Part shown: piece after piece, positions 1 through 32,596 of the stretch
How positions within the stretch are numbered: position 1 is the stretch's first letter
How the letters are laid out: each line of letters opens with the position of its first letter
Assembly: GCA_964538145.1 (NCBI GenBank)
Contig: CAZIEC010000003.1
Coordinates: 21,368 to 53,963, forward strand
Source of the DNA: an uncultured archaeon
Lineage (GTDB): Archaea > Asgardarchaeota > Lokiarchaeia > Sigyniarchaeales > SOKP01
Length of the DNA stretch: 32,596 bases
Direction of reading: 5' to 3'
Notes under the pieces: generated by a model
What the model was told of the DNA's origin: nothing
What the model saw: only the letters and a program-made list of their open reading frames with translations
The model's database searches: none
Program-made: the position numbers and the translations under genes

Positions 1-497
1 GCAAATCTTCTTGAATAAATATAAAACCTCGTGCTGAGCAATATGAGCCAAATTGTGGATAAAAATAATAATATGCTTATGAAATTAATACCAATATAAA
101 GCAAATAAGAAAATAAATAATAATAACAAAAAAGGATGCCAATATAAAGAACTATTTGTTTCAATATCGTTCCTTTTTCAAAGATAAAAATTCTTACTTT
201 ATCATGGCTGTATAGGACTGAAAGAGTTAGAAATAATACTATTAACGATATACCAAAAGAATAAGAATTTCCAAAAGTCAAGATATTTATAATAAAGTTA
301 TCTGGGAAATTTAATGCTGTTAAAAAGATAAATGAATAAAACAAGAATAATCCATATATTAAAAAAAATTTCTTTTCAAAAGCATAAGATTTAGGAGGTT
401 CTTTTCCTTCGTAATAGATTTCTCTCACAAATATTTTTCGATATACATAACGCATTAAATTACTAATCTTATGCGTTGATAATTTTTTACTCATCAT
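1..497 (-). CDS. Partial CDS (N-terminus in window, runs off the left edge): multi-pass membrane protein of unknown function
   Basis: Absent from the ORF track because no stop lies in the window. Manual reverse-strand translation from ATG-ATG (497..492) stays open for 165 codons to the edge (MMSKKLSTHKISNLMRYVYRK...LIYGLFLFYSFIFLTAL...ISLIVLFLTLSVLY...IVLYIGILFCYYYLFSYLLYIGINFISILLFLSTIWLILL). At least four hydrophobic helices. An open frame this long is unlikely by chance in such A+T-rich DNA. Confidence 0.55.
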   Translation of the reverse strand, partial: MMSKKLSTHKISNLMRYVYRKIFVREIYYEGKEPPKSYAFEKKFFLIYGLFLFYSFIFLTALNFPDNFIINILTFGNSYSFGISLIVLFLTLSVLYSHDKVRIFIFEKGTILKQIVLYIGILFCYYYLFSYLLYIGINFISILLFLSTIWLILLSTRFYIYSRRF

Positions 498-656
498 ATT
501 GGACAATGAATTCTTTGTATAAATTTTTTCCTTATCAACTAAAAAAATTAAGATTTTTCATAATAATCAAGAGTAAAATAATTTATGTTTTAAAACATCG
601 AAATTAAAAGAGTACTATTGTAAAGCTTAAAAATATTATTTAATAATTATAATATA

Positions 657-926
657 ATGGAGGATCAAACCGATAAAGAACGAATTATCAGCTTGGTAAA
701 ACAAGCAATTGAAATGTTATGTGAAAAGAACCTCTCCAGTGTCGTGATTTTATCATCATATAAGATTAATTCTGTCTTGAGAGAACACTATGGAATTGAT
801 ATTAGAGTAGATAGAATAGGAAGGATTTTGAGCAATTTAGCAAAAAGAAACAAGCTCAAGAGATTAAGCACGAATATCCCAAAATATCAATTACCAGTCT
901 CGAATTTATCTACTTTGGAATTTTAA
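657..926 (+). CDS. Small hypothetical protein (89 aa), possibly a winged-helix/HTH-like fold
   Basis: ORF with an ATG start and no SD; A/T-rich TATA-like stretch about 27 nt upstream, so possibly leaderless. Helix-rich basic sequence (RIGRILSNLAKRNKLKRL). No family recognised. Confidence 0.4.
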   Translation: MEDQTDKERIISLVKQAIEMLCEKNLSSVVILSSYKINSVLREHYGIDIRVDRIGRILSNLAKRNKLKRLSTNIPKYQLPVSNLSTLEF

Positions 927-965
927 AAATTAGTAAAAAATCTTAAAAATTTAAATTTTAATCAT

Positions 966-2375
966 TTATCTTAATTGCCTGAATTCAGACGCTATTTTTT
1001 GGAGGCGATCAATCAATTCTTTTGTATTAGTACTTTTTTCAACTACTTGATTAAATTTTTCATCCAAATCATTGATTAATTTTATTAAATTATCTTCTGT
1101 AGAGTTAAAATTTGTTGATAAAGAATCTAAGATAACTTCATGAAATTCTTTAACTTTATTTTCGCAGGCTTTAACTTGTTCTCCATTAGAATTAATCTCT
1201 CCTTCAAGATTTCGAATTTTTTCACTGTTTTGATTGATCTTGGAAGAAATTGCATCTAAAATTCTCTCAAAGGTATTTGAAATTTTATCAAATTGACTGT
1301 TTATATCATCATTAATTTTCAAAAGCAAGGATTCTAATTCTGATTCAATGAACTTCCTATAATTTTCTTGTTCTTTCAGACTATTATCTAAAGATTCTGA
1401 AATGCTAGAAACAAAAACATTTGAAATTTCATTGAATTTTTTTTCAAAATAATTTTGTAATCCCTCTAATCCATTATTTATCGTGGTTTTTAATTGGTTT
1501 ATTGAACTTTTAAGATATCTACTCCCCTTAATACTCCCCTCTTCAACATCTATTAACCATTGTTCTAATTGTTTATTAAATGGTTGAGCAAAAGAATTTA
1601 CAAGAGCCATGGTACCATCTGTTATCCCCTTACTCAAAGATTGAATTTTATTTTCAATTTCTACGATATCTTGTTCAACCATTTCCTTTTTTTGTAAGGG
1701 AATCTCCTGTAAATCACCCTGAGATGGTTTTACATGTTCTCCATATTCATGGATAAGAATTTGATCTTTTCTTTGAATGCTCTCTACTAAATGTTGAACC
1801 CATTTAAAAAATTCTAAAGTTTTAGGAGGTTCTAATTGACAATTAATCTCAATTAATTCATCATGCTTGTTATGATCTTTAAATCGATATGCTTGAAAGG
1901 AAAATATGCTCTTTTTTTCAACTTTAATGGGATCAAAAGTTAAACAAAAAGCATTTGGAAAATTATCATTTTGGAAATATCTATGTATTTGAATATCTGC
2001 TGATGTAAGTTTCAAATCATATTTTGGGTGCGATATATACCAACCAATGATCCGTAATGATTCATTAGAATGTTCCATTTTAATTTTATCTAAAAGAGCT
2101 TCCAATTCTCTTGAAAGACCTAATTCAATATAGTCGCCATGGGTCAATGGAATACATTCTTTCACGATCAATACATTCTTCTCATTATTTTCTTGTTCTC
2201 CTAAACAAACTCCCATTGCTTCTACGGGGGTTTCTAAAAAAGAATTTCCAAATCTTAGAATGTGAAAGATCATTTTCTTAAATGCTTCTGGCTTTATTAT
2301 TATTTTATCCAAACTCTTTGTTGTTAAGCCTTTCTCTTTACTTTCATTAACTTGATCTTCTAAATTATTTTCCAT
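966..2375 (-). CDS. MPN- (degenerate JAMM) domain protein with a ~240-aa C-terminal helical/coiled-coil region
   Basis: The MPN scaffold is kept (E52 in PVEAMGVCLG; IIGWY-ISHP), but the canonical HxHx7Sx2D reads I114-S-H116-x7-T124-x2-D127 (nt 1995-2036). The first zinc-ligand His is therefore Ile and the Ser is Thr. Residues ~230-469 are K/E/N/S-rich and heptad-like. The ATG at 2375 directly abuts the TAA (2376-2378) of the upstream gene, and AGGAGGT lies 8 nt upstream. Confidence 0.85.
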   Translation of the reverse strand: MENNLEDQVNESKEKGLTTKSLDKIIIKPEAFKKMIFHILRFGNSFLETPVEAMGVCLGEQENNEKNVLIVKECIPLTHGDYIELGLSRELEALLDKIKMEHSNESLRIIGWYISHPKYDLKLTSADIQIHRYFQNDNFPNAFCLTFDPIKVEKKSIFSFQAYRFKDHNKHDELIEINCQLEPPKTLEFFKWVQHLVESIQRKDQILIHEYGEHVKPSQGDLQEIPLQKKEMVEQDIVEIENKIQSLSKGITDGTMALVNSFAQPFNKQLEQWLIDVEEGSIKGSRYLKSSINQLKTTINNGLEGLQNYFEKKFNEISNVFVSSISESLDNSLKEQENYRKFIESELESLLLKINDDINSQFDKISNTFERILDAISSKINQNSEKIRNLEGEINSNGEQVKACENKVKEFHEVILDSLSTNFNSTEDNLIKLINDLDEKFNQVVEKSTNTKELIDRLQKIASEFRQLR

Positions 2376-3863
2376 TTAATCGACCTCCTTTTCGAATTTC
2401 TTAATTTTTTGGCTAAGATTTTCATTTTCCTTTTTCAATTCCTTGATTTTAGCGATTAATTCTTCTCTTTCTTCTTCTAATGATTTAATCTTATTAAAAA
2501 TAGGTTCCTTAGTGCTCTCGATGATTAAAACAATAGCCTTAAGATCTTCAAATAATTTTCTCGTTTCTACATCAAATGCTTGTATTTCTTTATCAATTTT
2601 ATTGAAATATTTTGAAATATTTTGAACAAATTTATCACTGATTTTCGAAAAATCCTCTTGAATTTGAGATTTGACCCTTTCAAGTTCTTTGGTTAATTCT
2701 TGGAGGTTAGAACGGTTATTTTTGAGTAATTCAGAAACTTTTTCAAGATTATCGTTGTTATTATTGAATAGATTTAAAGATTCTTCAAATTTTTTAAAAA
2801 AATCATCTAATTTTTCTTCAAGTTTTTTGCTAAACGATTCCTTTAACAGATTTTTTAATTTATTAGAAAAATCTACGATATAATTCTTTGAATTATCTAT
2901 TTTTTCATTGTAAACGTCAAGTTTATCACTGATATAAAAATCTAAACTGTTCATTTTATCATGCAAGGAATAATTAAAGTTTTTTTGGATTTCCATCATG
3001 CTTTTACTTAAATTCAATTTTAATTGTACTAAATCTTCTCGTATATTCATGTTATTAATAAATACATTCTTCAATAACTTCTGGCTCCAGTTATTTAATA
3101 AGTCCATGAATGGATCTAATGAGTGCTTTAAGAATAGCGAAAATCCTTCTTGAAAAGATTTGATGATTGCTGTAGCAGAGAACTCTGGTTTTTTAACCAT
3201 CAAATCTTCTTTTTTTGGGATGTACAAATCTTCAAAAAAATCAGTTGTTTCATTCAATTCTAAAATAGGAGCTTCCCCAGTATAAAGGTTCTGAATTAAT
3301 TCAATTATTTTATTATAGAAATCAACATTATCAGGAGGTTCAACAATAGCTTTAACTTCATGATATCCTGACCCCCTGCTCTTTGTTGGATCATCTAGTC
3401 TAAATGCTCTAAACCCAGGATCTCCAGGGGTTTCTAACAAATTATGATCAAAAACTAAGCCAATACCACTTGGATTTTTGGCTTGCCAAAACAATTGGTT
3501 TTGCACGTCCGTGCCACTAAAGAAAGGCGTTAAATTGGGATGGCTATGATACCAACCACAACTAAACCATCCTTCATGACCGTGTTCTTCAAATACTTTA
3601 TTATCTATTTCTGCAAAAGCCCCCAATTGTTCTGGAGAATATCTCACCTCTATTGCTCCTCCATGTGATACCGGAATGGCATCTTCAATTATAAGAAATT
3701 TTTTTCCATCTTTTTCATCAATATGTCCGATTAATCCTCCCATTACTTCTTTACATTGTGTAGGATCTTTGACTTTAGATCCAAATCGAAGTACATGAAC
3801 GAGCATCTTGTAATAAGCTAGCGGTTTTACGATTACGGGTATATCTTCAGTATTCTTTGGCAT
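2376..3863 (-). CDS. MPN+ JAMM metalloisopeptidase-like protein with a ~270-aa C-terminal coiled-coil region
   Basis: Complete JAMM signature: E39 (CKEVMGGLIG) and GWYHSHPNLTPFFSGTD = H106-x-H108-x7-S116-x2-D119 (nt 3507-3548). The C-terminal half is a long K/E/N/L heptad-rich helical region ending ...EEREELIAKIKELKKENENLSQKIKKFEKEVD. Confidence 0.9.
   Translation of the reverse strand: MPKNTEDIPVIVKPLAYYKMLVHVLRFGSKVKDPTQCKEVMGGLIGHIDEKDGKKFLIIEDAIPVSHGGAIEVRYSPEQLGAFAEIDNKVFEEHGHEGWFSCGWYHSHPNLTPFFSGTDVQNQLFWQAKNPSGIGLVFDHNLLETPGDPGFRAFRLDDPTKSRGSGYHEVKAIVEPPDNVDFYNKIIELIQNLYTGEAPILELNETTDFFEDLYIPKKEDLMVKKPEFSATAIIKSFQEGFSLFLKHSLDPFMDLLNNWSQKLLKNVFINNMNIREDLVQLKLNLSKSMMEIQKNFNYSLHDKMNSLDFYISDKLDVYNEKIDNSKNYIVDFSNKLKNLLKESFSKKLEEKLDDFFKKFEESLNLFNNNNDNLEKVSELLKNNRSNLQELTKELERVKSQIQEDFSKISDKFVQNISKYFNKIDKEIQAFDVETRKLFEDLKAIVLIIESTKEPIFNKIKSLEEEREELIAKIKELKKENENLSQKIKKFEKEVD
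2383..2389 (-). promoter_or_regulatory. Shine-Dalgarno (AGGAGGT) for the MPN- gene, embedded in the 3' end of the MPN+ gene (translational coupling)
   Basis: Plus strand reads acctcct, so minus-strand sense reads AAGGAGGTCGATTAA-ATG. The stop codon of 2376..3863 is immediately followed by the start codon at 2375. Confidence 0.6.
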
Positions 3864-4182
3864 AAAAAATTCACTTTTTCTTGTTAATTTTTTACTTTTA
3901 ATTATTAATTCTTTAAATCTTTTAAATCTTTAAATAAAATCTCATTTTCATTATAGATATTAATAGTAGGATTCTTTTTTAAAGCTGTACTTATTAAGGA
4001 TGAAAATTAATCTTAACAGATCTCCAAACTAATCATATCAATATTGCTTTGAATATTTTTTTATTAATTTTTAACCTTAATGAGGAATAAGAACAAAGAA
4101 TTTACTAATTTACATATTAATTTAAAAAATTTCTTAAAAAATGATTAAACTCATTTAAAAATAGAATAAACAAAATAGAAAA

Positions 4183-4848
4183 TTAAAATGGTAGAGGTTT
4201 ACCGCAATATGGGCAGAATTTCCAATTCAAATCTTTTCCACATGAAGGGCAAACTCTTGAATCAGTAGAAGGAGGTTCATATCCAGGTATTGGAGGTAAT
4301 TCTCGAGTAGGTCTTATAATTTTAACAGGTTTAGAAGGATGGGAGTGCGATACTGGAGTTGAGGAAGATGTAGTTCCAACTACTTCTTCTTTTTTTGCCA
4401 TCAATCTTTCTTTAAAGGCTTGACGCAAGTCTTCTTTACTCGTCATTCCTTCCTCTTTAACCCAACCAGAAACTTTTGGACGTTTCAATTCACTTTCAGG
4501 TACTTTTTCCAATACAACTTTTTTAGTTTCTGAGATTGGTGCCATGACCTTCTTTTGTTCCTTATTTTGAATTGCTTGCTTAATTAATGCTTGAGTTGTT
4601 TTCATTACTTGATGTGGATTAATGTTTGGGATTGCAACAGTTCTTAAAACCCATCCAACAATCATATTTTGATTGGGGAATCCAGACGATGTAATATCTT
4701 CATCTTTATACACGTACGAATCGATTACATTATTACCTTTTAATAATCTTGAAGCCCATTTACCATTTATAAGACCTAATTGGAGTCTATATGATGTCCC
4801 AGCAATTCCTAATTGGCTCGAGAGAGGCTCAAATCCTTTTTCTGACAT
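4183..4848 (-). CDS. Hypothetical protein: ~100-aa N-terminal globular domain, Lys/Glu/Pro-rich low-complexity linker, C-terminal CxxC-x8-CxxC zinc ribbon
   Basis: C-terminus is RVCPSCGKDLNWKFCPYCGKPLPF. The linker reads ...SSSTPVSHSHPSKPVKIIRPTRELPPIPGYEPPSTD. The N-terminal family is not recognised. Confidence 0.7.
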   Translation of the reverse strand: MSEKGFEPLSSQLGIAGTSYRLQLGLINGKWASRLLKGNNVIDSYVYKDEDITSSGFPNQNMIVGWVLRTVAIPNINPHQVMKTTQALIKQAIQNKEQKKVMAPISETKKVVLEKVPESELKRPKVSGWVKEEGMTSKEDLRQAFKERLMAKKEEVVGTTSSSTPVSHSHPSKPVKIIRPTRELPPIPGYEPPSTDSRVCPSCGKDLNWKFCPYCGKPLPF

Positions 4849-5005
4849 GATAATCCGTTATTTTTTCAATTAAAATATTTGATTTTATTCTGTATATTAT
4901 ATGTAAAAATTTTAATTTAAATTATGTTATGTTTCTAAAAAAAAATACATAAATAACCTAAGTTTTATGTAATGAATTAAGAAAATTATAATTAAAGTTT
5001 CTTTC

Positions 5006-5956
5006 ATGACAGTCATCATACCAAAAAAAGCATATTTAACTATTGTAGCAGCAAGCGTTAGATTTGCCAATCAGAAAATTCCTAGAGATGATTGGTTGGA
5101 AGTTAGCGGAATATTTATAGGAAAAAACGAGGGAAATGATGTGATAATCTCGAAAGCTTATCCCATCATGCATCAAGAATTAGATAAAGATGCAGTTATC
5201 GATCAATATAAGTGGAGCGATGAAGACATGATAGTTGCATCTGAGATTGAATTAGAAGCTTATGAAAGAAATGAATTCATTGTAGGATGGTGGCATAGTC
5301 ATCCAGGTTTTAAAGTGATGATGAGTCATATAGATATTAAAACAACTCTTTCATATCAACAACACAATCCATTAGCAATTTCTTTAGTATTTAACCCTGA
5401 AAGATTATTACGTCAAATAGAATTACCCAATAAAAAAGGAGATCCTGTAAAGCAGTTAAAGAACGATCCTGGATTTAAAATTTTTAGATTAGATGATGTC
5501 TCCAAAGGAATTCAAGCATCATATCATGAAGTAGATTATAAGATTGAAGGGTATGACAGTTTAGACCAATTAGTAAAACTTACTCAAAAATTTATTATTG
5601 ACATTACGAATTTCTTTCCAAAAGATAATATCTATGAAGTTTATGAGAGCTTTATTGATGAAAGAATCAATAAATTAGAATCCATTCTGTTAGGTACTGA
5701 AGAATATCTAAAAACTTTAGCCCGAACGGGCGAATCACACAGAATTTCTGAAGTATTAGATAATCAAGTAAAAGAAATCAGAAAATATGTTGCTGAAACT
5801 TATATTAAAATCGAAAATATCAGAGAGTTCATGGATTACTTGGAATACAAGGAGAGAGATGCAGTCATTCCTAAGGTAAACGAAATATTGTTGAGATGGG
5901 ACGAAACCATATCAACATTAGATGAAAAAATTGAGAATTTAAAGAAAGTCGTTTAA
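5006..5956 (+). CDS. MPN+ JAMM metalloisopeptidase-like protein (316 aa) with a ~130-aa C-terminal helical region
   Basis: E32 (WLEVSGIFIG) and VGWWHSHPGFKVMMSHID = H97-x-H99-x7-S107-x2-D110 (nt 5294-5335). C-terminal helical segment reads ...LESILLGTEEYLKTLARTGE...STLDEKIENLKKVV. Confidence 0.9.
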   Translation: MTVIIPKKAYLTIVAASVRFANQKIPRDDWLEVSGIFIGKNEGNDVIISKAYPIMHQELDKDAVIDQYKWSDEDMIVASEIELEAYERNEFIVGWWHSHPGFKVMMSHIDIKTTLSYQQHNPLAISLVFNPERLLRQIELPNKKGDPVKQLKNDPGFKIFRLDDVSKGIQASYHEVDYKIEGYDSLDQLVKLTQKFIIDITNFFPKDNIYEVYESFIDERINKLESILLGTEEYLKTLARTGESHRISEVLDNQVKEIRKYVAETYIKIENIREFMDYLEYKERDAVIPKVNEILLRWDETISTLDEKIENLKKVV

Positions 5957-6112
5957 AGTATCGTATTTTATTTTTATCCACTCATTTTTAATTACCTACT
6001 TGTAATCCGTGTAAAAAAAGGAAAATCTTTATTTTACTTGGACATTTTTTTATTTAAACGATTATTTAAGTAAAAGATTATAAAAGAATTATTAAAGAGT
6101 TCGATTTACACG

Positions 6113-8320
6113 ATGAAAAAAATAAATTTTCCTTTTACAGCAATATTAGGTCAAGATAAAATGAAATTGGGGCTCATTCTCAACATCATAGACCCCCAAA
6201 TAGGAGGCATCTTATTAACGGGACAACAAGGAACGGGCAAATCTACTGCGGTTCGTTCTTTGGTCGATGTGATGCCAAAAATTGAAGTTGTTAAAGGATG
6301 CACTTTTTCTTGTGATCCAAAATCAGATTTAGAAGATTTATGTGAAGAATGTAGAGAAAAGAAAAAAAATAATAATTTAGAAATAATAACAAGAAAAATG
6401 CGAATTGTAAACCTTCCTTTAGGAGTTACTGAAGATATGGTCTGTGGTTCATTATCCATAGATAAGGTAATTAGTGAAGGGATCAAGAGCTTGCATCCTG
6501 GACTATTAGCAAAAGCAAATAGGGGAATACTCTATGTGGATGAAATAAATTTATTACAAGATCATATTGTCGATGTTCTTTTAGATGCTGCTGCTTCTGG
6601 GGTAAATATTATAGAAAGAGAGGGGATTTCTGTATCACATCCTTCTCGTTTTGTTTTAGTAGGGAGCATGAATCCAGAGGAAGGTGATCTTAGGCCTCAA
6701 ATAGCTGATCGCCTTGGATTAGAAGTAAAAATCGAAGCTCCTCGTGATCCTAAATTGAGAGCAGAAATTACAAAACGAGTTATTGAATTCAATGATAATC
6801 CAAAAGAATTCATTAAAAGATTTGAAAAGGAGCAAGAAATATTAAGAGATAAAATAGTTCGAGCTAGACAAATTTTAAAACAAGTAGAGATTCCCGCAAC
6901 GGTTTATGAATTTGTATCAATGATTGTAAATGAGTTAGGAATCTTTTCTCAGCGAGCAGATATTACTTTTATTAGATGTGCCCGGGCTCATGCTGCATTT
7001 AATGGGAGAACTCACATAGAGGAAGAAGACTTGAATGTTGCTTTAGATTTAGTTTTTGAACACCGCATCCAATCACTCCATTATGAAATGACTCCAGAAG
7101 AAATTAAAGGAAAGATCACGGAAGTATATGGAAAAATTCAGAAAGCATATGAAGATCCTAAAGCATATCAACCAAATAGGGAAACTGAAGGTCCAATGAA
7201 ATATGATGATACGCCTCAAAAAGAATTTAAAAGGCAATCAATAGATCCCAAGAAAGTATCGATCCCAGAAACTAAAGAACAAAAATTGCCCCCTCCTAAA
7301 TATCCTGATAACAAAAAGAGAACTCCCGAACCAGCTGGAGGATGGAAAGTTAAAGACATCCCTCGTGAGGAAATTGATTTTAATTTCTTTAAAAACAACC
7401 TCAACACGGCGATGCCTTTAATTTACAAGATGGAAAAAAAGATGACTTCAATTTTAGACAATATTAGAAAGGATAGGAAAGTTTCTGATTATGGTGGAAG
7501 GGGAATTGGGAGAAGAATAAAAATCGCTTCAAGCCAAAAAGGAAGATATGTTTCTTATAGAGCGCCATTAAATCGTCCAAAAAGCTTAGCTTTAGATGCA
7601 ACAATAAGAAATTTTTTGAAAAATACAATCTACAATCGAACAGATTTAAAGTTTCCATTAAAATTTGATAAATATGATTTAATGGATAAAATCTATGAAT
7701 ACAGGGCTCCATTAGTTCTATTTTTCGTGTTAGACAGCTCGGCATCAATGTACTATGTCATAAAGCAGATGACGGATGTAATAATGTCTTTACAAAAAGA
7801 AGGTTATAGAAAAAAAGATAAAATCAGCTTGATAATCTTTAGAGGTAAGGAAGCAATAGTTTTGCAGAAGCCTACAGTTAATTTTAAGAGTGCCATAGGA
7901 AAACTTAAGAAAATTGAAGGGAGATCATACACACCAATGGCTGCGGCATTAAAAAAATGCATGAAACTGATTGAAGCTGAAAAACTTAAAAATAGAAATG
8001 TTATTCCAGTTATTTTCATATGTTCTGATTGTGGTGCTAATATTTCTGTAAAATATCCAGATCTAATAGCTCAAGTTCAAAGTGATTATAAATTAATCAT
8101 CAATGAATTAAAAGAGTTGACAAAATCTCTAAATAAAAAGGGAGTTCACATAGTTGTTCTTGAACCAAAGAAAAGCTATGCTACAAGGGCTCTCGGTGTA
8201 AACACATTTGCGGCTGATCAAATTAAAAAGAATTTTAAAACTTATGCTAAAGCTGAAATTTTTCAATTTGATAGATATAACCCTAAAAGTTTAATACTTG
8301 AATTAAAAAAGATCTTATAA
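6113..8320 (+). CDS. Fused ChlI/BchI-type AAA+ ATPase plus Pro-rich linker plus ChlD-type vWA (MIDAS) domain protein
   Basis: The N-terminus FPFTAILGQDKMKLGLILNIIDPQIGGILLTGQQGTGKST is the classic ChlI/BchI opening, with Walker A at nt 6221-6247. Cys-rich insert CTFSCDP...LCEEC; Walker B GILYVDEINLL; linker ...KLPPPKYPDNKKRTPEPAGG. The vWA MIDAS is LFFVLDSSASM (D541-S-S-A-S, nt 7733-7747), plus downstream YTPM and SDCGAN. Confidence 0.9.
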   Translation: MKKINFPFTAILGQDKMKLGLILNIIDPQIGGILLTGQQGTGKSTAVRSLVDVMPKIEVVKGCTFSCDPKSDLEDLCEECREKKKNNNLEIITRKMRIVNLPLGVTEDMVCGSLSIDKVISEGIKSLHPGLLAKANRGILYVDEINLLQDHIVDVLLDAAASGVNIIEREGISVSHPSRFVLVGSMNPEEGDLRPQIADRLGLEVKIEAPRDPKLRAEITKRVIEFNDNPKEFIKRFEKEQEILRDKIVRARQILKQVEIPATVYEFVSMIVNELGIFSQRADITFIRCARAHAAFNGRTHIEEEDLNVALDLVFEHRIQSLHYEMTPEEIKGKITEVYGKIQKAYEDPKAYQPNRETEGPMKYDDTPQKEFKRQSIDPKKVSIPETKEQKLPPPKYPDNKKRTPEPAGGWKVKDIPREEIDFNFFKNNLNTAMPLIYKMEKKMTSILDNIRKDRKVSDYGGRGIGRRIKIASSQKGRYVSYRAPLNRPKSLALDATIRNFLKNTIYNRTDLKFPLKFDKYDLMDKIYEYRAPLVLFFVLDSSASMYYVIKQMTDVIMSLQKEGYRKKDKISLIIFRGKEAIVLQKPTVNFKSAIGKLKKIEGRSYTPMAAALKKCMKLIEAEKLKNRNVIPVIFICSDCGANISVKYPDLIAQVQSDYKLIINELKELTKSLNKKGVHIVVLEPKKSYATRALGVNTFAADQIKKNFKTYAKAEIFQFDRYNPKSLILELKKIL

Positions 8321-8359
8321 AAGATCTATTTACTTTGTTTTTCACGCGATTTTTTAAAA

Positions 8360-9616
8360 ATGAGTGATAAAAAATCAATTTTGGTCTTGGGTTTTAACAC
8401 GCGTCCATTAGCATTTTCATTAAAGCAATCAGGATTTGATGTTTACGTGGTTGATTTTTTTGGAGATATTGACTTATTTCCTTACGTGAAGGATTCAATC
8501 ATCATTACAGAAAGATTAAATTCCAATTATGAAGCTCTTAAAGAGGATTTTGACATTTATCTCATTAACTTCGGTTTAGAAATGCTTAAAAAATACCCTA
8601 ATATAGATTATTTCCTTATTGGGAGTGGATTAGACGATGCAATCAATGAAAGAAGAGTTTTTGAAGAAAAAATTAATGAATTAGGTCTTAAAATAAAAAA
8701 TACAAACAATGATCTAAAAATAATTGAAAAGGCAAGAGACATAAATCTTATCCATAAAATCTTAAAAGAGAATGATTTTCCAGTACCATTAACATGCAAC
8801 TTAGAAAACGTGGATGATTTATCCTTTGATTTTACCTTTCCAATCATTCTAAAAAAGAAACATAGTTCTGGAGGCATTAGTATTAAGAAAATAAAAAATA
8901 GGACCGAATTAAAGGAAGAAAAATGGAAAATGATTAAGAATAAGATAAATTTAAGTGATTGGTTAGTCCAAGAATATATCGAGGGAATTCCTGTTAGTTG
9001 TACTTTCATTTCAAATGGTATCAAATCAGAAATAATTTCGATTAATCAACAATTAATTGGAGAAAAAGTTTCAAACCCTCCTTCTAACTTTTTTTACTGT
9101 GGAAATGTAGTACCTGCAAAAATTTCAAAAAAAGATAAAGATTTAATTACCAAAATATCATTAAGATTAGCTTCTGAATTAGGATTGAAAGGTATAAACG
9201 GGATAGACTATGTTTTAAGAGATCATGATCCTTTTTTTATGGAAATTAATCCTCGAATTCCAGGATCAATAAGAGCATCTGAGTGTAGCTTGAATATAAA
9301 TTTATTAGATCTACACGTAAAAAGTTTTGAAACTTTTAAATGGAAAAACATAGTTAATCATCTAAAATCAATTTCTAAAATTGAATATGCAACTAAATTA
9401 ATCATGTATGCTTCCAAAGACTTAAATGAGCTCCACTTAGAACAAATTAATAATTTAAAAAATGTACACGACAAAACACTTCCGCAAAAAGGAGCTAAAA
9501 AGGGGGATCCTGTTTGTACTATTTTAAACGTGGATGATGATCATGATAGTTCATATAAGGGAGCTTTAAAAATAGCAAATAAAATCAATTTGATAATGAA
9601 TGAGTCCTCATACTAA
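8360..9616 (+). CDS. ATP-grasp superfamily ligase (predicted carboligase/peptide ligase, COG2232-like)
   Basis: Rossmann-like pre-ATP-grasp N-terminus (ILVLGFNTRPLAFSLKQSGFDVYVVDFFGD). ATP-binding Lys plus Gly loop (PIILKKKHSSGGISI). WLVQEYIEG, and the catalytic FFMEINPRIPGS motif. Confidence 0.8.
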   Translation: MSDKKSILVLGFNTRPLAFSLKQSGFDVYVVDFFGDIDLFPYVKDSIIITERLNSNYEALKEDFDIYLINFGLEMLKKYPNIDYFLIGSGLDDAINERRVFEEKINELGLKIKNTNNDLKIIEKARDINLIHKILKENDFPVPLTCNLENVDDLSFDFTFPIILKKKHSSGGISIKKIKNRTELKEEKWKMIKNKINLSDWLVQEYIEGIPVSCTFISNGIKSEIISINQQLIGEKVSNPPSNFFYCGNVVPAKISKKDKDLITKISLRLASELGLKGINGIDYVLRDHDPFFMEINPRIPGSIRASECSLNINLLDLHVKSFETFKWKNIVNHLKSISKIEYATKLIMYASKDLNELHLEQINNLKNVHDKTLPQKGAKKGDPVCTILNVDDDHDSSYKGALKIANKINLIMNESSY

Positions 9617-10342
9617 AATTGATTTTATTTTCGCTACATAACTACCTAATTTTCTCTCATCTGCCTCTGGAACTGCTATTGCCAAAATTCTGTTATTATC
9701 TAGTTTATGTATTATAATTGAACCGTTTTCCCCTCCAATAATTGAATATTCAAGTTCTTCATCTAGTAAAACGGCAGCTAAGTTGTAGATAGCAGATATC
9801 ATTGCCGACAATATTGGTTCTGGCATGGTTGCTTGTACTTTAATAGGCAAACCTTCTTTAGTGATAATGGCTATTACTAAAGCGTTTGGAATTGCCCTTT
9901 TTAATGCAACAAAAATCTCTTCCTTAATTAAATCAGAGGTTTCTACGATTGCTGATAATTGAATAGCTAGATTTTTTAATGAATTGATGTAAGAATCTAA
10001 ACCTTCAAGTTCCGCAAGTTCTCTATTAAGATAAGCGATTAAAGTTATATTTTCTGTAAGAATGGAAAGAATTAGGTTGTTCTTACCAGTTACTAAATTA
10101 TAAGAAATTTGTTGATTTAATGAATCTAAGAGAATTTTAGAAGATAAAAATATTAAGCTGCTACTGGCTGCTGATATTTCAGTTTTTGTTAATTTAATAT
10201 TTCCTTTAAAAATACTTGCTAAATGGGTGCCTCCATGTGTCGATACAGTAATCCCTAAAATTCCTGAATTGGTCTCTAACTTTTTAGATATAAGATTCTT
10301 GAGATCATCTTCTAATCGAGTAATATTCTTTTCTGGCACCAT
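9608..10342 (-). CDS. Tandem Roadblock/LC7 (MglB-like) domain protein
   Basis: 244 aa forming two ~115-aa halves. Each has the Roadblock-like pattern helix, then GILGITVSTHGGTHLAS / ALVIAIITKEGLPIKVQ strands, helix, three strands and helix. Assignment is by pattern only. The 3' end overlaps the ATP-grasp gene convergently by 9 nt. Confidence 0.65.
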   Translation of the reverse strand: MVPEKNITRLEDDLKNLISKKLETNSGILGITVSTHGGTHLASIFKGNIKLTKTEISAASSSLIFLSSKILLDSLNQQISYNLVTGKNNLILSILTENITLIAYLNRELAELEGLDSYINSLKNLAIQLSAIVETSDLIKEEIFVALKRAIPNALVIAIITKEGLPIKVQATMPEPILSAMISAIYNLAAVLLDEELEYSIIGGENGSIIIHKLDNNRILAIAVPEADERKLGSYVAKIKSILV

Positions 10343-10618
10343 GAAAATAATATAGTCTTTATTGATTTTAAAATTAATGTCCTAAGCAAGAAATATGATA
10401 AATGAGTTTTGGTCCTTAGTTTATCGGTTATAACATTTTTATAAAATTAGATGATAGTATTTCTTGGTATTTAGAGATTAAACATTAAACTATATCTATA
10501 TTAATCATGTATAAAAGGACATGAAGTAAAAAAAAGAATTATAAACATGTAGTACTATATTTATTCATAAATCTCTTATATATAAGATACTTTATCGAAT
10601 GCTATTAAGGAAATCAAA

Positions 10619-11596
10619 ATGAGTCAAGATAATAATCCCGAAGCATCATTAAGAGCAAAATTGGAAATGAGAGAAAAGCAACTCATTGATTTTCAAGAAG
10701 AACTTAAGGAAAAAAATGATTATATTGAATTATTAAAAAAGTCTTTAGAGAAATTTGAAGATAAAGTGAAACAGATAAAGTTTTTTGACGAGCAATTGAA
10801 AGTAAAGGATGACCTCATAAATAATCTTCAAAATTCTTTAAAATTAAAGGATGATCAAATTAATACACTAAAAGATTCTCTAAAATTAAAAGATGAGCAA
10901 ATTGAAACGCTTGAAAATTCTCTTTCAATAAAAGAAGAAAAAATAGAAACTCTTGAAAAAACAATAAAACTCAAGGAGGAAAAAATTAAGCAACTTGAAG
11001 AATCGACCATAGACAAGGATTTATTTGAAGAAAAAGATGAAGAAATTAAAAAATTAAAGGAAAAATTAGAAATATTAAAAGAAGAATTAGAAAAAGCAGA
11101 TGAAGATTTAGAAGCATTGGAAAAAGAAAATGAAGTTCTAAGAAATCAACTAGCCGCAGCATCGGGAGCAAAAATTATTGATTGGACGAATGTGGAAATA
11201 CCTAAATCGTTAATTCTTGAAAAAATGCGTGAAATCCTTAACGAAGCCGTACACAATGTCACGATTGCCGTTCCGGATATAAAAGATTTACAAGAATTAC
11301 ACTTATATGACTTGAGATCTTCTGTAAGCATGAAAGTTTCTTGCTCTCTAAATCCTGGTTTAGAAGAAGATGCAGAATTATTAGAGGAATTGGAGAGTTT
11401 GGATAATATCTCCATTAGATTGTATGAAGGACAAGATAGGTACTTGATTGAGAGAGATGGAGAGGAATTAATGTTCGCAATAATTGGTAATGAAGAAAAT
11501 AACCATTTAGTATTACATACTCGGGATCCCAAGCATTTAAAACTACTAAGATCTTTAGTCATGGAAAGCTGGCTCAGATCTAGGAAAATTGAATGA
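10619..11596 (+). CDS. Coiled-coil protein with five 14-residue tandem repeats and a C-terminal ~140-aa globular domain
   Basis: Residues 1-180 are almost pure K/E/L heptads. The C-terminal part (IIDWTNVEIP...ISIRLYEGQDRYLIERDGEELMFAI...LVMESWLRSRKIE) has mixed alpha/beta character and no recognised family. Confidence 0.75.
   Translation: MSQDNNPEASLRAKLEMREKQLIDFQEELKEKNDYIELLKKSLEKFEDKVKQIKFFDEQLKVKDDLINNLQNSLKLKDDQINTLKDSLKLKDEQIETLENSLSIKEEKIETLEKTIKLKEEKIKQLEESTIDKDLFEEKDEEIKKLKEKLEILKEELEKADEDLEALEKENEVLRNQLAAASGAKIIDWTNVEIPKSLILEKMREILNEAVHNVTIAVPDIKDLQELHLYDLRSSVSMKVSCSLNPGLEEDAELLEELESLDNISIRLYEGQDRYLIERDGEELMFAIIGNEENNHLVLHTRDPKHLKLLRSLVMESWLRSRKIE
10796..11005 (+). repeat. 5 x 42-nt in-frame tandem repeat (14-aa units LK[LV]KD[DE]QI.TL..S)
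   Basis: Units read LKVKDDLINNLQNS / LKLKDDQINTLKDS / LKLKDEQIETLENS / LSIKEEKIETLEKT / IKLKEEKIKQLEES. Unit starts at 10796 and 10964 were verified to be 4 x 42 nt apart. Confidence 0.8.
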
Positions 11597-11718
11597 GTAA
11601 TTCTTCGTCTCAATATTTTATTATAAATAATTTCATCATGAAATCATGAAAAAATTGTTTTTAACCATTAATATTCTTGCCTAATATTTAATGAAGGATG
11701 TTTTTAATTTTACAATAA

Positions 11719-12567
11719 TTATATTTGAATAAAGCTCATTTTCCTTTTTTCAAGATTGGCAAGTTTATTAAAGCCTAATTCTTTTAAAATCAATACCATT
11801 TCTTTAAATTTATAGCCAATTTCTCTTGGATTATGGGCATCTGACCCTAATAATGTCGGAATTTCCTTACTTTTCATTATTTTAAGAATTTCCGTGCTGG
11901 GATATTGTTCTTTTACTGGTTTTCTTAATCCACTAGAATTTAATTCAATTATAATCTGTTTTTCTTTAACAATTTCTAAAATTTCATCAATTAATTTTGA
12001 AATTTTTCTCCTATTAATGGGTTTCTTATTAAATTTTTTAGGTAAATCAAAATGGCCTATGATATCAAATTTAAACATTTTAGATTCAACCATGCTTTTA
12101 AGAGTTTCATAATATAGCTCAAAAATCTCATCAATTTTATCAAATCTCGAATATAGGAAGAGAAAATTCTCATCATCAAAGGGAAACAATCCAAATTCCG
12201 TTTCCAAGTTATGAATTGAACCAATAATATAATCTAATTTTTTAACATGGTCTTTTATGTATTTTTTGTAAGAATTTTCTTGACTTTTGATATAATCAAT
12301 TTCAAAACCTATTCTTATGGCAATTTGATTCTCATATTTTTTCTTTAATCTTTCAGCTTCTCTAATATAACCATATAAATCTTCCAATTTCATGGCATAA
12401 GCTTCATATGGAATATTTTCAATACCTTTCAAGAATTCATAGGGAAAATGAGCACTAAATCCGATTAAATTCAAATTTTTATTAATTGCAGATTTTACAT
12501 AATCTTCAAGATTGCCTATTGCGTGCCTGCATAGTGAGCTATGAGTATGCCAGTCTTGAAAAATCAT
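11719..12567 (-). CDS. PHP-domain phosphoesterase, histidinol-phosphatase (HisJ/HisK) family-like
   Basis: N-terminal DWHTHSSLCRHA (the PHP HxH motif). Further metal-ligand-like sites: FSAHFPY, IGSIHNL, IIGHFDL, LGSDAHNP. Confidence 0.8.
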   Translation of the reverse strand: MIFQDWHTHSSLCRHAIGNLEDYVKSAINKNLNLIGFSAHFPYEFLKGIENIPYEAYAMKLEDLYGYIREAERLKKKYENQIAIRIGFEIDYIKSQENSYKKYIKDHVKKLDYIIGSIHNLETEFGLFPFDDENFLFLYSRFDKIDEIFELYYETLKSMVESKMFKFDIIGHFDLPKKFNKKPINRRKISKLIDEILEIVKEKQIIIELNSSGLRKPVKEQYPSTEILKIMKSKEIPTLLGSDAHNPREIGYKFKEMVLILKELGFNKLANLEKRKMSFIQI

Positions 12568-12654
12568 CGTTTAGATTTTTAAATCAAATCATTTTTCTTT
12601 TGTTTTAGATTATTAAATATTAGAAAAATAGGTAATTCTTATACATTATTAAAG

Positions 12655-13479
12655 GTGAAAACGATAGAGTTTCAAGAAAAACAATTTGATGGTCCCTATG
12701 AAGTATCAGAAGTACAAATAAAAATAGATGATCAAATATTGCGTGGTATTTTATATTTTCCTCCTGAAAGGTTCGCTAGACCTTATCCATTGATAATTTA
12801 CTTTCATGGATTTCCTCAATTATTCACTTTAGAAGAGCTAATAAAGAATCATGATTACTTATTAAATGAGGGTTATTCTCTTTTAGTTTTTAATTTTAGG
12901 GGATATCGAATAAGTGAAGGAAAAGTTTCTATAGAATCGCAAGTAAAAGATGCAACTCAGGTATTAAAATTTGTTAAGTTAATGGCAAAAAAGAAAATTT
13001 TTGAAATTGAAAACATAAATATTCTTGCCCATGATTTTGGAGCATTTATTGCATTAATAGCCTGTTCTAAAGAGTCTTTTATAAGTAAATTATTGTTATT
13101 GAGTCCCATAATTGATGTATCTAAACGTGTAAATGATCCAAGATTAGTTGAAACTCTACAATATATCAATAAATTTCTCCCTGGAAATGTAAGTGGAATC
13201 GAAAATGTGGAAGAATTCATAAAAAAAACTAAAGAAGAATTAAAAAAAGATGATTTTAACTTAAATGATATCTTAGGGAAGGTTAAATGTAATCACGTGA
13301 AAATTATATGGGGAGAAAAAGATAAATTAACGAGCTTTGAAGAAATCGAATTTGTTTTAAAAAATATTAATGCAAACAAAAGCTTAACTAAAATTAAATC
13401 AATGGACCATTATTTAATTGATGATGCTGAAATTAATGAGGTAAAAGTGGAAATTATAAAGTTTTTCAAGTTATCCTAA
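12655..13479 (+). CDS. Alpha/beta-fold hydrolase with an apparent Asp nucleophile
   Basis: GTG start. Oxyanion-region YFHGFP. The nucleophile elbow reads ILAHDFGAF (sm-x-D-x-G instead of GxSxG). Later WGEKDKLT (acid) and SMDHYLID (His) occur in canonical order. Confidence 0.7.
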   Translation: MKTIEFQEKQFDGPYEVSEVQIKIDDQILRGILYFPPERFARPYPLIIYFHGFPQLFTLEELIKNHDYLLNEGYSLLVFNFRGYRISEGKVSIESQVKDATQVLKFVKLMAKKKIFEIENINILAHDFGAFIALIACSKESFISKLLLLSPIIDVSKRVNDPRLVETLQYINKFLPGNVSGIENVEEFIKKTKEELKKDDFNLNDILGKVKCNHVKIIWGEKDKLTSFEEIEFVLKNINANKSLTKIKSMDHYLIDDAEINEVKVEIIKFFKLS

Positions 13480-13654
13480 AGAAAATGATTTCCATATTGA
13501 TATCTCTAAATTTTATTTTAAAATTGATCATATAAATTTGCAAATTTTATTATTAAGTAGAACACGGATCAATTGAATTATAACCAAAAATTATTTAAGA
13601 ACGAAAATAAATCATCTTCTTACTACAAACTAAAAACATTTAAGTGCGAAACTA

Positions 13655-16600
13655 ATGCAGAATTTGGAAACTAAATCTATAAATAACCATTTAAATTTCT
13701 TAGAAACTCCAGAAAGCCTTGTATTCTTGATTGGTGCGGGATGTTCTTCAATTGAACCATCTAATGCACCAATTGGGAGAAAAATAATAGAAACGCTTAT
13801 AAAGTTCTTTTTAAATAAATCTGAAGTAAAAAAAATATTATCAATTGAGAATATTAAATTAGAAAAAACTTTAAGTGTTCTACAAGAAGTATTTGATGAG
13901 AATTTGAAAATAATTGAATACTTTAATGAGTTTACTAACCCTAATTTAGTGCATTTTTTCATTGCAAGAATGTTAAAAGAAGGAAGCTTGGTAATGACAA
14001 CTAATTTTGATCCTCTAATAGAACTTGCTTTATTAAGAGATGGAGTACCAAAAAAGAAAATCATTCCACTAATAACTAAAAGAGATTTTGATAAAGTAAA
14101 AAATGTAGAAAATTATATTAAAACCAAGCGTTATCTAATTGGAAAGATTCACGGTTCGCCTAAAAATTTCATAACAGGAGCCAATACTAAGAAAGAATTA
14201 GTTAAAACCATAAAGGTTTTGGGAAATGCTGAAAAAAATAAGGGTCTTTTTCAATTAGAACCATTTAAAGCCCGATTTTTAGATTCAGCCACAAAAGAAC
14301 GCTCCCTTATTGTAATGGGTTATTCTGGACGAAATGATGATGATATTATTCCTACAATAAAAGCTCTCTCAGGATTAAAAGAAATTTTTTGGATCAATCA
14401 TGTCGAAGAAAAAAAGGAAATAGAAGAAGTTATAGAGATACGTAAAAAGAATTTATCTCAAGCTAATAAACTGGATGATATAGACAATATTTTATTAGAA
14501 ATAAAAGAATTTAATGAAAAATTAAAGATTTTCAGAGTAAATATCAATATTTTAGAATTGATAAAGAAACATGTAGATAAAGAAATTGAAATCAAACCTG
14601 ATGAAAATTTTATTGACTATGAAACATGGTTAACAGAAAATTTTAATGATAAAATTGATGAAAAAGAGCAATTACAAGCCGCAGGAATGATTTACTCTAA
14701 ATTTGGACAACATTATGACGCGATCAGGTGTTTTGATGAATTATTTAATGTGGCATCTGAGGAAAAAGATTCAAAATGGCAAGTCATAGCAGCATTAAAT
14801 AAAGGTTTAATATACGCAAAAGCATCTGATTTTGATAATACGAGAGAATGGTTAAGAAGATCTCTTGAGTTGCAATTTAAGTCTAAGCTTTTAAGCGAGA
14901 GAGCAGTTATATTTAAAGAATTAGGGTTATTATATGAGAATAAAGGAGATTTAGACAAGGCTCTTTTATATTTAAGGGAAGCTACTAAAATAGCCGAAAA
15001 ATTAAATGATCCATCAATAAAGGCTGAGATGTTAAATCAATTAGGATTAATCTATTTAAAAAAGAATGAATACCAGAGAGCCTTGAATATTTTCAACCTT
15101 TCCTTTAAAATTAATGATAAACTTAAGAACTTACAAGAAAAAGCAAATAATTTGGCTAATATGGGAAAGGTTTTTAGTGAAAAGGGCAATTTTCAAAAAG
15201 CTTTAGAATTTTTTAAAGAAGCATTAGCAATTAATGAGAAAATTAAAAATAAACAAGAAGTAGCTCGACTGAAAAATGAAATTGGATTTGTAGAACATCT
15301 TTTAGGTAATTCATTAACAGCATTAGAAGAATGTAAAAGCTCTTTATCAATATGTGAAAGTATTAATGATACAATGGGAAAAATGAAAGCATTGTATAAT
15401 ATTGGAAGAATTTACATGGATCAATGGAATTATTTAAGAGCTCATGAATTTTTTGAAGAAGCTTTTCAATTAGCTGAAGAAAGTGAAGATAAAAAGATGC
15501 AAGCCGTATTAACAACTCAAATTGGATTAATTTATAAATTACAAGATAAATATTTGGATGCTCTTGAGTGGCTTACTAGAGCTAATAATTTTTATAAAGA
15601 ATTAGGGGATTTAGATAGCAGGATTGAGGTATTGAAGAACACTTGCTTAATTTATAAGCAGCAAAAGGATTATGATAAAGCATTAAATTGTTTTCAAAAA
15701 ATCTTATCACTTTTAGAGGAGTCTAAAAATAAAAATGCAATCATTCAGTATTTAAACATCATTGGTCAAATTTATTTAGAACAGAGAATGTTCAATAAAT
15801 CTCTTGAATATTTTCAAAAAGCTCTTGAAATTTCAGATGATATTGCTGATTTAAAGGGTATGCTTGAATCAATAATAAATATTGGTCTATATTATCAAGA
15901 GCAAGTAAATTATTCTGAAGCTCTAAATCGATATAAAGATGCCTTGGAAATAGCAAATAGATTAAAGTTAAATAATAAAAAAGCAAAAGTATTGAATAAA
16001 ATGGGTTCAATATTTCAAGATCAAGGAGAATATAACAAGGCACTCAAAAATTTCGAAGAAGCTCTCTCATTATTTACTCAAGAAAATGACTTTAAAGGGA
16101 GAATCGAAAGTCTTTATCTTATAGGGTTGAATTATTATTATGAAAGTAAATATGACTCTGCAATTAAAAATCTACAAACAGCGATTCAAATTGCCGATCA
16201 AATTGGAGATTTGCGCGAAAAAGCAACTTGTTTAAATATTCTTGGAGAAATATTTAAAAATCAATGGAACTTTCTTGAATCCCTAAAATATTACGAAGAA
16301 AGCTTATTAATTGCTGAAGAGTTAAATGATCCTCAAAAACAATTGAGCATTTTAAAAGTAATTGGAGAAATTTACAAATTGCAGAAACATTATCCAGAAG
16401 CTTTAAGAAATTTTGGTAAAGCTTTAGAAATTGCAGAAAGAGAAGGCGATTTAATGAAAAAGTCAGATATTCTGAATTCAATTGGGCTCATATATTTTGA
16501 CGAAGAAGATTTGGCAAAAGCACTTTCTTTATTTCAAGAAGCTCTTGAGATTGATGAAAAACTTGGGGATTTAAAAGGAAAAGCCGAAAGGCTCATCAAT

Positions 16601-17713
16601 AAAGGAAATGTTTATTTTAATTGGAGGCAATATGAAAAAGCAATTGAATATTTTCATCAAGCAAGGAAAATTCAAGACCAATTGGATAATCCAAGTGGAT
16701 TGGCAAACATTCTCGAGAAGATTGGGCTATTATATTTTGAAAAACACGAATATGATGACGCAATTAATTATCTTAAGCAAGCATTAGAATTATTCGAAAT
16801 GATCGATAATGTAGAAAGTGTTATTGATTGTAAAATAATTCTTGGTAAAATTCATCAGGAACAATTCCAATATTCTGTTGCTACAAAATACTTTCAAGAG
16901 GCTCTGAAATTAGCTTCAAGTATTAATGATCAAAACCGTAAAGGAACTTCATTATTCAAGATTGCTTCAATATTGCAAGAACAAGGAATATACAAGGATG
17001 CATTGATTCATTATAACAATGCTTATGAAATCTTTGATTCATTAGGGGATATTACGAATAAAACAAATTGTTTAAGTAGAGTAGGATTAATATTTCAAGA
17101 TCAAGGAAAATATACTGAAGCTTTAAGATGGTACGAACGTTCGATGAAATTCTATCAATTTCTTGGAGAATCAAGAGAGATGGAAGAAACTTACTTTAAT
17201 ATGGCAATGATTTATAGAGATCAAGAAAAATATTTCGACTCTTTAAAATTATTTGATAGAGCTCTAAAAATTTCTGAAAAAATTGGCGATTCTAAATTAA
17301 AAGCTGAAATATTGAACATGATTGGATTGATCTATATAAATATAGGAGATTATGAGATAGCAAGAGAAAGATTGGAAAATGCTTTAAAAATTGCTGAAGA
17401 ATTAAATGACCAGGTGAAGATCGCTCAATACAACAGTAATTTGGGGCTAATAGATTTAAATAATGGAGATTATGCTGAAGCTTGGATAAAATTCGAATTG
17501 GCCTTAACTATATATAAAAACCTTAATAATATTGAAGGAATGGCAGATTCGCTTTACAAGCAAGGATTAACTTATTATGAACAAAAGAGTTATATCGAGG
17601 CACTAAATAAACACAAAGAAGCCCTACAAATCTTGGTTAAGAATAAATTTCAAAAACATCCATTAGTGAAAGTACTTAAAAATAATATAAAATTGATTAA
17701 AAGCCGGATATGA
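13655..17713 (+). CDS. SIR2_2-type (sirtuin-like, predicted NAD+-consuming) N-terminal domain fused to a ~1000-aa TPR-like solenoid
   Basis: SIR2_2 landmarks: LVFLIGAGCS (Rossmann GAG, res 27-29), MTTNFDPLIE (N117, nt 14003-14005), GKIHGS (H166, nt 14150-14152), VMGYSGRNDDDI. No P-loop lies between this domain and the repeats. Residues ~336-1335 are 25 consecutive 40-residue TPR-like units. Confidence 0.9.
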   Translation: MQNLETKSINNHLNFLETPESLVFLIGAGCSSIEPSNAPIGRKIIETLIKFFLNKSEVKKILSIENIKLEKTLSVLQEVFDENLKIIEYFNEFTNPNLVHFFIARMLKEGSLVMTTNFDPLIELALLRDGVPKKKIIPLITKRDFDKVKNVENYIKTKRYLIGKIHGSPKNFITGANTKKELVKTIKVLGNAEKNKGLFQLEPFKARFLDSATKERSLIVMGYSGRNDDDIIPTIKALSGLKEIFWINHVEEKKEIEEVIEIRKKNLSQANKLDDIDNILLEIKEFNEKLKIFRVNINILELIKKHVDKEIEIKPDENFIDYETWLTENFNDKIDEKEQLQAAGMIYSKFGQHYDAIRCFDELFNVASEEKDSKWQVIAALNKGLIYAKASDFDNTREWLRRSLELQFKSKLLSERAVIFKELGLLYENKGDLDKALLYLREATKIAEKLNDPSIKAEMLNQLGLIYLKKNEYQRALNIFNLSFKINDKLKNLQEKANNLANMGKVFSEKGNFQKALEFFKEALAINEKIKNKQEVARLKNEIGFVEHLLGNSLTALEECKSSLSICESINDTMGKMKALYNIGRIYMDQWNYLRAHEFFEEAFQLAEESEDKKMQAVLTTQIGLIYKLQDKYLDALEWLTRANNFYKELGDLDSRIEVLKNTCLIYKQQKDYDKALNCFQKILSLLEESKNKNAIIQYLNIIGQIYLEQRMFNKSLEYFQKALEISDDIADLKGMLESIINIGLYYQEQVNYSEALNRYKDALEIANRLKLNNKKAKVLNKMGSIFQDQGEYNKALKNFEEALSLFTQENDFKGRIESLYLIGLNYYYESKYDSAIKNLQTAIQIADQIGDLREKATCLNILGEIFKNQWNFLESLKYYEESLLIAEELNDPQKQLSILKVIGEIYKLQKHYPEALRNFGKALEIAEREGDLMKKSDILNSIGLIYFDEEDLAKALSLFQEALEIDEKLGDLKGKAERLINKGNVYFNWRQYEKAIEYFHQARKIQDQLDNPSGLANILEKIGLLYFEKHEYDDAINYLKQALELFEMIDNVESVIDCKIILGKIHQEQFQYSVATKYFQEALKLASSINDQNRKGTSLFKIASILQEQGIYKDALIHYNNAYEIFDSLGDITNKTNCLSRVGLIFQDQGKYTEALRWYERSMKFYQFLGESREMEETYFNMAMIYRDQEKYFDSLKLFDRALKISEKIGDSKLKAEILNMIGLIYINIGDYEIARERLENALKIAEELNDQVKIAQYNSNLGLIDLNNGDYAEAWIKFELALTIYKNLNNIEGMADSLYKQGLTYYEQKSYIEALNKHKEALQILVKNKFQKHPLVKVLKNNIKLIKSRI
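14660..17659 (+). repeat. 25 x 120-nt (40-aa) in-frame TPR-like repeat array, with no indels between units
   Basis: Consensus by eye is K...LN.IGLIY..QG.Y..AL..F..AL.I.E.LGD... Example units: KAEMLNQLGLIYLKKNEYQRALNIFNLSFKINDKLKNLQE, KANNLANMGKVFSEKGNFQKALEFFKEALAINEKIKNKQE ... MADSLYKQGLTYYEQKSYIEALNKHKEALQILVKNKFQKH. The units are diverged at the DNA level. Confidence 0.85.
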
Positions 17714-17722
17714 TTTTCTTTT

Positions 17723-18556
17723 TTAAGCTGGAATGAGAATTTCTTCAACAATTTTCTTTTTACTCGATATTTTTTTGCTGATGAGTGGAAGTACTTTATC
17801 GTATAAGATGTATAAGTATGGAGCTCCCTGATTAAACAAGAAAAAGACCTCAAATATTAGGAAAAGAAATCCCAATGACCGAATTCCAGCTATGAGGAGG
17901 GGAAATTCCATGAAAAACGACTCTAAGCAGCCAACAAGGAAGACATAAAATAATACTCTAATGTTTTTACTCTTAAACAGGTTTGTTCCATAAATTAAGA
18001 TTAGAATTGAATAACCTATGATAACATTTATCACCCAGACAGTCATCTGAGTTTCCATGTGTCGAACCGTGTAGACAATTGTATCATTTAATGGAATTAG
18101 AAGTGATAAAAATGGAATTAAAAGCCATGAACCAAAAAAGATCAATGTATATTTAATTGTCTCCTTAATTTTTTTACTTTCAAAGTTTTCAAACATTATC
18201 CATAACCAACAAAAAGCAAACATCGAATAGGAGAAACACATCATGAAATCCGCACCAAATTTAATCCAGAAATAATCTCCAAGTGGGTGGGGCATCTTCA
18301 CACCACCAATCCAGTATTCTCTTATTGTTGTGCCAGTAGGATAATTTTTTCCCGCAGGTAAGTTCCACCAAAAAACGGCATCAATAAGATACACGATAAT
18401 TCCTGTAAAAATTCCAAATAAAATTGCATGCCATTTTTTATTTTTAATGAGCATCCCTATCCATATTGTTAGAAAAAAAGCATCAATGTAAATGTAATCA
18501 TATTGAAATCTCCTAGAGACTTCCTTAAATGATTCAAAAAAAGTATCAAATCTCAT
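17723..18556 (-). CDS. Multi-pass membrane protein, unknown family (Trp/Phe-rich, ~7 hydrophobic segments)
   Basis: 277-aa ORF with repeated hydrophobic helices (FFLTIWIGMLI, AILFGIFTGIIVYLIDAVFWW, FMMCFSYSMFAFCWLWIMF, LIFFGSWLLIPFLSLLIPL ...). Its 3' end lies 9 nt from the SIR2-TPR stop (convergent). Confidence 0.7.
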   Translation of the reverse strand: MRFDTFFESFKEVSRRFQYDYIYIDAFFLTIWIGMLIKNKKWHAILFGIFTGIIVYLIDAVFWWNLPAGKNYPTGTTIREYWIGGVKMPHPLGDYFWIKFGADFMMCFSYSMFAFCWLWIMFENFESKKIKETIKYTLIFFGSWLLIPFLSLLIPLNDTIVYTVRHMETQMTVWVINVIIGYSILILIYGTNLFKSKNIRVLFYVFLVGCLESFFMEFPLLIAGIRSLGFLFLIFEVFFLFNQGAPYLYILYDKVLPLISKKISSKKKIVEEILIPA

Positions 18557-18669
18557 GATAATTTCAATATTTAATGTTTATGATCAAATTACTCCTTATA
18601 AATTTAAAAATTTTAAAAAAAAAAATGCAATTCTTAATATTTTTAAAGTTAGCATTAAATCACTTGAAA

Positions 18670-19332
18670 TCATTTCTTCTCATTAATATATTGTAATATA
18701 TAATTTTTTACGCGCTCTTTTGGCTGATATATCCCAAAATGCCCTTCACAGAGAATATCTGCCTCTAGTTCAAGTAATTTTTTTAGAGAATTTTGATAAT
18801 CCTCAAAATTAGACACACCAGGAATTATTGGGCCATGCAAATCCTGACCAAATAATATCTTAATGTTTGGATTGGTCAATTCAAGTAAAATTGCAATTGA
18901 ACCTGGAGTATGACCAGGTATGTGAATGCATTGAAAATCAAGATCTCCAAACCTTAATACTTCGATATCTCCTGTTAAATATTTGTCTAATTTTATTGGT
19001 TTATAAGTCACGCCATACCATCCTGCTGCAGTTTTATCATCGTGTCCTTCTTCTTCAATCGCTTCAGCATCTAATTCATGAGCATAAAACTTAACTTTTT
19101 TATTGAATTTCTTCAGTTTGGCACATGCAGCAATGTGATCTATGTGAAAATGAGTCAAAATGCAATGTTTTATGTCTAATGGATCTAAGCCTATTTCATT
19201 AATATCCTTGATCAAACTTAAAGACATTCCACAATCAATAAGAACCAAGCCATCTTCGCTTCTGGTGTCAACCAAATAAACAGAACATCCAGAATCACCT
19301 AAATGAAAGATATTTTTAACTATTTCTCTCAT
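18670..19332 (-). CDS. Metallo-beta-lactamase-fold hydrolase
   Basis: HxHxDH motif (THFHIDHIA), HIPGHTPGS, GQDLHGP, CEGHFG. Confidence 0.9.
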   Translation of the reverse strand: MREIVKNIFHLGDSGCSVYLVDTRSEDGLVLIDCGMSLSLIKDINEIGLDPLDIKHCILTHFHIDHIAACAKLKKFNKKVKFYAHELDAEAIEEEGHDDKTAAGWYGVTYKPIKLDKYLTGDIEVLRFGDLDFQCIHIPGHTPGSIAILLELTNPNIKILFGQDLHGPIIPGVSNFEDYQNSLKKLLELEADILCEGHFGIYQPKERVKNYILQYINEKK

Positions 19333-19382
19333 AATTTCCAGTATTTATTTTTAATTAAAATAAAATACATGCATCAAATAAT

Positions 19383-20168
19383 TCAAGTAGCATAGAACTT
19401 TTTATATAGAAGAATCGTAGTTACAGTACCAATCCCTATTGAGAATAAAACATCAGAAGCATAATGAGCTCCAACAACGACTCTCGAGAAAGCAACGAAA
19501 AGTGCCCAACCAATAACCAAGAGATATGTTAGTATTTTTATGGGATCTGAGTTCTTTCGATCTTTTACAAGGATAAGTAATGGTAAAAACATTATTCCCA
19601 TTGCAGCATGACCACTAGGAAAACTATGATTTCCAGTAATTCCATTCGGGATAAACCAAGGTGTAAAGTTGCTATAATCAACTGCCAAATCTCTAAATCT
19701 AACTCTGCCCCATAGAACTTTTATAACTTGTACAATAATTAATGGATTAATTACAGCAAGAAGGGATATCACGGAAGCAATTTTTTTATAATTCTTCCAA
19801 TCTTTATTCCAAGTATAAATGATATAGGCTAATAATGAAACTACTAATGTCCAACCTAATGCTTGATCACTTACATCATCTCCCCATGTGAGAATGATAA
19901 TTAAAATTCCAACAAATACACCAATAAACCCAAGAATTTTTTGTTTTTTAACGTCCTTGATATAACTACCAAAAAATGTAGCCAAAGCAATAGCAATTAA
20001 TCCATAGCCAGGAGCTTCGCCATAATCTGCTCCAAAATTTCCCCAAGTGGATGCTGAATCGACAACAGCAATTGATATGTTTAAATCAGTAAAGCCAAAT
20101 ATTATTGCCAAGACTGCCCAAAAAACTATTACTATTAAAAGACATGTATTTATTTTTGAAAATTTCAT
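19383..20168 (-). CDS. PAP2-family (type 2 phosphatidic acid / lipid phosphate) phosphatase, integral membrane
   Basis: PAP2 motifs KVLWGRVRF (K-x6-R), FPSGHAA (PSGH) and SRVVVGAHYASD (SR-x5-H-x3-D), plus multiple TM helices. Confidence 0.9.
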   Translation of the reverse strand: MKFSKINTCLLIVIVFWAVLAIIFGFTDLNISIAVVDSASTWGNFGADYGEAPGYGLIAIALATFFGSYIKDVKKQKILGFIGVFVGILIIILTWGDDVSDQALGWTLVVSLLAYIIYTWNKDWKNYKKIASVISLLAVINPLIIVQVIKVLWGRVRFRDLAVDYSNFTPWFIPNGITGNHSFPSGHAAMGIMFLPLLILVKDRKNSDPIKILTYLLVIGWALFVAFSRVVVGAHYASDVLFSIGIGTVTTILLYKKFYAT

Positions 20169-20209
20169 AATAAATTATTCATTATTTTTTTTATTTATAG
20201 GTTTACTTG

Positions 20210-20947
20210 TTAAGGAAAAATTTGGTCTCTTAAATTTATAAGGATATCGGGATAATCTGTATAAAGTGCCTTGACATATTTTCCTTTATAATTTAAATTT
20301 AATATTCTTTTCATTATAATTTTTGAATCCACGTTCCAAACATAACAATTAAACCCATTATCAATAATAGTCTTAAAATTGTTTAATTTCGCCCGATTGG
20401 ACCTTAGGTTTATTGTTTTTACACGAATCTCTTTAAGTTTAGTAAAATTGGTATTTTCTGGAGAAATATTTACTATATTATGAGGTAAAGTCAATATTAA
20501 TTTAACAGATTTATCAAATTTTCTCAGTCTATTTAAAACGTGAATTCGTGTATCTGTTATTTCAATTATTTCAAGCAATCCATATTGTTTGCTTGTTTCT
20601 ATTAAAGCTTGCCCAACTTTATAGTCACTTATATCAAAACTATACCTTAAAGATTTTGGACCATCCAAAAAGGTTTCAAATAATTCTTTTAATTGAGGTA
20701 TTCTTCTCTTATCTTTGAATTCAATTGCTCTTAATTCCTTTAAAGTTAGACTCTTGATGCTATACCATCTTGAGTTGTTCCTAAAAGCAGGATCATGAAA
20801 TATAACAATTTCATTATCCTTGGTTCTCTGGAGATCCGCTTCTATTCCTGCGCCCATTTCCACGGCTTTTCTAAAACAATCTATTGTATTTTCTATACAA
20901 TAGCCCATTGCTCCGCGATGTCCAAAAACATAAGGTTTAATCGTCAT
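20210..20947 (-). CDS. Glycerophosphodiester phosphodiesterase (GDPD family)
   Basis: VFGHRGAMGYCIENTIDCFRKAVEMGAGIEADLQRTKDNEIVIFHD matches the HR(G)...EN(T)...E.D...HD GDPD signature. Confidence 0.9.
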   Translation of the reverse strand: MTIKPYVFGHRGAMGYCIENTIDCFRKAVEMGAGIEADLQRTKDNEIVIFHDPAFRNNSRWYSIKSLTLKELRAIEFKDKRRIPQLKELFETFLDGPKSLRYSFDISDYKVGQALIETSKQYGLLEIIEITDTRIHVLNRLRKFDKSVKLILTLPHNIVNISPENTNFTKLKEIRVKTINLRSNRAKLNNFKTIIDNGFNCYVWNVDSKIIMKRILNLNYKGKYVKALYTDYPDILINLRDQIFP

Positions 20948-21050
20948 GATTCTAAAGGTTCTTTAGGGTTTTTATATTTTAAATCAAAAAATATAATTTT
21001 TATTTAAGCTTAAATTAATATTCTTACTTAAAATTTCTTAAATGTGAATC

Positions 21051-21881
21051 ATGATGGAAGATTCTGAAGATAAAAATTTTAAATCAGATAAATTTTCAAA
21101 GAAAGTTATCAGATATTTTAAGAATTTATTTAATTTTTCACAATTTGATGTTAAAACGATCATTTACATCATTATCTTTATTATTTTGATTGGTTTGTCG
21201 TTATTATTGCTTTATTACATTTATTTTGTTGATAAGACTTTTTTGTATAGATTAATTGTAGATTGGTTCGTTAATCCAATATTCAATTTGGGATTCATAG
21301 GAATTTTGCTTTTCTTAATAATCATGGGTGTTCAAGGTTTATTAGTACCAATTCCATCAGAAATCATCTTATTAGCAACTGGTATAATTTGGGGTTTTAT
21401 AGGTGGAGGAATAATGGGTATAACAGGATCCATGTGTGCTGCAATGCTTTGCTTTTACATCAGTAAAAAAGGAGGAAGACCACTTGTTAAAAAATTTATT
21501 GGAGAAAAAGCAATTGATATGGCTGATAATTTCATACGAAAGTATGGAATGGGGGCCATTTTAATTGCCAGATTTTTACCATTTGTAGCTTTTGATCCTA
21601 TCTCATACGTGTCTGGGTTAGTCGATATTGATGTTAAAAAATATGCTTTGGGTACTTTAATTGGTTCAATTCCAAGAGCATTTTTTTATTCATTTTTAGG
21701 TGCAATTCTTGGAATAACCCCGCCAATAGATTTTTCAACATTACCATTAGAACAAGTGGAAGCACAAGCAACAATGTTCAATAATATTCTATTAATCATC
21801 TTGGCAGTACTCTTGGTGTTATTTATTATCTATTATTCTACGACGAAAATAATCGCTAGCAAGCAAGAAAAATCTAATTAA
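21051..21881 (+). CDS. DedA / TVP38-TMEM64 (SNARE-associated) family membrane protein
   Basis: Characteristic VPIPSEIILLATGIIWGFIGGGIMGITGSMCAAMLCFYISKKGGRPLVKKF, then ARFLPFVAFDPISYVSGL; ~6 TM segments. Confidence 0.8.
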   Translation: MMEDSEDKNFKSDKFSKKVIRYFKNLFNFSQFDVKTIIYIIIFIILIGLSLLLLYYIYFVDKTFLYRLIVDWFVNPIFNLGFIGILLFLIIMGVQGLLVPIPSEIILLATGIIWGFIGGGIMGITGSMCAAMLCFYISKKGGRPLVKKFIGEKAIDMADNFIRKYGMGAILIARFLPFVAFDPISYVSGLVDIDVKKYALGTLIGSIPRAFFYSFLGAILGITPPIDFSTLPLEQVEAQATMFNNILLIILAVLLVLFIIYYSTTKIIASKQEKSN

Positions 21882-21987
21882 CTACCTAAAAAATTTTTAT
21901 AGTGAAAAACAAATCTTTATTTAATTAATTAATTAATTTTTCTAAGATCTTTTTATTTTTAAATAAAAAAGTCATGGTGGAAATTAC

Positions 21988-22422
21988 ATGAAAAAACAAT
22001 TTTTGAAAAAAATAATTAATTTGAATATTTTCTTGAATATAACGGGAATTTCATTTGGAATCCTATATTTTATTTTTAGAGCAAGGTCCCTCTTATTCGA
22101 CGCATTATCAATTTTAACAATTCTTGCTTGGTTAATAAACTTGTATTTAACGGTAGTTCCGGTTAAACACTTAAAAAAATCACATGTTCAAGGAAAAAAA
22201 ATTAATCGCATGACTTATTACTACTTAATAACTTTTATTATAGGAATATTAGCATTGACTCTGGGAACAACTTTCGCGGCATTTATCCTACAAGGAATAT
22301 TACTGACGTTTCTTGAACTCTTAATCATTCTTGGTTATTTTATTATTTTGATTTATGGACTATGCTTAACATTGCGAATATTTCAAACAATTGATGATGA
22401 GGGGGTGTGGATGCTTGAGTAG
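21988..22422 (+). CDS. Small 4-TM membrane protein, unknown function
   Basis: GGTGG SD-like element 8 nt upstream of the ATG. Four hydrophobic helices. Confidence 0.6.
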   Translation: MKKQFLKKIINLNIFLNITGISFGILYFIFRARSLLFDALSILTILAWLINLYLTVVPVKHLKKSHVQGKKINRMTYYYLITFIIGILALTLGTTFAAFILQGILLTFLELLIILGYFIILIYGLCLTLRIFQTIDDEGVWMLE

Positions 22423-23707
22423 ATTCAACAAAATAAAAATAATTAAAATAATATTGGAGATCTTGTGTTATCTGACTTTCCTTATAGGAATTTTTTTTAC
22501 AATAACATTGCTTTTCCCCATTAAGAACAAGTTAATGTCCAATTTCTCATTTTTCATTACTCAGATATCAGGTTTCTTGATGTTTCTTTATATCCCTGCT
22601 TTAATACTTCTATTAAAACTTAAAATAAGAAAACATTCGAGAAAAAAATGGAAAAAAGCAATTATATTAGCAATTGGCACCTTCCTTGTTGTATCAAACG
22701 CTTTACCTTTAATTTCTACGCCGATCTCCGTGCAAATTGCTGAAAATGAATTCAATCATGCTTATGGGAGTAATTGGCGTTCAAAAATTCCTTCAAGAAT
22801 AGAATCTTATTTTTTGCCATCTCAATTTAACCTATATAACTACTTTTTAGGTTTTCCTCATGCTGATTGCAATGTAGAAACCGACATTCTTTATTATGGC
22901 TCTGAGAATATAAGGCTTTATTTTGATGTATATTATCCAAAAGGAGATGGAAGCCAATTACCTGGAAATAACAGTATCATCATTAAAATACATGGTGGAA
23001 GTTGGCAATTCGGTGATAAAAGCCTTGGGAATGTACTCCTTTTAAATAAATATTTGGCATCTCAAGGATATGTGGTTTTTGATATTCAATATGGATTACT
23101 CGATGCTGGTGGCAGTTCTTTTATACCTACTCCAGATTACGTGAAAGGCAATTTCACGCTGCATGATATGGTGCGCCAAATAGGAAATTTTACTAAACAA
23201 TTAGCAAGTAATTTTGCATCTAGATATAACGGAAATATTAAGTCAGTTTTCATAATGGGCGGTTCAGCTGGAGCCCATCTCACTGCTGTAATTGGTTTAG
23301 GTTATAATGATCCTTATTTTGCGGGAAATTTCAGTAATGCCTTAAAAATAAAGGGAATAATCCCCATATATCCGCCTAATTTTGCAGAATATTATTTTGT
23401 CAAGGAGCCTTTATCTAGATTAATTCCAGGAGATCCCACTACAAATCCATTAGCATTCAAGAAATTTACTCCAAGCAATTTAGTGGACCCTAATGATCCT
23501 CCAGCAATTATATATCAAGGTTTAAGAGATGATTTAGTGCCACTTATAAATGCAAAAACCATAGAACAATCCTTAGAGAGCAATGGAGTCAAGTGTATGC
23601 TATTAGAATTTCCATTTGCTGCTCATGCCAGTGATCTGATAATTGGTAATAGTTTTTCACAAGTTTGGATTTACTACTTGGAAAGATTCTTATATCTGGA
23701 AAGATAA
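22391..23707 (+). CDS. Membrane-anchored alpha/beta hydrolase (esterase/lipase, Abhydrolase_3-like)
   Basis: N-terminal ~100 aa with 3 TM helices. Oxyanion motif IKIHGGSWQFGDK; nucleophile elbow FIMGGSAGAHL (GxSxG); later GLRDDLVP and FAAHASD. The track start is TTG at 22391; the ATGs at 22394/22397 are equally possible. It overlaps the upstream ORF by ~30 nt in another frame. Confidence 0.8.
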   Translation: MMMRGCGCLSRFNKIKIIKIILEILCYLTFLIGIFFTITLLFPIKNKLMSNFSFFITQISGFLMFLYIPALILLLKLKIRKHSRKKWKKAIILAIGTFLVVSNALPLISTPISVQIAENEFNHAYGSNWRSKIPSRIESYFLPSQFNLYNYFLGFPHADCNVETDILYYGSENIRLYFDVYYPKGDGSQLPGNNSIIIKIHGGSWQFGDKSLGNVLLLNKYLASQGYVVFDIQYGLLDAGGSSFIPTPDYVKGNFTLHDMVRQIGNFTKQLASNFASRYNGNIKSVFIMGGSAGAHLTAVIGLGYNDPYFAGNFSNALKIKGIIPIYPPNFAEYYFVKEPLSRLIPGDPTTNPLAFKKFTPSNLVDPNDPPAIIYQGLRDDLVPLINAKTIEQSLESNGVKCMLLEFPFAAHASDLIIGNSFSQVWIYYLERFLYLER

Positions 23708-23837
23708 TTCATTTCATATTTTTTTATTTAATAATTTAACATTTAATTTTTGTTAACAAAAAATATATATTTCTAAACTCCATATGAATCTTAAGTAAGT
23801 TATGATAAAATTTTTTAAATGTTAAAAGGGTTTCTAA

Positions 23838-24098
23838 TTGCGATTGTTTGGAGATTTTGATAAAATATTGGAAGATTGCTTTATTGAGGATTTAAACTGG
23901 CTTAAAGAAGAATTTGATTATCTCTTCAGATTCAAGCGAGAGCGCTTCTCAAAAAACGATATTAAATTAGCAAAACAAATCATAGATTACATGATCAAAA
24001 ATTATAGCGGAAATCTTAATGAAAGATTAGGTGATCTTTTAACAGACGTATTGGAAACTTTAGAACACTTCTATCCGGGTCTTATTTATAACAAGTAA
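23838..24098 (+). CDS. Small helical hypothetical protein (86 aa)
   Basis: TTG start with a weak AAGGGT upstream. All-helical-looking sequence, no family recognised. Could be non-coding. Confidence 0.35.
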   Translation: MRLFGDFDKILEDCFIEDLNWLKEEFDYLFRFKRERFSKNDIKLAKQIIDYMIKNYSGNLNERLGDLLTDVLETLEHFYPGLIYNK

Positions 24099-24212
24099 TT
24101 TAATCTTATTATTTTTTAAATTCGAAATTCCAGATATCATAATTATATTTATATTCTGGTTTCCTATTTTTTTATAAAGGTCATTTATAAAAAAATTATT
24201 TTTTAAAGGTTT

Positions 24213-25289
24213 ATGGAGAGAATTTTATTAATTCACTGGAATAAATCAACGGGTCCAGAACCAATCATTCAATATCCCCCAGAGAAAACTTTTCCTCCTA
24301 AGGAATTATTTTTAAAGATATGGGCGCAACATGAATTGAATAAAGAAGATTTAATTATAAAATTAGGACCTATCGGAGAATCGAAAAAAATTTATTATTC
24401 TGTAATTCAAGAACATGAAAGTGAAACTTATTTTCTGATTTTAGTCTATAAGAATGATAAAAAAATCAATTTTATAACACCTGAAATTTTAGCAATTATA
24501 GGAAAAAACCTTATAGAATTGATTAACACTAATAAAATTACTTTAGCTATTGCTGAAGCATTTAACACGATTAAAAATTATTCCCAAGTAGAGAGTGAGA
24601 AATTAATTGAATTTTTTACTGATCAAATAAAATACACGATTTTACAGATATTAAAAGAGGGAATAATTTCAAAAAATGAATTAATTAAGACATTGAGAAA
24701 TGAATATGGTTTTTCAACCATTAATATAGACTTATTATTAATAACATTCTTAAAAGAAAACTTAATTAAAAAAGAATATGTTGCTGGGAGCGGAGAATGT
24801 TATTATCTCATAAAAGATTTAACTTTTTGTAGAATCCCTCCGAAAAATGTAGTGTCAAAAATAAAGGATGATGATGTTTTAAATGCTTATAAAGAAGAAT
24901 TGTCAAAAATTTTCGATAGCTCAAATTATTGTAGAGAAATAGAAGATAAAAATTTAACCGAGTTCTTGATAGATTCTGATGTATTTCACCTCATCAAAAC
25001 ATTAAGAAAACAAAGTGTTAGCGTGAGTGAATGCATTAATCTTTTAAATAATCGTGATGAATTATTTGATGAATTATTAGAAAGAAAAATCATTTTTGAG
25101 GCTAAAGGCAACATCTATCTCTTATCAAACATTTGTTTTATTAAATTTACTCCCTATTATATTCTTAAAAATCTTACTAAACGATTGGAAAATAATTCAA
25201 TCTCATTAAACCAATATATTATTCACTCAAAATATTTATTAAATCAATTATCAATATCAAAAACCTTTTTAGATTATCAAATCATATAA
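24213..25289 (+). CDS. Hypothetical protein: N-terminal ~110-aa alpha/beta domain (longin/Roadblock-like?) followed by two predicted winged-helix modules
   Basis: N-terminal pattern is strand-strand-helix-strand-strand-strand-helix: RILLIHW / EPIIQYP / PKELFLKIWAQHE / DLIIKLG / KIYYSVIQ / TYFLILVY / ITPEILAIIGKNLIELI. WH-like segments are QILKEGIISKNELIKTLRNEYGFSTINIDLLLITFLKENLIKKEY and LIKTLRKQSVSVSECINLLNNRDELFDELLERKIIFE. The fold call is by eye only. Confidence 0.6.
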   Translation: MERILLIHWNKSTGPEPIIQYPPEKTFPPKELFLKIWAQHELNKEDLIIKLGPIGESKKIYYSVIQEHESETYFLILVYKNDKKINFITPEILAIIGKNLIELINTNKITLAIAEAFNTIKNYSQVESEKLIEFFTDQIKYTILQILKEGIISKNELIKTLRNEYGFSTINIDLLLITFLKENLIKKEYVAGSGECYYLIKDLTFCRIPPKNVVSKIKDDDVLNAYKEELSKIFDSSNYCREIEDKNLTEFLIDSDVFHLIKTLRKQSVSVSECINLLNNRDELFDELLERKIIFEAKGNIYLLSNICFIKFTPYYILKNLTKRLENNSISLNQYIIHSKYLLNQLSISKTFLDYQII

Positions 25290-25449
25290 AATAAAACGAT
25301 AAATTTCTTTTTATGATTTATTTAATTCTATAACAATCCTTTTACTAAAATAGTTAATATGAAATAGTTATTAAGAAAGAAATTCTATATTATTTTGTTA
25401 ATTTTTTTTTGAATGACATATAGATTGATAACGTTAATGGTGATTTAAT

Positions 25450-26211
25450 TTGGTAAACTTAGAATTGGTGGATTATTTACAAGGAACTTTTAGTTTTATA
25501 TTTGTATTAATTTCACTTTACATTGGTTTGAGAATTTTTTCAGCCTATTTCAAGCAAAAGAATAAATTATTCATTTTTGTAGGTATTACATGGATTGGAA
25601 TGGCTCTTCCATGGGTTCCCGATTCTGTCAGCTTATGGATGGCGATTCTTTTATCTCAAACGATCTCCATTGAGTTGTATATTTTTATTGGTAACGCTTT
25701 CATATTTCCAACACTCGTGTGCTGGATGTATGCTTGCACGCAATTAATATTTAGAGAAAGGAAGCAGCTAATTATGGTTTTGACAATCATTATCTGTTTT
25801 TTACTCGAAGTAATCTTCTTAACCATATTTTTTATCGATGTTTCATTACTTGGAAATGTTAATCCAATTCGACCTTTTACAGCAGAGTTTAGTTTATTAC
25901 TCTCAATAATCTTAGTATTAGTTATTTTTACAATATTATATACCGGTCTAAGATTGGCACAAGCTTCTTTGAAAGCTGAAGATGAAGATGTTAAGTTAAA
26001 GGGAAAACTCTTGAGAGCAGCATTCATTTCGTTTACAATTGGTGCTCTCTTTGACGCATCATTAGGAATGATCTTTGAAGATCCTACTAATCCCTTACTC
26101 TCAATTTTAGTAATTGTAATTAGGATCTTATTAATATTTTCTGCACTTGAGTTCTATGGAGGATTCATTTTGCCAGGATGGATGAAAAAACTCTTAAAAA
26201 AGAAGTCCTAA
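25450..26211 (+). CDS. Seven-transmembrane protein, unknown family
   Basis: TTG start preceded by GGTGAT 6 nt upstream. Seven hydrophobic segments counted by eye. Charged loop KAEDEDVKLKGK between TM5 and TM6; basic C-terminal tail KKLLKKKS. Confidence 0.7.
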   Translation: MVNLELVDYLQGTFSFIFVLISLYIGLRIFSAYFKQKNKLFIFVGITWIGMALPWVPDSVSLWMAILLSQTISIELYIFIGNAFIFPTLVCWMYACTQLIFRERKQLIMVLTIIICFLLEVIFLTIFFIDVSLLGNVNPIRPFTAEFSLLLSIILVLVIFTILYTGLRLAQASLKAEDEDVKLKGKLLRAAFISFTIGALFDASLGMIFEDPTNPLLSILVIVIRILLIFSALEFYGGFILPGWMKKLLKKKS

Positions 26212-26225
26212 ATAATAATTTTTTT

Positions 26226-26936
26226 TTATTCATTTATAAATTTCTCATTATTAATCTTCTTATCCAGGATGGTAAGATCTTCTTCTATTTTTTCTGTTGG
26301 AGCGGTACCGTTACCATATATCTGGTATAAAACAGTTCGCCTAGCACATTCATAGAAACTGCGATAAATATTTTTATTTTTTCCATAAATTGCACATGTT
26401 TTATAAATAATGGGATTCCATAAATGCAAATTATTATTAGAATCGAACCATAATTTTTCTTTTTTTAAAATTTGAATGAAATCCTCTTCATCAATGACAT
26501 CATCCAAATCTTGCTTATTAAGCATTACTACAAATGGAAGCTTAACTATCAAGGAGTCTTTAGCAACTTTTTTCAATTCTAATAAAGATTCGATATTATC
26601 TTCTAAATATTTAGTTTGAGAATCCACTACAAAAATAACTGAATCTGCACCCTCAAATATACGTGCTCTTAAGGGAGAGAAACTTGATTGCCCTGCAACA
26701 GTAAATACACGATAATATACTTTTTTTTGTTCCTTAGATTGAAAGATCCCTCTATCAAAATATAGTGTTGCTCCACTTGTCTTGGAGATTTTTTGAAGTT
26801 CTCCTATAGGAACGATTTCTTTCTTGTTTTCTTTAGTGATCTTGTATAACGTGTCTAAAATTGTGGTTTTCCCGGAACCTCCCATTCCCCAATAAACTAT
26901 CTTTAGATAAACATTTCCATTCTTGTAAAGTACCAT
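26226..26936 (-). CDS. MglA-like small Ras-superfamily GTPase
   Basis: G1 GMGGSGKTT (nt 26865-26888). G3 reads T79-V-A-G-Q83 (nt 26688-26702), the TxxGQ variant typical of the MglA family instead of DxxGQ. G4 is NKQD (res 140-143); G5-like is KTCAI. ~50-aa C-terminal extension. Confidence 0.85.
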   Translation of the reverse strand: MVLYKNGNVYLKIVYWGMGGSGKTTILDTLYKITKENKKEIVPIGELQKISKTSGATLYFDRGIFQSKEQKKVYYRVFTVAGQSSFSPLRARIFEGADSVIFVVDSQTKYLEDNIESLLELKKVAKDSLIVKLPFVVMLNKQDLDDVIDEEDFIQILKKEKLWFDSNNNLHLWNPIIYKTCAIYGKNKNIYRSFYECARRTVLYQIYGNGTAPTEKIEEDLTILDKKINNEKFINE

Positions 26937-27198
26937 GGATTCTCGCTATTTTACTTTAAAATCTTGAATATCATTTCTATTTTTAGTATAATTATTTAAT
27001 ATAAATATTAATTTTAAAATTATCTCATGACGTATTTTTATTATTTCATGAGTTGATACTTGAAAATCATCTTATTTTTTAAACACTAATAAAAGATTCT
27101 AATTTTTTTTCTAAATGAAATAATTTTTTTACTATGTATAATGAACTTCATTTAGGTAATTAATTTTTTGCTAATAATAAATAATTCTTTTTTAAATC

Positions 27199-27720
27199 AT
27201 GGATGAATATACTGATGTCAATTGGAATTGGGACTTTTACAAGGAATTAGTGGAAGATATCGAAGAAAATAAGAATATTGTTCAATGTATATCGTGTGGA
27301 AAATGTGTTGGAGATTGTCCAGCATCTAAGATTTCTAAATTTAACATACGCAAGATAATTCAAAAAGTCTTAAGAGGAGATAAATCAGTTCTTAAAGATT
27401 CTGATATATGGTATTGTTTTTTATGTGAACGATGCAAGAGAATTTGTCCTCGTGATAATATTAACATTCCTTTGCTTATAATTAATTTGAGAAATGAGAG
27501 CTTTAAGAAAGGATATGGGCCAAGATATAATGACTTGAGAAAATACGTTGAAATGTCAGAGCGATTTCTTACATCGGGCGTTGTTGTTGAGGAGCCACTT
27601 GGAGGAAAATTGCCAGAAGAAAGAGTAAAAGAATTGGATTTAATTTGTAATTTTGCTCGGATAAAATATGTATTTAAAGCAAGTAAAAAAAATAAAAAAA
27701 ATAAGAACAAAAAAAAGTAA
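27199..27720 (+). CDS. hdrC: HdrC-like 2x[4Fe-4S] ferredoxin subunit
   Basis: CISCGKCVGDCP and CFLCERCKRICP motifs, size ~173 aa, immediately upstream (6-nt gap) of an HdrB-like gene. Unusual K/N tail ASKKNKKNKNKKK. Confidence 0.75.
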   Translation: MDEYTDVNWNWDFYKELVEDIEENKNIVQCISCGKCVGDCPASKISKFNIRKIIQKVLRGDKSVLKDSDIWYCFLCERCKRICPRDNINIPLLIINLRNESFKKGYGPRYNDLRKYVEMSERFLTSGVVVEEPLGGKLPEERVKELDLICNFARIKYVFKASKKNKKNKNKKK

Positions 27721-27726
27721 AATAAT

Positions 27727-28740
27727 ATGGAGTTTAATGAATTAGCATTAGATCTTGATAAAATTGAAAAAGATTATCCAGAAGATCCTCTGGGATTTTT
27801 TAGGAATAAAAAGTTATGCGTATTTAAGGCATGCCTGGAAAAATATTTTCCTGGCGTTCGATATGGGATAATTGACTTATTAAATGAACTTGGATTAGAA
27901 GTGGATTCTTGTGTTAATCAATCATGTTGTAGCGGAACGTTTTTTCAGAGAAATTTAATTACTCGAGCTCAATTTGCAGCGATCAACGAGAGGAATCTTA
28001 ATGAATTAAATCATCAAGCAGATATTGTCTTGGTTAGTTGCAATGGCTGTTATAATTCACTATTACGGGGGAGATACTTTTTAAAAAATCCCGATGTACG
28101 AAGGAAAACTGAAGAAATTCTTAATCAACTCAAGAAGGAGATCGGAAATGAGAATTATCCTGGAAAATATGACATCTTGGAAAATCCTTCAGTGAAAATA
28201 GTTCATGATTTGGATTTCATATATCTCATTAGAAATCAAATCACGGATGTATTAAAGTATGATTTAAAAGGATTAAAAGTAGCTTCTCATTATGGTTGCC
28301 ATTATCTTAATCAATCGAGAGATAAAAAGGATCCAGAAAGTTATCTCAAGGATAAAACTAAATTGGAGGATCTCATACAGTTATTCGGGGGAATTCCCGT
28401 GGATTATCAAGAAAGAGAAAGTTGTTGCGGATGGGGAGCATCTCAATTAGTCATTCATCCAAAAGAAGCTTTAAAAATTACATATAGAAAGTTGAAGAGT
28501 GCTGAGAAAAATGATGCGGATTTTCTTTTGATGCCATGTCCCACTTGTTTATATACTCTTAGCAAACCAGAATATAGGCAAAAAATAGATGAGTGGTATG
28601 GTGAAAAGCTCGAAATTCCAACAATCCACATAAACGAATTGATTGCAATCTTATTAGGATGCGAGCAGGAACGCTGCATTACCTTGAGGAGAACGACCCC
28701 TAGATTGCAAGAGATCTTCCAAATTATCACGCAAGAATAA
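27727..28740 (+). CDS. hdrB: HdrB-like protein with two CCG domains
   Basis: Two copies of C...CC-x36-CxxC: SCCSG-x36-CNGC and SCCGWG-x36-CPTC. Spacing was counted in the translation. Confidence 0.88.
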   Translation: MEFNELALDLDKIEKDYPEDPLGFFRNKKLCVFKACLEKYFPGVRYGIIDLLNELGLEVDSCVNQSCCSGTFFQRNLITRAQFAAINERNLNELNHQADIVLVSCNGCYNSLLRGRYFLKNPDVRRKTEEILNQLKKEIGNENYPGKYDILENPSVKIVHDLDFIYLIRNQITDVLKYDLKGLKVASHYGCHYLNQSRDKKDPESYLKDKTKLEDLIQLFGGIPVDYQERESCCGWGASQLVIHPKEALKITYRKLKSAEKNDADFLLMPCPTCLYTLSKPEYRQKIDEWYGEKLEIPTIHINELIAILLGCEQERCITLRRTTPRLQEIFQIITQE

Positions 28741-28814
28741 ATTATTTTTAATCATTCATTTTAAATTTTTAATTCTCTTTTTATTAAATTCACGCATTAT
28801 ATAAAATAAAAAAA

Positions 28815-29210
28815 TTATAATTCTTCAATAGCTTTACGGGGACAAGAGTCCAAGCATAATAAGCAACCCAAGCATTTATCATAAGAGAATTTTAATCGAT
28901 AAAACTCATCAAAATGTAATGCGTTAGTTGGACATAAAGAAATACACGCTCCGCAATCTATGCATTTATCATCGTCAATGATGATTCTTCCCTTTTTATT
29001 TACTACTACATTATTTCTTTTAAGCGAATCGGTAATTTTTTGGATTTTTTCTTCAGGAACATCTAGTAAAAGATTAACTCCATTAGAACTCGTGGAAAAT
29101 TTCAAGATGTTAAATGAAATTCCAAATTTAAGAATCTCATTAATTATTTTGGAGTAATCCTCAATATCGTTAATAATACTAAACGGTAAAGTACAGTTTA
29201 TAATCGTCAT
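28815..29210 (-). CDS. NIL-domain plus 2x[4Fe-4S] ferredoxin (partner of the DUF39 homocysteine enzyme; MA1822-like)
   Basis: N-terminal NIL-type domain (...GISFNILKFSTSSNGVNLLLDVPEE...), then CIDCGACISLCP and CLGCLLCLDSCP. The start lies 1 nt after the upstream gene's stop; GGAGGAG sits 14 nt upstream. Confidence 0.85.
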   Translation of the reverse strand: MTIINCTLPFSIINDIEDYSKIINEILKFGISFNILKFSTSSNGVNLLLDVPEEKIQKITDSLKRNNVVVNKKGRIIIDDDKCIDCGACISLCPTNALHFDEFYRLKFSYDKCLGCLLCLDSCPRKAIEEL

Positions 29211-29211
29211 T

Positions 29212-30687
29212 TTAATGCATCAACTCCTCCGAAGTTATAATTCCAATAACTTTATTATCTTGATCAATTATGGGTAAGGCAGATATATCATTTATCTTCA
29301 TCTTCCTTATAGCAATATCTATTGGTTCGTGTTCAGTTGTAGTGATTACTCTTTTAGTGATAATTTCTTTTAATTCTCTTTTATCTTCAGCAATAGCTTT
29401 AGTTACATCAAAACTAGTAACGATACCTTCCAATCGACCCTCGTGGTCGGTTATTATTATGTGATTTGTGTTTTTTTGTATTATTAACTTAGCTACGATC
29501 TTTAAATCGCAATCATCATAGCAAATTATTGCTTCTTTCTTAAGATCTTTTACAAATTTTGTTTCAATAGATTGCTTCATTGGTTTAAATATTGTACTTG
29601 TTGGCAAAGTTTCTGCTGGAGGGTTTAAGAAGAATATTCCATCTTGGATCCACTTTTTCAGTTCTTCAGCAATCTTCCTTGCATGGAACAAGGAGGATAA
29701 AGATGTACACTTAACTTTTTTACCTTCTAATTCAATGTATCCACTTTTCAATTCCTTATAATTTACTTGCCTTAAAATAGGCCTTTCTCTTCTGGGTATT
29801 CCATAATCAACGACATTTGTAATTATTTCTTCATCTTTTATGGAAGTTTTTCTTGCTAATCCTTCATTTAATATTGGAATCGGAATACCGACCCCAACAA
29901 ACATTGAAGTTCCATATTTTTCATAGACTACTCCTTTTAGATATTCTGATTTCATCTGTTTTAAATCTCCCTTTAAAAAGAGTGTACCAAACCCAGTCGT
30001 GGGAGAATGTTGAGTACCTTCACCAATCACGTACCCTATGCCTCCACCAAGAAAAATCCTTGTTCCAATACCTATTGTTTCATAGTCGGGATCATTGCAT
30101 AATGGATTTAAACATCCAGCACCTGAATAATTAGCATTCCCAAAATGAGGAAGTAATTTTCCCATGTATGTATAGATTGTCTTATCAGTGCTATTCACAG
30201 CACACACATATTTTTGATAAGCATTTCGTGGATTGCATAATATCGCTTGGTTTGTATCATTGATAGTAATCTCGGTGTCAATTTCTCCTAATGGATAGCA
30301 ATCTGTAGTATATGAAGTTCCTCGCAATCTAATTGGCTTACCCGAAACAAGATCTTCAATAACATGTCCACCTCCGTATTCAAAGGGTCTTTTGTCCGAC
30401 ATTCTTGTTACGCCAATGTAACAATCTACTGCGGCATTTCCATGATAAGCTTCCACGTCATTTAACCATAATTTCTCAAATTTAATTGGAGGATCCGAAT
30501 GACCAAAATTTAAAAAAGCTCCACTAGAGCACATTGGTCCAAAAGTGCCTGTTGTAACCACATCAACTTCTTCAGCTGCAATTTTTATACCTTGATTTTC
30601 AACAATTTTTATCATTTCTTCGGCAGTTACGACTACTATATCCCCATTCTTGATCTTTTGGTTGATTTCTTCATAAGTTTTAGTCAT
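29212..30687 (-). CDS. DUF39/COG1900 sulfur-incorporation enzyme with a C-terminal CBS pair (homocysteine biosynthesis from aspartate semialdehyde; MA1821-like)
   Basis: N-terminal TYEEINQKIKNGDIVVVTAEE...VDVVTTGTFGPMCSSGAFLNFGHSDPPIKF...LNDVEAYHGNAAVDCYIGVT is the family signature as I recall it. Two CBS-like motifs at the C-terminus (RLEGIVTSFDVTKA; LPIIDQDNKVIGIITSEELM). Confidence 0.88.
   Translation of the reverse strand: MTKTYEEINQKIKNGDIVVVTAEEMIKIVENQGIKIAAEEVDVVTTGTFGPMCSSGAFLNFGHSDPPIKFEKLWLNDVEAYHGNAAVDCYIGVTRMSDKRPFEYGGGHVIEDLVSGKPIRLRGTSYTTDCYPLGEIDTEITINDTNQAILCNPRNAYQKYVCAVNSTDKTIYTYMGKLLPHFGNANYSGAGCLNPLCNDPDYETIGIGTRIFLGGGIGYVIGEGTQHSPTTGFGTLFLKGDLKQMKSEYLKGVVYEKYGTSMFVGVGIPIPILNEGLARKTSIKDEEIITNVVDYGIPRRERPILRQVNYKELKSGYIELEGKKVKCTSLSSLFHARKIAEELKKWIQDGIFFLNPPAETLPTSTIFKPMKQSIETKFVKDLKKEAIICYDDCDLKIVAKLIIQKNTNHIIITDHEGRLEGIVTSFDVTKAIAEDKRELKEIITKRVITTTEHEPIDIAIRKMKINDISALPIIDQDNKVIGIITSEELMH
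29224..29230 (-). promoter_or_regulatory. Shine-Dalgarno-like GGAGGAG for the NIL-ferredoxin gene, inside the 3' end of the DUF39 gene
   Basis: Plus strand reads ctcctcc, 14 nt upstream of the ATG at 29210. The two genes are separated by a single nucleotide. Confidence 0.45.
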
Positions 30688-31021
30688 GTTAACATTCCAT
30701 TCTTTTTTTTATTTTTTTAAAAGAATTTTTTAATTGAAATATAAAAAAATATATTCCTTATAAATATCTTATATCACAAATATGCATAAAATGGATAATA
30801 AATGCATGAAATTAATTTTTTTTCAATATATTATTAATAATTTGAATTTCTTTTCCAATAATGTAAATCTCTAATTTTAATGAAAATCTCTTAGATATAA
30901 TTTGGAAAAAATATACTTTTTTGAAGTTAAAAAAAAAAAAATTGGGGAGAAAATTAATTTTATACCATTCTTTTTCGAAATTACAAGTGTTATAATATTA
31001 TTTAATTTATAATGAAAATTA

Positions 31022-31909
31022 TTGAAAAATACCATGGCTCGCTCTAATAAATTATACAATAATTTAGCAATAATTGCTTTAATATCAACTACCGTTCTAT
31101 GGGGTACAACATTCATCATTACAAAGACTTTAACTCAAGATATTCCTATCTTCTTTTATTTAGGAATGAGGTATTTAATAGCCATTATAGGATTTCTTCC
31201 TTTCCTTTATCGAATTAAAAAAATAAATATTAAACTAGTTATTGCTGGTGTTTTTACTGGAGTTATTTACTTTCTGGCAATGCTCTTCCAAACATATGGT
31301 TTACAAACCACCACGGCTGGAAAGGCGGGATTCATTACTGGTCTAAGCACGATAATGGTACCCCTAATCTCGTGGTTATTTTATAAAAAGAAGATTAATT
31401 TAAGAATATGGATTGGCGTCATCTTGGCAAGTATGGGGATGGGCTTTCTCTTATTAGAATCAGAATTTAATCTCAATATTGGAGACTTATTAGTTTTAGT
31501 GTGCGCAGTTTTTTGTGCCCTTTATATTATTTTTAACGATGTATATGTTAAAGTACATGATATTTATCTATATACAATAGTACAACTTTTAGTTTTAATT
31601 ATTACGTGTTTTTCTTCATCAATAATCCTAAAAGAACCAGCAAATACTCCTAACTTTTCAATTTCATTATGGATCATAATGTTGTACATGGGTTTTGGGG
31701 CAACTACATTAACATTTTTATTTCAAAATTGGGGGCAAAAGTACCAAGATTCGTCCATAGCAGCTATAATTTTTGCTCTTGAACCTGTTTTTGCAGCTTT
31801 ATTTGGTTTTCTTTTAGGAAATGAGATCCTAACAATACCAAACATGCTTGGTATGGGTTTAATCTTTATTGCAATTATTTTAGCAGTTTGGAATAATGAG
31901 CGAAAATAA
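31022..31909 (+). CDS. EamA/DMT-superfamily transporter (10 TM)
   Basis: ALISTTVLWGTTFIITK opening and two EamA-like halves. The track start is TTG at 31022; the ATG at 31034 (MARSNKLY...) is more plausible. Confidence 0.85.
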   Translation: MKNTMARSNKLYNNLAIIALISTTVLWGTTFIITKTLTQDIPIFFYLGMRYLIAIIGFLPFLYRIKKINIKLVIAGVFTGVIYFLAMLFQTYGLQTTTAGKAGFITGLSTIMVPLISWLFYKKKINLRIWIGVILASMGMGFLLLESEFNLNIGDLLVLVCAVFCALYIIFNDVYVKVHDIYLYTIVQLLVLIITCFSSSIILKEPANTPNFSISLWIIMLYMGFGATTLTFLFQNWGQKYQDSSIAAIIFALEPVFAALFGFLLGNEILTIPNMLGMGLIFIAIILAVWNNERK

Positions 31910-32596
31910 AATAAAATTAGAAAATGTAGTAGTAATTCCCGATAAAGTGAAGGTTAGAGAATTTTGTTCCATTTCTATATCTTTTTCAATTAATGAAGAC
32001 TTACCACCAGATACAATTTTGATTTTTAGACTAAGAGGAGGAAGAAATAATAAAAATGATTGGTATTTCTTACAACCTCATGATGATGATTCTAAGGGCC
32101 ATGTTAAATTATTTACTAATCCTAAGGTAAATATCATTCCGTTTATTTTAACTGGGGGAGAATTATCTGTAAATTATTATATATACGACAAAAATGGGTT
32201 AAAAAAAGGTTCTAAATTAAAATTTGAAATCAAGAACACATTAGTTCAATCAATCGTGGAAATAAAGAAAAAATTTGAGATTTTAATAAAATATCCTGGT
32301 AAAAAAGCAATTAAAATCGACAATTCTCCTTACATAACTGTTGAAAATGAGGAATTTGACCATTTAACCGCTTTCTGTCCTTCAACTTTTCAAGTGAAGG
32401 AAAATATAACTTTAATTATAAGAGCAGAGGATAAGTATTACAATTTAGTAGAAAAGTTCTCTGGTAAAATTGATGTATTTGTTCATATTAATGGAAGTAA
32501 TGAAATTTTCTTAAAATCCACCGAATTCAAAGAAGAAGATAAAGGCTTTTTAAAAGTAAATGATATTAGCATCAAAGTGGAAGGATATGGATGCTT
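31896..32596 (+). CDS. Partial CDS (N-terminus in window, runs off the right edge): hypothetical, beta-strand-rich soluble protein
   Basis: Absent from the ORF track. The ATG at 31896 overlaps the EamA stop by 14 nt. Manual translation (MSENKIKLENVVVIPDKVKVREF...FRLRGGRNNKNDWYFLQPHDDD...IIRAEDKYYNLVEKFSGKIDVFVHINGS...) stays open for 233 codons to the window end. Confidence 0.55.
   Translation, partial: MSENKIKLENVVVIPDKVKVREFCSISISFSINEDLPPDTILIFRLRGGRNNKNDWYFLQPHDDDSKGHVKLFTNPKVNIIPFILTGGELSVNYYIYDKNGLKKGSKLKFEIKNTLVQSIVEIKKKFEILIKYPGKKAIKIDNSPYITVENEEFDHLTAFCPSTFQVKENITLIIRAEDKYYNLVEKFSGKIDVFVHINGSNEIFLKSTEFKEEDKGFLKVNDISIKVEGYGC

Follow-up and report, generated by a model that had tools for sequence, protein, structure and literature searches.

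Two adjacent genes in the genome of a Lokiarchaeota species (an Asgard archaeon), termed here A and B, encode homologous MPN-domain proteins with long C-terminal helices, of which A exhibits a complete and B a degenerate JAMM active site. The two proteins are probably subunits of a Lokiarchaeota-specific MPN+/MPN- complex, with A as the isopeptidase and B as its structural or regulatory partner. Both genes lie in the window, i.e. the whole 32.6-kb stretch of DNA analyzed (32,596 nucleotides), together with the other features collected in Table 1.

Table 1. Genes, protein regions and signals of the A/B locus (positions in the window)
Feature	Position	Strand	Description
Gene A	2376..3863	-	495 aa; MPN+ (JAMM) protein, catalytic subunit by prediction
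A, MPN domain (residues 1-195)	3279..3863	-	MPN-fold beta-barrel and helices in the AF2 model
A, linker (residues 196-235)	3159..3278	-	motif PILELNET..F..IP
A, tail (residues 236-493)	2385..3158	-	one predicted helix, hendecad repeat
Gene B	966..2375	-	469 aa; MPN paralogue, active site degenerate, by prediction a non-catalytic partner
B, helical tail (residues 245-469)	969..1643	-	hendecad repeat, alignment to the A tail
Shine-Dalgarno-like AAGGAGGT for B	2383..2390	-	within the final codons of A, read from the sequence
Zn protein	4183..4848	-	95-aa N-terminal domain, disordered linker with conserved short motifs, C-terminal zinc ribbon
Gene C	5006..5956	+	316 aa; third MPN+ protein, encoded at the head of the divergent operon
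AAA+ (ChlI-like) and vWA fusion	6113..8320	+	735 aa; Pfam Mg_chelatase, AAA_lid_2, VWA_2
ATP-grasp_3 ligase	8360..9616	+	418 aa; Pfam PF02655, 1e-29
S92	657..926	+	small conserved protein, 89 aa, convergent with B

The ATG of B directly abuts the TAA stop codon of A, the frame being common to both genes, and AAGGAGGT is located 7 nt 5' of this ATG, so that the junction reads in the window exactly as the first-pass annotation had described it. GGAGG-like strings are found at the equivalent spot, in the final codons of A, in most orthologous junctions. Conservation of the two genes as neighbors, on which the proposal of a functional pair depended, is complete: B comes next after A in all 43 species-representative loci of Lokiarchaeota whose sequence extends far enough downstream. 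The intergenic distance lies between -11 and +15 nt for 49 of 51 pairs, and the A proteins of the coupled lineages share about 38–57% identity with A of the window. A word-indexed homologue search for B retrieved 9 relatives, and a 26-sequence profile 14; the B orthologues analyzed here were recovered instead from the DNA adjoining the A orthologues.

The zinc site of A (E...H-x-H-x7-S-x2-D) is formed by E39, H106, H108, S116 and D119, and is thus as complete as originally claimed; the corresponding EHHSD pattern is present in 51 of 52 A orthologues, with the spacing H-x-H-x10-S in a clade comprising L001, L003 and their relatives. Pfam assigns to A a JAB domain of the eukaryote type (PF01398, 43.7 bits at a cut-off of 22.5). 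The nearest solved relative of A is BRCC36, both by sequence (top phmmer match in the PDB, 3.4e-8) and by fold: BRCC36 chains are the top Foldseek matches (1.5e-11, ~290 columns including the start of the helix) of the AF2 model, which was built from 117 sequences, and Foldseek retrieves also Rpn11 and CSN5, over the MPN domain, and eIF3 subunits. The mean pairwise identity of this domain among the orthologues is 64%. On the basis of its sequence, A is predicted to be a zinc-dependent JAMM isopeptidase. The linker that follows the MPN domain contains four residues invariant in 117 sequences (E202, N204, E205 and P216; F210 is nearly so), and despite this invariant motif it is modeled in the monomer with a pLDDT below 50; we infer that it is a contact segment, which becomes ordered only within a complex.

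In B of the window, the Glu, the second His and the Asp of the site are kept (E52, H116 and D127), while the first zinc-ligand His and the Ser are replaced by I114 and T124, respectively. These two substitutions, from which the first-pass annotation had predicted a catalytically dead protein, recur in P0001, an independently assembled protein with 99% identity to B, and therefore a sequencing error could be rejected. Conservation of Ile114 and Thr124 across the B orthologues, which had been named as a check, was not observed: the five positions of the site display 21 residue patterns in the 53 sequences (e.g. EIRTT, ELHSG, EHRSD, or QHHSD with a 1-aa insertion) and range from intact to the loss of four of the five residues. 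An intact HxH, which had been expected to speak against a dead B, is indeed found in 26 of the 53 orthologues, but both a strain-specific change and an error are excluded all the same, as in 40 of the 53 proteins the Glu, one or both His, or the Asp is missing (19 residue patterns). Only 10 of the 53 possess the complete JAMM motif, the other 43 deviating from it in at least one of its five residues, and because of this scarcity and of the 21 patterns B is predicted to be a decaying pseudo-enzyme paralogue, mostly catalytically dead. B may be active in some lineages, given these 10 complete motifs and 3 further orthologues, in which the replacement of Ser by Thr is the sole deviation. The MPN scaffold has been retained, in agreement with the initial description (PF01398, 52.6 bits at the cut-off of 22.5; UPF0172, 44 bits), and the top PDB match of B is Rpn11 (MPN+ chains, 6.7e-6). 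With 44% mean identity of the MPN domain, compared to 64% in A, B evolves faster than its neighbor.

The homology of A and B extends over their full length, as their profiles can be aligned over 436 columns, tails included (hhalign E=4e-66). In the neighbor-joining tree they form two monophyletic, mirrored clades of 51 members each, with the single-copy archaeal relatives outside, and the pairwise distances within A and within B correlate (r=0.95); such mirroring and correlation are expected of any co-inherited genes and are no proof of contact. Judging from this tree, A and B are sister clades that arose by one duplication inside Lokiarchaeota, and the pair would therefore parallel the eukaryotic MPN pairs rather than share descent with them. 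Orthology of B to Rpn8, CSN6, eIF3f/h or Abraxas was not supported, its closest relative being A, both in the profile alignment and in this tree of archaeal sequences. Thus, the earlier suggestion of a prokaryotic counterpart of the eukaryotic pairs holds with respect to the architecture, i.e. active and inactive paralogues with homologous tails, but not with respect to descent.

The C-terminal helical regions, initially noted for their length and similar composition, are related beyond mere compositional likeness, since they align column by column within the profile alignment mentioned above. In the AF2 model the tail of A is a helix unbroken over ~258 residues (pLDDT 75–90), with a hydrophobic period of 3.62 and an 11-residue register (#...#...#..), and the tail of B exhibits a period of 3.64 and a clean 11-residue register as well. 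Both tails possess a narrow seam of 3–4 positions per 11 residues, with about 33–35% strong hydrophobics, which suits the core of a putative helix-helix interface. Near its end the A tail carries a motif of its own, DLKAAIL.LE.SK.P (about residues 440–454), followed by a terminal heptad-like helix; L441, K442, A443 and K458 are invariant. This conserved motif is missing from B in the profile alignment, and therefore a part of the A tail must have a different task. The length of A varies from 481 to 613 aa due to C-terminal extensions, which B does not mirror and which, like the A-specific motif, count against the proposed complex. Pfam, NCBIfam and PADLOC searches for known domains in the tails returned only sub-threshold coiled-coil noise (IFT57, apolipoprotein, SMC, ZorA, LmuB), consistent with the assumption that no unrelated known domain accounts for them. 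Two relatives outside the duplication (L056 and L058) combine the MPN domain with apparently two tail modules per chain (E=7e-5 for the second module), which is a weak hint that the tails may work in pairs.

Among the characterized systems, BRCC36-Abraxas and BRCC36-KIAA0157, the cores of BRCA1-A and BRISC, resemble A/B in that an MPN+ enzyme is accompanied by a paralogous MPN- pseudo-enzyme and both proteins have C-terminal helices; according to the literature, the activity of BRCC36 requires the MPN- partner (PMC4579573). However, the tails of A and B are about 5 times longer and exhibit a hendecad instead of a heptad register, and A and B are closest to each other, having arisen within Lokiarchaeota. 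As regards the UEV (BRE) and vWA (MERIT40) partners of BRISC and BRCA1-A, no UEV or E2-like domain was detected near A/B, and the sole nearby vWA domain is fused to a chelatase-type (ChlI-type) AAA+ domain; the A/B heterodimer and its activity are predicted. Rpn11-Rpn8, CSN5-CSN6 and eIF3f-eIF3h are likewise pairs of active and inactive MPN paralogues, but the duplication of A and B is independent, no PCI domain was found in the scanned ORFs of the window or among the neighbors in three annotated loci, and the eukaryotic tails are short helices in a multi-subunit bundle, as opposed to the predicted 250-residue rod of A/B. With the Caldiarchaeum CsRpn11, which is among the PDB matches of A, B and C, and with the desampylase-type JAMM1, A shares the MPN+ catalytic domain; those proteins are compact and have no dead paralogue, in contrast to A with its dead paralogue and long tails. 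CsRpn11 adjoins an operon of Ub/E1/E2/E3 genes (PMC6043591), whereas no Ub-like, SAMP, E1, E2 or RING gene was found near A/B in the window or within 10 kb in L005–L007. According to a 2018 paper, the MPN+/MPN- organization was not known in archaea (PMC6043591), and in the literature on Asgard and Lokiarchaeota MPN, JAMM, BRCC36, PCI and vWA proteins we found no description of the A/B pair or its cluster, in agreement with the impression that the pair had not been described before.

The pair sits in a larger conserved cluster, which also comprises C, the AAA+/vWA protein, the ATP-grasp ligase, the Zn protein and S92; this cluster and the third MPN+ gene (C), 1.1 kb upstream of A, were missed in the first-pass annotation. 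C (present in 34 of 39 loci; PF01398, 52.4 bits at the cut-off of 22.5) has an intact site (HSHP...S..D), with the EHHSD pattern in 36 of 37 orthologues. It shares with A the MPN domain alone (35% identity over 165 columns); homology of its helical tail of ~130 aa to those of A and B was considered and rejected, as only the MPN domains align. The AAA+/vWA protein (30 of 37 loci) matches the NCBIfam model TIGR02442, 'putative cobaltochelatase', with 592 bits at a cut-off of 779, and BchI-ChlI with 402 bits. The ATP-grasp ligase (26 of 33 loci) is not recognized by any NCBIfam model at its cut-off. The gene of the Zn protein is found upstream of A in 40 of 41 loci. Pfam picks up only its zinc ribbon; the N-terminal domain, which occurs also fused to small GTPases in other proteins, was modeled by AF2 with three to four beta strands and two helices (pLDDT 85.5, pTM 0.73). 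A ubiquitin-like or ubiquitin-binding fold was rejected for this protein, since the N-terminal domain is not a beta-grasp and has no fold match in the PDB at E<0.05. S92 follows directly downstream of B in 40 of 42 loci, its sole family match being a weak one to DUF5797 (E=0.003). The cluster corresponds to no known defense system.

In the complex that we propose, the two proteins would be synthesized in a coupled and roughly equimolar manner, owing to the direct contact of the A stop codon with the B start codon and to the Shine-Dalgarno-like string internal to A. Their MPN heads would pair, as in BRCC36-Abraxas or Rpn11-Rpn8, and the homologous, collinear tails (220–260 residues) would associate in parallel orientation, giving a two-stranded and almost straight rod, 30–38 nm long according to helix geometry, leaving the extra C-terminal motif and the terminal zipper of A free for docking or higher-order assembly. 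The active site of B would have been released from selection, and B would have been kept for a structural and regulatory role in the complex. A ubiquitin-like tag, or some other C-terminally linked protein tag, is the most likely substrate, and this is the weakest step of the proposal. The lack of Ub-like, E1, E2 or RING genes in the window and within 10 kb in the three annotated loci counts against the proposal.

The repeated loss of site residues and the faster evolution of B could be read as the decay of a functionless duplicate into a pseudogene. This explanation is effectively refuted by the conservation data: the reading frame (440–471 aa) is unbroken in each of the 53 sequences, which represent about 50 species, invariant residues are found both in the MPN domain and in the tail (H38, G55, P76, H79, G111, Y113, P184, L222, Q223, I225, P226 and L458), the start context of B is kept across the junctions, and the allele of the window was found again in an independent assembly. 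Or perhaps A and B are tandem paralogues that form no heterodimer, each acting alone or as a homo-oligomer, and adjacent due to duplication and shared regulation? B could then have a separate non-catalytic role, e.g. binding of a tag without cleavage. The Caldiarchaeum Rpn11 homologue crystallizes as a homodimer (PMC6043591), the site is intact in some B proteins, and single-copy relatives without a partner exist (L053, L055 and L057), and therefore the ancestral protein worked without B. We regard this explanation as unlikely, because invariable adjacency with overlapping or nearly abutting codons would be hard to keep at such a divergence of A without a need for stoichiometry, and because B maintained the architecture and the hendecad register of its tail while its site decayed, as expected of a structural partner. 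Concerning the tails, amphipathic 11-residue repeats are found in lipid-binding proteins too, and helices of the apolipoprotein/perilipin/synuclein 11-mer type could lay the MPN heads on a membrane or lipid surface with no mutual pairing. Such a role would agree with a period of 3.62–3.64 rather than 3.5, with the single continuous helix in the AF2 model of A, with weak matches of A to apolipoprotein A-I in the PDB (E about 1e-3) and with faint Pfam Apolipoprotein matches of B and its orthologues, all of which are, however, far under the family cut-offs. It appears very unlikely to us, since so narrow a seam is more in keeping with a helix-helix core than with a broad face for lipid binding, and the invariant polar and aromatic residues of the tail (W259, R275 and Q293) suggest specific protein contacts; besides, lipid binding would be compatible with heterodimerization and is not an exclusive alternative.

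On a larger scale, the pair could be a module of a machine that includes also C, the AAA+/vWA protein, the ATP-grasp ligase, the Zn protein and S92, a view that we find conceivable but doubtful. It is favored by the recurrence of the divergent arrangement at the frequencies given above, by the score of the AAA+/vWA protein under the trusted cut-off for cobaltochelatase with no CobN-like partner seen nearby, and by the lack of Ub, E1 or E2 genes in the neighborhood. In such a machine a tag, either a peptide or a protein, might be added by the ATP-grasp ligase and taken off again by the MPN+ proteins, and the AAA+/vWA protein might remodel the target, with no need for canonical ubiquitin. However, in several lineages (L038, L046, L047 and L050) the unit of C, AAA+/vWA and ATP-grasp lies apart from the pair or is not present within 10 kb. 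Moreover, a gene order conserved within a single phylum can be passed on by descent even if the genes do not work together, the chelatase-like protein may have no role other than in the biosynthesis of a cofactor, and no fusion or other direct link of the cluster genes to A or B was found. That the cluster represents an unrecognized protein-modification or remodeling machine of Lokiarchaeota, which has the Zn protein as an adaptor, uses a tag other than canonical ubiquitin and, by its combination of AAA+ motor, vWA domain and MPN+/MPN- pair, is an independently evolved functional analogue of the proteasome lid and base with Rpn10, or of BRISC with MERIT40, is a quite unlikely, speculative extension.

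We return to the interpretation of A and B as an MPN+/MPN- complex. The combination of an active MPN enzyme with a dead paralogue is regarded as a hallmark of eukaryotic complexes, namely the proteasome lid, the COP9 signalosome, eIF3 and BRISC. The conserved and coupled A/B pair suggests that archaea related to the eukaryotes can evolve such an architecture independently. The series of B orthologues, with sites ranging from intact to largely lost, allows the evolution of a pseudo-enzyme partner to be studied, and the ~250-residue hendecad rod predicted on the MPN heads would be a new structural element.

The A and B genes, which encode an MPN+ (JAMM) protein and its adjoining MPN paralogue, each with a long helical tail, are located in an AT-rich stretch (~28% G+C), whose closest database proteins come from Promethearchaeota (the current NCBI name; Lokiarchaeota phylum, Asgard kingdom). 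The first-pass annotation, which had proposed a translationally coupled MPN+/MPN- pair from the sequence, read the locus correctly: the JAMM site of A is complete, B exhibits Ile114 and Thr124, and the B ATG directly abuts the TAA of A, with a shared reading frame. Both proteins score above the Pfam cut-off for the eukaryote-type JAB domain, and I114 and T124 recur in a protein that is 99% identical and was assembled independently. The sequence AAGGAGGT is found 7 nt upstream of the B ATG, inside the last codons of A. The GGAGG, Shine-Dalgarno-like with respect to B, comprises codons of the conserved A C-terminus '...EKGGE' (window 2383-2399, minus strand, and the orthologous junctions); therefore, the protein sequence and the translation signal are jointly constrained.

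Features of the window, with the frequency of neighbours among loci with enough flanking sequence
Feature	Position	Strand	Characteristics	Loci
Gene A	2376-3863	minus	495 aa; E39, H106, H108, S116, D119
Gene B	966-2375	minus	469 aa; E52, I114, H116, T124, D127
S92	657-926	plus	89 aa; convergent, just after B	40/42
Zn	4183-4848	minus	zinc-ribbon protein upstream of A; highly conserved 95-aa N-terminal domain	40/41
Divergent operon	5006-9616	plus	next to A-B in most Lokiarchaeota loci
C (operon gene 1)			MPN+, 316 aa	34/39
AAA-vWA (operon gene 2)			ChlI/ChlD-type AAA+/vWA fusion, 735 aa	30/37
ATP-grasp ligase (operon gene 3)			ATP-grasp_3	26/33
Roadblock/LC7 protein	9608-10342	minus
Coiled-coil protein	10619-11596	plus	325 aa
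SIR2_2 + TPR protein	13655-17713	plus	1352 aa
Arf-family small GTPase	26226-26936	minus

Word-indexed protein searches revealed >230 relatives of A (41-57% identical and essentially full length among the 120 matches listed) and 9 relatives of B, a small number because B is much more divergent: in the loci adjoining A orthologues, every A is followed by another JAB gene (440-470 aa) that has diverged far more. Scanning a single genome for each species yielded 80 loci, in which ORFs were called and their products sorted by custom profile HMMs. B is located downstream of A in all 43 loci with enough sequence (from the window and 44 species-representative loci with a full-length A). The distance from the A stop to the B start lies between -11 and +15 nt for 49 of the 51 pairs, and the last codons of A usually contain GGAGG (51 A-B junctions). 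The sole locus with A and B apart, one of the 43, is L049:11450-17495, with an insertion of ~6 kb of AT-rich DNA that carries several ORFs between them.

The five catalytic columns (Glu, His, His, Ser, Asp; EHHSD) are intact in 51/52 members of family A, the exception being a gap at the Glu column, in 36/37 members of family C, and in 10/53 members of family B. B displays 21 different patterns, including EIRTT, ELRTT, ELHSG, EHRSD, QHHSD (with a one-residue insertion), QCHVD and NRSND, besides EIHTD in the window, and 40 of the 53 proteins lack one or more of four residues: the general-base Glu, both His and the Asp. Ile114 and Thr124, from which the first-pass annotation had predicted a dead enzyme, are therefore not conserved. 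Orthologues with an intact HxH do exist, yet they do not make Ile114 a strain-specific change: across the orthologues, a site that has become dispensable has decayed repeatedly and independently. One B subclade with the complete motif may still be active; an example of a B orthologue with an intact site is that in CP070805. In the clade of L001:4544-5998 and L003:3041-4495 (also L037, L038, L040, L041 and L042), A exhibits a 3-residue insertion in the JAMM motif, giving H-x-H-x10-S-x2-D (HSHPNLFQHKIFFSPTD), and in B the catalytic Glu is replaced by Gln and there is a 1-residue insertion; the surroundings of the active site are thus altered in A and B alike within one lineage.

The profile-profile comparison of families A and B gave an alignment of 436 columns that includes the tails (E=4e-66), so that the tails, first noted as alike in composition, turn out to be homologous; the sole part missing from B is an A-specific segment near the C-terminus. 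In the neighbour-joining tree each family is monophyletic (51 sequences per clade), and the branching order of one clade mirrors that of the other. L051, the pair that diverges most, is placed next to the A and B clades, and single-copy relatives, including those from Sigynarchaeum and a bin labelled Bathyarchaeota, fall outside the duplication. Mean pairwise identity is 44% in B vs 64% in A for the MPN domain and 29% vs 34% for the tail, and pairwise distances within A correlate with those within B (r=0.95). The pair therefore goes back to a single event in Lokiarchaeota that duplicated an entire gene, MPN domain and tail together. The suggested counterpart of the eukaryotic pairs holds as a parallel architecture, but A-B is not their orthologue; as the tree contained no eukaryotic sequences, the independent origin rests on A and B being mutual nearest relatives. 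A few loci are labelled Hod-, Hermod-, Odin-, Thor- or Heimdallarchaeota; their proteins nest inside Loki-type clades, and these labels are treated with caution.

C, the third MPN gene here, possesses an intact MPN+ site and its own helical tail, unrelated to those of A and B, and shares with A the MPN domain alone. The AAA-vWA protein scores below the NCBIfam cobaltochelatase cut-off, and no CobN gene is found nearby. S92 has a highly conserved core, VVILSSYKINSVLRE.YGVDIKVDRIGR, and its sole family match is a weak one to DUF5797. The N-terminal domain of Zn, modeled confidently (pLDDT 85.5), matched no PDB fold with E<0.05, and a ubiquitin-like fold was rejected. HMMER, run in full over 1.84 billion representative proteins, identified 96 relatives (E<=1e-10); the domain is fused behind small Ras/Rab-like GTPases in the database proteins P0147, P0160 and P0221, and occurs in tandem repeats in P0137 and P0138. 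P0152 combines it with a coiled coil and the C-terminal domain of the 325-aa coiled-coil protein, a Rosetta-stone-type connection between two neighborhood genes that are separated by ~6 kb. Typical Asgard 'eukaryote-like' genes nearby encode the Roadblock/LC7, SIR2_2 + TPR and Arf-family proteins. No Ub-like, E1, E2, RING or PCI genes were found across the window, nor up to 10 kb away in the three loci with annotation. A further Lokiarchaeota MPN+ family (505-573 aa; L083:9884-11473 and ~25 more loci among L059-L087), encoded elsewhere in the genomes, has an N-terminal extension of acidic character and, at the C-terminus, a region of TPR-like helical repeats.

The AlphaFold2 model of A (117 homologues; mean pLDDT 75.8; pTM 0.41, as expected from the extended shape) comprises an MPN head (residues 1-195), a low-confidence linker (about residues 200-238) with the invariant PILELNET..F..IP, and a tail that is a single helix (residues 236-493, pLDDT 75-90). 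Foldseek searches of the PDB with this model placed BRCC36 chains on top (E 1.5e-11 to 2.4e-9, ~290 aligned columns), followed by Rpn11, CSN5 and the eIF3 MPN subunits; the top phmmer matches are BRCC36 for A, Rpn11 for B, and CSN5 and the Caldiarchaeum Rpn11 homologue for C. Averaged over each family, the hydrophobicity of the A and B tails alike repeats with a sharp period of 3.62-3.64 residues, i.e. 11/3 and not the heptad 3.5, and in rows of eleven the register '#...#...#..' persists with minor slips for ~8-10 consecutive rows and then drifts; strongly hydrophobic residues take up about a third of the positions. A orthologues differ in length solely via C-terminal extensions. No family in Pfam, NCBIfam or PADLOC matched the tails above threshold. 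Two relatives outside the A/B duplication (L056:6176-8230 and L058:6660-8717, 684-685 aa) combine one MPN+ head with apparently two tail modules on the same polypeptide; detection of the second is weak (E=7e-5), so they give but a faint hint that the tails may act in pairs.

An obligate A-B complex is the reading with the best support; its activity and substrate, the contact within the heterodimer and the pairing of the tails are what we infer. Catalysis would come from A, B would be a non-catalytic partner kept for structure or regulation, coupled translation would set the A:B stoichiometry, and the collinear homologous tails would pair in parallel into a rod, 30-38 nm long by helix geometry. 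That B is a pseudogene is effectively excluded, as its reading frame is intact in 53/53 sequences and MPN domain and tail alike contain invariant residues. Binding of the tails to a membrane or lipid surface is retained because A shows weak apolipoprotein matches, but it is improbable: the predicted narrow seam on a nearly straight helix is more in keeping with a long hendecad helix-helix rod than with a broad face that binds lipid. It is somewhat less doubtful, though still unlikely, that A and B act independently of each other. Perhaps the cluster encodes a larger machine with the pair as one of its modules, a reading that we consider the most plausible of these alternatives, if a minority one.

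The obligate A-B complex would have its nearest known analog in BRCC36-Abraxas/KIAA0157, both in architecture and by the top sequence and fold match of A; for BRCC36, the MPN- partner is described as essential for activity (PMC4579573). Unlike the BRCC36 pairs, A-B, known from sequence and the model of A, has very long hendecad tails, an independent origin and no detected UEV partner. Fuchs et al. (PMC6043591, 2018) stated that the MPN+/MPN- organisation was not known in archaea, and no published description of the A-B pair or the cluster was found in full-text literature searches. The comparative evidence is solid, and the parallel of A-B to the eukaryotic pairs, to which it is not ancestral, is notable.

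What the first reader, a model, noticed from the sequence alone, without database searches (positions are those of the whole stretch)
966..9616. System-level hypothesis: MPN+/MPN-, Zn-ribbon, MPN+, AAA+-vWA and ATP-grasp as one protein-(de)conjugation or remodelling module
Six consecutive genes in two divergent transcription units combine several activities. The active and inactive JAMMs are candidate isopeptidases. The AAA+ module is a candidate ATP-driven remodeller, and the MIDAS-vWA a protein-protein adaptor (Rpn10 is the vWA subunit that docks on the Rpn8/Rpn11 side of the proteasome lid). The Zn-ribbon is a possible receptor. ATP-grasp enzymes are amide-bond ligases known to add amino-acid or peptide tags, for example RimK-type. 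The component list is reminiscent of a minimal lid-like or tag/de-tag apparatus. I know of no described system with this composition. The functional link is entirely inferred from adjacency.
Basis: inference. Interest (0 to 1): 0.65.

Follow-up and report, generated by a model that had tools for sequence, protein, structure and literature searches.

The report
Lokiarchaeal MPN / AAA-vWA gene neighbourhood
Six real genes sit together in many Loki-type Asgard archaea: three eukaryote-like MPN protease paralogs, a zinc-ribbon protein, an orphan chelatase-type AAA+-vWA motor and an ATP-grasp ligase. Only the active/inactive MPN pair behaves as a functional unit, and nothing shows that all six form one tagging/de-tagging machine.

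Summary
All six genes and their domain calls are confirmed. They are MPN- (966-2375), MPN+ (2376-3863), a Zn-ribbon protein (4183-4848), a second MPN+ (5006-5956), a ChlI/ChlD-type AAA+-vWA fusion with intact Walker A/B and MIDAS (6113-8320), and an ATP-grasp_3 ligase (8360-9616). The host is a low-GC Loki-type Asgard archaeon.

The block recurs in 49 distinct related loci. That synteny does not discriminate, because unrelated flanking genes (tandem Roadblock, coiled-coil protein, PHP phosphatase, MFS, P-type ATPase) are equally conserved.

Outside this clade only the MPN+/MPN- pair stays together. AAA+-vWA orthologs in other Asgard lineages (41-58% identity; 7 loci, 5 with flanks inspected) have neither MPN nor ATP-grasp neighbours. 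The three MPN genes are mutual paralogs, so local duplication can explain their closeness. Intergenic spacers carry separate conserved promoter-like elements and no shared motif.

The AAA+-vWA is an orphan. No CobN was found at 0 of 54 Asgard-type loci, against 32 of 71 generic ChlI/ChlD loci.

Verdict: a real, undescribed, clade-specific neighbourhood of at least three units. The six-gene machine remains an unsupported inference (about 10%).

Side find: 31-32-nt bulge-helix-bulge-like insertions interrupt the AAA+-vWA gene in several relatives.

The parts
657..926 (+). 89-aa small basic protein (possible winged-helix), convergent with the MPN- gene. It is a constant companion of the MPN pair.
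   Evidence: Adjacent to MPN- in 44 of 46 loci at 62-79% identity. It has only a weak DUF5797 hit. The winged-helix reading is my inference from the sequence.
966..2375 (-). MPN- pseudo-protease (469 aa) with a ~270-aa helical tail. Its start abuts the stop of the upstream MPN+ gene.
   Evidence: JAB 5e-14. The motif is ISH..S..D, with the first His lost. It is colinear with P0002 over its whole length (23% identity, E 9e-24). None of its 49 orthologs keeps the full site, and the lesions differ between lineages.
2376..3863 (-). MPN+ JAMM metalloprotease (495 aa) with a two-helix rod (about 230-309 and 318-494).
   Evidence: JAB 2.9e-11. The E/HSH/S/D site is invariant in 54 of 55 family members. 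AF2 model. Foldseek top hits are BRCC36 at 3.8e-10, then CSN5, Rpn11 and eIF3f/h. phmmer against PDB gives BRCC36 at 3.4e-8.
4183..4848 (-). Zn-ribbon protein (221 aa): a conserved N-domain (1-100), a disordered linker with conserved short motifs, and a C-terminal CPxC-x8-CPxC ribbon.
   Evidence: Pfam Zn_ribbon_3. Alignment A2 shows an invariant PNINP motif. The AF2 N-domain has pLDDT of about 90 with a 4-strand plus 2-helix fold, and no PDB fold match reaches E<0.2. It is adjacent to MPN+316 in 39 of 44 loci and to MPN+495 in 40 of 46.
4849..5005 (.). Divergent AT-rich spacer between the Zn-ribbon gene and MPN+316. It contains the conserved 9-mer ACATAAATA.
   Evidence: The 9-mer is present in 24 of 38 orthologous spacers. 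Sequence.
5006..5956 (+). Third MPN paralog: MPN+ (316 aa) with a ~130-aa helical tail.
   Evidence: JAB 5.6e-14. The catalytic positions are kept in all 35 members (E/H-x-H/S-or-T/D; three carry conservative Ser/Thr changes). It is 28% identical to P0002 (E 2e-22). Best PDB sequence hits are CSN5, Caldiarchaeum Rpn11 and Rpn11.
6020..6036 (+). Conserved BRE/TATA-like element GGAAAATCTTTATTTTA, about 77 nt upstream of the AAA-vWA start. It is a candidate own promoter for the AAA-vWA / ATP-grasp unit.
   Evidence: The same or a subgroup-specific conserved block occurs in the orthologous spacers. The spacer length is tightly conserved (median 127 nt, IQR 123-137). The promoter function is inferred.
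6113..8320 (+). Orphan ChlI-ChlD fusion: an intact AAA+ module with a Cys4 insert, a Pro-rich linker and a MIDAS vWA domain.
   Evidence: ChlI 2e-103 and BchD vWA 2e-7 in PDB. TIGR02442 scores 592 against a cut-off of 779. It is 72-83% identical across the clade. CobN is present at 0 of 54 Asgard-type loci, against 32 of 71 generic loci.
8360..9616 (+). ATP-grasp_3 amide ligase (418 aa), 39 nt downstream of the AAA-vWA gene. It overlaps the convergent Roadblock gene by 9 nt.
   Evidence: Pfam 1e-29. All NCBIfam hits fall far below their cut-offs. PDB best hits are Ddl at 1.7e-8 and 3df7 at 1e-7. The median gap to the AAA-vWA gene is 45 nt in 27 loci. Insertions of 0.9-2.7 kb separate the two genes in 4 loci, and an MFS gene does so in L093.
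9608..11596 (.). Outside the finding: the tandem Roadblock/LC7 protein (9608-10342, -) and the coiled-coil protein (10619-11596, +). These are the only neighbours of the AAA-vWA gene that persist in more distant Asgard lineages.
   Evidence: In L091 (AAA-vWA 58% identical) the Roadblock is 42% and the coiled-coil protein 36% identical, and both lie next to the AAA-vWA gene. In L092 both lie within 3 kb.

Best explanation
The stretch is a clade-specific, slowly rearranging chromosomal neighbourhood of Loki-type Asgard archaea. It holds at least three separate units rather than one demonstrated machine.

Unit 1 is the translationally abutting tandem paralogs MPN+ (2376-3863) and MPN- (966-2375).
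- They most likely form a heterodimeric Zn-dependent JAMM isopeptidase, in which the dead copy scaffolds or activates the live one, as in BRCC36-Abraxas or Rpn11-Rpn8.
- The ~250-300-residue two-helix rods would mediate pairing and higher-order assembly.
- The upstream Zn-ribbon protein is a plausible adaptor.
- The substrate, a Ub-like or other Gly-linked tag, is not identified.

Unit 2 is a third MPN+ paralog (5006-5956), transcribed divergently from the Zn-ribbon gene.

Unit 3 is an orphan ChlI/ChlD-type AAA+-vWA fusion with its own conserved promoter-like element.
- It probably forms an ATP-driven ring that uses its MIDAS-vWA to grip and remodel a protein client other than a linked CobN/ChlH.
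- An ATP-grasp amide ligase follows 39 nt downstream.

Two things explain the co-localisation. The three MPN genes arose by local duplication, and gene order turns over slowly in this clade.

Shown: gene content, motifs, paralogy, synteny statistics and absence of CobN in the flanks. Inferred: heterodimer formation, isopeptidase activity, the motor's client and the promoters.
For: Domain and motif calls.

Synteny in 49 distinct loci, given as adjacent / with insertion / missing:
- MPN+/MPN-: 47/1/0.
- MPN-/small protein: 44/0/2.
- MPN316/Znr: 39/0/5.
- Znr/MPN495: 40/5/1.
- ATPgrasp/AAAvWA: 27/4/0.
- AAAvWA/MPN316: 26/8/2.
- Control, Robl/ATPgrasp: 27/1/1.
- Control, CC/Robl: 19/5/1.

Wider flanks (MFS, HMA ATPase, NifU, Lactamase_B, PHP) are also syntenic.

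Distant genomes:
- L049 keeps only the MPN+/MPN- pair, between Band_7, TYW2 and ABC transporter genes.
- L052-L056 hold a solo MPN+.
- AAA-vWA orthologs in Freyarchaeia-type L089/L101 and in L090, L091, L092 and L098 lack MPN and ATP-grasp neighbours.

Paralogy: P0001 against P0002 gives E 9e-24 over full length, and P0002 against P0004 gives E 2e-22. Both are far better than any PDB MPN hit, at about 1e-8 to 1e-10.

Active sites: invariant in both MPN+ families, and variably decayed in all 49 MPN- orthologs.

Structure: MPN domain plus two long helices, with top fold hits BRCC36, CSN5 and Rpn11.

Intergenic regions: gap medians are 45 nt (AAAvWA to ATP-grasp), 127 nt (MPN316 to AAAvWA), 171 nt (Znr to MPN495) and about 0 nt (MPN+ to MPN-). 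Each spacer has its own conserved elements and none is shared.

CobN: present at 0 of 54 Asgard-type loci against 32 of 71 generic loci.

No PADLOC defence-system match.
Against: - The block has stayed together at protein divergences of 40-55% for ordinary genes. Even where insertions of 1-4 kb occur, the parts remain in the same order (L093, L086, L027, L040, L043). Selection for co-localisation could also produce this.
- MPN316-AAAvWA spacing is unusually constant (IQR 123-137 nt).
- Eukaryotic MPN+/MPN- complexes do recruit vWA subunits (Rpn10, MERIT40; my knowledge), so the combination has precedent.
- No transcript data exist.
- The taxonomic depth of the 49 loci cannot be verified from the record titles.
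Confidence: 0.6

Rival explanations
1. One reading: all six genes encode one protein (de)conjugation or remodelling apparatus. The ATP-grasp adds a tag, the MPN+ enzymes remove it, the MPN- and Zn-ribbon proteins act as scaffold or receptor, and the AAA+-vWA is a lid-like or Rpn10-like motor and adaptor.
For: The same six genes occur in the same order in most of 49 related loci and in three further metagenome contigs. The order is kept across insertions. The Asgard-type AAA-vWA has no CobN nearby. The ATP-grasp fits no curated metabolic equivalog. No published description was found.
Against: Flanking unrelated genes are equally syntenic. The links vanish outside the clade. Each unit has its own promoter-like elements and there is no shared motif. 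No tag, Ub-like, E1, E2 or PCI gene is present. The vWA is BchD/ChlD-type. The nearest relatives of the ATP-grasp are small-molecule ligases such as Ddl, PylC and MfnD. MPN clustering is explained by paralogy.
Confidence: 0.1
2. Partial module: MPN+316, AAA+-vWA and ATP-grasp (5006-9616, one strand) work together, for example as a motor-coupled isopeptidase. The Zn-ribbon plus MPN+/MPN- arm is a separate system.
For: The three genes share a strand. Spacing is constant at about 127 nt and about 45 nt. They are adjacent in 26 of 36 and 27 of 31 loci. An earlier follow-up on a relative reached the same three-gene core (e1-3515434).
Against: This is the weakest junction of the block, with 8 insertions and 2 apparent losses. 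T-rich sequence follows the MPN316 stop, and a conserved BRE/TATA-like element precedes the AAA-vWA gene. Non-Loki AAA-vWA orthologs have neither partner.
Confidence: 0.15
3. The AAA+-vWA is an ordinary class I (cobalt- or other metal-) chelatase motor whose CobN/ChlH partner is encoded elsewhere. The ATP-grasp is an unrelated metabolic ligase. The neighbourhood with the MPN genes is then coincidental.
For: The AAA+ module matches ChlI at 2e-103 and the vWA matches BchD. TIGR02442 'putative cobaltochelatase' scores 1e-177. Scores grade continuously into generic ChlI/ChlD families.
Against: The TIGR02442 score is below its cut-off, at 592 against 779. CobN is present at 0 of 54 Asgard-type loci, against 32 of 71 generic loci. 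Conservation of 72-83% across a clade whose ordinary enzymes are about 50% identical is unusual for a cofactor-pathway accessory. Genome-wide absence of CobN could not be tested.
Confidence: 0.15

Closest known systems
BRCC36-Abraxas/ABRO1 (KIAA0157) MPN+/MPN- heterodimer, the core of BRISC and BRCA1-A
   Same: An active JAMM is paired with an inactive MPN paralog, and both have C-terminal helical extensions. BRCC36 is the best sequence hit (3.4e-8) and the best fold hit (3.8e-10) of the 495-aa MPN+. From my own knowledge, BRISC also contains a vWA subunit, MERIT40.
   Different: The tails here are ~250-300-residue two-helix rods, not a short coiled coil. The MPN- copy is a local duplicate of the neighbouring MPN+, and its best PDB hits are Rpn11, not Abraxas, Rpn8 or CSN6. 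It therefore arose independently. No UEV/BRE-like gene is present. The vWA here is ChlD-type and fused to an AAA+ motor.
Rpn11-Rpn8 and CSN5-CSN6 in PCI-MPN complexes (proteasome lid, COP9 signalosome), with Rpn10 as the vWA subunit
   Same: A eukaryote-type JAB (PF01398) domain, an MPN+/MPN- pair, and helical tails that bundle. CSN5 and Rpn11 are the top hits of the 316-aa MPN+ and close seconds for the 495-aa one.
   Different: No PCI-domain genes are in the window. The only weak PCI hit is in an inserted small ORF of one relative. There is no proteasomal ATPase context. The vWA does not match Rpn10.
Caldiarchaeum subterraneum Rpn11-like JAMM in the archaeal Ub/E1/E2/RING operon (PMC6043591, PMC5654768)
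   Same: An archaeal JAMM of eukaryotic type. It is among the best PDB sequence hits, 6fjv/6fju at 8.5e-10 and 9.5e-6.
   Different: That enzyme is a ~150-230-aa single-domain protein encoded with ubiquitin, E1, E2 and RING (abstracts). Here there is no Ub-like, E1 or E2 gene, the tails are long, and there are three clustered paralogs.
Class I chelatase motor ChlI/ChlD (BchI/BchD; fused 'Cob-chelat-sub', TIGR02442)
   Same: A ChlI-type AAA+ module (2e-103), a Pro-rich linker and a MIDAS vWA domain. The family continuum is seen.
   Different: An active ChlI module is fused to the vWA. The score is below the curated cut-off. No CobN/ChlH lies within 8-10 kb in any Asgard-type locus, whereas 32 of 71 generic relatives have one. 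Sequence conservation is very high.
ATP-grasp amide ligases (Ddl, PylC, MfnD, RimK/LysX, pseudomurein ligases)
   Same: An ATP-grasp_3 fold with an EINPR motif. It shows weak similarity to all of them.
   Different: It reaches none of the curated cut-offs. RimK family scores 39 against 143, LysX 26 against 276 and PylC 50 against 248. The substrate is unknown. No LysW-like acidic-tail carrier is present: the Zn-ribbon protein ends directly after its ribbon.

Membership tests
JAMM/MPN+ metalloprotease (Pfam JAB PF01398) | Pfam JAB score above the gathering cut-off | tested here: met
   52.6, 43.7 and 52.4 bits against a cut-off of 22.5 for the three genes.
JAMM/MPN+ metalloprotease (Pfam JAB PF01398) | Catalytic E ... 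H-x-H-x7-S-x2-D motif | tested here: met
   Met in P0002 (E39, H106/H108, S116, D119) and P0004 (E32, H97/H99, S107, D110). The site is invariant in 54 of 55 P0002 orthologs, and all 35 P0004 orthologs keep the catalytic positions (three with conservative Ser/Thr changes). It is not met in P0001 (I114 replaces the first His), which is therefore MPN-.
JAMM/MPN+ metalloprotease (Pfam JAB PF01398) | Zn-dependent isopeptidase activity on a Ub or Ub-like conjugate | not testable with these tools
   Needs an enzyme assay. No candidate tag gene is in the window.
Eukaryote-style MPN+/MPN- heterodimer | One active and one inactive MPN paralog encoded or expressed together | tested here: met
   The genes abut (stop of P0002 at 2376-2378, start of P0001 at 2373-2375). 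They are adjacent in 47 of 48 loci. The second copy is always degenerate.
Eukaryote-style MPN+/MPN- heterodimer | Physical heterodimer through MPN domains and helical tails | not testable with these tools
   Only single-chain prediction was available. A multimer prediction or pull-down is needed.
PCI-MPN complex (lid / CSN / eIF3) or BRISC-like complex | PCI scaffold subunits, or UEV (BRE) and a stand-alone vWA (Rpn10/MERIT40) partner | tested here: not met
   No PCI or UEV domain is found in any window ORF. The only vWA is ChlD-type and fused to an AAA+ module.
Class I (ChlI/ChlD/ChlH-type) chelatase | ChlI-type AAA+ with Walker A/B, plus a ChlD-type linker and MIDAS vWA | tested here: met
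Class I (ChlI/ChlD/ChlH-type) chelatase | Curated family cut-off (TIGR02442 / TIGR02030 / TIGR02031) | tested here: not met
   592 against 779, 402 against 467 and 336 against 500 bits.
Class I (ChlI/ChlD/ChlH-type) chelatase | A large substrate-binding subunit CobN/ChlH/BchH encoded with it | tested here: not met
   No CobN HMM hit in the window or in any of 54 Asgard-type loci (flanks of 8-10 kb), against 32 of 71 generic loci.
RimK/LysX-type protein-tagging ATP-grasp ligase | Family-level score, and a carrier or target protein with an acidic C-terminus nearby | tested here: not met
   TIGR00768 scores 39 against 143 and LysX 26 against 276. No LysW-like gene is present, and the Zn-ribbon protein ends ...CGKPLPF.
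Known anti-phage defence systems (PADLOC) | Significant match of the components to a defence-system model set | tested here: not met
   Only generic JAB hits (at best 4e-8) and coiled-coil noise. Nothing was found for the Zn-ribbon protein, the ATP-grasp, the small protein or the Roadblock protein.

The most novel reading that the evidence does not exclude
The three MPN paralogs, the Zn-ribbon protein and the orphan ChlI/ChlD AAA+-vWA motor (perhaps together with the tandem Roadblock and coiled-coil neighbours) assemble into a Lokiarchaeia-specific ATP-driven deconjugation machine. The MIDAS-vWA docks the MPN+/MPN- rods, as Rpn10 or MERIT40 do in eukaryotes, and the ATP-grasp writes the tag that the JAMMs erase. 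This would be an archaeal tag / de-tag / unfold apparatus built from parts unrelated to the PCI lid.
Probability: 0.1. Interest if true: 0.85.

Novelty: new variant of a known kind. Interest (0 to 1): 0.4.

Why it matters
Asgard archaea are the closest known relatives of eukaryotes. Active/inactive MPN pairs are hallmarks of eukaryotic deubiquitinase complexes (proteasome lid, signalosome, BRISC).

This region shows a conserved Loki-type locus with three eukaryote-type MPN paralogs, one of them decaying into a pseudo-enzyme. It sits next to a very strongly conserved chelatase-like AAA+-vWA motor that has lost any linked CobN partner.

If even part of the block proved to interact, it would be a new kind of archaeal protein-modification or remodelling machinery. 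As it stands, the value lies in two things. The work delimits which links are real (MPN+/MPN-, and possibly the Zn-ribbon protein) and which are only synteny. It also flags the orphan motor and its mini-introns for experiments in cultured Lokiarchaeia.

Tried and rejected
- RNA-seq operon mapping: only DNA metagenomes (hydrothermal vent and marine sediment) hold the stretch, and there are no RNA runs.
- Ub-like or Ub-binding fold in the Zn-ribbon protein: the N-domain is confidently modelled, but no PDB fold hit is better than E=0.2. Rejected.
- LysW/LysX-type carrier system (Zn-ribbon carrier plus ATP-grasp): the ribbon is C-terminal with no acidic tail and the LysX score is negligible. Rejected.
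- Defence-system reading: PADLOC gives nothing specific. Rejected.
- Shared regulatory motif across the three spacers: none was found among conserved 9-mers.
- Second MPN / Zn-ribbon pairing as support: a fourth MPN+ paralog (~520-530 aa, TPR/SNAP-like tail) is followed by a Zn-finger protein in L079, but that protein is not homologous to P0003. It is not used as evidence.
- The searches with P0005 and P0006 were saturated by close Loki orthologs. Distant orthologs came only from the representative search plus the cluster look-up.
- Literature: no paper on this cluster was found.

Full report
**Observation**

The window is AT-rich, at about 28% GC. Pfam and NCBIfam and the translations give the following.

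| Coordinates (strand) | Protein | Features |
|---|---|---|
| 966-2375 (-) | 469-aa MPN- | Motif I114-S-H116...S124-x2-D127; first zinc-binding His lost; ~270-aa helical tail |
| 2376-3863 (-) | 495-aa MPN+ | E39, H106-S-H108-x7-S116-x2-D119; helical tail; its stop abuts the MPN- start |
| 4183-4848 (-) | 221-aa Zn-ribbon protein | C-terminal CPSC-x8-CPYC ribbon |
| 5006-5956 (+) | 316-aa MPN+ | E32, H97-S-H99-x7-S107-x2-D110 |
| 6113-8320 (+) | 735-aa ChlI/ChlD-type fusion | Walker A 37-45, Walker B D143-E144, Cys4 insert 63-80, Pro-rich linker 393-407, MIDAS DSSAS 541-545 |
| 8360-9616 (+) | 418-aa ATP-grasp_3 protein | EINPR motif |

The gene content of the finding is therefore confirmed.

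**Organism and spread**

Homologs of the 495-aa MPN+ are all from Asgard archaea. Most are labelled Promethearchaeota, Promethearchaeia or Lokiarchaeia. A scan of species-representative genomes with an alignment of these proteins returned 80 loci.

I searched those loci with tblastn and with family HMMs built from the window's proteins and their orthologs. Forty-nine distinct loci carry the orthologous MPN+ gene. Three metagenome contigs added later hold the full block (L094, L099, L103). Identities to the window are as follows.

| Protein | Identity to the window |
|---|---|
| AAA-vWA | 72-83% |
| MPN+316 | 56-75% |
| Zn-ribbon protein | 43-74% |
| 89-aa neighbour | 62-79% |
| ATP-grasp | 45-54% |
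| MPN+495 | 36-57% |
| MPN- | 26-40% |

**Does synteny support one module?**

Counts of adjacent (700 nt or less) / same locus with an insertion / partner missing despite room are given below.

| Gene pair | Adjacent / insertion / missing |
|---|---|
| MPN+495 - MPN- | 47 / 1 / 0 |
| MPN- - 89-aa protein | 44 / 0 / 2 |
| MPN316 - Zn-ribbon | 39 / 0 / 5 |
| Zn-ribbon - MPN495 | 40 / 5 / 1 |
| ATP-grasp - AAA-vWA | 27 / 4 / 0 |
| AAA-vWA - MPN316 | 26 / 8 / 2 |
| Control: Roadblock - ATP-grasp | 27 / 1 / 1 |
| Control: coiled-coil - Roadblock | 19 / 5 / 1 |

- Gene pairs outside the proposed module are as conserved as those inside it.
- Wider flanks (PHP histidinol phosphatase, MFS, P-type ATPase, NifU, metallo-beta-lactamase) recur as well.
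- Conserved order here reflects slow rearrangement across the whole region. It does not single out the six genes.
- The weakest junction is the one the hypothesis needs most, AAA-vWA to MPN316.
- Some apparent losses are large insertions. In the window's closest relative the parts lie on one contig, separated by three inserted genes and an MFS gene.

**Beyond the clade**

- L049 (35% identity) keeps only the MPN+/MPN- pair, set among Band_7, TYW2 methyltransferase and ABC transporter genes.
- Still more distant full-length homologs (26-29% identity, including Sigynarchaeum) are solitary.
- For the AAA-vWA, a search of 50%-identity cluster representatives plus a cluster look-up found orthologs at 41-58% identity in other Asgard lineages, labelled Freyarchaeota and Sigynarchaeota among others.
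- Their contexts contain no MPN gene and no ATP-grasp_3 gene. These are L089/L101, L090, L091, L092 and L098.
- The only window neighbours that persist there are the tandem Roadblock protein (42% identity) and the coiled-coil protein (36%). They lie next to the AAA-vWA gene in L091 and within 3 kb in L092.
- That persistence may be residual synteny. An eIF2B-epsilon/GMPPB-like gene lies between these two genes both in L091 and in some Loki loci.

**Paralogy**

- The MPN- protein aligns colinearly with the MPN+495 protein over the MPN domain and the tail (E 9e-24).
- MPN+316 aligns with MPN+495 at E 2e-22.
- Both scores are far better than any eukaryotic or archaeal MPN in the PDB, at about 1e-8 to 1e-10.
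- The three genes are therefore local duplicates, which is enough to explain why they are neighbours.
- The catalytic positions are kept throughout both MPN+ families (identical in 54 of 55 MPN+495 members; all 35 MPN+316 members, three with conservative Ser/Thr changes). All 49 MPN- orthologs carry at least one lesion, and the lesions differ between lineages.
- A fourth MPN+ paralog with a TPR/SNAP-like tail lies elsewhere in the same genomes.

**Structures**

- AF2 of MPN+495 has mean pLDDT 67. It gives an MPN domain followed by two very long helices, 230-309 and 318-494.
- Foldseek ranks BRCC36 first, in BRCA1-A and BRISC (3.8e-10), followed closely by CSN5, Rpn11 and eIF3f/h.
- The Zn-ribbon protein's N-domain is confidently predicted (pLDDT about 90; four strands and two helices). 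It matches no solved fold (best E 0.2). There is therefore no sign of a ubiquitin-like or known ubiquitin-binding domain.

**Transcription units (inferred)**

- Median gaps across relatives are about 0 nt (MPN+ to MPN-), 45 nt (AAA-vWA to ATP-grasp), 127 nt (MPN316 to AAA-vWA) and 171 nt (Zn-ribbon to MPN495).
- The spacers after the MPN316 and Zn-ribbon stops begin with T-runs.
- The spacer upstream of the AAA-vWA gene holds a conserved BRE/TATA-like block, GGAAAATCTTTATTTTA at window 6020-6036, or a subgroup variant of it.
- The divergent spacer holds ACATAAATA in 24 of 38 loci.
- No conserved 9-mer is shared between the spacers.
- No RNA runs contain the region.

**The AAA-vWA**

- Its AAA+ module matches cyanobacterial ChlI at 2e-103, and its vWA matches BchD.
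- It falls below all curated chelatase cut-offs.
- I built a CobN HMM from six large ORFs verified as PF02514 and searched all fetched loci with it.
- CobN was found beside 32 of 71 generic ChlI/ChlD loci and beside 0 of 54 Asgard-type loci.
- The gene is thus an orphan in its neighbourhood. Whether CobN exists elsewhere in these genomes could not be tested.

**The ATP-grasp**

It belongs to ATP-grasp_3. It shows only weak resemblance to Ddl, PylC, MfnD, pseudomurein ligases and RimK/LysX, all far below their cut-offs.

**Other checks**

- No Ub-like, E1, E2, PCI or CobN gene is elsewhere in the window.
- No defence-system match was found.
- No literature on this cluster was found.
- Earlier notes of this scan on related loci reach compatible conclusions. 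I re-tested their main claims here.

**Conclusion**

- The neighbourhood is real, conserved within Loki-type Asgard archaea and undescribed.
- The data support only the MPN+/MPN- pair as a functional unit. The Zn-ribbon protein and the 89-aa protein are its most constant companions.
- The single six-gene (de)conjugation machine remains an inference from adjacency. I put it at about 10%.
- A three-gene MPN316 / AAA-vWA / ATP-grasp module stands at about 15%.

**Side observation**

In several relatives, though not in this window, the AAA-vWA gene is interrupted by 31-32-nt insertions at two fixed codon positions.

- The insertions fold into bulge-helix-bulge-like motifs.
- One case shows a compensatory base-pair change.
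- Precise removal restores the conserved reading frame.
- They are candidates for archaeal splicing-endonuclease introns in an mRNA.

Noticed in passing
L005 ~5860-5950 (-), L040 ~3330-3420 (-), L093 6899-6960 (+), L100 1748-1812 (+); window equivalent ~6677-6690, where no insertion is present: In four independent Loki-type assemblies the AAA+-vWA gene carries an insertion of exactly 32 nt between codons ...SMNPE and (E)GELRPQ, so gene callers split the gene into 197 + 530 aa. Removing the 32 nt restores the consensus NPEEGELRPQ in frame. The site folds as h(CC/GG) - bulge AAA - 4-bp helix (CCGA/UCGG) - bulge AG(A) - 6-bp helix, a near-canonical bulge-helix-bulge motif. L100 shows a compensatory change in the inner helix (AUCCU/AGGAU becomes AUUCU/AGAAU). 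These are candidates for a splicing-endonuclease (BHB) intron in a protein-coding mRNA of Asgard archaea. I found no report of such introns.
   Followed up: partly
L100 ~1485-1516 (+) and L097 ~283 onward (+); window equivalent ~6431-6436: A second, 31-nt hairpin-forming insertion interrupts the same gene at another fixed site, between ...LPLGVTE and DMVCGS.... It again breaks the frame and is flanked by pairing segments (AGAACUCUUAA / UUAAGAUUCU).
   Followed up: partly
window 9608-11596; L091 10935-13138; L092 14363-15831: The tandem Roadblock/LC7 protein and the divergently encoded coiled-coil protein (which has a conserved C-terminal globular domain) stay near the AAA+-vWA gene in two more distant Asgard lineages that lack the MPN and ATP-grasp neighbours. 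The orientation of the pair relative to the AAA+-vWA gene is inverted there. This may be a deeper functional link or residual synteny.
   Followed up: partly
L057-L085, e.g. L079 9884-11473 (+) and 11562-12269 (+): The same genomes encode a fourth MPN+ paralog (~520-530 aa) with an intact HSH..S..D site and a TPR/SNAP-like tail. In L079 it is followed by an acidic-tailed protein with two C2HC-like zinc fingers. That protein is not homologous to the window's Zn-ribbon protein.
   Followed up: partly
window 6299-6352 (residues 63-80 of the AAA+-vWA): A C-x3-C...C-x2-C insert in the AAA+ module is invariant in Asgard orthologs at 42-57% identity (alignment A3). It is probably a structural zinc site.
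   Followed up: no
window 657-926 (+): An 89-aa basic protein, possibly a winged-helix regulator, is convergent with the MPN- gene. It is adjacent in 44 of 46 loci at 62-79% identity, which is better conserved than the MPN pair itself.
   Followed up: no
L086 8040-8342 (-) / L087 8040-8420 (-): In one relative, five small ORFs are inserted between MPN+316 and the AAA-vWA gene. One of them (100-126 aa) has a weak precomputed PCI-domain hit, most likely just a winged-helix domain.
   Followed up: no
window 26226-26936 (-): An Arf/Ras-family small GTPase, typical of Asgard genomes, lies 16 kb from the Roadblock gene. In L091 and L090 Arf-like GTPases lie within 1-3 kb of the AAA-vWA ortholog.
   Followed up: no

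Follow-up and report, generated by a model that had tools for sequence, protein, structure and literature searches.

Our analysis supports the presence of an intact JAMM gene, MPN3, outside any ubiquitin/E1/E2 operon in the window, i.e. the whole 32,596-nucleotide stretch of archaeal DNA studied here. Judging by its sequence, MPN3 is probably a catalytically competent zinc isopeptidase for ubiquitin or ubiquitin-like proteins (Ub/Ubl), a dedicated enzyme targeted via its spectrin-like three-helix tail. The MPN3 family is also likely to host a tRNA-type (bulge-helix-bulge, BHB) pre-mRNA intron, removed by the splicing endonuclease, within the JAMM motif of at least 12 Lokiarchaeal lineages. The gene and its landmarks are as follows:

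5006..5956, plus strand: MPN3, a 316-aa MPN+/JAMM protein with an MPN domain at about residues 1-180 (5006-5545) and a helical tail at residues 186-315
5294..5335, plus strand: JAMM zinc motif H97-S-H99-x7-S107-x2-D110; the E32 codon is at 5099-5101
5309..5314, plus strand: codons F102-K103 of MPN3; the insert site in orthologues lies between 5311 and 5312
5627..5953, plus strand: predicted three-helix, spectrin-repeat-like bundle (residues 208-316) with the conserved motifs GTEEYL..TL.RKGE and YLEYKER

The MPN3 reading frame is translated without stops into 316 residues, in which E32 lies within 'WLEVSG' and 'WWHSHPGFKVMMSHID' supplies H97-x-H99-x7-S107-x2-D110. The protein matches Pfam JAB (PF01398) at 52.4 bits, against a cut-off of 22.5, and no Pfam family besides JAB and Prok-JAB was matched at E <= 0.01. 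In the AlphaFold2 model (pLDDT 92.2, pTM 0.88), the MPN domain at residues 1-180 is followed by helices at 186-315. The earlier note had described an intact JAMM with a helical tail of ~130 aa, and this description is borne out: MPN3 combines the catalytic motif, the above-cut-off profile match and the MPN fold of JAMM/MPN+ proteins. Across 28 orthologues with 31-76% identity, E32, H97, H99 and D110 never vary, and at least 90% keep S107, two having Thr instead; the tail motifs are conserved as well. MPN3 is under strong purifying selection, with a dN/dS of 0.03-0.17 among orthologues whose synonymous sites are near saturation.

The MPN domain superposes best on Rpn11 (Z 17.9 over 154 residues, rmsd 3.8), followed by Caldiarchaeum Rpn11 (CsRpn11; Z 16.5), CSN5 (Z 15.4) and BRCC36 (Z 15.3), all with Foldseek E-values of ~1e-10; phmmer searches of the PDB with MPN3 recovered the same families. 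The tail is predicted with high confidence to be a self-contained three-helix bundle rather than an open coiled coil. Its resemblance to spectrin repeats and designed three-helix bundles (Z ~10) is generic, and the fold search of the model matched no characterised targeting domain. Solved lid/CSN subunits superpose on the MPN domain only, with an rmsd of 13-20 A when the tail is included.

Full-length MPN3 orthologues were identified in all 68 genomes of the family, all seven of the sister family and a single additional genome from the class, with identities of 55-76%, ~40% and ~30%, respectively; in other Asgard genomes the search matches were at the domain level only. The MPN3 group was found only in the class of the host genome (Lokiarchaeia/Promethearchaeota in the source names). 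MPN3 shares only 26-29% identity with the neighbouring MPN proteins. In the tree, which held no eukaryotic sequences, the MPN3 clade stands apart from the sister pair formed by the neighbouring 495-aa MPN+ and 469-aa MPN- proteins (100/98), and likewise from two further clades of Lokiarchaeal paralogues. The earlier note had asked whether the three MPN genes are recent paralogues or distinct clades, and had named unrelated clades never co-located in other genomes as the outcome that would refute its observation. The tree separates them into old, distinct clades, yet the genes are co-located in one family, so that half of this outcome was observed. These comparisons show MPN3 to be an old paralogue with its own orthologous group and no recent copy of its neighbours.

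Genomes of the host class carry 5-7 eukaryote-type MPN paralogues, compared to 1-4 in other Asgard genomes, and each host-class paralogue has its own helical tail. In eukaryotes, the JAMM enzymes Rpn11, CSN5, BRCC36 and AMSH have each become the catalytic centre of a separate machine that handles ubiquitin. The number of host-class paralogues and their individual tails suggest that JAMM enzymes diversified into differently targeted deconjugases in the host archaeal lineage too, whether or not these are related to the eukaryotic subfamilies. Being the most conserved of these paralogues, with orthologues of ~40% identity in complete sister-family genomes, MPN3 lends itself well to biochemical study.

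The earlier note had reported neither a Ub-like, E1 or E2 gene nor a beta-grasp ORF ending in Gly-Gly in the window, and both statements hold. No ubiquitin, ThiF or UQ_con match was obtained among window ORFs of at least 100 aa, tblastn of the window with the genome's own ubiquitin gave no match, and none of the 134 window ORFs of at least 35 aa has GG in its last eight residues. The genome-wide search for diGly-terminated beta-grasp proteins and E1-like enzymes that the same note had proposed confines this absence to the window. Other contigs of the host genome encode a ubiquitin (ending GGI), two ThiF-type E1s, an E2 and five ThiS/SAMP-like genes, with one ThiS-like protein ending in GGL and three in GG; ubiquitin, the ThiS-like proteins, E1 and E2 provide candidate substrates and machinery. 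Ubiquitin was found in 77 of the 81 genomes of the order. No Ub, Ubl, E1 or E2 gene stands beside MPN3 at any of 24 related loci, and with neither the window nor these loci showing an operon with ubiquitin, E1 and E2, MPN3 falls outside the CsRpn11 type. In a relative (G165), the Ub-E1-E2 operon includes an MPN gene of its own (266 aa), which belongs to a distinct, pan-Asgard clade; this indicates that the MPN genes of the window are extra paralogues and not replacements.

As an isopeptidase, MPN3 would strip ubiquitin or a ThiS/SAMP-like modifier from protein conjugates; alternatively, it would trim precursors such as the genome's ubiquitin with its GGI end and the ThiS-like protein with its GGL end. 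We infer this substrate class solely from family membership: to our knowledge, all characterised eukaryote-type PF01398 MPN+ enzymes with an intact motif cleave Ub/Ubl (iso)peptide bonds. AMSH, BRCC36, CSN5 and Rpn11, all eukaryotic JAMM enzymes, are directed by non-catalytic partners; the helical tail of MPN3, and possibly a Zn-ribbon protein encoded next to it, would steer the enzyme to particular substrates or sites. MPN3 would then be one of the 5-7 specialised deconjugases per genome, with no obligatory place as a third subunit beside the neighbouring MPN+/MPN- pair. Counting against the isopeptidase reading, MPN3 lies next to no Ub/Ubl/E1/E2 gene at the loci examined, and one genus that retains it (g10) has no Zn-ribbon gene beside it. 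The G165 operon already includes an MPN from a separate clade, so MPN3 may have some other target. The genes around MPN3 are the following:

4849..5005, no strand: divergent intergenic region of 157 nt, common to the Zn-ribbon gene and MPN3; the divergent layout is conserved
4183..4848, minus strand: Zn-ribbon protein (221 aa), divergent to MPN3, with a conserved ~100-aa N-domain, a disordered linker and a C-terminal CxxC...CxxC ribbon
2376..3863, minus strand: MPN+ paralogue (495 aa, intact HSH..S..D) with a long coiled-coil tail, in a clade separate from MPN3
966..2375, minus strand: MPN-minus paralogue (469 aa; ISHP...TSAD), sister clade and tandem partner of the 495-aa MPN+
6113..8320, plus strand: fused ChlI/ChlD-type AAA+-vWA protein (735 aa), downstream of MPN3 on the same strand

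Three MPN genes in 5 kb, clustered with the Zn-ribbon and AAA+-vWA genes, had been noted earlier. ORFs 966-2375 and 2376-3863 are also above the PF01398 cut-off, which gives three MPN genes in 966-5956. However, ORF 966-2375 reads 'WYISHP...TSAD' and, with the first motif His replaced by Ile and the Ser by Thr, is MPN-minus-like; by these motifs two JAMM genes of the cluster are intact and the third is degenerate. Seven of the eight sampled genera of the family show the same MPN-/MPN+/Zn-ribbon <-> MPN3/AAA+-vWA layout, with some inserts, and in the eighth (g4) the MPN+/MPN- pair lies ~11 kb off. Only in this family are all three MPN genes within ~12 kb of each other, and there synteny extends over the entire region. 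Sister-family MPN3 is split from both the MPN+/MPN- pair and the AAA+-vWA gene, and the Zn-ribbon gene is the sole neighbour still beside it. The divergent Zn-ribbon/MPN3 pair was observed at all 15 family loci with a Zn-ribbon match and at three of five sister-family loci, where the two proteins are only 33-43% identical to those of the window; a TBP-like gene occurs beside MPN3 in g10, a sister-family genus. The lasting neighbour of MPN3 is the Zn-ribbon gene and not the other two MPN genes.

The three MPN genes are confined to 5-12 kb in each of the eight sampled family genera, which raises the possibility that MPN3 joins the products of the MPN+/MPN- pair, as a third subunit, in a hetero-oligomeric DUB complex of the BRISC or lid kind. 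All three proteins have an MPN head and a long helical tail, and eukaryotic JAMM enzymes are described in PMC4579573 as acting in MPN+/MPN- assemblies held by C-terminal helices. Within the family, however, this co-location is weak evidence of shared function because the whole 12-kb region is syntenic; unrelated genes (PHP, Roadblock and an 89-aa ORF) are equally syntenic across it, which makes the linkage uninformative. In the sister-family genome G165, the tandem pair and MPN3 are on different contigs, and g10 has kept MPN3 while the pair was not detected there. MPN3 is not nested within the clade of the pair, and the MPN- gene, 2.6 kb from MPN3, belongs by both tandem arrangement and sister-clade position with the other MPN+. 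With the MPN3 tail also predicted to fold on itself, such an assembly is unlikely, and a separately targeted isopeptidase is our preferred reading.

A module for ATP-driven unfolding and deconjugation, formed by MPN3 with the downstream AAA+-vWA protein, would be analogous to Rpn11 acting with the proteasomal ATPases and Rpn10, a vWA subunit, or to BRCC36 acting with MERIT40, also a vWA protein. At most family loci the two genes are same-strand neighbours with a spacer of 157 nt, and the AAA+-vWA gene is kept at 75-82% identity at most of them and at 62-71% at three. It is also kept where no CobN chelatase subunit was found (CobN in 15 of 41 genomes; absent e.g. from G065, G008 and G030), so that a non-chelatase role may exist. 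On the other hand, the protein is a typical ChlI/ChlD chelatase-type ATPase, with an E-value of 1e-177, below the cut-off, to TIGR02442 'putative cobaltochelatase'; ChlI-type ATPases that stand alone in methanogens and bacteria are 50-58% identical to it. At five family loci, inserted DNA of 1.6-4.6 kb lies between its gene and MPN3, and at no sister-family locus are the two genes close together. A functional link between the two is doubtful, and the module appears highly improbable by comparison with a dedicated isopeptidase.

The fold search with the N-domain of the Zn-ribbon protein gave a designed protein as the best match (Z 6.3) and scattered PH-like matches (Z 4-5), with no assignable fold and no characterised targeting domain matched. 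A ubiquitin-like beta-grasp was considered for this domain and rejected, the model showing four strands followed by two helices. The predicted complex of MPN3 with the Zn-ribbon protein scored 0.00, which gives no verdict and speaks neither for nor against binding. The N-domain family comprises 135 representative clusters; two homologues with tandem domains (P0154 and P0155) are not adjacent to MPN genes. A Ras-type GTPase precedes the domain in three fusion proteins, the window also encodes a tandem-Roadblock protein and an Arf-like GTPase, and a Roadblock gene is near MPN3 also in G210 and G089; nevertheless, a JAMM hydrolase or scaffold with a non-Ub/Ubl substrate, tied through the Zn-ribbon protein to Asgard small-GTPase/Roadblock systems, is very unlikely, as the fusions are in distant homologues of a neighbour and not of MPN3, and the characterised intact-motif relatives all cleave Ub/Ubl bonds.

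In at least 12 other lineages, MPN3 orthologues carry an insert of 30-38 nt between F102 and K103, inside the active-site motif, and the window's own copy is without it. Eleven sequences scored by script agree with the BHB motif definition in section 4.8 of bioRxiv 10.64898/2026.10.13.758758, with 4/4 central pairs plus h' of 5-11 bp or h of 3 bp, and the twelfth, inspected by eye, has the same GGCT/AGCT helix. A compensatory change to GGTT/AACT occurs in G243, and seven pairs show double changes, compared to 1.8 in shuffles (0/500). BHB cleavage falls between bulge nucleotides 2 and 3. Cuts at these positions always yield G101-F102|K103-V104, for insert lengths of 30, 31, 32 and 38 nt; the predicted in-bulge cuts restore the frame exactly, and the splicing endonuclease is present, with one or two EndA-family genes per genome tested.

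Several other explanations of the insert were considered. It is not a sign of a pseudogene, both halves being open in all eight genomes checked under the purifying selection described above. A multi-copy mobile element was rejected, since in five genomes the sequence is at the MPN3 locus only and elsewhere at control rates. Translational bypass with matched take-off and landing codons fails in four of eight genomes, where the insert does not start with AAA. A two-piece split enzyme is a conceivable product of the insert-bearing genes, but it leaves the conserved BHB geometry unexplained; a spliced intron is the reading that we prefer. In one insert-bearing lineage, the AAA+-vWA gene is split by a similar 30-nt insert; the homologue search for this gene was dominated by stand-alone ChlI-type ATPases and is uninformative on further split copies.

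A short BHB-bounded intervening sequence with a patchy distribution, implying gains and/or losses, has been described in an archaeal protein-coding gene (PMC2738675). The MPN3 insert, a putative intron, resembles that one in being short, in its protein-coding host, in the predicted BHB at its boundaries and in its patchy distribution; it differs in host gene and phylum (Asgard) and in its position inside a catalytic motif. If spliced, it would be the first protein-coding BHB intron that we have found reported for Asgard archaea. It would then also provide another, independent example of pre-mRNA splicing by the archaeal tRNA endonuclease, the second so far, and this in the lineage that matters most for how eukaryotic gene structure arose. 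Gene callers would systematically split such genes, and the insert position would let splicing gate the production of active isopeptidase.

Among known JAMM systems, Rpn11 and CsRpn11 (PDB 4o8x and 6fju) share the MPN+ fold and the E...HxHx7Sx2D zinc site with MPN3. They are its best structural matches (Z 17.9 and 16.5) and also its best sequence matches (E 8.5e-10 for CsRpn11). The CsRpn11 gene belongs to a Ub-E1-E2 operon, and Rpn11 works in the proteasome lid with Rpn8. In contrast, MPN3 appears in neither setting; the Ub operon of G165 holds the different 266-aa MPN, and the Pfam models for C-terminal helices of the Rpn8/Rpn11 type (MitMem_reg, CSN5_C) do not match the three-helix tail of MPN3. 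A ubiquitin precursor is processed by CsRpn11 (PMC6043591), and the host ubiquitin with its GGI end would likewise need processing.

BRCC36 (with Abraxas/KIAA0157) and CSN5 (with CSN6) resemble MPN3 in having an MPN+ head followed by C-terminal helices at a similar overall length (Foldseek targets of 247-309 residues, E ~1e-10). Both pair with an MPN-minus protein, and an MPN-minus gene lies nearby in the window too. However, superposition is confined to the MPN domain (TM ~0.4 for the model as a whole), the tail of MPN3 is predicted to self-fold whereas those of BRCC36 and CSN5 pair with a partner, and in the sister family MPN3 is no longer linked to the MPN-minus gene. The tree, built without eukaryotic sequences, gave no orthology signal to BRCC36 or CSN5. 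AMSH-type enzymes (AMSH, AMSH-LP and Sst2) are less similar to MPN3 than Rpn11 or CSN5 (weak sequence match at E 1e-4; Z 13.3), their helical MIT domain is N-terminal while the MPN3 tail is C-terminal, and no ESCRT gene is adjacent to MPN3. In organization, however, these active stand-alone MPN+ enzymes with a non-catalytic helical targeting domain resemble the enzyme proposed here for MPN3.

The gene at 5006-5956 (+), here called MPN3, translates without a stop codon into 316 residues, and it scores 52.4 bits with the Pfam JAB profile (PF01398; cut-off 22.5). Its JAMM site reads E32 plus H97-S-H99-x7-S107-x2-D110; the translation and the profile match thus confirm the intact JAMM that the earlier note had placed here. 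Among 28 aligned orthologues, which share 31-76% identity with the window's protein, E32, H97, H99 and D110 are invariant, S107 is kept in at least 90% of the sequences, and the tail carries the conserved motifs GTEEYL..TL.RKGE and YLEYKER. The AlphaFold2 model is confident (pLDDT 92.2, pTM 0.88) and consists of an MPN domain (1-180) followed by one short helix and then three long ones (209-315). Structure searches with this model matched Rpn11 (Z 17.9), Caldiarchaeum Rpn11 (Z 16.5), CSN5 (Z 15.4), BRCC36 (Z 15.3) and Pyrococcus JAMM1 (Z 14.3), while Foldseek returned CSN5, BRCC36 and Rpn11 alike (E ~1e-10, whole-model TM ~0.4). The matches to Rpn11, CSN5 and BRCC36 mark the catalytic head of MPN3 as a typical eukaryote-type MPN+ domain. 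The tail gave generic matches to spectrin repeats and designed three-helix bundles (Z ~10) and matched none of the characterised C-terminal domains of Rpn11-, CSN5- or BRCC36-type families in these searches; NCBIfam holds no model for the protein.

Orthologues were sought in 301 genomes of the phylum. Full-length MPN3 orthologues were found in 68 of 68 genomes of the window's own family (55-76% identity to the window's protein), in all seven genomes of the sister family (40-43%) and in one further genome of the class (31%); the other Asgard genomes gave domain-level matches only (E 1e-6 to 1e-18). With the MPN3 protein as query, MPN matches number 5-7 per genome in the own family, 1-4 in the sister family and 1-3 in other Asgard genomes, the last rising to up to 4 with the Pfam profile. 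The most plausible reading of MPN3 is a dedicated JAMM isopeptidase whose orthologous group is found only in its own class. The predicted enzyme is probably aimed at ubiquitin or ubiquitin-like substrates by its own tail, perhaps with help from the neighbouring Zn-ribbon protein.

The window's genome (G000) has five MPN genes, namely MPN3 and the following.

Further MPN genes of the window's genome
966-2375, minus strand: 469-aa MPN- paralogue, in the window
2376-3863, minus strand: 495-aa MPN+ paralogue, in the window
C46:9176-10843, minus strand: 555-aa MPN+ paralogue with a TPR-like C-terminal region and an assembly run of N near its end
C5:23843-25108, plus strand: 421-aa MPN+ paralogue with a helical tail

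Both neighbours in the window lie on the strand opposite MPN3 and match PF01398, in keeping with the earlier claim of three clustered MPN genes. However, the product of 966-2375 reads ISHP...TSAD and lacks the first His of the zinc site, which makes it MPN-minus-like, so that the cluster comprises two intact JAMM genes and one degenerate gene. MPN3 shares 36% identity with the 555-aa and 32% with the 421-aa paralogue, each of which has its own conserved orthologous group within the family, and 29% and 26% with its neighbours in the window. A maximum-likelihood tree was built from 44 MPN domains, leaving out four long-branch or truncated rows and eukaryotic sequences. MPN3 forms a clade within the family (100/100), with the sister family (84/92) and with the class-level genome (84/93). 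The 495-aa MPN+ and 469-aa MPN- proteins form sister clades (100/98), each with orthologues of its own, the 555-aa and 421-aa groups are separate clades (100/100 each), and the short pan-Asgard MPN proteins form a group of their own (94/58); this tree gives no settled order for the Lokiarchaeal MPN groups. Between recent paralogues and distinct clades, the alternatives raised in the earlier note, the tree shows old, distinct paralogues, so that MPN3 did not arise by recent duplication of an adjacent gene.

The window belongs to contig C3 of an assembly of 2.64 Mb with 82% completeness; G+C content is 26-33%, and homologues carry the source labels Promethearchaeota or Lokiarchaeia. None of the window's other ORFs matches ubiquitin, ThiF or UQ_con, and no ORF of at least 35 aa has Gly-Gly at or near its C-terminal end, which agrees with the earlier failure to find a diGly-ending beta-grasp gene here. 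The absence of ubiquitin, E1 and E2 genes holds for the window but not for the organism, because other contigs encode an 84-aa ubiquitin-family protein ending ...QAGGI (C87:2794-3048, minus strand), two ThiF-type E1 proteins, one UQ_con E2 and five ThiS/MoaD/SAMP-like proteins. Among the latter, the C-terminus was read for four: three end in GG and one in GGL (...AGGL; C31:11622-11813, plus strand). The AGGI ubiquitin and the AGGL ThiS-like protein would need C-terminal trimming before conjugation. Ubiquitin was detected in 77 of the order's 81 genomes, including 38 of 38 high-quality ones. In the sister-family genome G165, one same-strand run (L111:4960-9313, plus strand) holds ubiquitin (123-aa ORF), E1 (415 aa), E2 (175 aa), a 266-aa MPN protein of the pan-Asgard clade and a 396-aa protein, and it looks like a canonical archaeal ubiquitin operon with its own JAMM gene. 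Where such an operon exists, its own JAMM gene belongs to it.

Across 24 compared loci, the family gene order begins with a 168-aa ORF, an 89-aa ORF, MPN-, MPN+ and Zn-ribbon on one strand, followed by MPN3, AAA+-vWA, ATP-grasp, Roadblock, coiled-coil and PHP genes. This order is kept in seven of the eight sampled genera, with 1.6-4.6 kb inserts in some; genus g4 has its MPN+/MPN- pair 11 kb upstream. Since unrelated flanking genes are equally well kept, this is family-level synteny that tells little about function. The divergent Zn-ribbon gene is MPN3's only kept neighbour in the sister family (G165, G234, G285); no AAA+-vWA gene lies near MPN3 in the sister-family loci, and G165 has its MPN+/MPN- tandem pair on a different contig from MPN3. 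In the sister-family genus g10, a TBP-like gene takes the Zn-ribbon gene's place, divergently paired with MPN3, and no Zn-ribbon homologue adjoins MPN3 at its two loci, L059:6044-11276 (G210) and L058:8012-11211 (G089). TFB-like and 121-aa Roadblock genes precede at both. The reading of the window as a three-MPN module without ubiquitin is weakened on three counts: ubiquitin machinery is encoded on other contigs of the genome, the paralogues are of old origin, and the sister family does not keep the linkage.

In the Zn-ribbon protein (4183-4848, minus strand), an N-domain of ~100 residues is modelled with confidence (four strands and two helices), followed by a disordered linker with conserved short motifs and a terminal ribbon. 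A structure search with the N-domain found no clear match to a solved fold (best Z 6.3); a beta-grasp assignment was rejected on the model. Its profile retrieved a small family of 135 representative clusters, in which the domain follows a Ras-type small GTPase as a fusion in three members (P0162, P0171, P0235) and occurs in tandem in two. The AAA+-vWA protein (6113-8320, plus strand) is an ATPase of the ChlI/ChlD chelatase type (TIGR02442 match below cut-off, with E 1e-177), with 75-82% identity in most family loci and 62-71% in three. A CobN-type large chelatase subunit was detected in just 15 of 41 family genomes. In G000, 82% complete as assembled, CobN was not found, leaving a chelatase-type ATPase without its usual partner.

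The most novel observation concerns an intron-like insert in MPN3 orthologues. In eight species of the neighbouring genus g2, extra sequence breaks the gene between codons F102 and K103, within the HxHx7Sx2D motif (equivalent to a point between 5311 and 5312 in the window). Four further records from public assemblies bring the total to 12 lineages.

Loci of the MPN3 insert
L048:10124-10213, minus strand
L113:1009-1098, plus strand
L114:1366-1455, minus strand
L115:1308-1397, minus strand
L116:444-533
L117:402-491
L118:436-525
L035:1786-1875
L135-L138

The insert measures 30-38 nt, contains stop codons and often has a length that is no multiple of three; no further copies of its sequence were found in these genomes. 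Insert-bearing species are scattered on the MPN3 gene tree, where G213 (with insert) groups as sister with G008 and G171, both without insert (99% support). At least two changes of state are needed to fit the strongly supported branches, and five under parsimony. At least 13 protein clusters of N-terminal MPN3 fragments stop at the same F102/K103 point. Strong purifying selection acts on both halves of the interrupted gene (dN/dS 0.03-0.17, with synonymous sites near saturation). In all eight genomes checked by script, removal of the insert yields an unbroken frame of 315-316 aa with the motif intact.

From its sequence, the insert is a candidate pre-mRNA intron with a canonical bulge-helix-bulge (BHB) motif, as scored against the published definition (bioRxiv 10.64898/2026.10.13.758758, section 4.8); a split two-piece enzyme is a possible alternative. 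The central helix joins GGCT, at the exon end just ahead of the 5' bulge, to AGCT, the four nucleotides of the intron just ahead of the 3' bulge; this pairing holds in 11 sequences scored by script, and reading by eye added a twelfth. There are two bulges of 3 nt each, accompanied by 5-11 bp of inner helix or 3 bp of outer helix, and cleavage predicted between the second and third nucleotide of each bulge would restore ...G101-F102|K103-V104... at every insert length. G243 has a compensatory central helix (GGTT/AACT); over the whole structure, double changes occur in seven pairs versus 1.8 in shuffles, and 83% of cells are paired versus 19-52% with partners slid. Gly101 is encoded by GGC in 11 of 12 genes with the insert, against 8 of 60 Gly codons at the corresponding position of MPN genes lacking it, a set of non-independent rows that includes other paralogues. 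At L136:3260-3320 (assembly GCA_054384175.1), the AAA+-vWA orthologue beside MPN3 is also split into two ORFs (198 and 538 aa). The 30-nt insert between them has a 7-bp inner helix, two 3-nt bulges and central pairing at three of four positions, and cutting it by the rule given above for MPN3 restores ...SMNPEE|GELRPQ....

Each genome tested has one or two genes of the tRNA-splicing-endonuclease (EndA) family; two, of ~200 aa each, occur in four of five genomes, and one was found in G192.

EndA-family genes of the window's genome
C23:5367-5591
C157:2658-2906

A pair of such genes would be consistent with a heteromeric, broad-specificity enzyme. Our literature search found no earlier report of BHB introns in Asgard protein-coding genes. 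A known precedent is the crenarchaeal cbf5 intron, which likewise shows lineage-specific loss (PMC2738675).

Follow-up and report, generated by a model that had tools for sequence, protein, structure and literature searches.

DSR2 of Bacillus subtilis is an antiphage protein that is switched on by a phage tail-tube protein, and its catalytic set is S51/N133/D135/H171 (PMC11850899). The system consists of this one gene and has no NTPase; an N-terminal SIR2_2 NADase is followed in the same polypeptide by a long alpha-solenoid that captures the protein ligand. Avs5/SIR2-STAND, the eukaryotic SIRim-NACHT-TPR proteins and SAMD9/9L are immune receptors that join a SIR2_2 effector to C-terminal TPR or ankyrin sensors, with a STAND, NACHT or P-loop NTPase in between. 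In vertebrates, the SIRanc proteins FAM118A and FAM118B are chromosomally resident, vertically inherited, NAD-processing SIR2_2 proteins; FAM118 works through filaments, and the activity of FAM118B requires N163 (PMC12700824). The Effector-TPR-GreA/B-C-PIN conflict system also fuses effectors to TPRs without an NTPase, with SIR2 among its 13 alternative N-terminal effectors (Kaur et al., eLife 2021). The solved SIR2_2 relatives of the protein described here all work through oligomers or conformation: DSR2 as a tetramer, ThsA, FAM118B, KomC and Avs5 as filaments, and SIR2-HerA as a dodecamer.

The window (the whole 32,596-nt stretch of DNA that was analysed) contains a gene, here called SIR2-TPR, whose product runs unbroken from an N-terminal SIR2_2 domain through a linker into about 25 TPR_12-type repeats (Table 1). 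Since 11 orthologues align collinearly with gaps in 23 of 1358 columns, the gene is real and not an assembly artefact. The archaeal origin of the window was confirmed by a near-identical MAG contig (GCA_054386255.1) with the same upstream gene order and by the named relatives of the protein, all of which are Asgard archaea.

Table 1. Features of the SIR2-TPR locus, in window coordinates.
Feature	Coordinates	Residues	Strand	Evidence and remarks
PHP-domain gene, left edge of variable slot	11719..12567		-	Pfam PHP; context, no functional partner
AT-rich intergenic region upstream of SIR2-TPR, 175 nt	13480..13654		+	Presumed own promoter; from gene spacing
Complete SIR2-TPR gene	13655..17713		+	ATG start, 1352 aa plus stop (ORF list and translation); collinear orthologues of 1337-1356 aa
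SIR2_2 domain (immune-type sirtuin, NADase-like)	13655..14572	~1-306	+	Pfam PF13289 above cutoff; AF2 model; Foldseek
GAGCS NAD-binding loop	13733..13747	G27-S31	+	G27, A28, G29 and S31 invariant in 42 family members
TTNFD motif, predicted catalytic	13997..14011	N117, D119	+	N117 and D119 kept in 85/85 family members
KIHGS motif, predicted catalytic	14144..14158	H166	+	H166 kept in 84/85 family members
GYSGxxDxD motif, SIR2_2 hallmark	14318..14344	G222-D230	+	Conservation; alignment to GsSir2
Short linker, one helix, no NTPase	14573..14659	~307-335	+	AF2 secondary structure; no Walker A
TPR_12-type solenoid, ~25 repeats of 40 residues	14660..17668	~336-1338	+	Period of 40; Pfam; AF2
Metallo-beta-lactamase-fold (MBL) gene, right edge of variable slot	18670..19332		-	Pfam Lactamase_B; context

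The initial annotation had recognized the landmarks of a SIR2_2 domain in the head and taken its catalytic residues to be intact, and both claims held. All four motifs lie exactly where they had been placed, with FLIGAGCSS at residues 24-32 and GYSGRNDDD beginning at residue 222, and PF13289 matches residues 112-236 with 34.6 bits, above the gathering cutoff of 24.5. G222, Y223 and S224 do not vary among the 85 family members, and G225 and D230 are kept in 84/85. N117 and H166 align with solved NADases: TTNFD and KIHGS are in register with TTNYD and KLHGS of the solved SIR2-like protein 8w9l, and TTNFD also aligns to the same motif in the SPARSA Sir2 (GsSir2) and in FAM118B, where the motif holds the catalytic N163. 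The GYSG motif aligns to GYSGRDEN of GsSir2. The set S31/N117/D119/H166 corresponds to the catalytic set of DSR2, S31 being equated with S51 by pattern.

AlphaFold2 modelled the head with a pLDDT of 81.5 and a pTM of 0.84. The best 39 Foldseek matches of this model in the PDB are all SIR2_2 NADases, including FAM118B, SPARSA, DSR2, ThsA, KomC, Avs5 and SIR2-HerA, whereas classical sirtuins match more weakly, with E above 2e-3. Similarity to the solved NADases is nevertheless low (identity 12-18%, TM about 0.5). Since residues 1-330 contain a single Cys (C30), the head lacks the zinc/acyl-lysine module; absence of the Zn-binding Cys4 module is what sets SIRim apart from classical sirtuin deacylases (10.1101/2024.09.18.613514). 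The alignments and models support a predicted NADase-type (immune, SIR2_2) head with its putative catalytic residues in place.

The remainder of the protein had been described as a 25-repeat TPR-like array, which agrees with our results. Its period is 40 residues, with a self-identity of 0.27 at lags of 40, 80 and 120, and Pfam matched TPR_12 in 15 stretches (E 6e-131) and TPR_10 (E 8e-60). AlphaFold2 predicted 44 regular helices, or 22 repeats, across residues 336-1199 with a pLDDT of about 90, from which the count of about 25 over the full protein is extrapolated. The model has no inserted domain within the solenoid. Its pTM over 1200 residues is 0.49, which puts the placement of the SIR2 head relative to the solenoid, and hence any autoinhibition, beyond its reach. 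The earlier claim that no NTPase separates effector from repeats also stands, given that a motif scan of the protein found no Walker A, the Pfam scan matched no P-loop family and the AlphaFold2 model is continuous.

No tandem repeat was found at the DNA level in the repeat region. Repeats at the same position in different orthologues are 42.5% identical vs. 25.9% for different repeats within one protein, and among orthologues conservation is highest in the C-terminal half of the protein. This conservation of repeat-specific positions and of the C-terminal half implies a specific, conserved ligand. By structure, the closest analogues of the solenoid are LGN/Pins (TMt up to 0.88), CTR9, Ski3, IFT-A and the OGT TPRs, a likeness that TPR folds show in general, with about 20% identity. 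The repeat geometry matches that of LGN/Pins and CTR9/Ski3, and the LGN TPR has been solved in complex with partner proteins, but these eukaryotic scaffolds lack an enzymatic head. In LGN, too, a repeat spans about 40 residues, and extended peptides bind in the inner groove. The solenoid is a superhelical array of a kind whose solved relatives act as protein-protein interaction scaffolds. Since TPR_12 arrays elsewhere are also fused to purely signalling outputs (histidine kinases, cyclases, PP2C), the solenoid alone is no proof of a death switch.

DSR2 shares with SIR2-TPR the order of parts, the S/N/D/H pattern and the single-gene, NTPase-free design. However, identity is about 13-17%, only the SIR2 head matches structurally, the DSR2 sensor consists of MID and HEAT-like repeats instead of TPR_12, and no DSR model was among the PADLOC matches at E up to 0.1. 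Unlike DSR2, the gene is confined to Asgard archaea, keeps its synteny and evolves under ordinary purifying selection. Where Avs5/SIR2-STAND, SIRim-NACHT-TPR and SAMD9/9L carry an NTPase, SIR2-TPR has only a linker of about 30 residues. FAM118B is the best single Foldseek match of the head (E 3.5e-7), but since this is no better than the bacterial ThsA, DSR2 and SPARSA (4.2e-7 to 6.3e-7), no special FAM118 relationship is indicated; the FAM118 proteins consist of a SIR2 domain alone, about 350 aa long, and have no TPR solenoid. SPARSA SIR2-APAZ and ThsA are top structural matches with GAG, TTNFD and GYSG in register, and GsSir2 (8jkz/8in8) gave the best sequence-profile matches in the PDB. The Asgard locus, however, has no APAZ and no pAgo or PIWI gene among the neighbours scanned, no SLOG, Macro or TIR (ThsB) match in the protein or its neighbours, and no HerA or FtsK-like neighbour. 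Finally, the Effector-TPR-GreA/B-C-PIN system swaps its effectors and keeps a constant GreA/B-C and PIN after the TPRs, whereas the TPR of the Asgard protein reaches the C-terminus.

Our preferred reading, to which we give about an even chance, is that SIR2-TPR is a single-polypeptide, ligand-gated, NAD+-cleaving switch that is resident, vertically inherited and responsive to a conserved ligand. We infer its NADase activity as well as its ligand and its oligomeric state. The SIR2 head would be inactive at rest, until a specific ligand, a protein or a peptide, binds the solenoid and alters the oligomeric state or conformation. The altered state would turn on NAD+ hydrolysis, with NAD+ loss leading to growth arrest or cell death. 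Prokaryotes do not usually keep a lethal NADase constantly present as a stable gene, which counts against such a switch.

In a classical DSR2-like abortive-infection gene, the TPR would bind a virion or other viral protein directly and free the NADase, killing the cell before virus release. We regard this as rather unlikely, even though all characterized proteins of the SIR2_2 fold act in immunity and DSR2 likewise pairs a SIR2 head with an alpha-solenoid that captures a phage protein. The initial annotation had proposed an abortive-infection or stress switch, and the locus speaks against the picture of an accessory defence gene. SIR2-TPR is a positional orthologue in a slot between the PHP and MBL genes, identified in the genomes of about 20 species and at 27 loci from metagenomes, and within its own clade it occupies that slot in 37/38 assessable loci. 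Where an orthologous locus lacks the a/b-hydrolase gene, SIR2-TPR is divergent from PHP and is thus transcribed on its own. The flanking genes look housekeeping, no integrase, tRNA, defence model or mobile-element signature was found among the neighbours scanned, and no copies were found on viral contigs.

The slot is polymorphic at a deeper scale, which is a point in favour of abortive infection. The neighbouring clade has the same gene frame without SIR2-TPR: PHP adjoins the slot either way, and MBL lies next to PHP with nothing or only small genes between them, or the slot is filled differently, with repeat proteins of LRR/TPR sensor-like type. Presence and absence are seen only between such deeper clades. 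The possibility that the gene is strictly syntenic and universally conserved, like a core gene, was therefore borne out for its own clade and not beyond it; the gene is dispensable for some relatives, as the empty or otherwise filled slot indicates, and is no universal core gene. Weak PADLOC matches to pAgo-associated SIR2 and to the candidate systems PDC-S65 and PDC-S39 also favour abortive infection. The Aga_SIR2 models, the best defence-model matches to the head, cover residues 95-310 only, and no PADLOC system model matched the whole protein. SIR2 also goes unmentioned in the published Asgard defence survey.

SIR2-TPR is one member of a large, multi-paralogue family, a fact that the initial annotation missed. 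The family comprises at least 290 representative clusters, and all the members found come from Asgard MAGs or sediment metagenomes. A single MAG can carry 5 or more paralogues, and repeat number differs between them, an expansion that abortive infection could explain. Each paralogue lineage nevertheless has its own fixed length and genomic context, and further lineages also adjoin housekeeping-like genes (e.g., GAPDH-like, AroD-like). No neighbour is conserved across paralogue lineages, in line with the earlier view that the gene has no operon partner. Across 97 profile matches the architecture varies only in whether TPR accompanies SIR2, and the SIR2 head is never swapped.

SIR2-TPR is under ordinary purifying selection, with dN/dS (omega) of 0.14 vs. 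0.05-0.21 for neighbour genes. By part, omega is 0.13 for the TPR and 0.16 for SIR2, so the sensor evolves no faster than the enzyme, and the repeats are collinear and individually conserved. All of this counts against abortive infection, and the mobile form of that reading is weakened. The family is large, Asgard-only and hitherto undescribed, and it is inherited like an ordinary chromosomal gene and unlike a mobile antiviral gene.

The same vertical inheritance, fixed position, neighbour-like omega and conserved repeat-specific residues, together with the stability of length and context within each paralogue lineage, would also suit a housekeeping or regulatory enzyme that is no death switch. 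Its TPR would recruit a conserved cellular client, and SIR2 would ADP-ribosylate that client or sense NAD+/NADH, coupling NAD+ status to a cellular process. SARM1, with its allosteric repeat domain, or the sirtuin-type ADP-ribosyltransferases offer a comparison. Signalling proteins often carry TPR_12 arrays, the solenoid has its nearest analogues in the eukaryotic scaffolds CTR9, Ski3 and LGN, and some sirtuin subfamilies (SirTM) ADP-ribosylate proteins (PMC12700824). We nonetheless consider it unlikely: it has no precedent, the characterized prokaryotic SIR2_2 proteins all being immune NADases; no macro-domain or other ADP-ribose-processing gene was found nearby; and a gene missing from a neighbouring clade with the same neighbours is not essential. 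That the SIR2 fold is a catalytically silent nucleotide-binding or oligomerization module of a big TPR scaffold is very improbable, even with a scaffold-TPR-like solenoid making up three quarters of the protein, since S31, N117, D119, H166 and GYSG are near-perfectly conserved across 85 diverged paralogues and the omega of the SIR2 part argues for retained chemistry.

If SIR2-TPR is the ligand-gated switch that we favour, it would be a resident gene for surveillance or stress, and Asgard archaea, mainly of Loki-type, would keep several such stable paralogues. Each paralogue would respond to its own evolutionarily conserved ligand, either a signal of cellular stress or damage or a viral protein that is itself highly conserved. 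A broader and distinctly more speculative idea, which we think quite improbable, is that Asgard archaea keep a germline-style repertoire of NTPase-less, NLR-like SIR2-TPR receptors, vertically inherited, individually conserved and recognizing one conserved ligand each, that trigger regulated NAD+ depletion and thereby dormancy or death. If true, this resident, cell-autonomous SIR2-TPR surveillance would be closer to the innate immunity and regulated death of eukaryotic cells (SARM1, FAM118, SIRim-NACHT-TPR) than to bacterial defence islands, and the repertoire might reflect an ancestral state behind such eukaryotic systems.

The protein encoded by the SIR2-TPR gene has the layout read from the sequence in the initial annotation. 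The SIR2_2 landmarks of its N-terminal part were borne out by Pfam, which placed SIR2_2 (PF13289) at residues 112–236 (34.6 bits; gathering score, 24.5), and by the motifs FLIGAGCSS (24–32), VMTTNFDPL with N117, GKIHGSP with H166, and GYSGRNDDD from 222. The long TPR-like array was also recovered. Its repeats recur with a sharp period of 40 residues, TPR_12 matches in 15 stretches (E 6e-131) and most other TPR models match too. An AlphaFold2 model of residues 1–1200 (pLDDT 87.5) contains 44 regular helices of ~17 residues each over residues 336–1199, equal to 22 repeats; by extrapolation, the full-length solenoid would have about 25, the number first proposed. As the initial annotation stated, no NTPase module lies between effector and repeats, since the protein has no Walker A motif and the model of residues 1–1200 has no inserted globular domain. 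G+C is ~25–33% across the window, and the gene is unremarkable in base composition.

Coordinates of the SIR2-TPR gene and of neighboring genes in the window
Feature	Position	Strand	Remarks
Roadblock/LC7-domain protein gene	9608–10342	-	
325-aa coiled-coil protein gene	10619–11596	+	Adjoins Roadblock gene; spurious weak PADLOC matches to JetC and LmuB only
PHP gene	11719–12567	-	Boundary of the slot
SIR2-TPR ORF	13655–17713	+	ATG start, 1352 aa
277-aa membrane protein gene	17723–18556	-	~6–7 hydrophobic segments; no Pfam or PADLOC match; 9 nt from SIR2-TPR stop, convergent
MBL (metallo-beta-lactamase-fold) gene	18670–19332	-	Boundary of the slot
Arf/Roc-like small GTPase gene	26226–26936	-	

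Single-sequence comparison with the PDB was insufficient to place the head, yielding marginal matches only (FAM118B at TTNFD, E 0.05); it took family profiles and a structure model to do so. The family-profile matches were the SIR2 of the short-pAgo system SPARSA (8jkz/8in8), FAM118B, Sir2Tm, and the SIR2-like protein 8w9l, with the GAG loop, TTNFD, and GYSG in register and TTNFD/KIHGS aligned with TTNYD/KLHGS of 8w9l. An AlphaFold2 model of residues 1–330 (pLDDT 81.5, pTM 0.84) was compared with the PDB, and each of the 39 matches at E ≤1e-3 was a SIR2_2 NADase, among them FAM118B, SPARSA Sir2, DSR2, EcThsA, BcThsA, KomC, Avs5, and SIR2-HerA. The classical sirtuins SIRT2, SIRT3, Hst2, and Sir2Tm ranked below these (E >2e-3). 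The catalytic set of DSR2 is S51/N133/D135/H171 (PMC11850899), N163 and H206 are required for FAM118B activity (PMC12700824), and S31/N117/D119/H166 form the corresponding pattern in the SIR2-TPR head. The initial annotation had let its proposal stand or fall with the alignment of N117 and H166 as the catalytic pair; because the pattern matches both DSR2 and FAM118B, that pair stands. With just one cysteine in residues 1–330, the head lacks the zinc-ribbon module of classical deacylases, an absence that is among the traits defining the immune-type SIR2 clade (10.1101/2024.09.18.613514). N117, D119, and G222-Y-S were invariant in the 85 family members recovered from loci, and H166 was present in 84. 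As judged from alignment and modeling, the SIR2 head is of the immune type and its active site is intact.

The sole member without the His is a 791-aa copy at locus L065, which has Tyr at that position and may be a catalytically dead regulatory partner. Tandem SIR2-TPR paralog pairs occur in some MAGs, at 9965–14476 of locus L062, at 1436–5946 of L065, and at locus L055, where a 526-aa ORF lies immediately upstream of a 712-aa copy (1673–3811).

Long copies (1125–1356 aa) occupy exactly the window's slot in about 20 species genomes, within the gene order JAB – MgCh/VWA – ATP-grasp – Roadblock – coiled-coil – PHP – [a/b-hydrolase] – SIR2-TPR – [277-aa membrane protein] – MBL – PAP2 – [GDPD] – VTT. 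We scored presence and absence by anchoring on the adjacent PHP gene and fetching 80 metagenome loci regardless of their SIR2 content. Across both locus sets, SIR2-TPR was present in 43 loci and absent from 15 with both flanks visible; 37 loci were too short for a call. The gene is present in all 37 judged loci of the window's own clade on the PHP tree, and the polymorphism among relatives expected of an accessory defense gene was not seen there. The suggestion that strict synteny and universal conservation would mark a core gene was borne out only in part: the gene is syntenic throughout its own clade, but a neighboring clade with the same gene frame is without it. In a more distant part of the PHP tree presence and absence are interleaved; as a single-gene neighbor-joining tree with no support values, it does not fix how often the gene was gained or lost.

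At loci without SIR2-TPR, PHP adjoins MBL directly or via a ~160-aa PNPOx-like gene. Other occupants of the slot in such relatives are a methyltransferase (SAM) with an LRR+TPR protein (453–581 aa), a Ser/Thr kinase-TPR fusion (locus L152), and a hexapeptide transferase. Two further contigs, neither with the MBL flank visible, have a gene left of PHP: a beta-propeller-like gene instead of SIR2-TPR in L126, which is nearby on the PHP tree, and an LRR protein gene in L145. The loci compared for the slot were L092, L100, L113, L119, L123, L126, L128, L132, L137, L142, L145, L152, and L154. The PHP–MBL interval (window 12568–18669) is a variable slot within an otherwise conserved gene frame, with recurrent turnover of repeat-rich, sensor-like proteins at this one chromosomal site.

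When 849 neighbor ORFs were clustered all against all, no gene accompanied SIR2-TPR across its paralog lineages, in agreement with the earlier view that a partner gene is missing. Two candidates were rejected, the first as an improbable partner. The 277-aa membrane protein gene was found only with SIR2-TPR in the loci examined, though not in all such loci. It is better explained by a membrane/lipid cluster, to which it may simply belong, because it closes a run of genes on the same strand (GDPD-PAP2-MBL) that are spaced by 41–113 nt. The upstream a/b-hydrolase gene occurs without SIR2-TPR (loci L123, L128, and L152) and is absent from many loci that have it.

Elsewhere in the window, the conserved block at 966–9616 contains three JAB/MPN-domain genes, a Zn-ribbon protein, an ATP-grasp enzyme, and an AAA+ protein of the Mg-chelatase type (735 aa), which also carries a VWA domain and is 81% identical across relatives (omega 0.05). 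This block, present with or without SIR2-TPR, might be a ubiquitin-like or MoxR-VWA-type system. The Roadblock, coiled-coil, and Arf/Roc-like GTPase genes are typical Asgard 'eukaryotic signature'-type genes.

Searched exhaustively against 1.84 billion cluster representatives, the head matched 290 at E <1e-30 and 1330 at E <1e-3. Among prokaryotic genomes sampled at one per species, 172 relatives were found, of which the best 80 (36–44% identity) were all from Asgard MAGs, labeled Promethearchaeota/Lokiarchaeia, Hod-, Hermod-, Thor-, or Heimdallarchaeota, or from MAGs labeled 'uncultured archaeon'. A profile search, which scores word-sharing candidates only, returned 97 proteins, each named one being Asgard or from a marine-sediment metagenome, and toward the last of them the scores fell steeply, from 1e-39 to 6e-12. 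Their recorded architectures were SIR2_2 alone (mostly truncated proteins) or SIR2_2 with TPR, and nothing else. By sequence similarity across the best 80 of the 172 genome matches and the 97 profile matches, SIR2-TPR appears as a large, discrete, Asgard-only family.

The members recovered from loci are ~410–1480 aa long. In databases, family members bear no more specific name than 'SIR2 family protein' or 'tetratricopeptide repeat protein'. Many are marked 'partial', their assemblies breaking within the TPR array; on the near-identical MAG contig L002 (GCA_054386255.1, JBQSHL010000100.1, 10001–11215), the first 405 aa are identical and the contig ends inside the array. Because contigs end there, public annotations underestimate both family size and lengths. 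Among the best 80 loci, at least 17 of 62 assemblies hold at least two copies (one double is a split gene) and at least two hold five, all of these counts being lower bounds. The other paralog lineages each have a fixed length and their own recurrent neighbors, which by sequence inspection look housekeeping (GAPDH-like, ferredoxin-like, GH57-like, and AroD-like). By the same kind of inspection, a 723-aa group (L066, L071, L072, L075, and L082) is followed by a 115-aa ORF in 4/5 loci and has a GH57-like gene in 5/5, and a ~789-aa group (L033, L035, L047, L056, and L064) has ferredoxin-like and GAPDH-like genes nearby, directly flanking in 3/5 loci. One member of each group is found in the same MAGs.

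No family members were found on IMG/VR viral contigs and the window contains no tRNA, integrase, or transposase, and viral or mobile carriage was rejected on the missing IMG/VR copy, tRNA, and integrase. PADLOC, one of the defense scans proposed with the initial annotation, matched no whole-system model to the SIR2-TPR protein and gave only generic weak matches for the neighbors. Syntenic orthologs have a median identity of 42% to the window's protein, at the low end of the neighbors' range of 44–81%. Across 16 closer genome pairs (Nei-Gojobori, dS ~0.1–0.8), dN/dS was 0.14 for the whole gene (range 0.08–0.27), 0.13 for the TPR part, and 0.16 for the SIR2 part, with neighbors at 0.05 (MgCh/VWA) up to 0.21; pairwise omega of this kind is insensitive to a few positively selected surface sites. 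These patterns favor a gene that is probably resident, not mobile. A classical antiviral abortive-infection gene is rather unlikely here. Enzymology and family precedents favor a death or dormancy switch, and the genomic behavior favors a resident gene that may respond to a conserved cue.

The solenoid itself is strongly conserved. Only 23 of 1358 alignment columns were gapped among 11 orthologs of 1337–1356 aa, and conservation within the protein is highest in the solenoid's C-terminal half. Orthologous repeats were 42.5% identical, compared with 25.9% between different repeats inside one protein, and positions without repeat consensus were still conserved between orthologs. Tandem repeats were undetectable in the DNA of the gene, which together with the collinear orthologs rules out a recent repeat expansion or an assembly artifact. 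Because the repeats are conserved one by one, the orthologs are collinear, and dN/dS is low, the array is old, individualized, and under purifying selection. This conservation points to a solenoid binding partner that is probably specific and itself conserved. The nearest solved solenoids in structure comparison were protein-scaffolding TPRs (CTR9, Ski3, IFT-A TPR subunits, and OGT), and LGN/Pins, solved in complex with partner proteins, was an especially good match (TMt up to 0.88). The head–solenoid arrangement in the 1200-residue model had a pTM of 0.49 and no PAE, and docking is not readable from it.

Arrays of the TPR_12 type are elsewhere fused to CHAT, TIR, and NACHT/NB-ARC. They are also joined to histidine kinases, cyclases, PP2C, and protein kinases; since the arrays join both kinds of output, the repeat type alone cannot tell immunity from signaling. 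A non-lethal regulatory or ADP-ribosylating role for the SIR2-TPR protein is, in our judgment, unlikely. A TPR-only search for effector/sensor swapping was non-discriminating, returning generic TPR_12 proteins with CHAT, TIR, NACHT, kinase, and cyclase outputs. The SIR2-profile search found no alternative sensor on a head of this type.

The likeness to DSR2 drawn in the initial annotation extends to its working, in which DSR2 is the closest known system: both are single genes that fuse a SIR2 to a long solenoid without an NTPase. It does not extend to membership, since the SIR2-TPR sensor is made of another kind of repeat and no DSR model was matched in PADLOC. Effector and repeats are also combined in Avs5, SAMD9/9L, and eukaryotic SIRim-NACHT-TPR proteins, but these carry an NTPase, which SIR2-TPR does not. 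The domain order of SAMD9 is effector, NTPase, and repeats. The effector-TPR-GreA/B-C-PIN system of Kaur et al. is likewise without an NTPase, but its C-terminal module is constant and its effectors can be swapped, and the SIR2-TPR family shows neither feature. A special link to eukaryotic FAM118 is not supported, since bacterial NADases and FAM118 could not be told apart by Foldseek score. Published sirtuin trees include SIR2_2-TPR combinations among their labels (PMC12700824), and the SIRanc study took in 496 Asgard genomes. We found no description of the family in that study, the Asgard defense survey, the Asgard structural-modeling paper, or the Asgard comparative-genomics preprint, and no discussion of it in the literature as far as searched.

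The SIR2-TPR protein thus fuses an intact SIR2_2 active site directly to a protein-binding solenoid, with neither an NTPase nor a conserved partner gene. A silent scaffold is highly improbable. On the model of solved relatives, a ligand would bind the solenoid, binding would change the oligomeric or conformational state of the protein, and this change would switch on NAD+ hydrolysis by the head. The DSR2 tetramer opens when a tail-tube protein acts on it (PMC11850899), NAD processing by FAM118B needs filament contacts (PMC12700824), and the PDB entries of ThsA, KomC, and Avs5 are helical assemblies. At about even odds, we take the protein to be a ligand-gated NADase that serves as a resident switch for surveillance or stress.

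Prokaryotic immunity relies on SIR2_2 NADases as one of its central effector classes, human relatives of which, FAM118A/B, are now known; this raises the question of how such effectors passed from mobile bacterial defense genes to stable chromosomal eukaryotic genes. The SIR2-TPR family has an immune-type head and a DSR2-like layout, yet its members behave as ordinary, vertically inherited paralogs under purifying selection, and its host belongs to the archaeal group closest to eukaryotes. The architecture itself is unsurprising; the Asgard-only distribution, the multiple paralogs, and the vertical inheritance are unexpected for an immune-type NADase effector class. If these proteins are active NADases, they would provide a minimal, NTPase-free model of a TPR solenoid gating an NAD+-depleting enzyme. 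They would also allow the idea that Asgard archaea have a cell-death or stress switch that is resident, or 'domesticated', to be put to the test. Should they lack NADase activity, no other prokaryotic SIR2_2 protein would precede them in having a housekeeping role.
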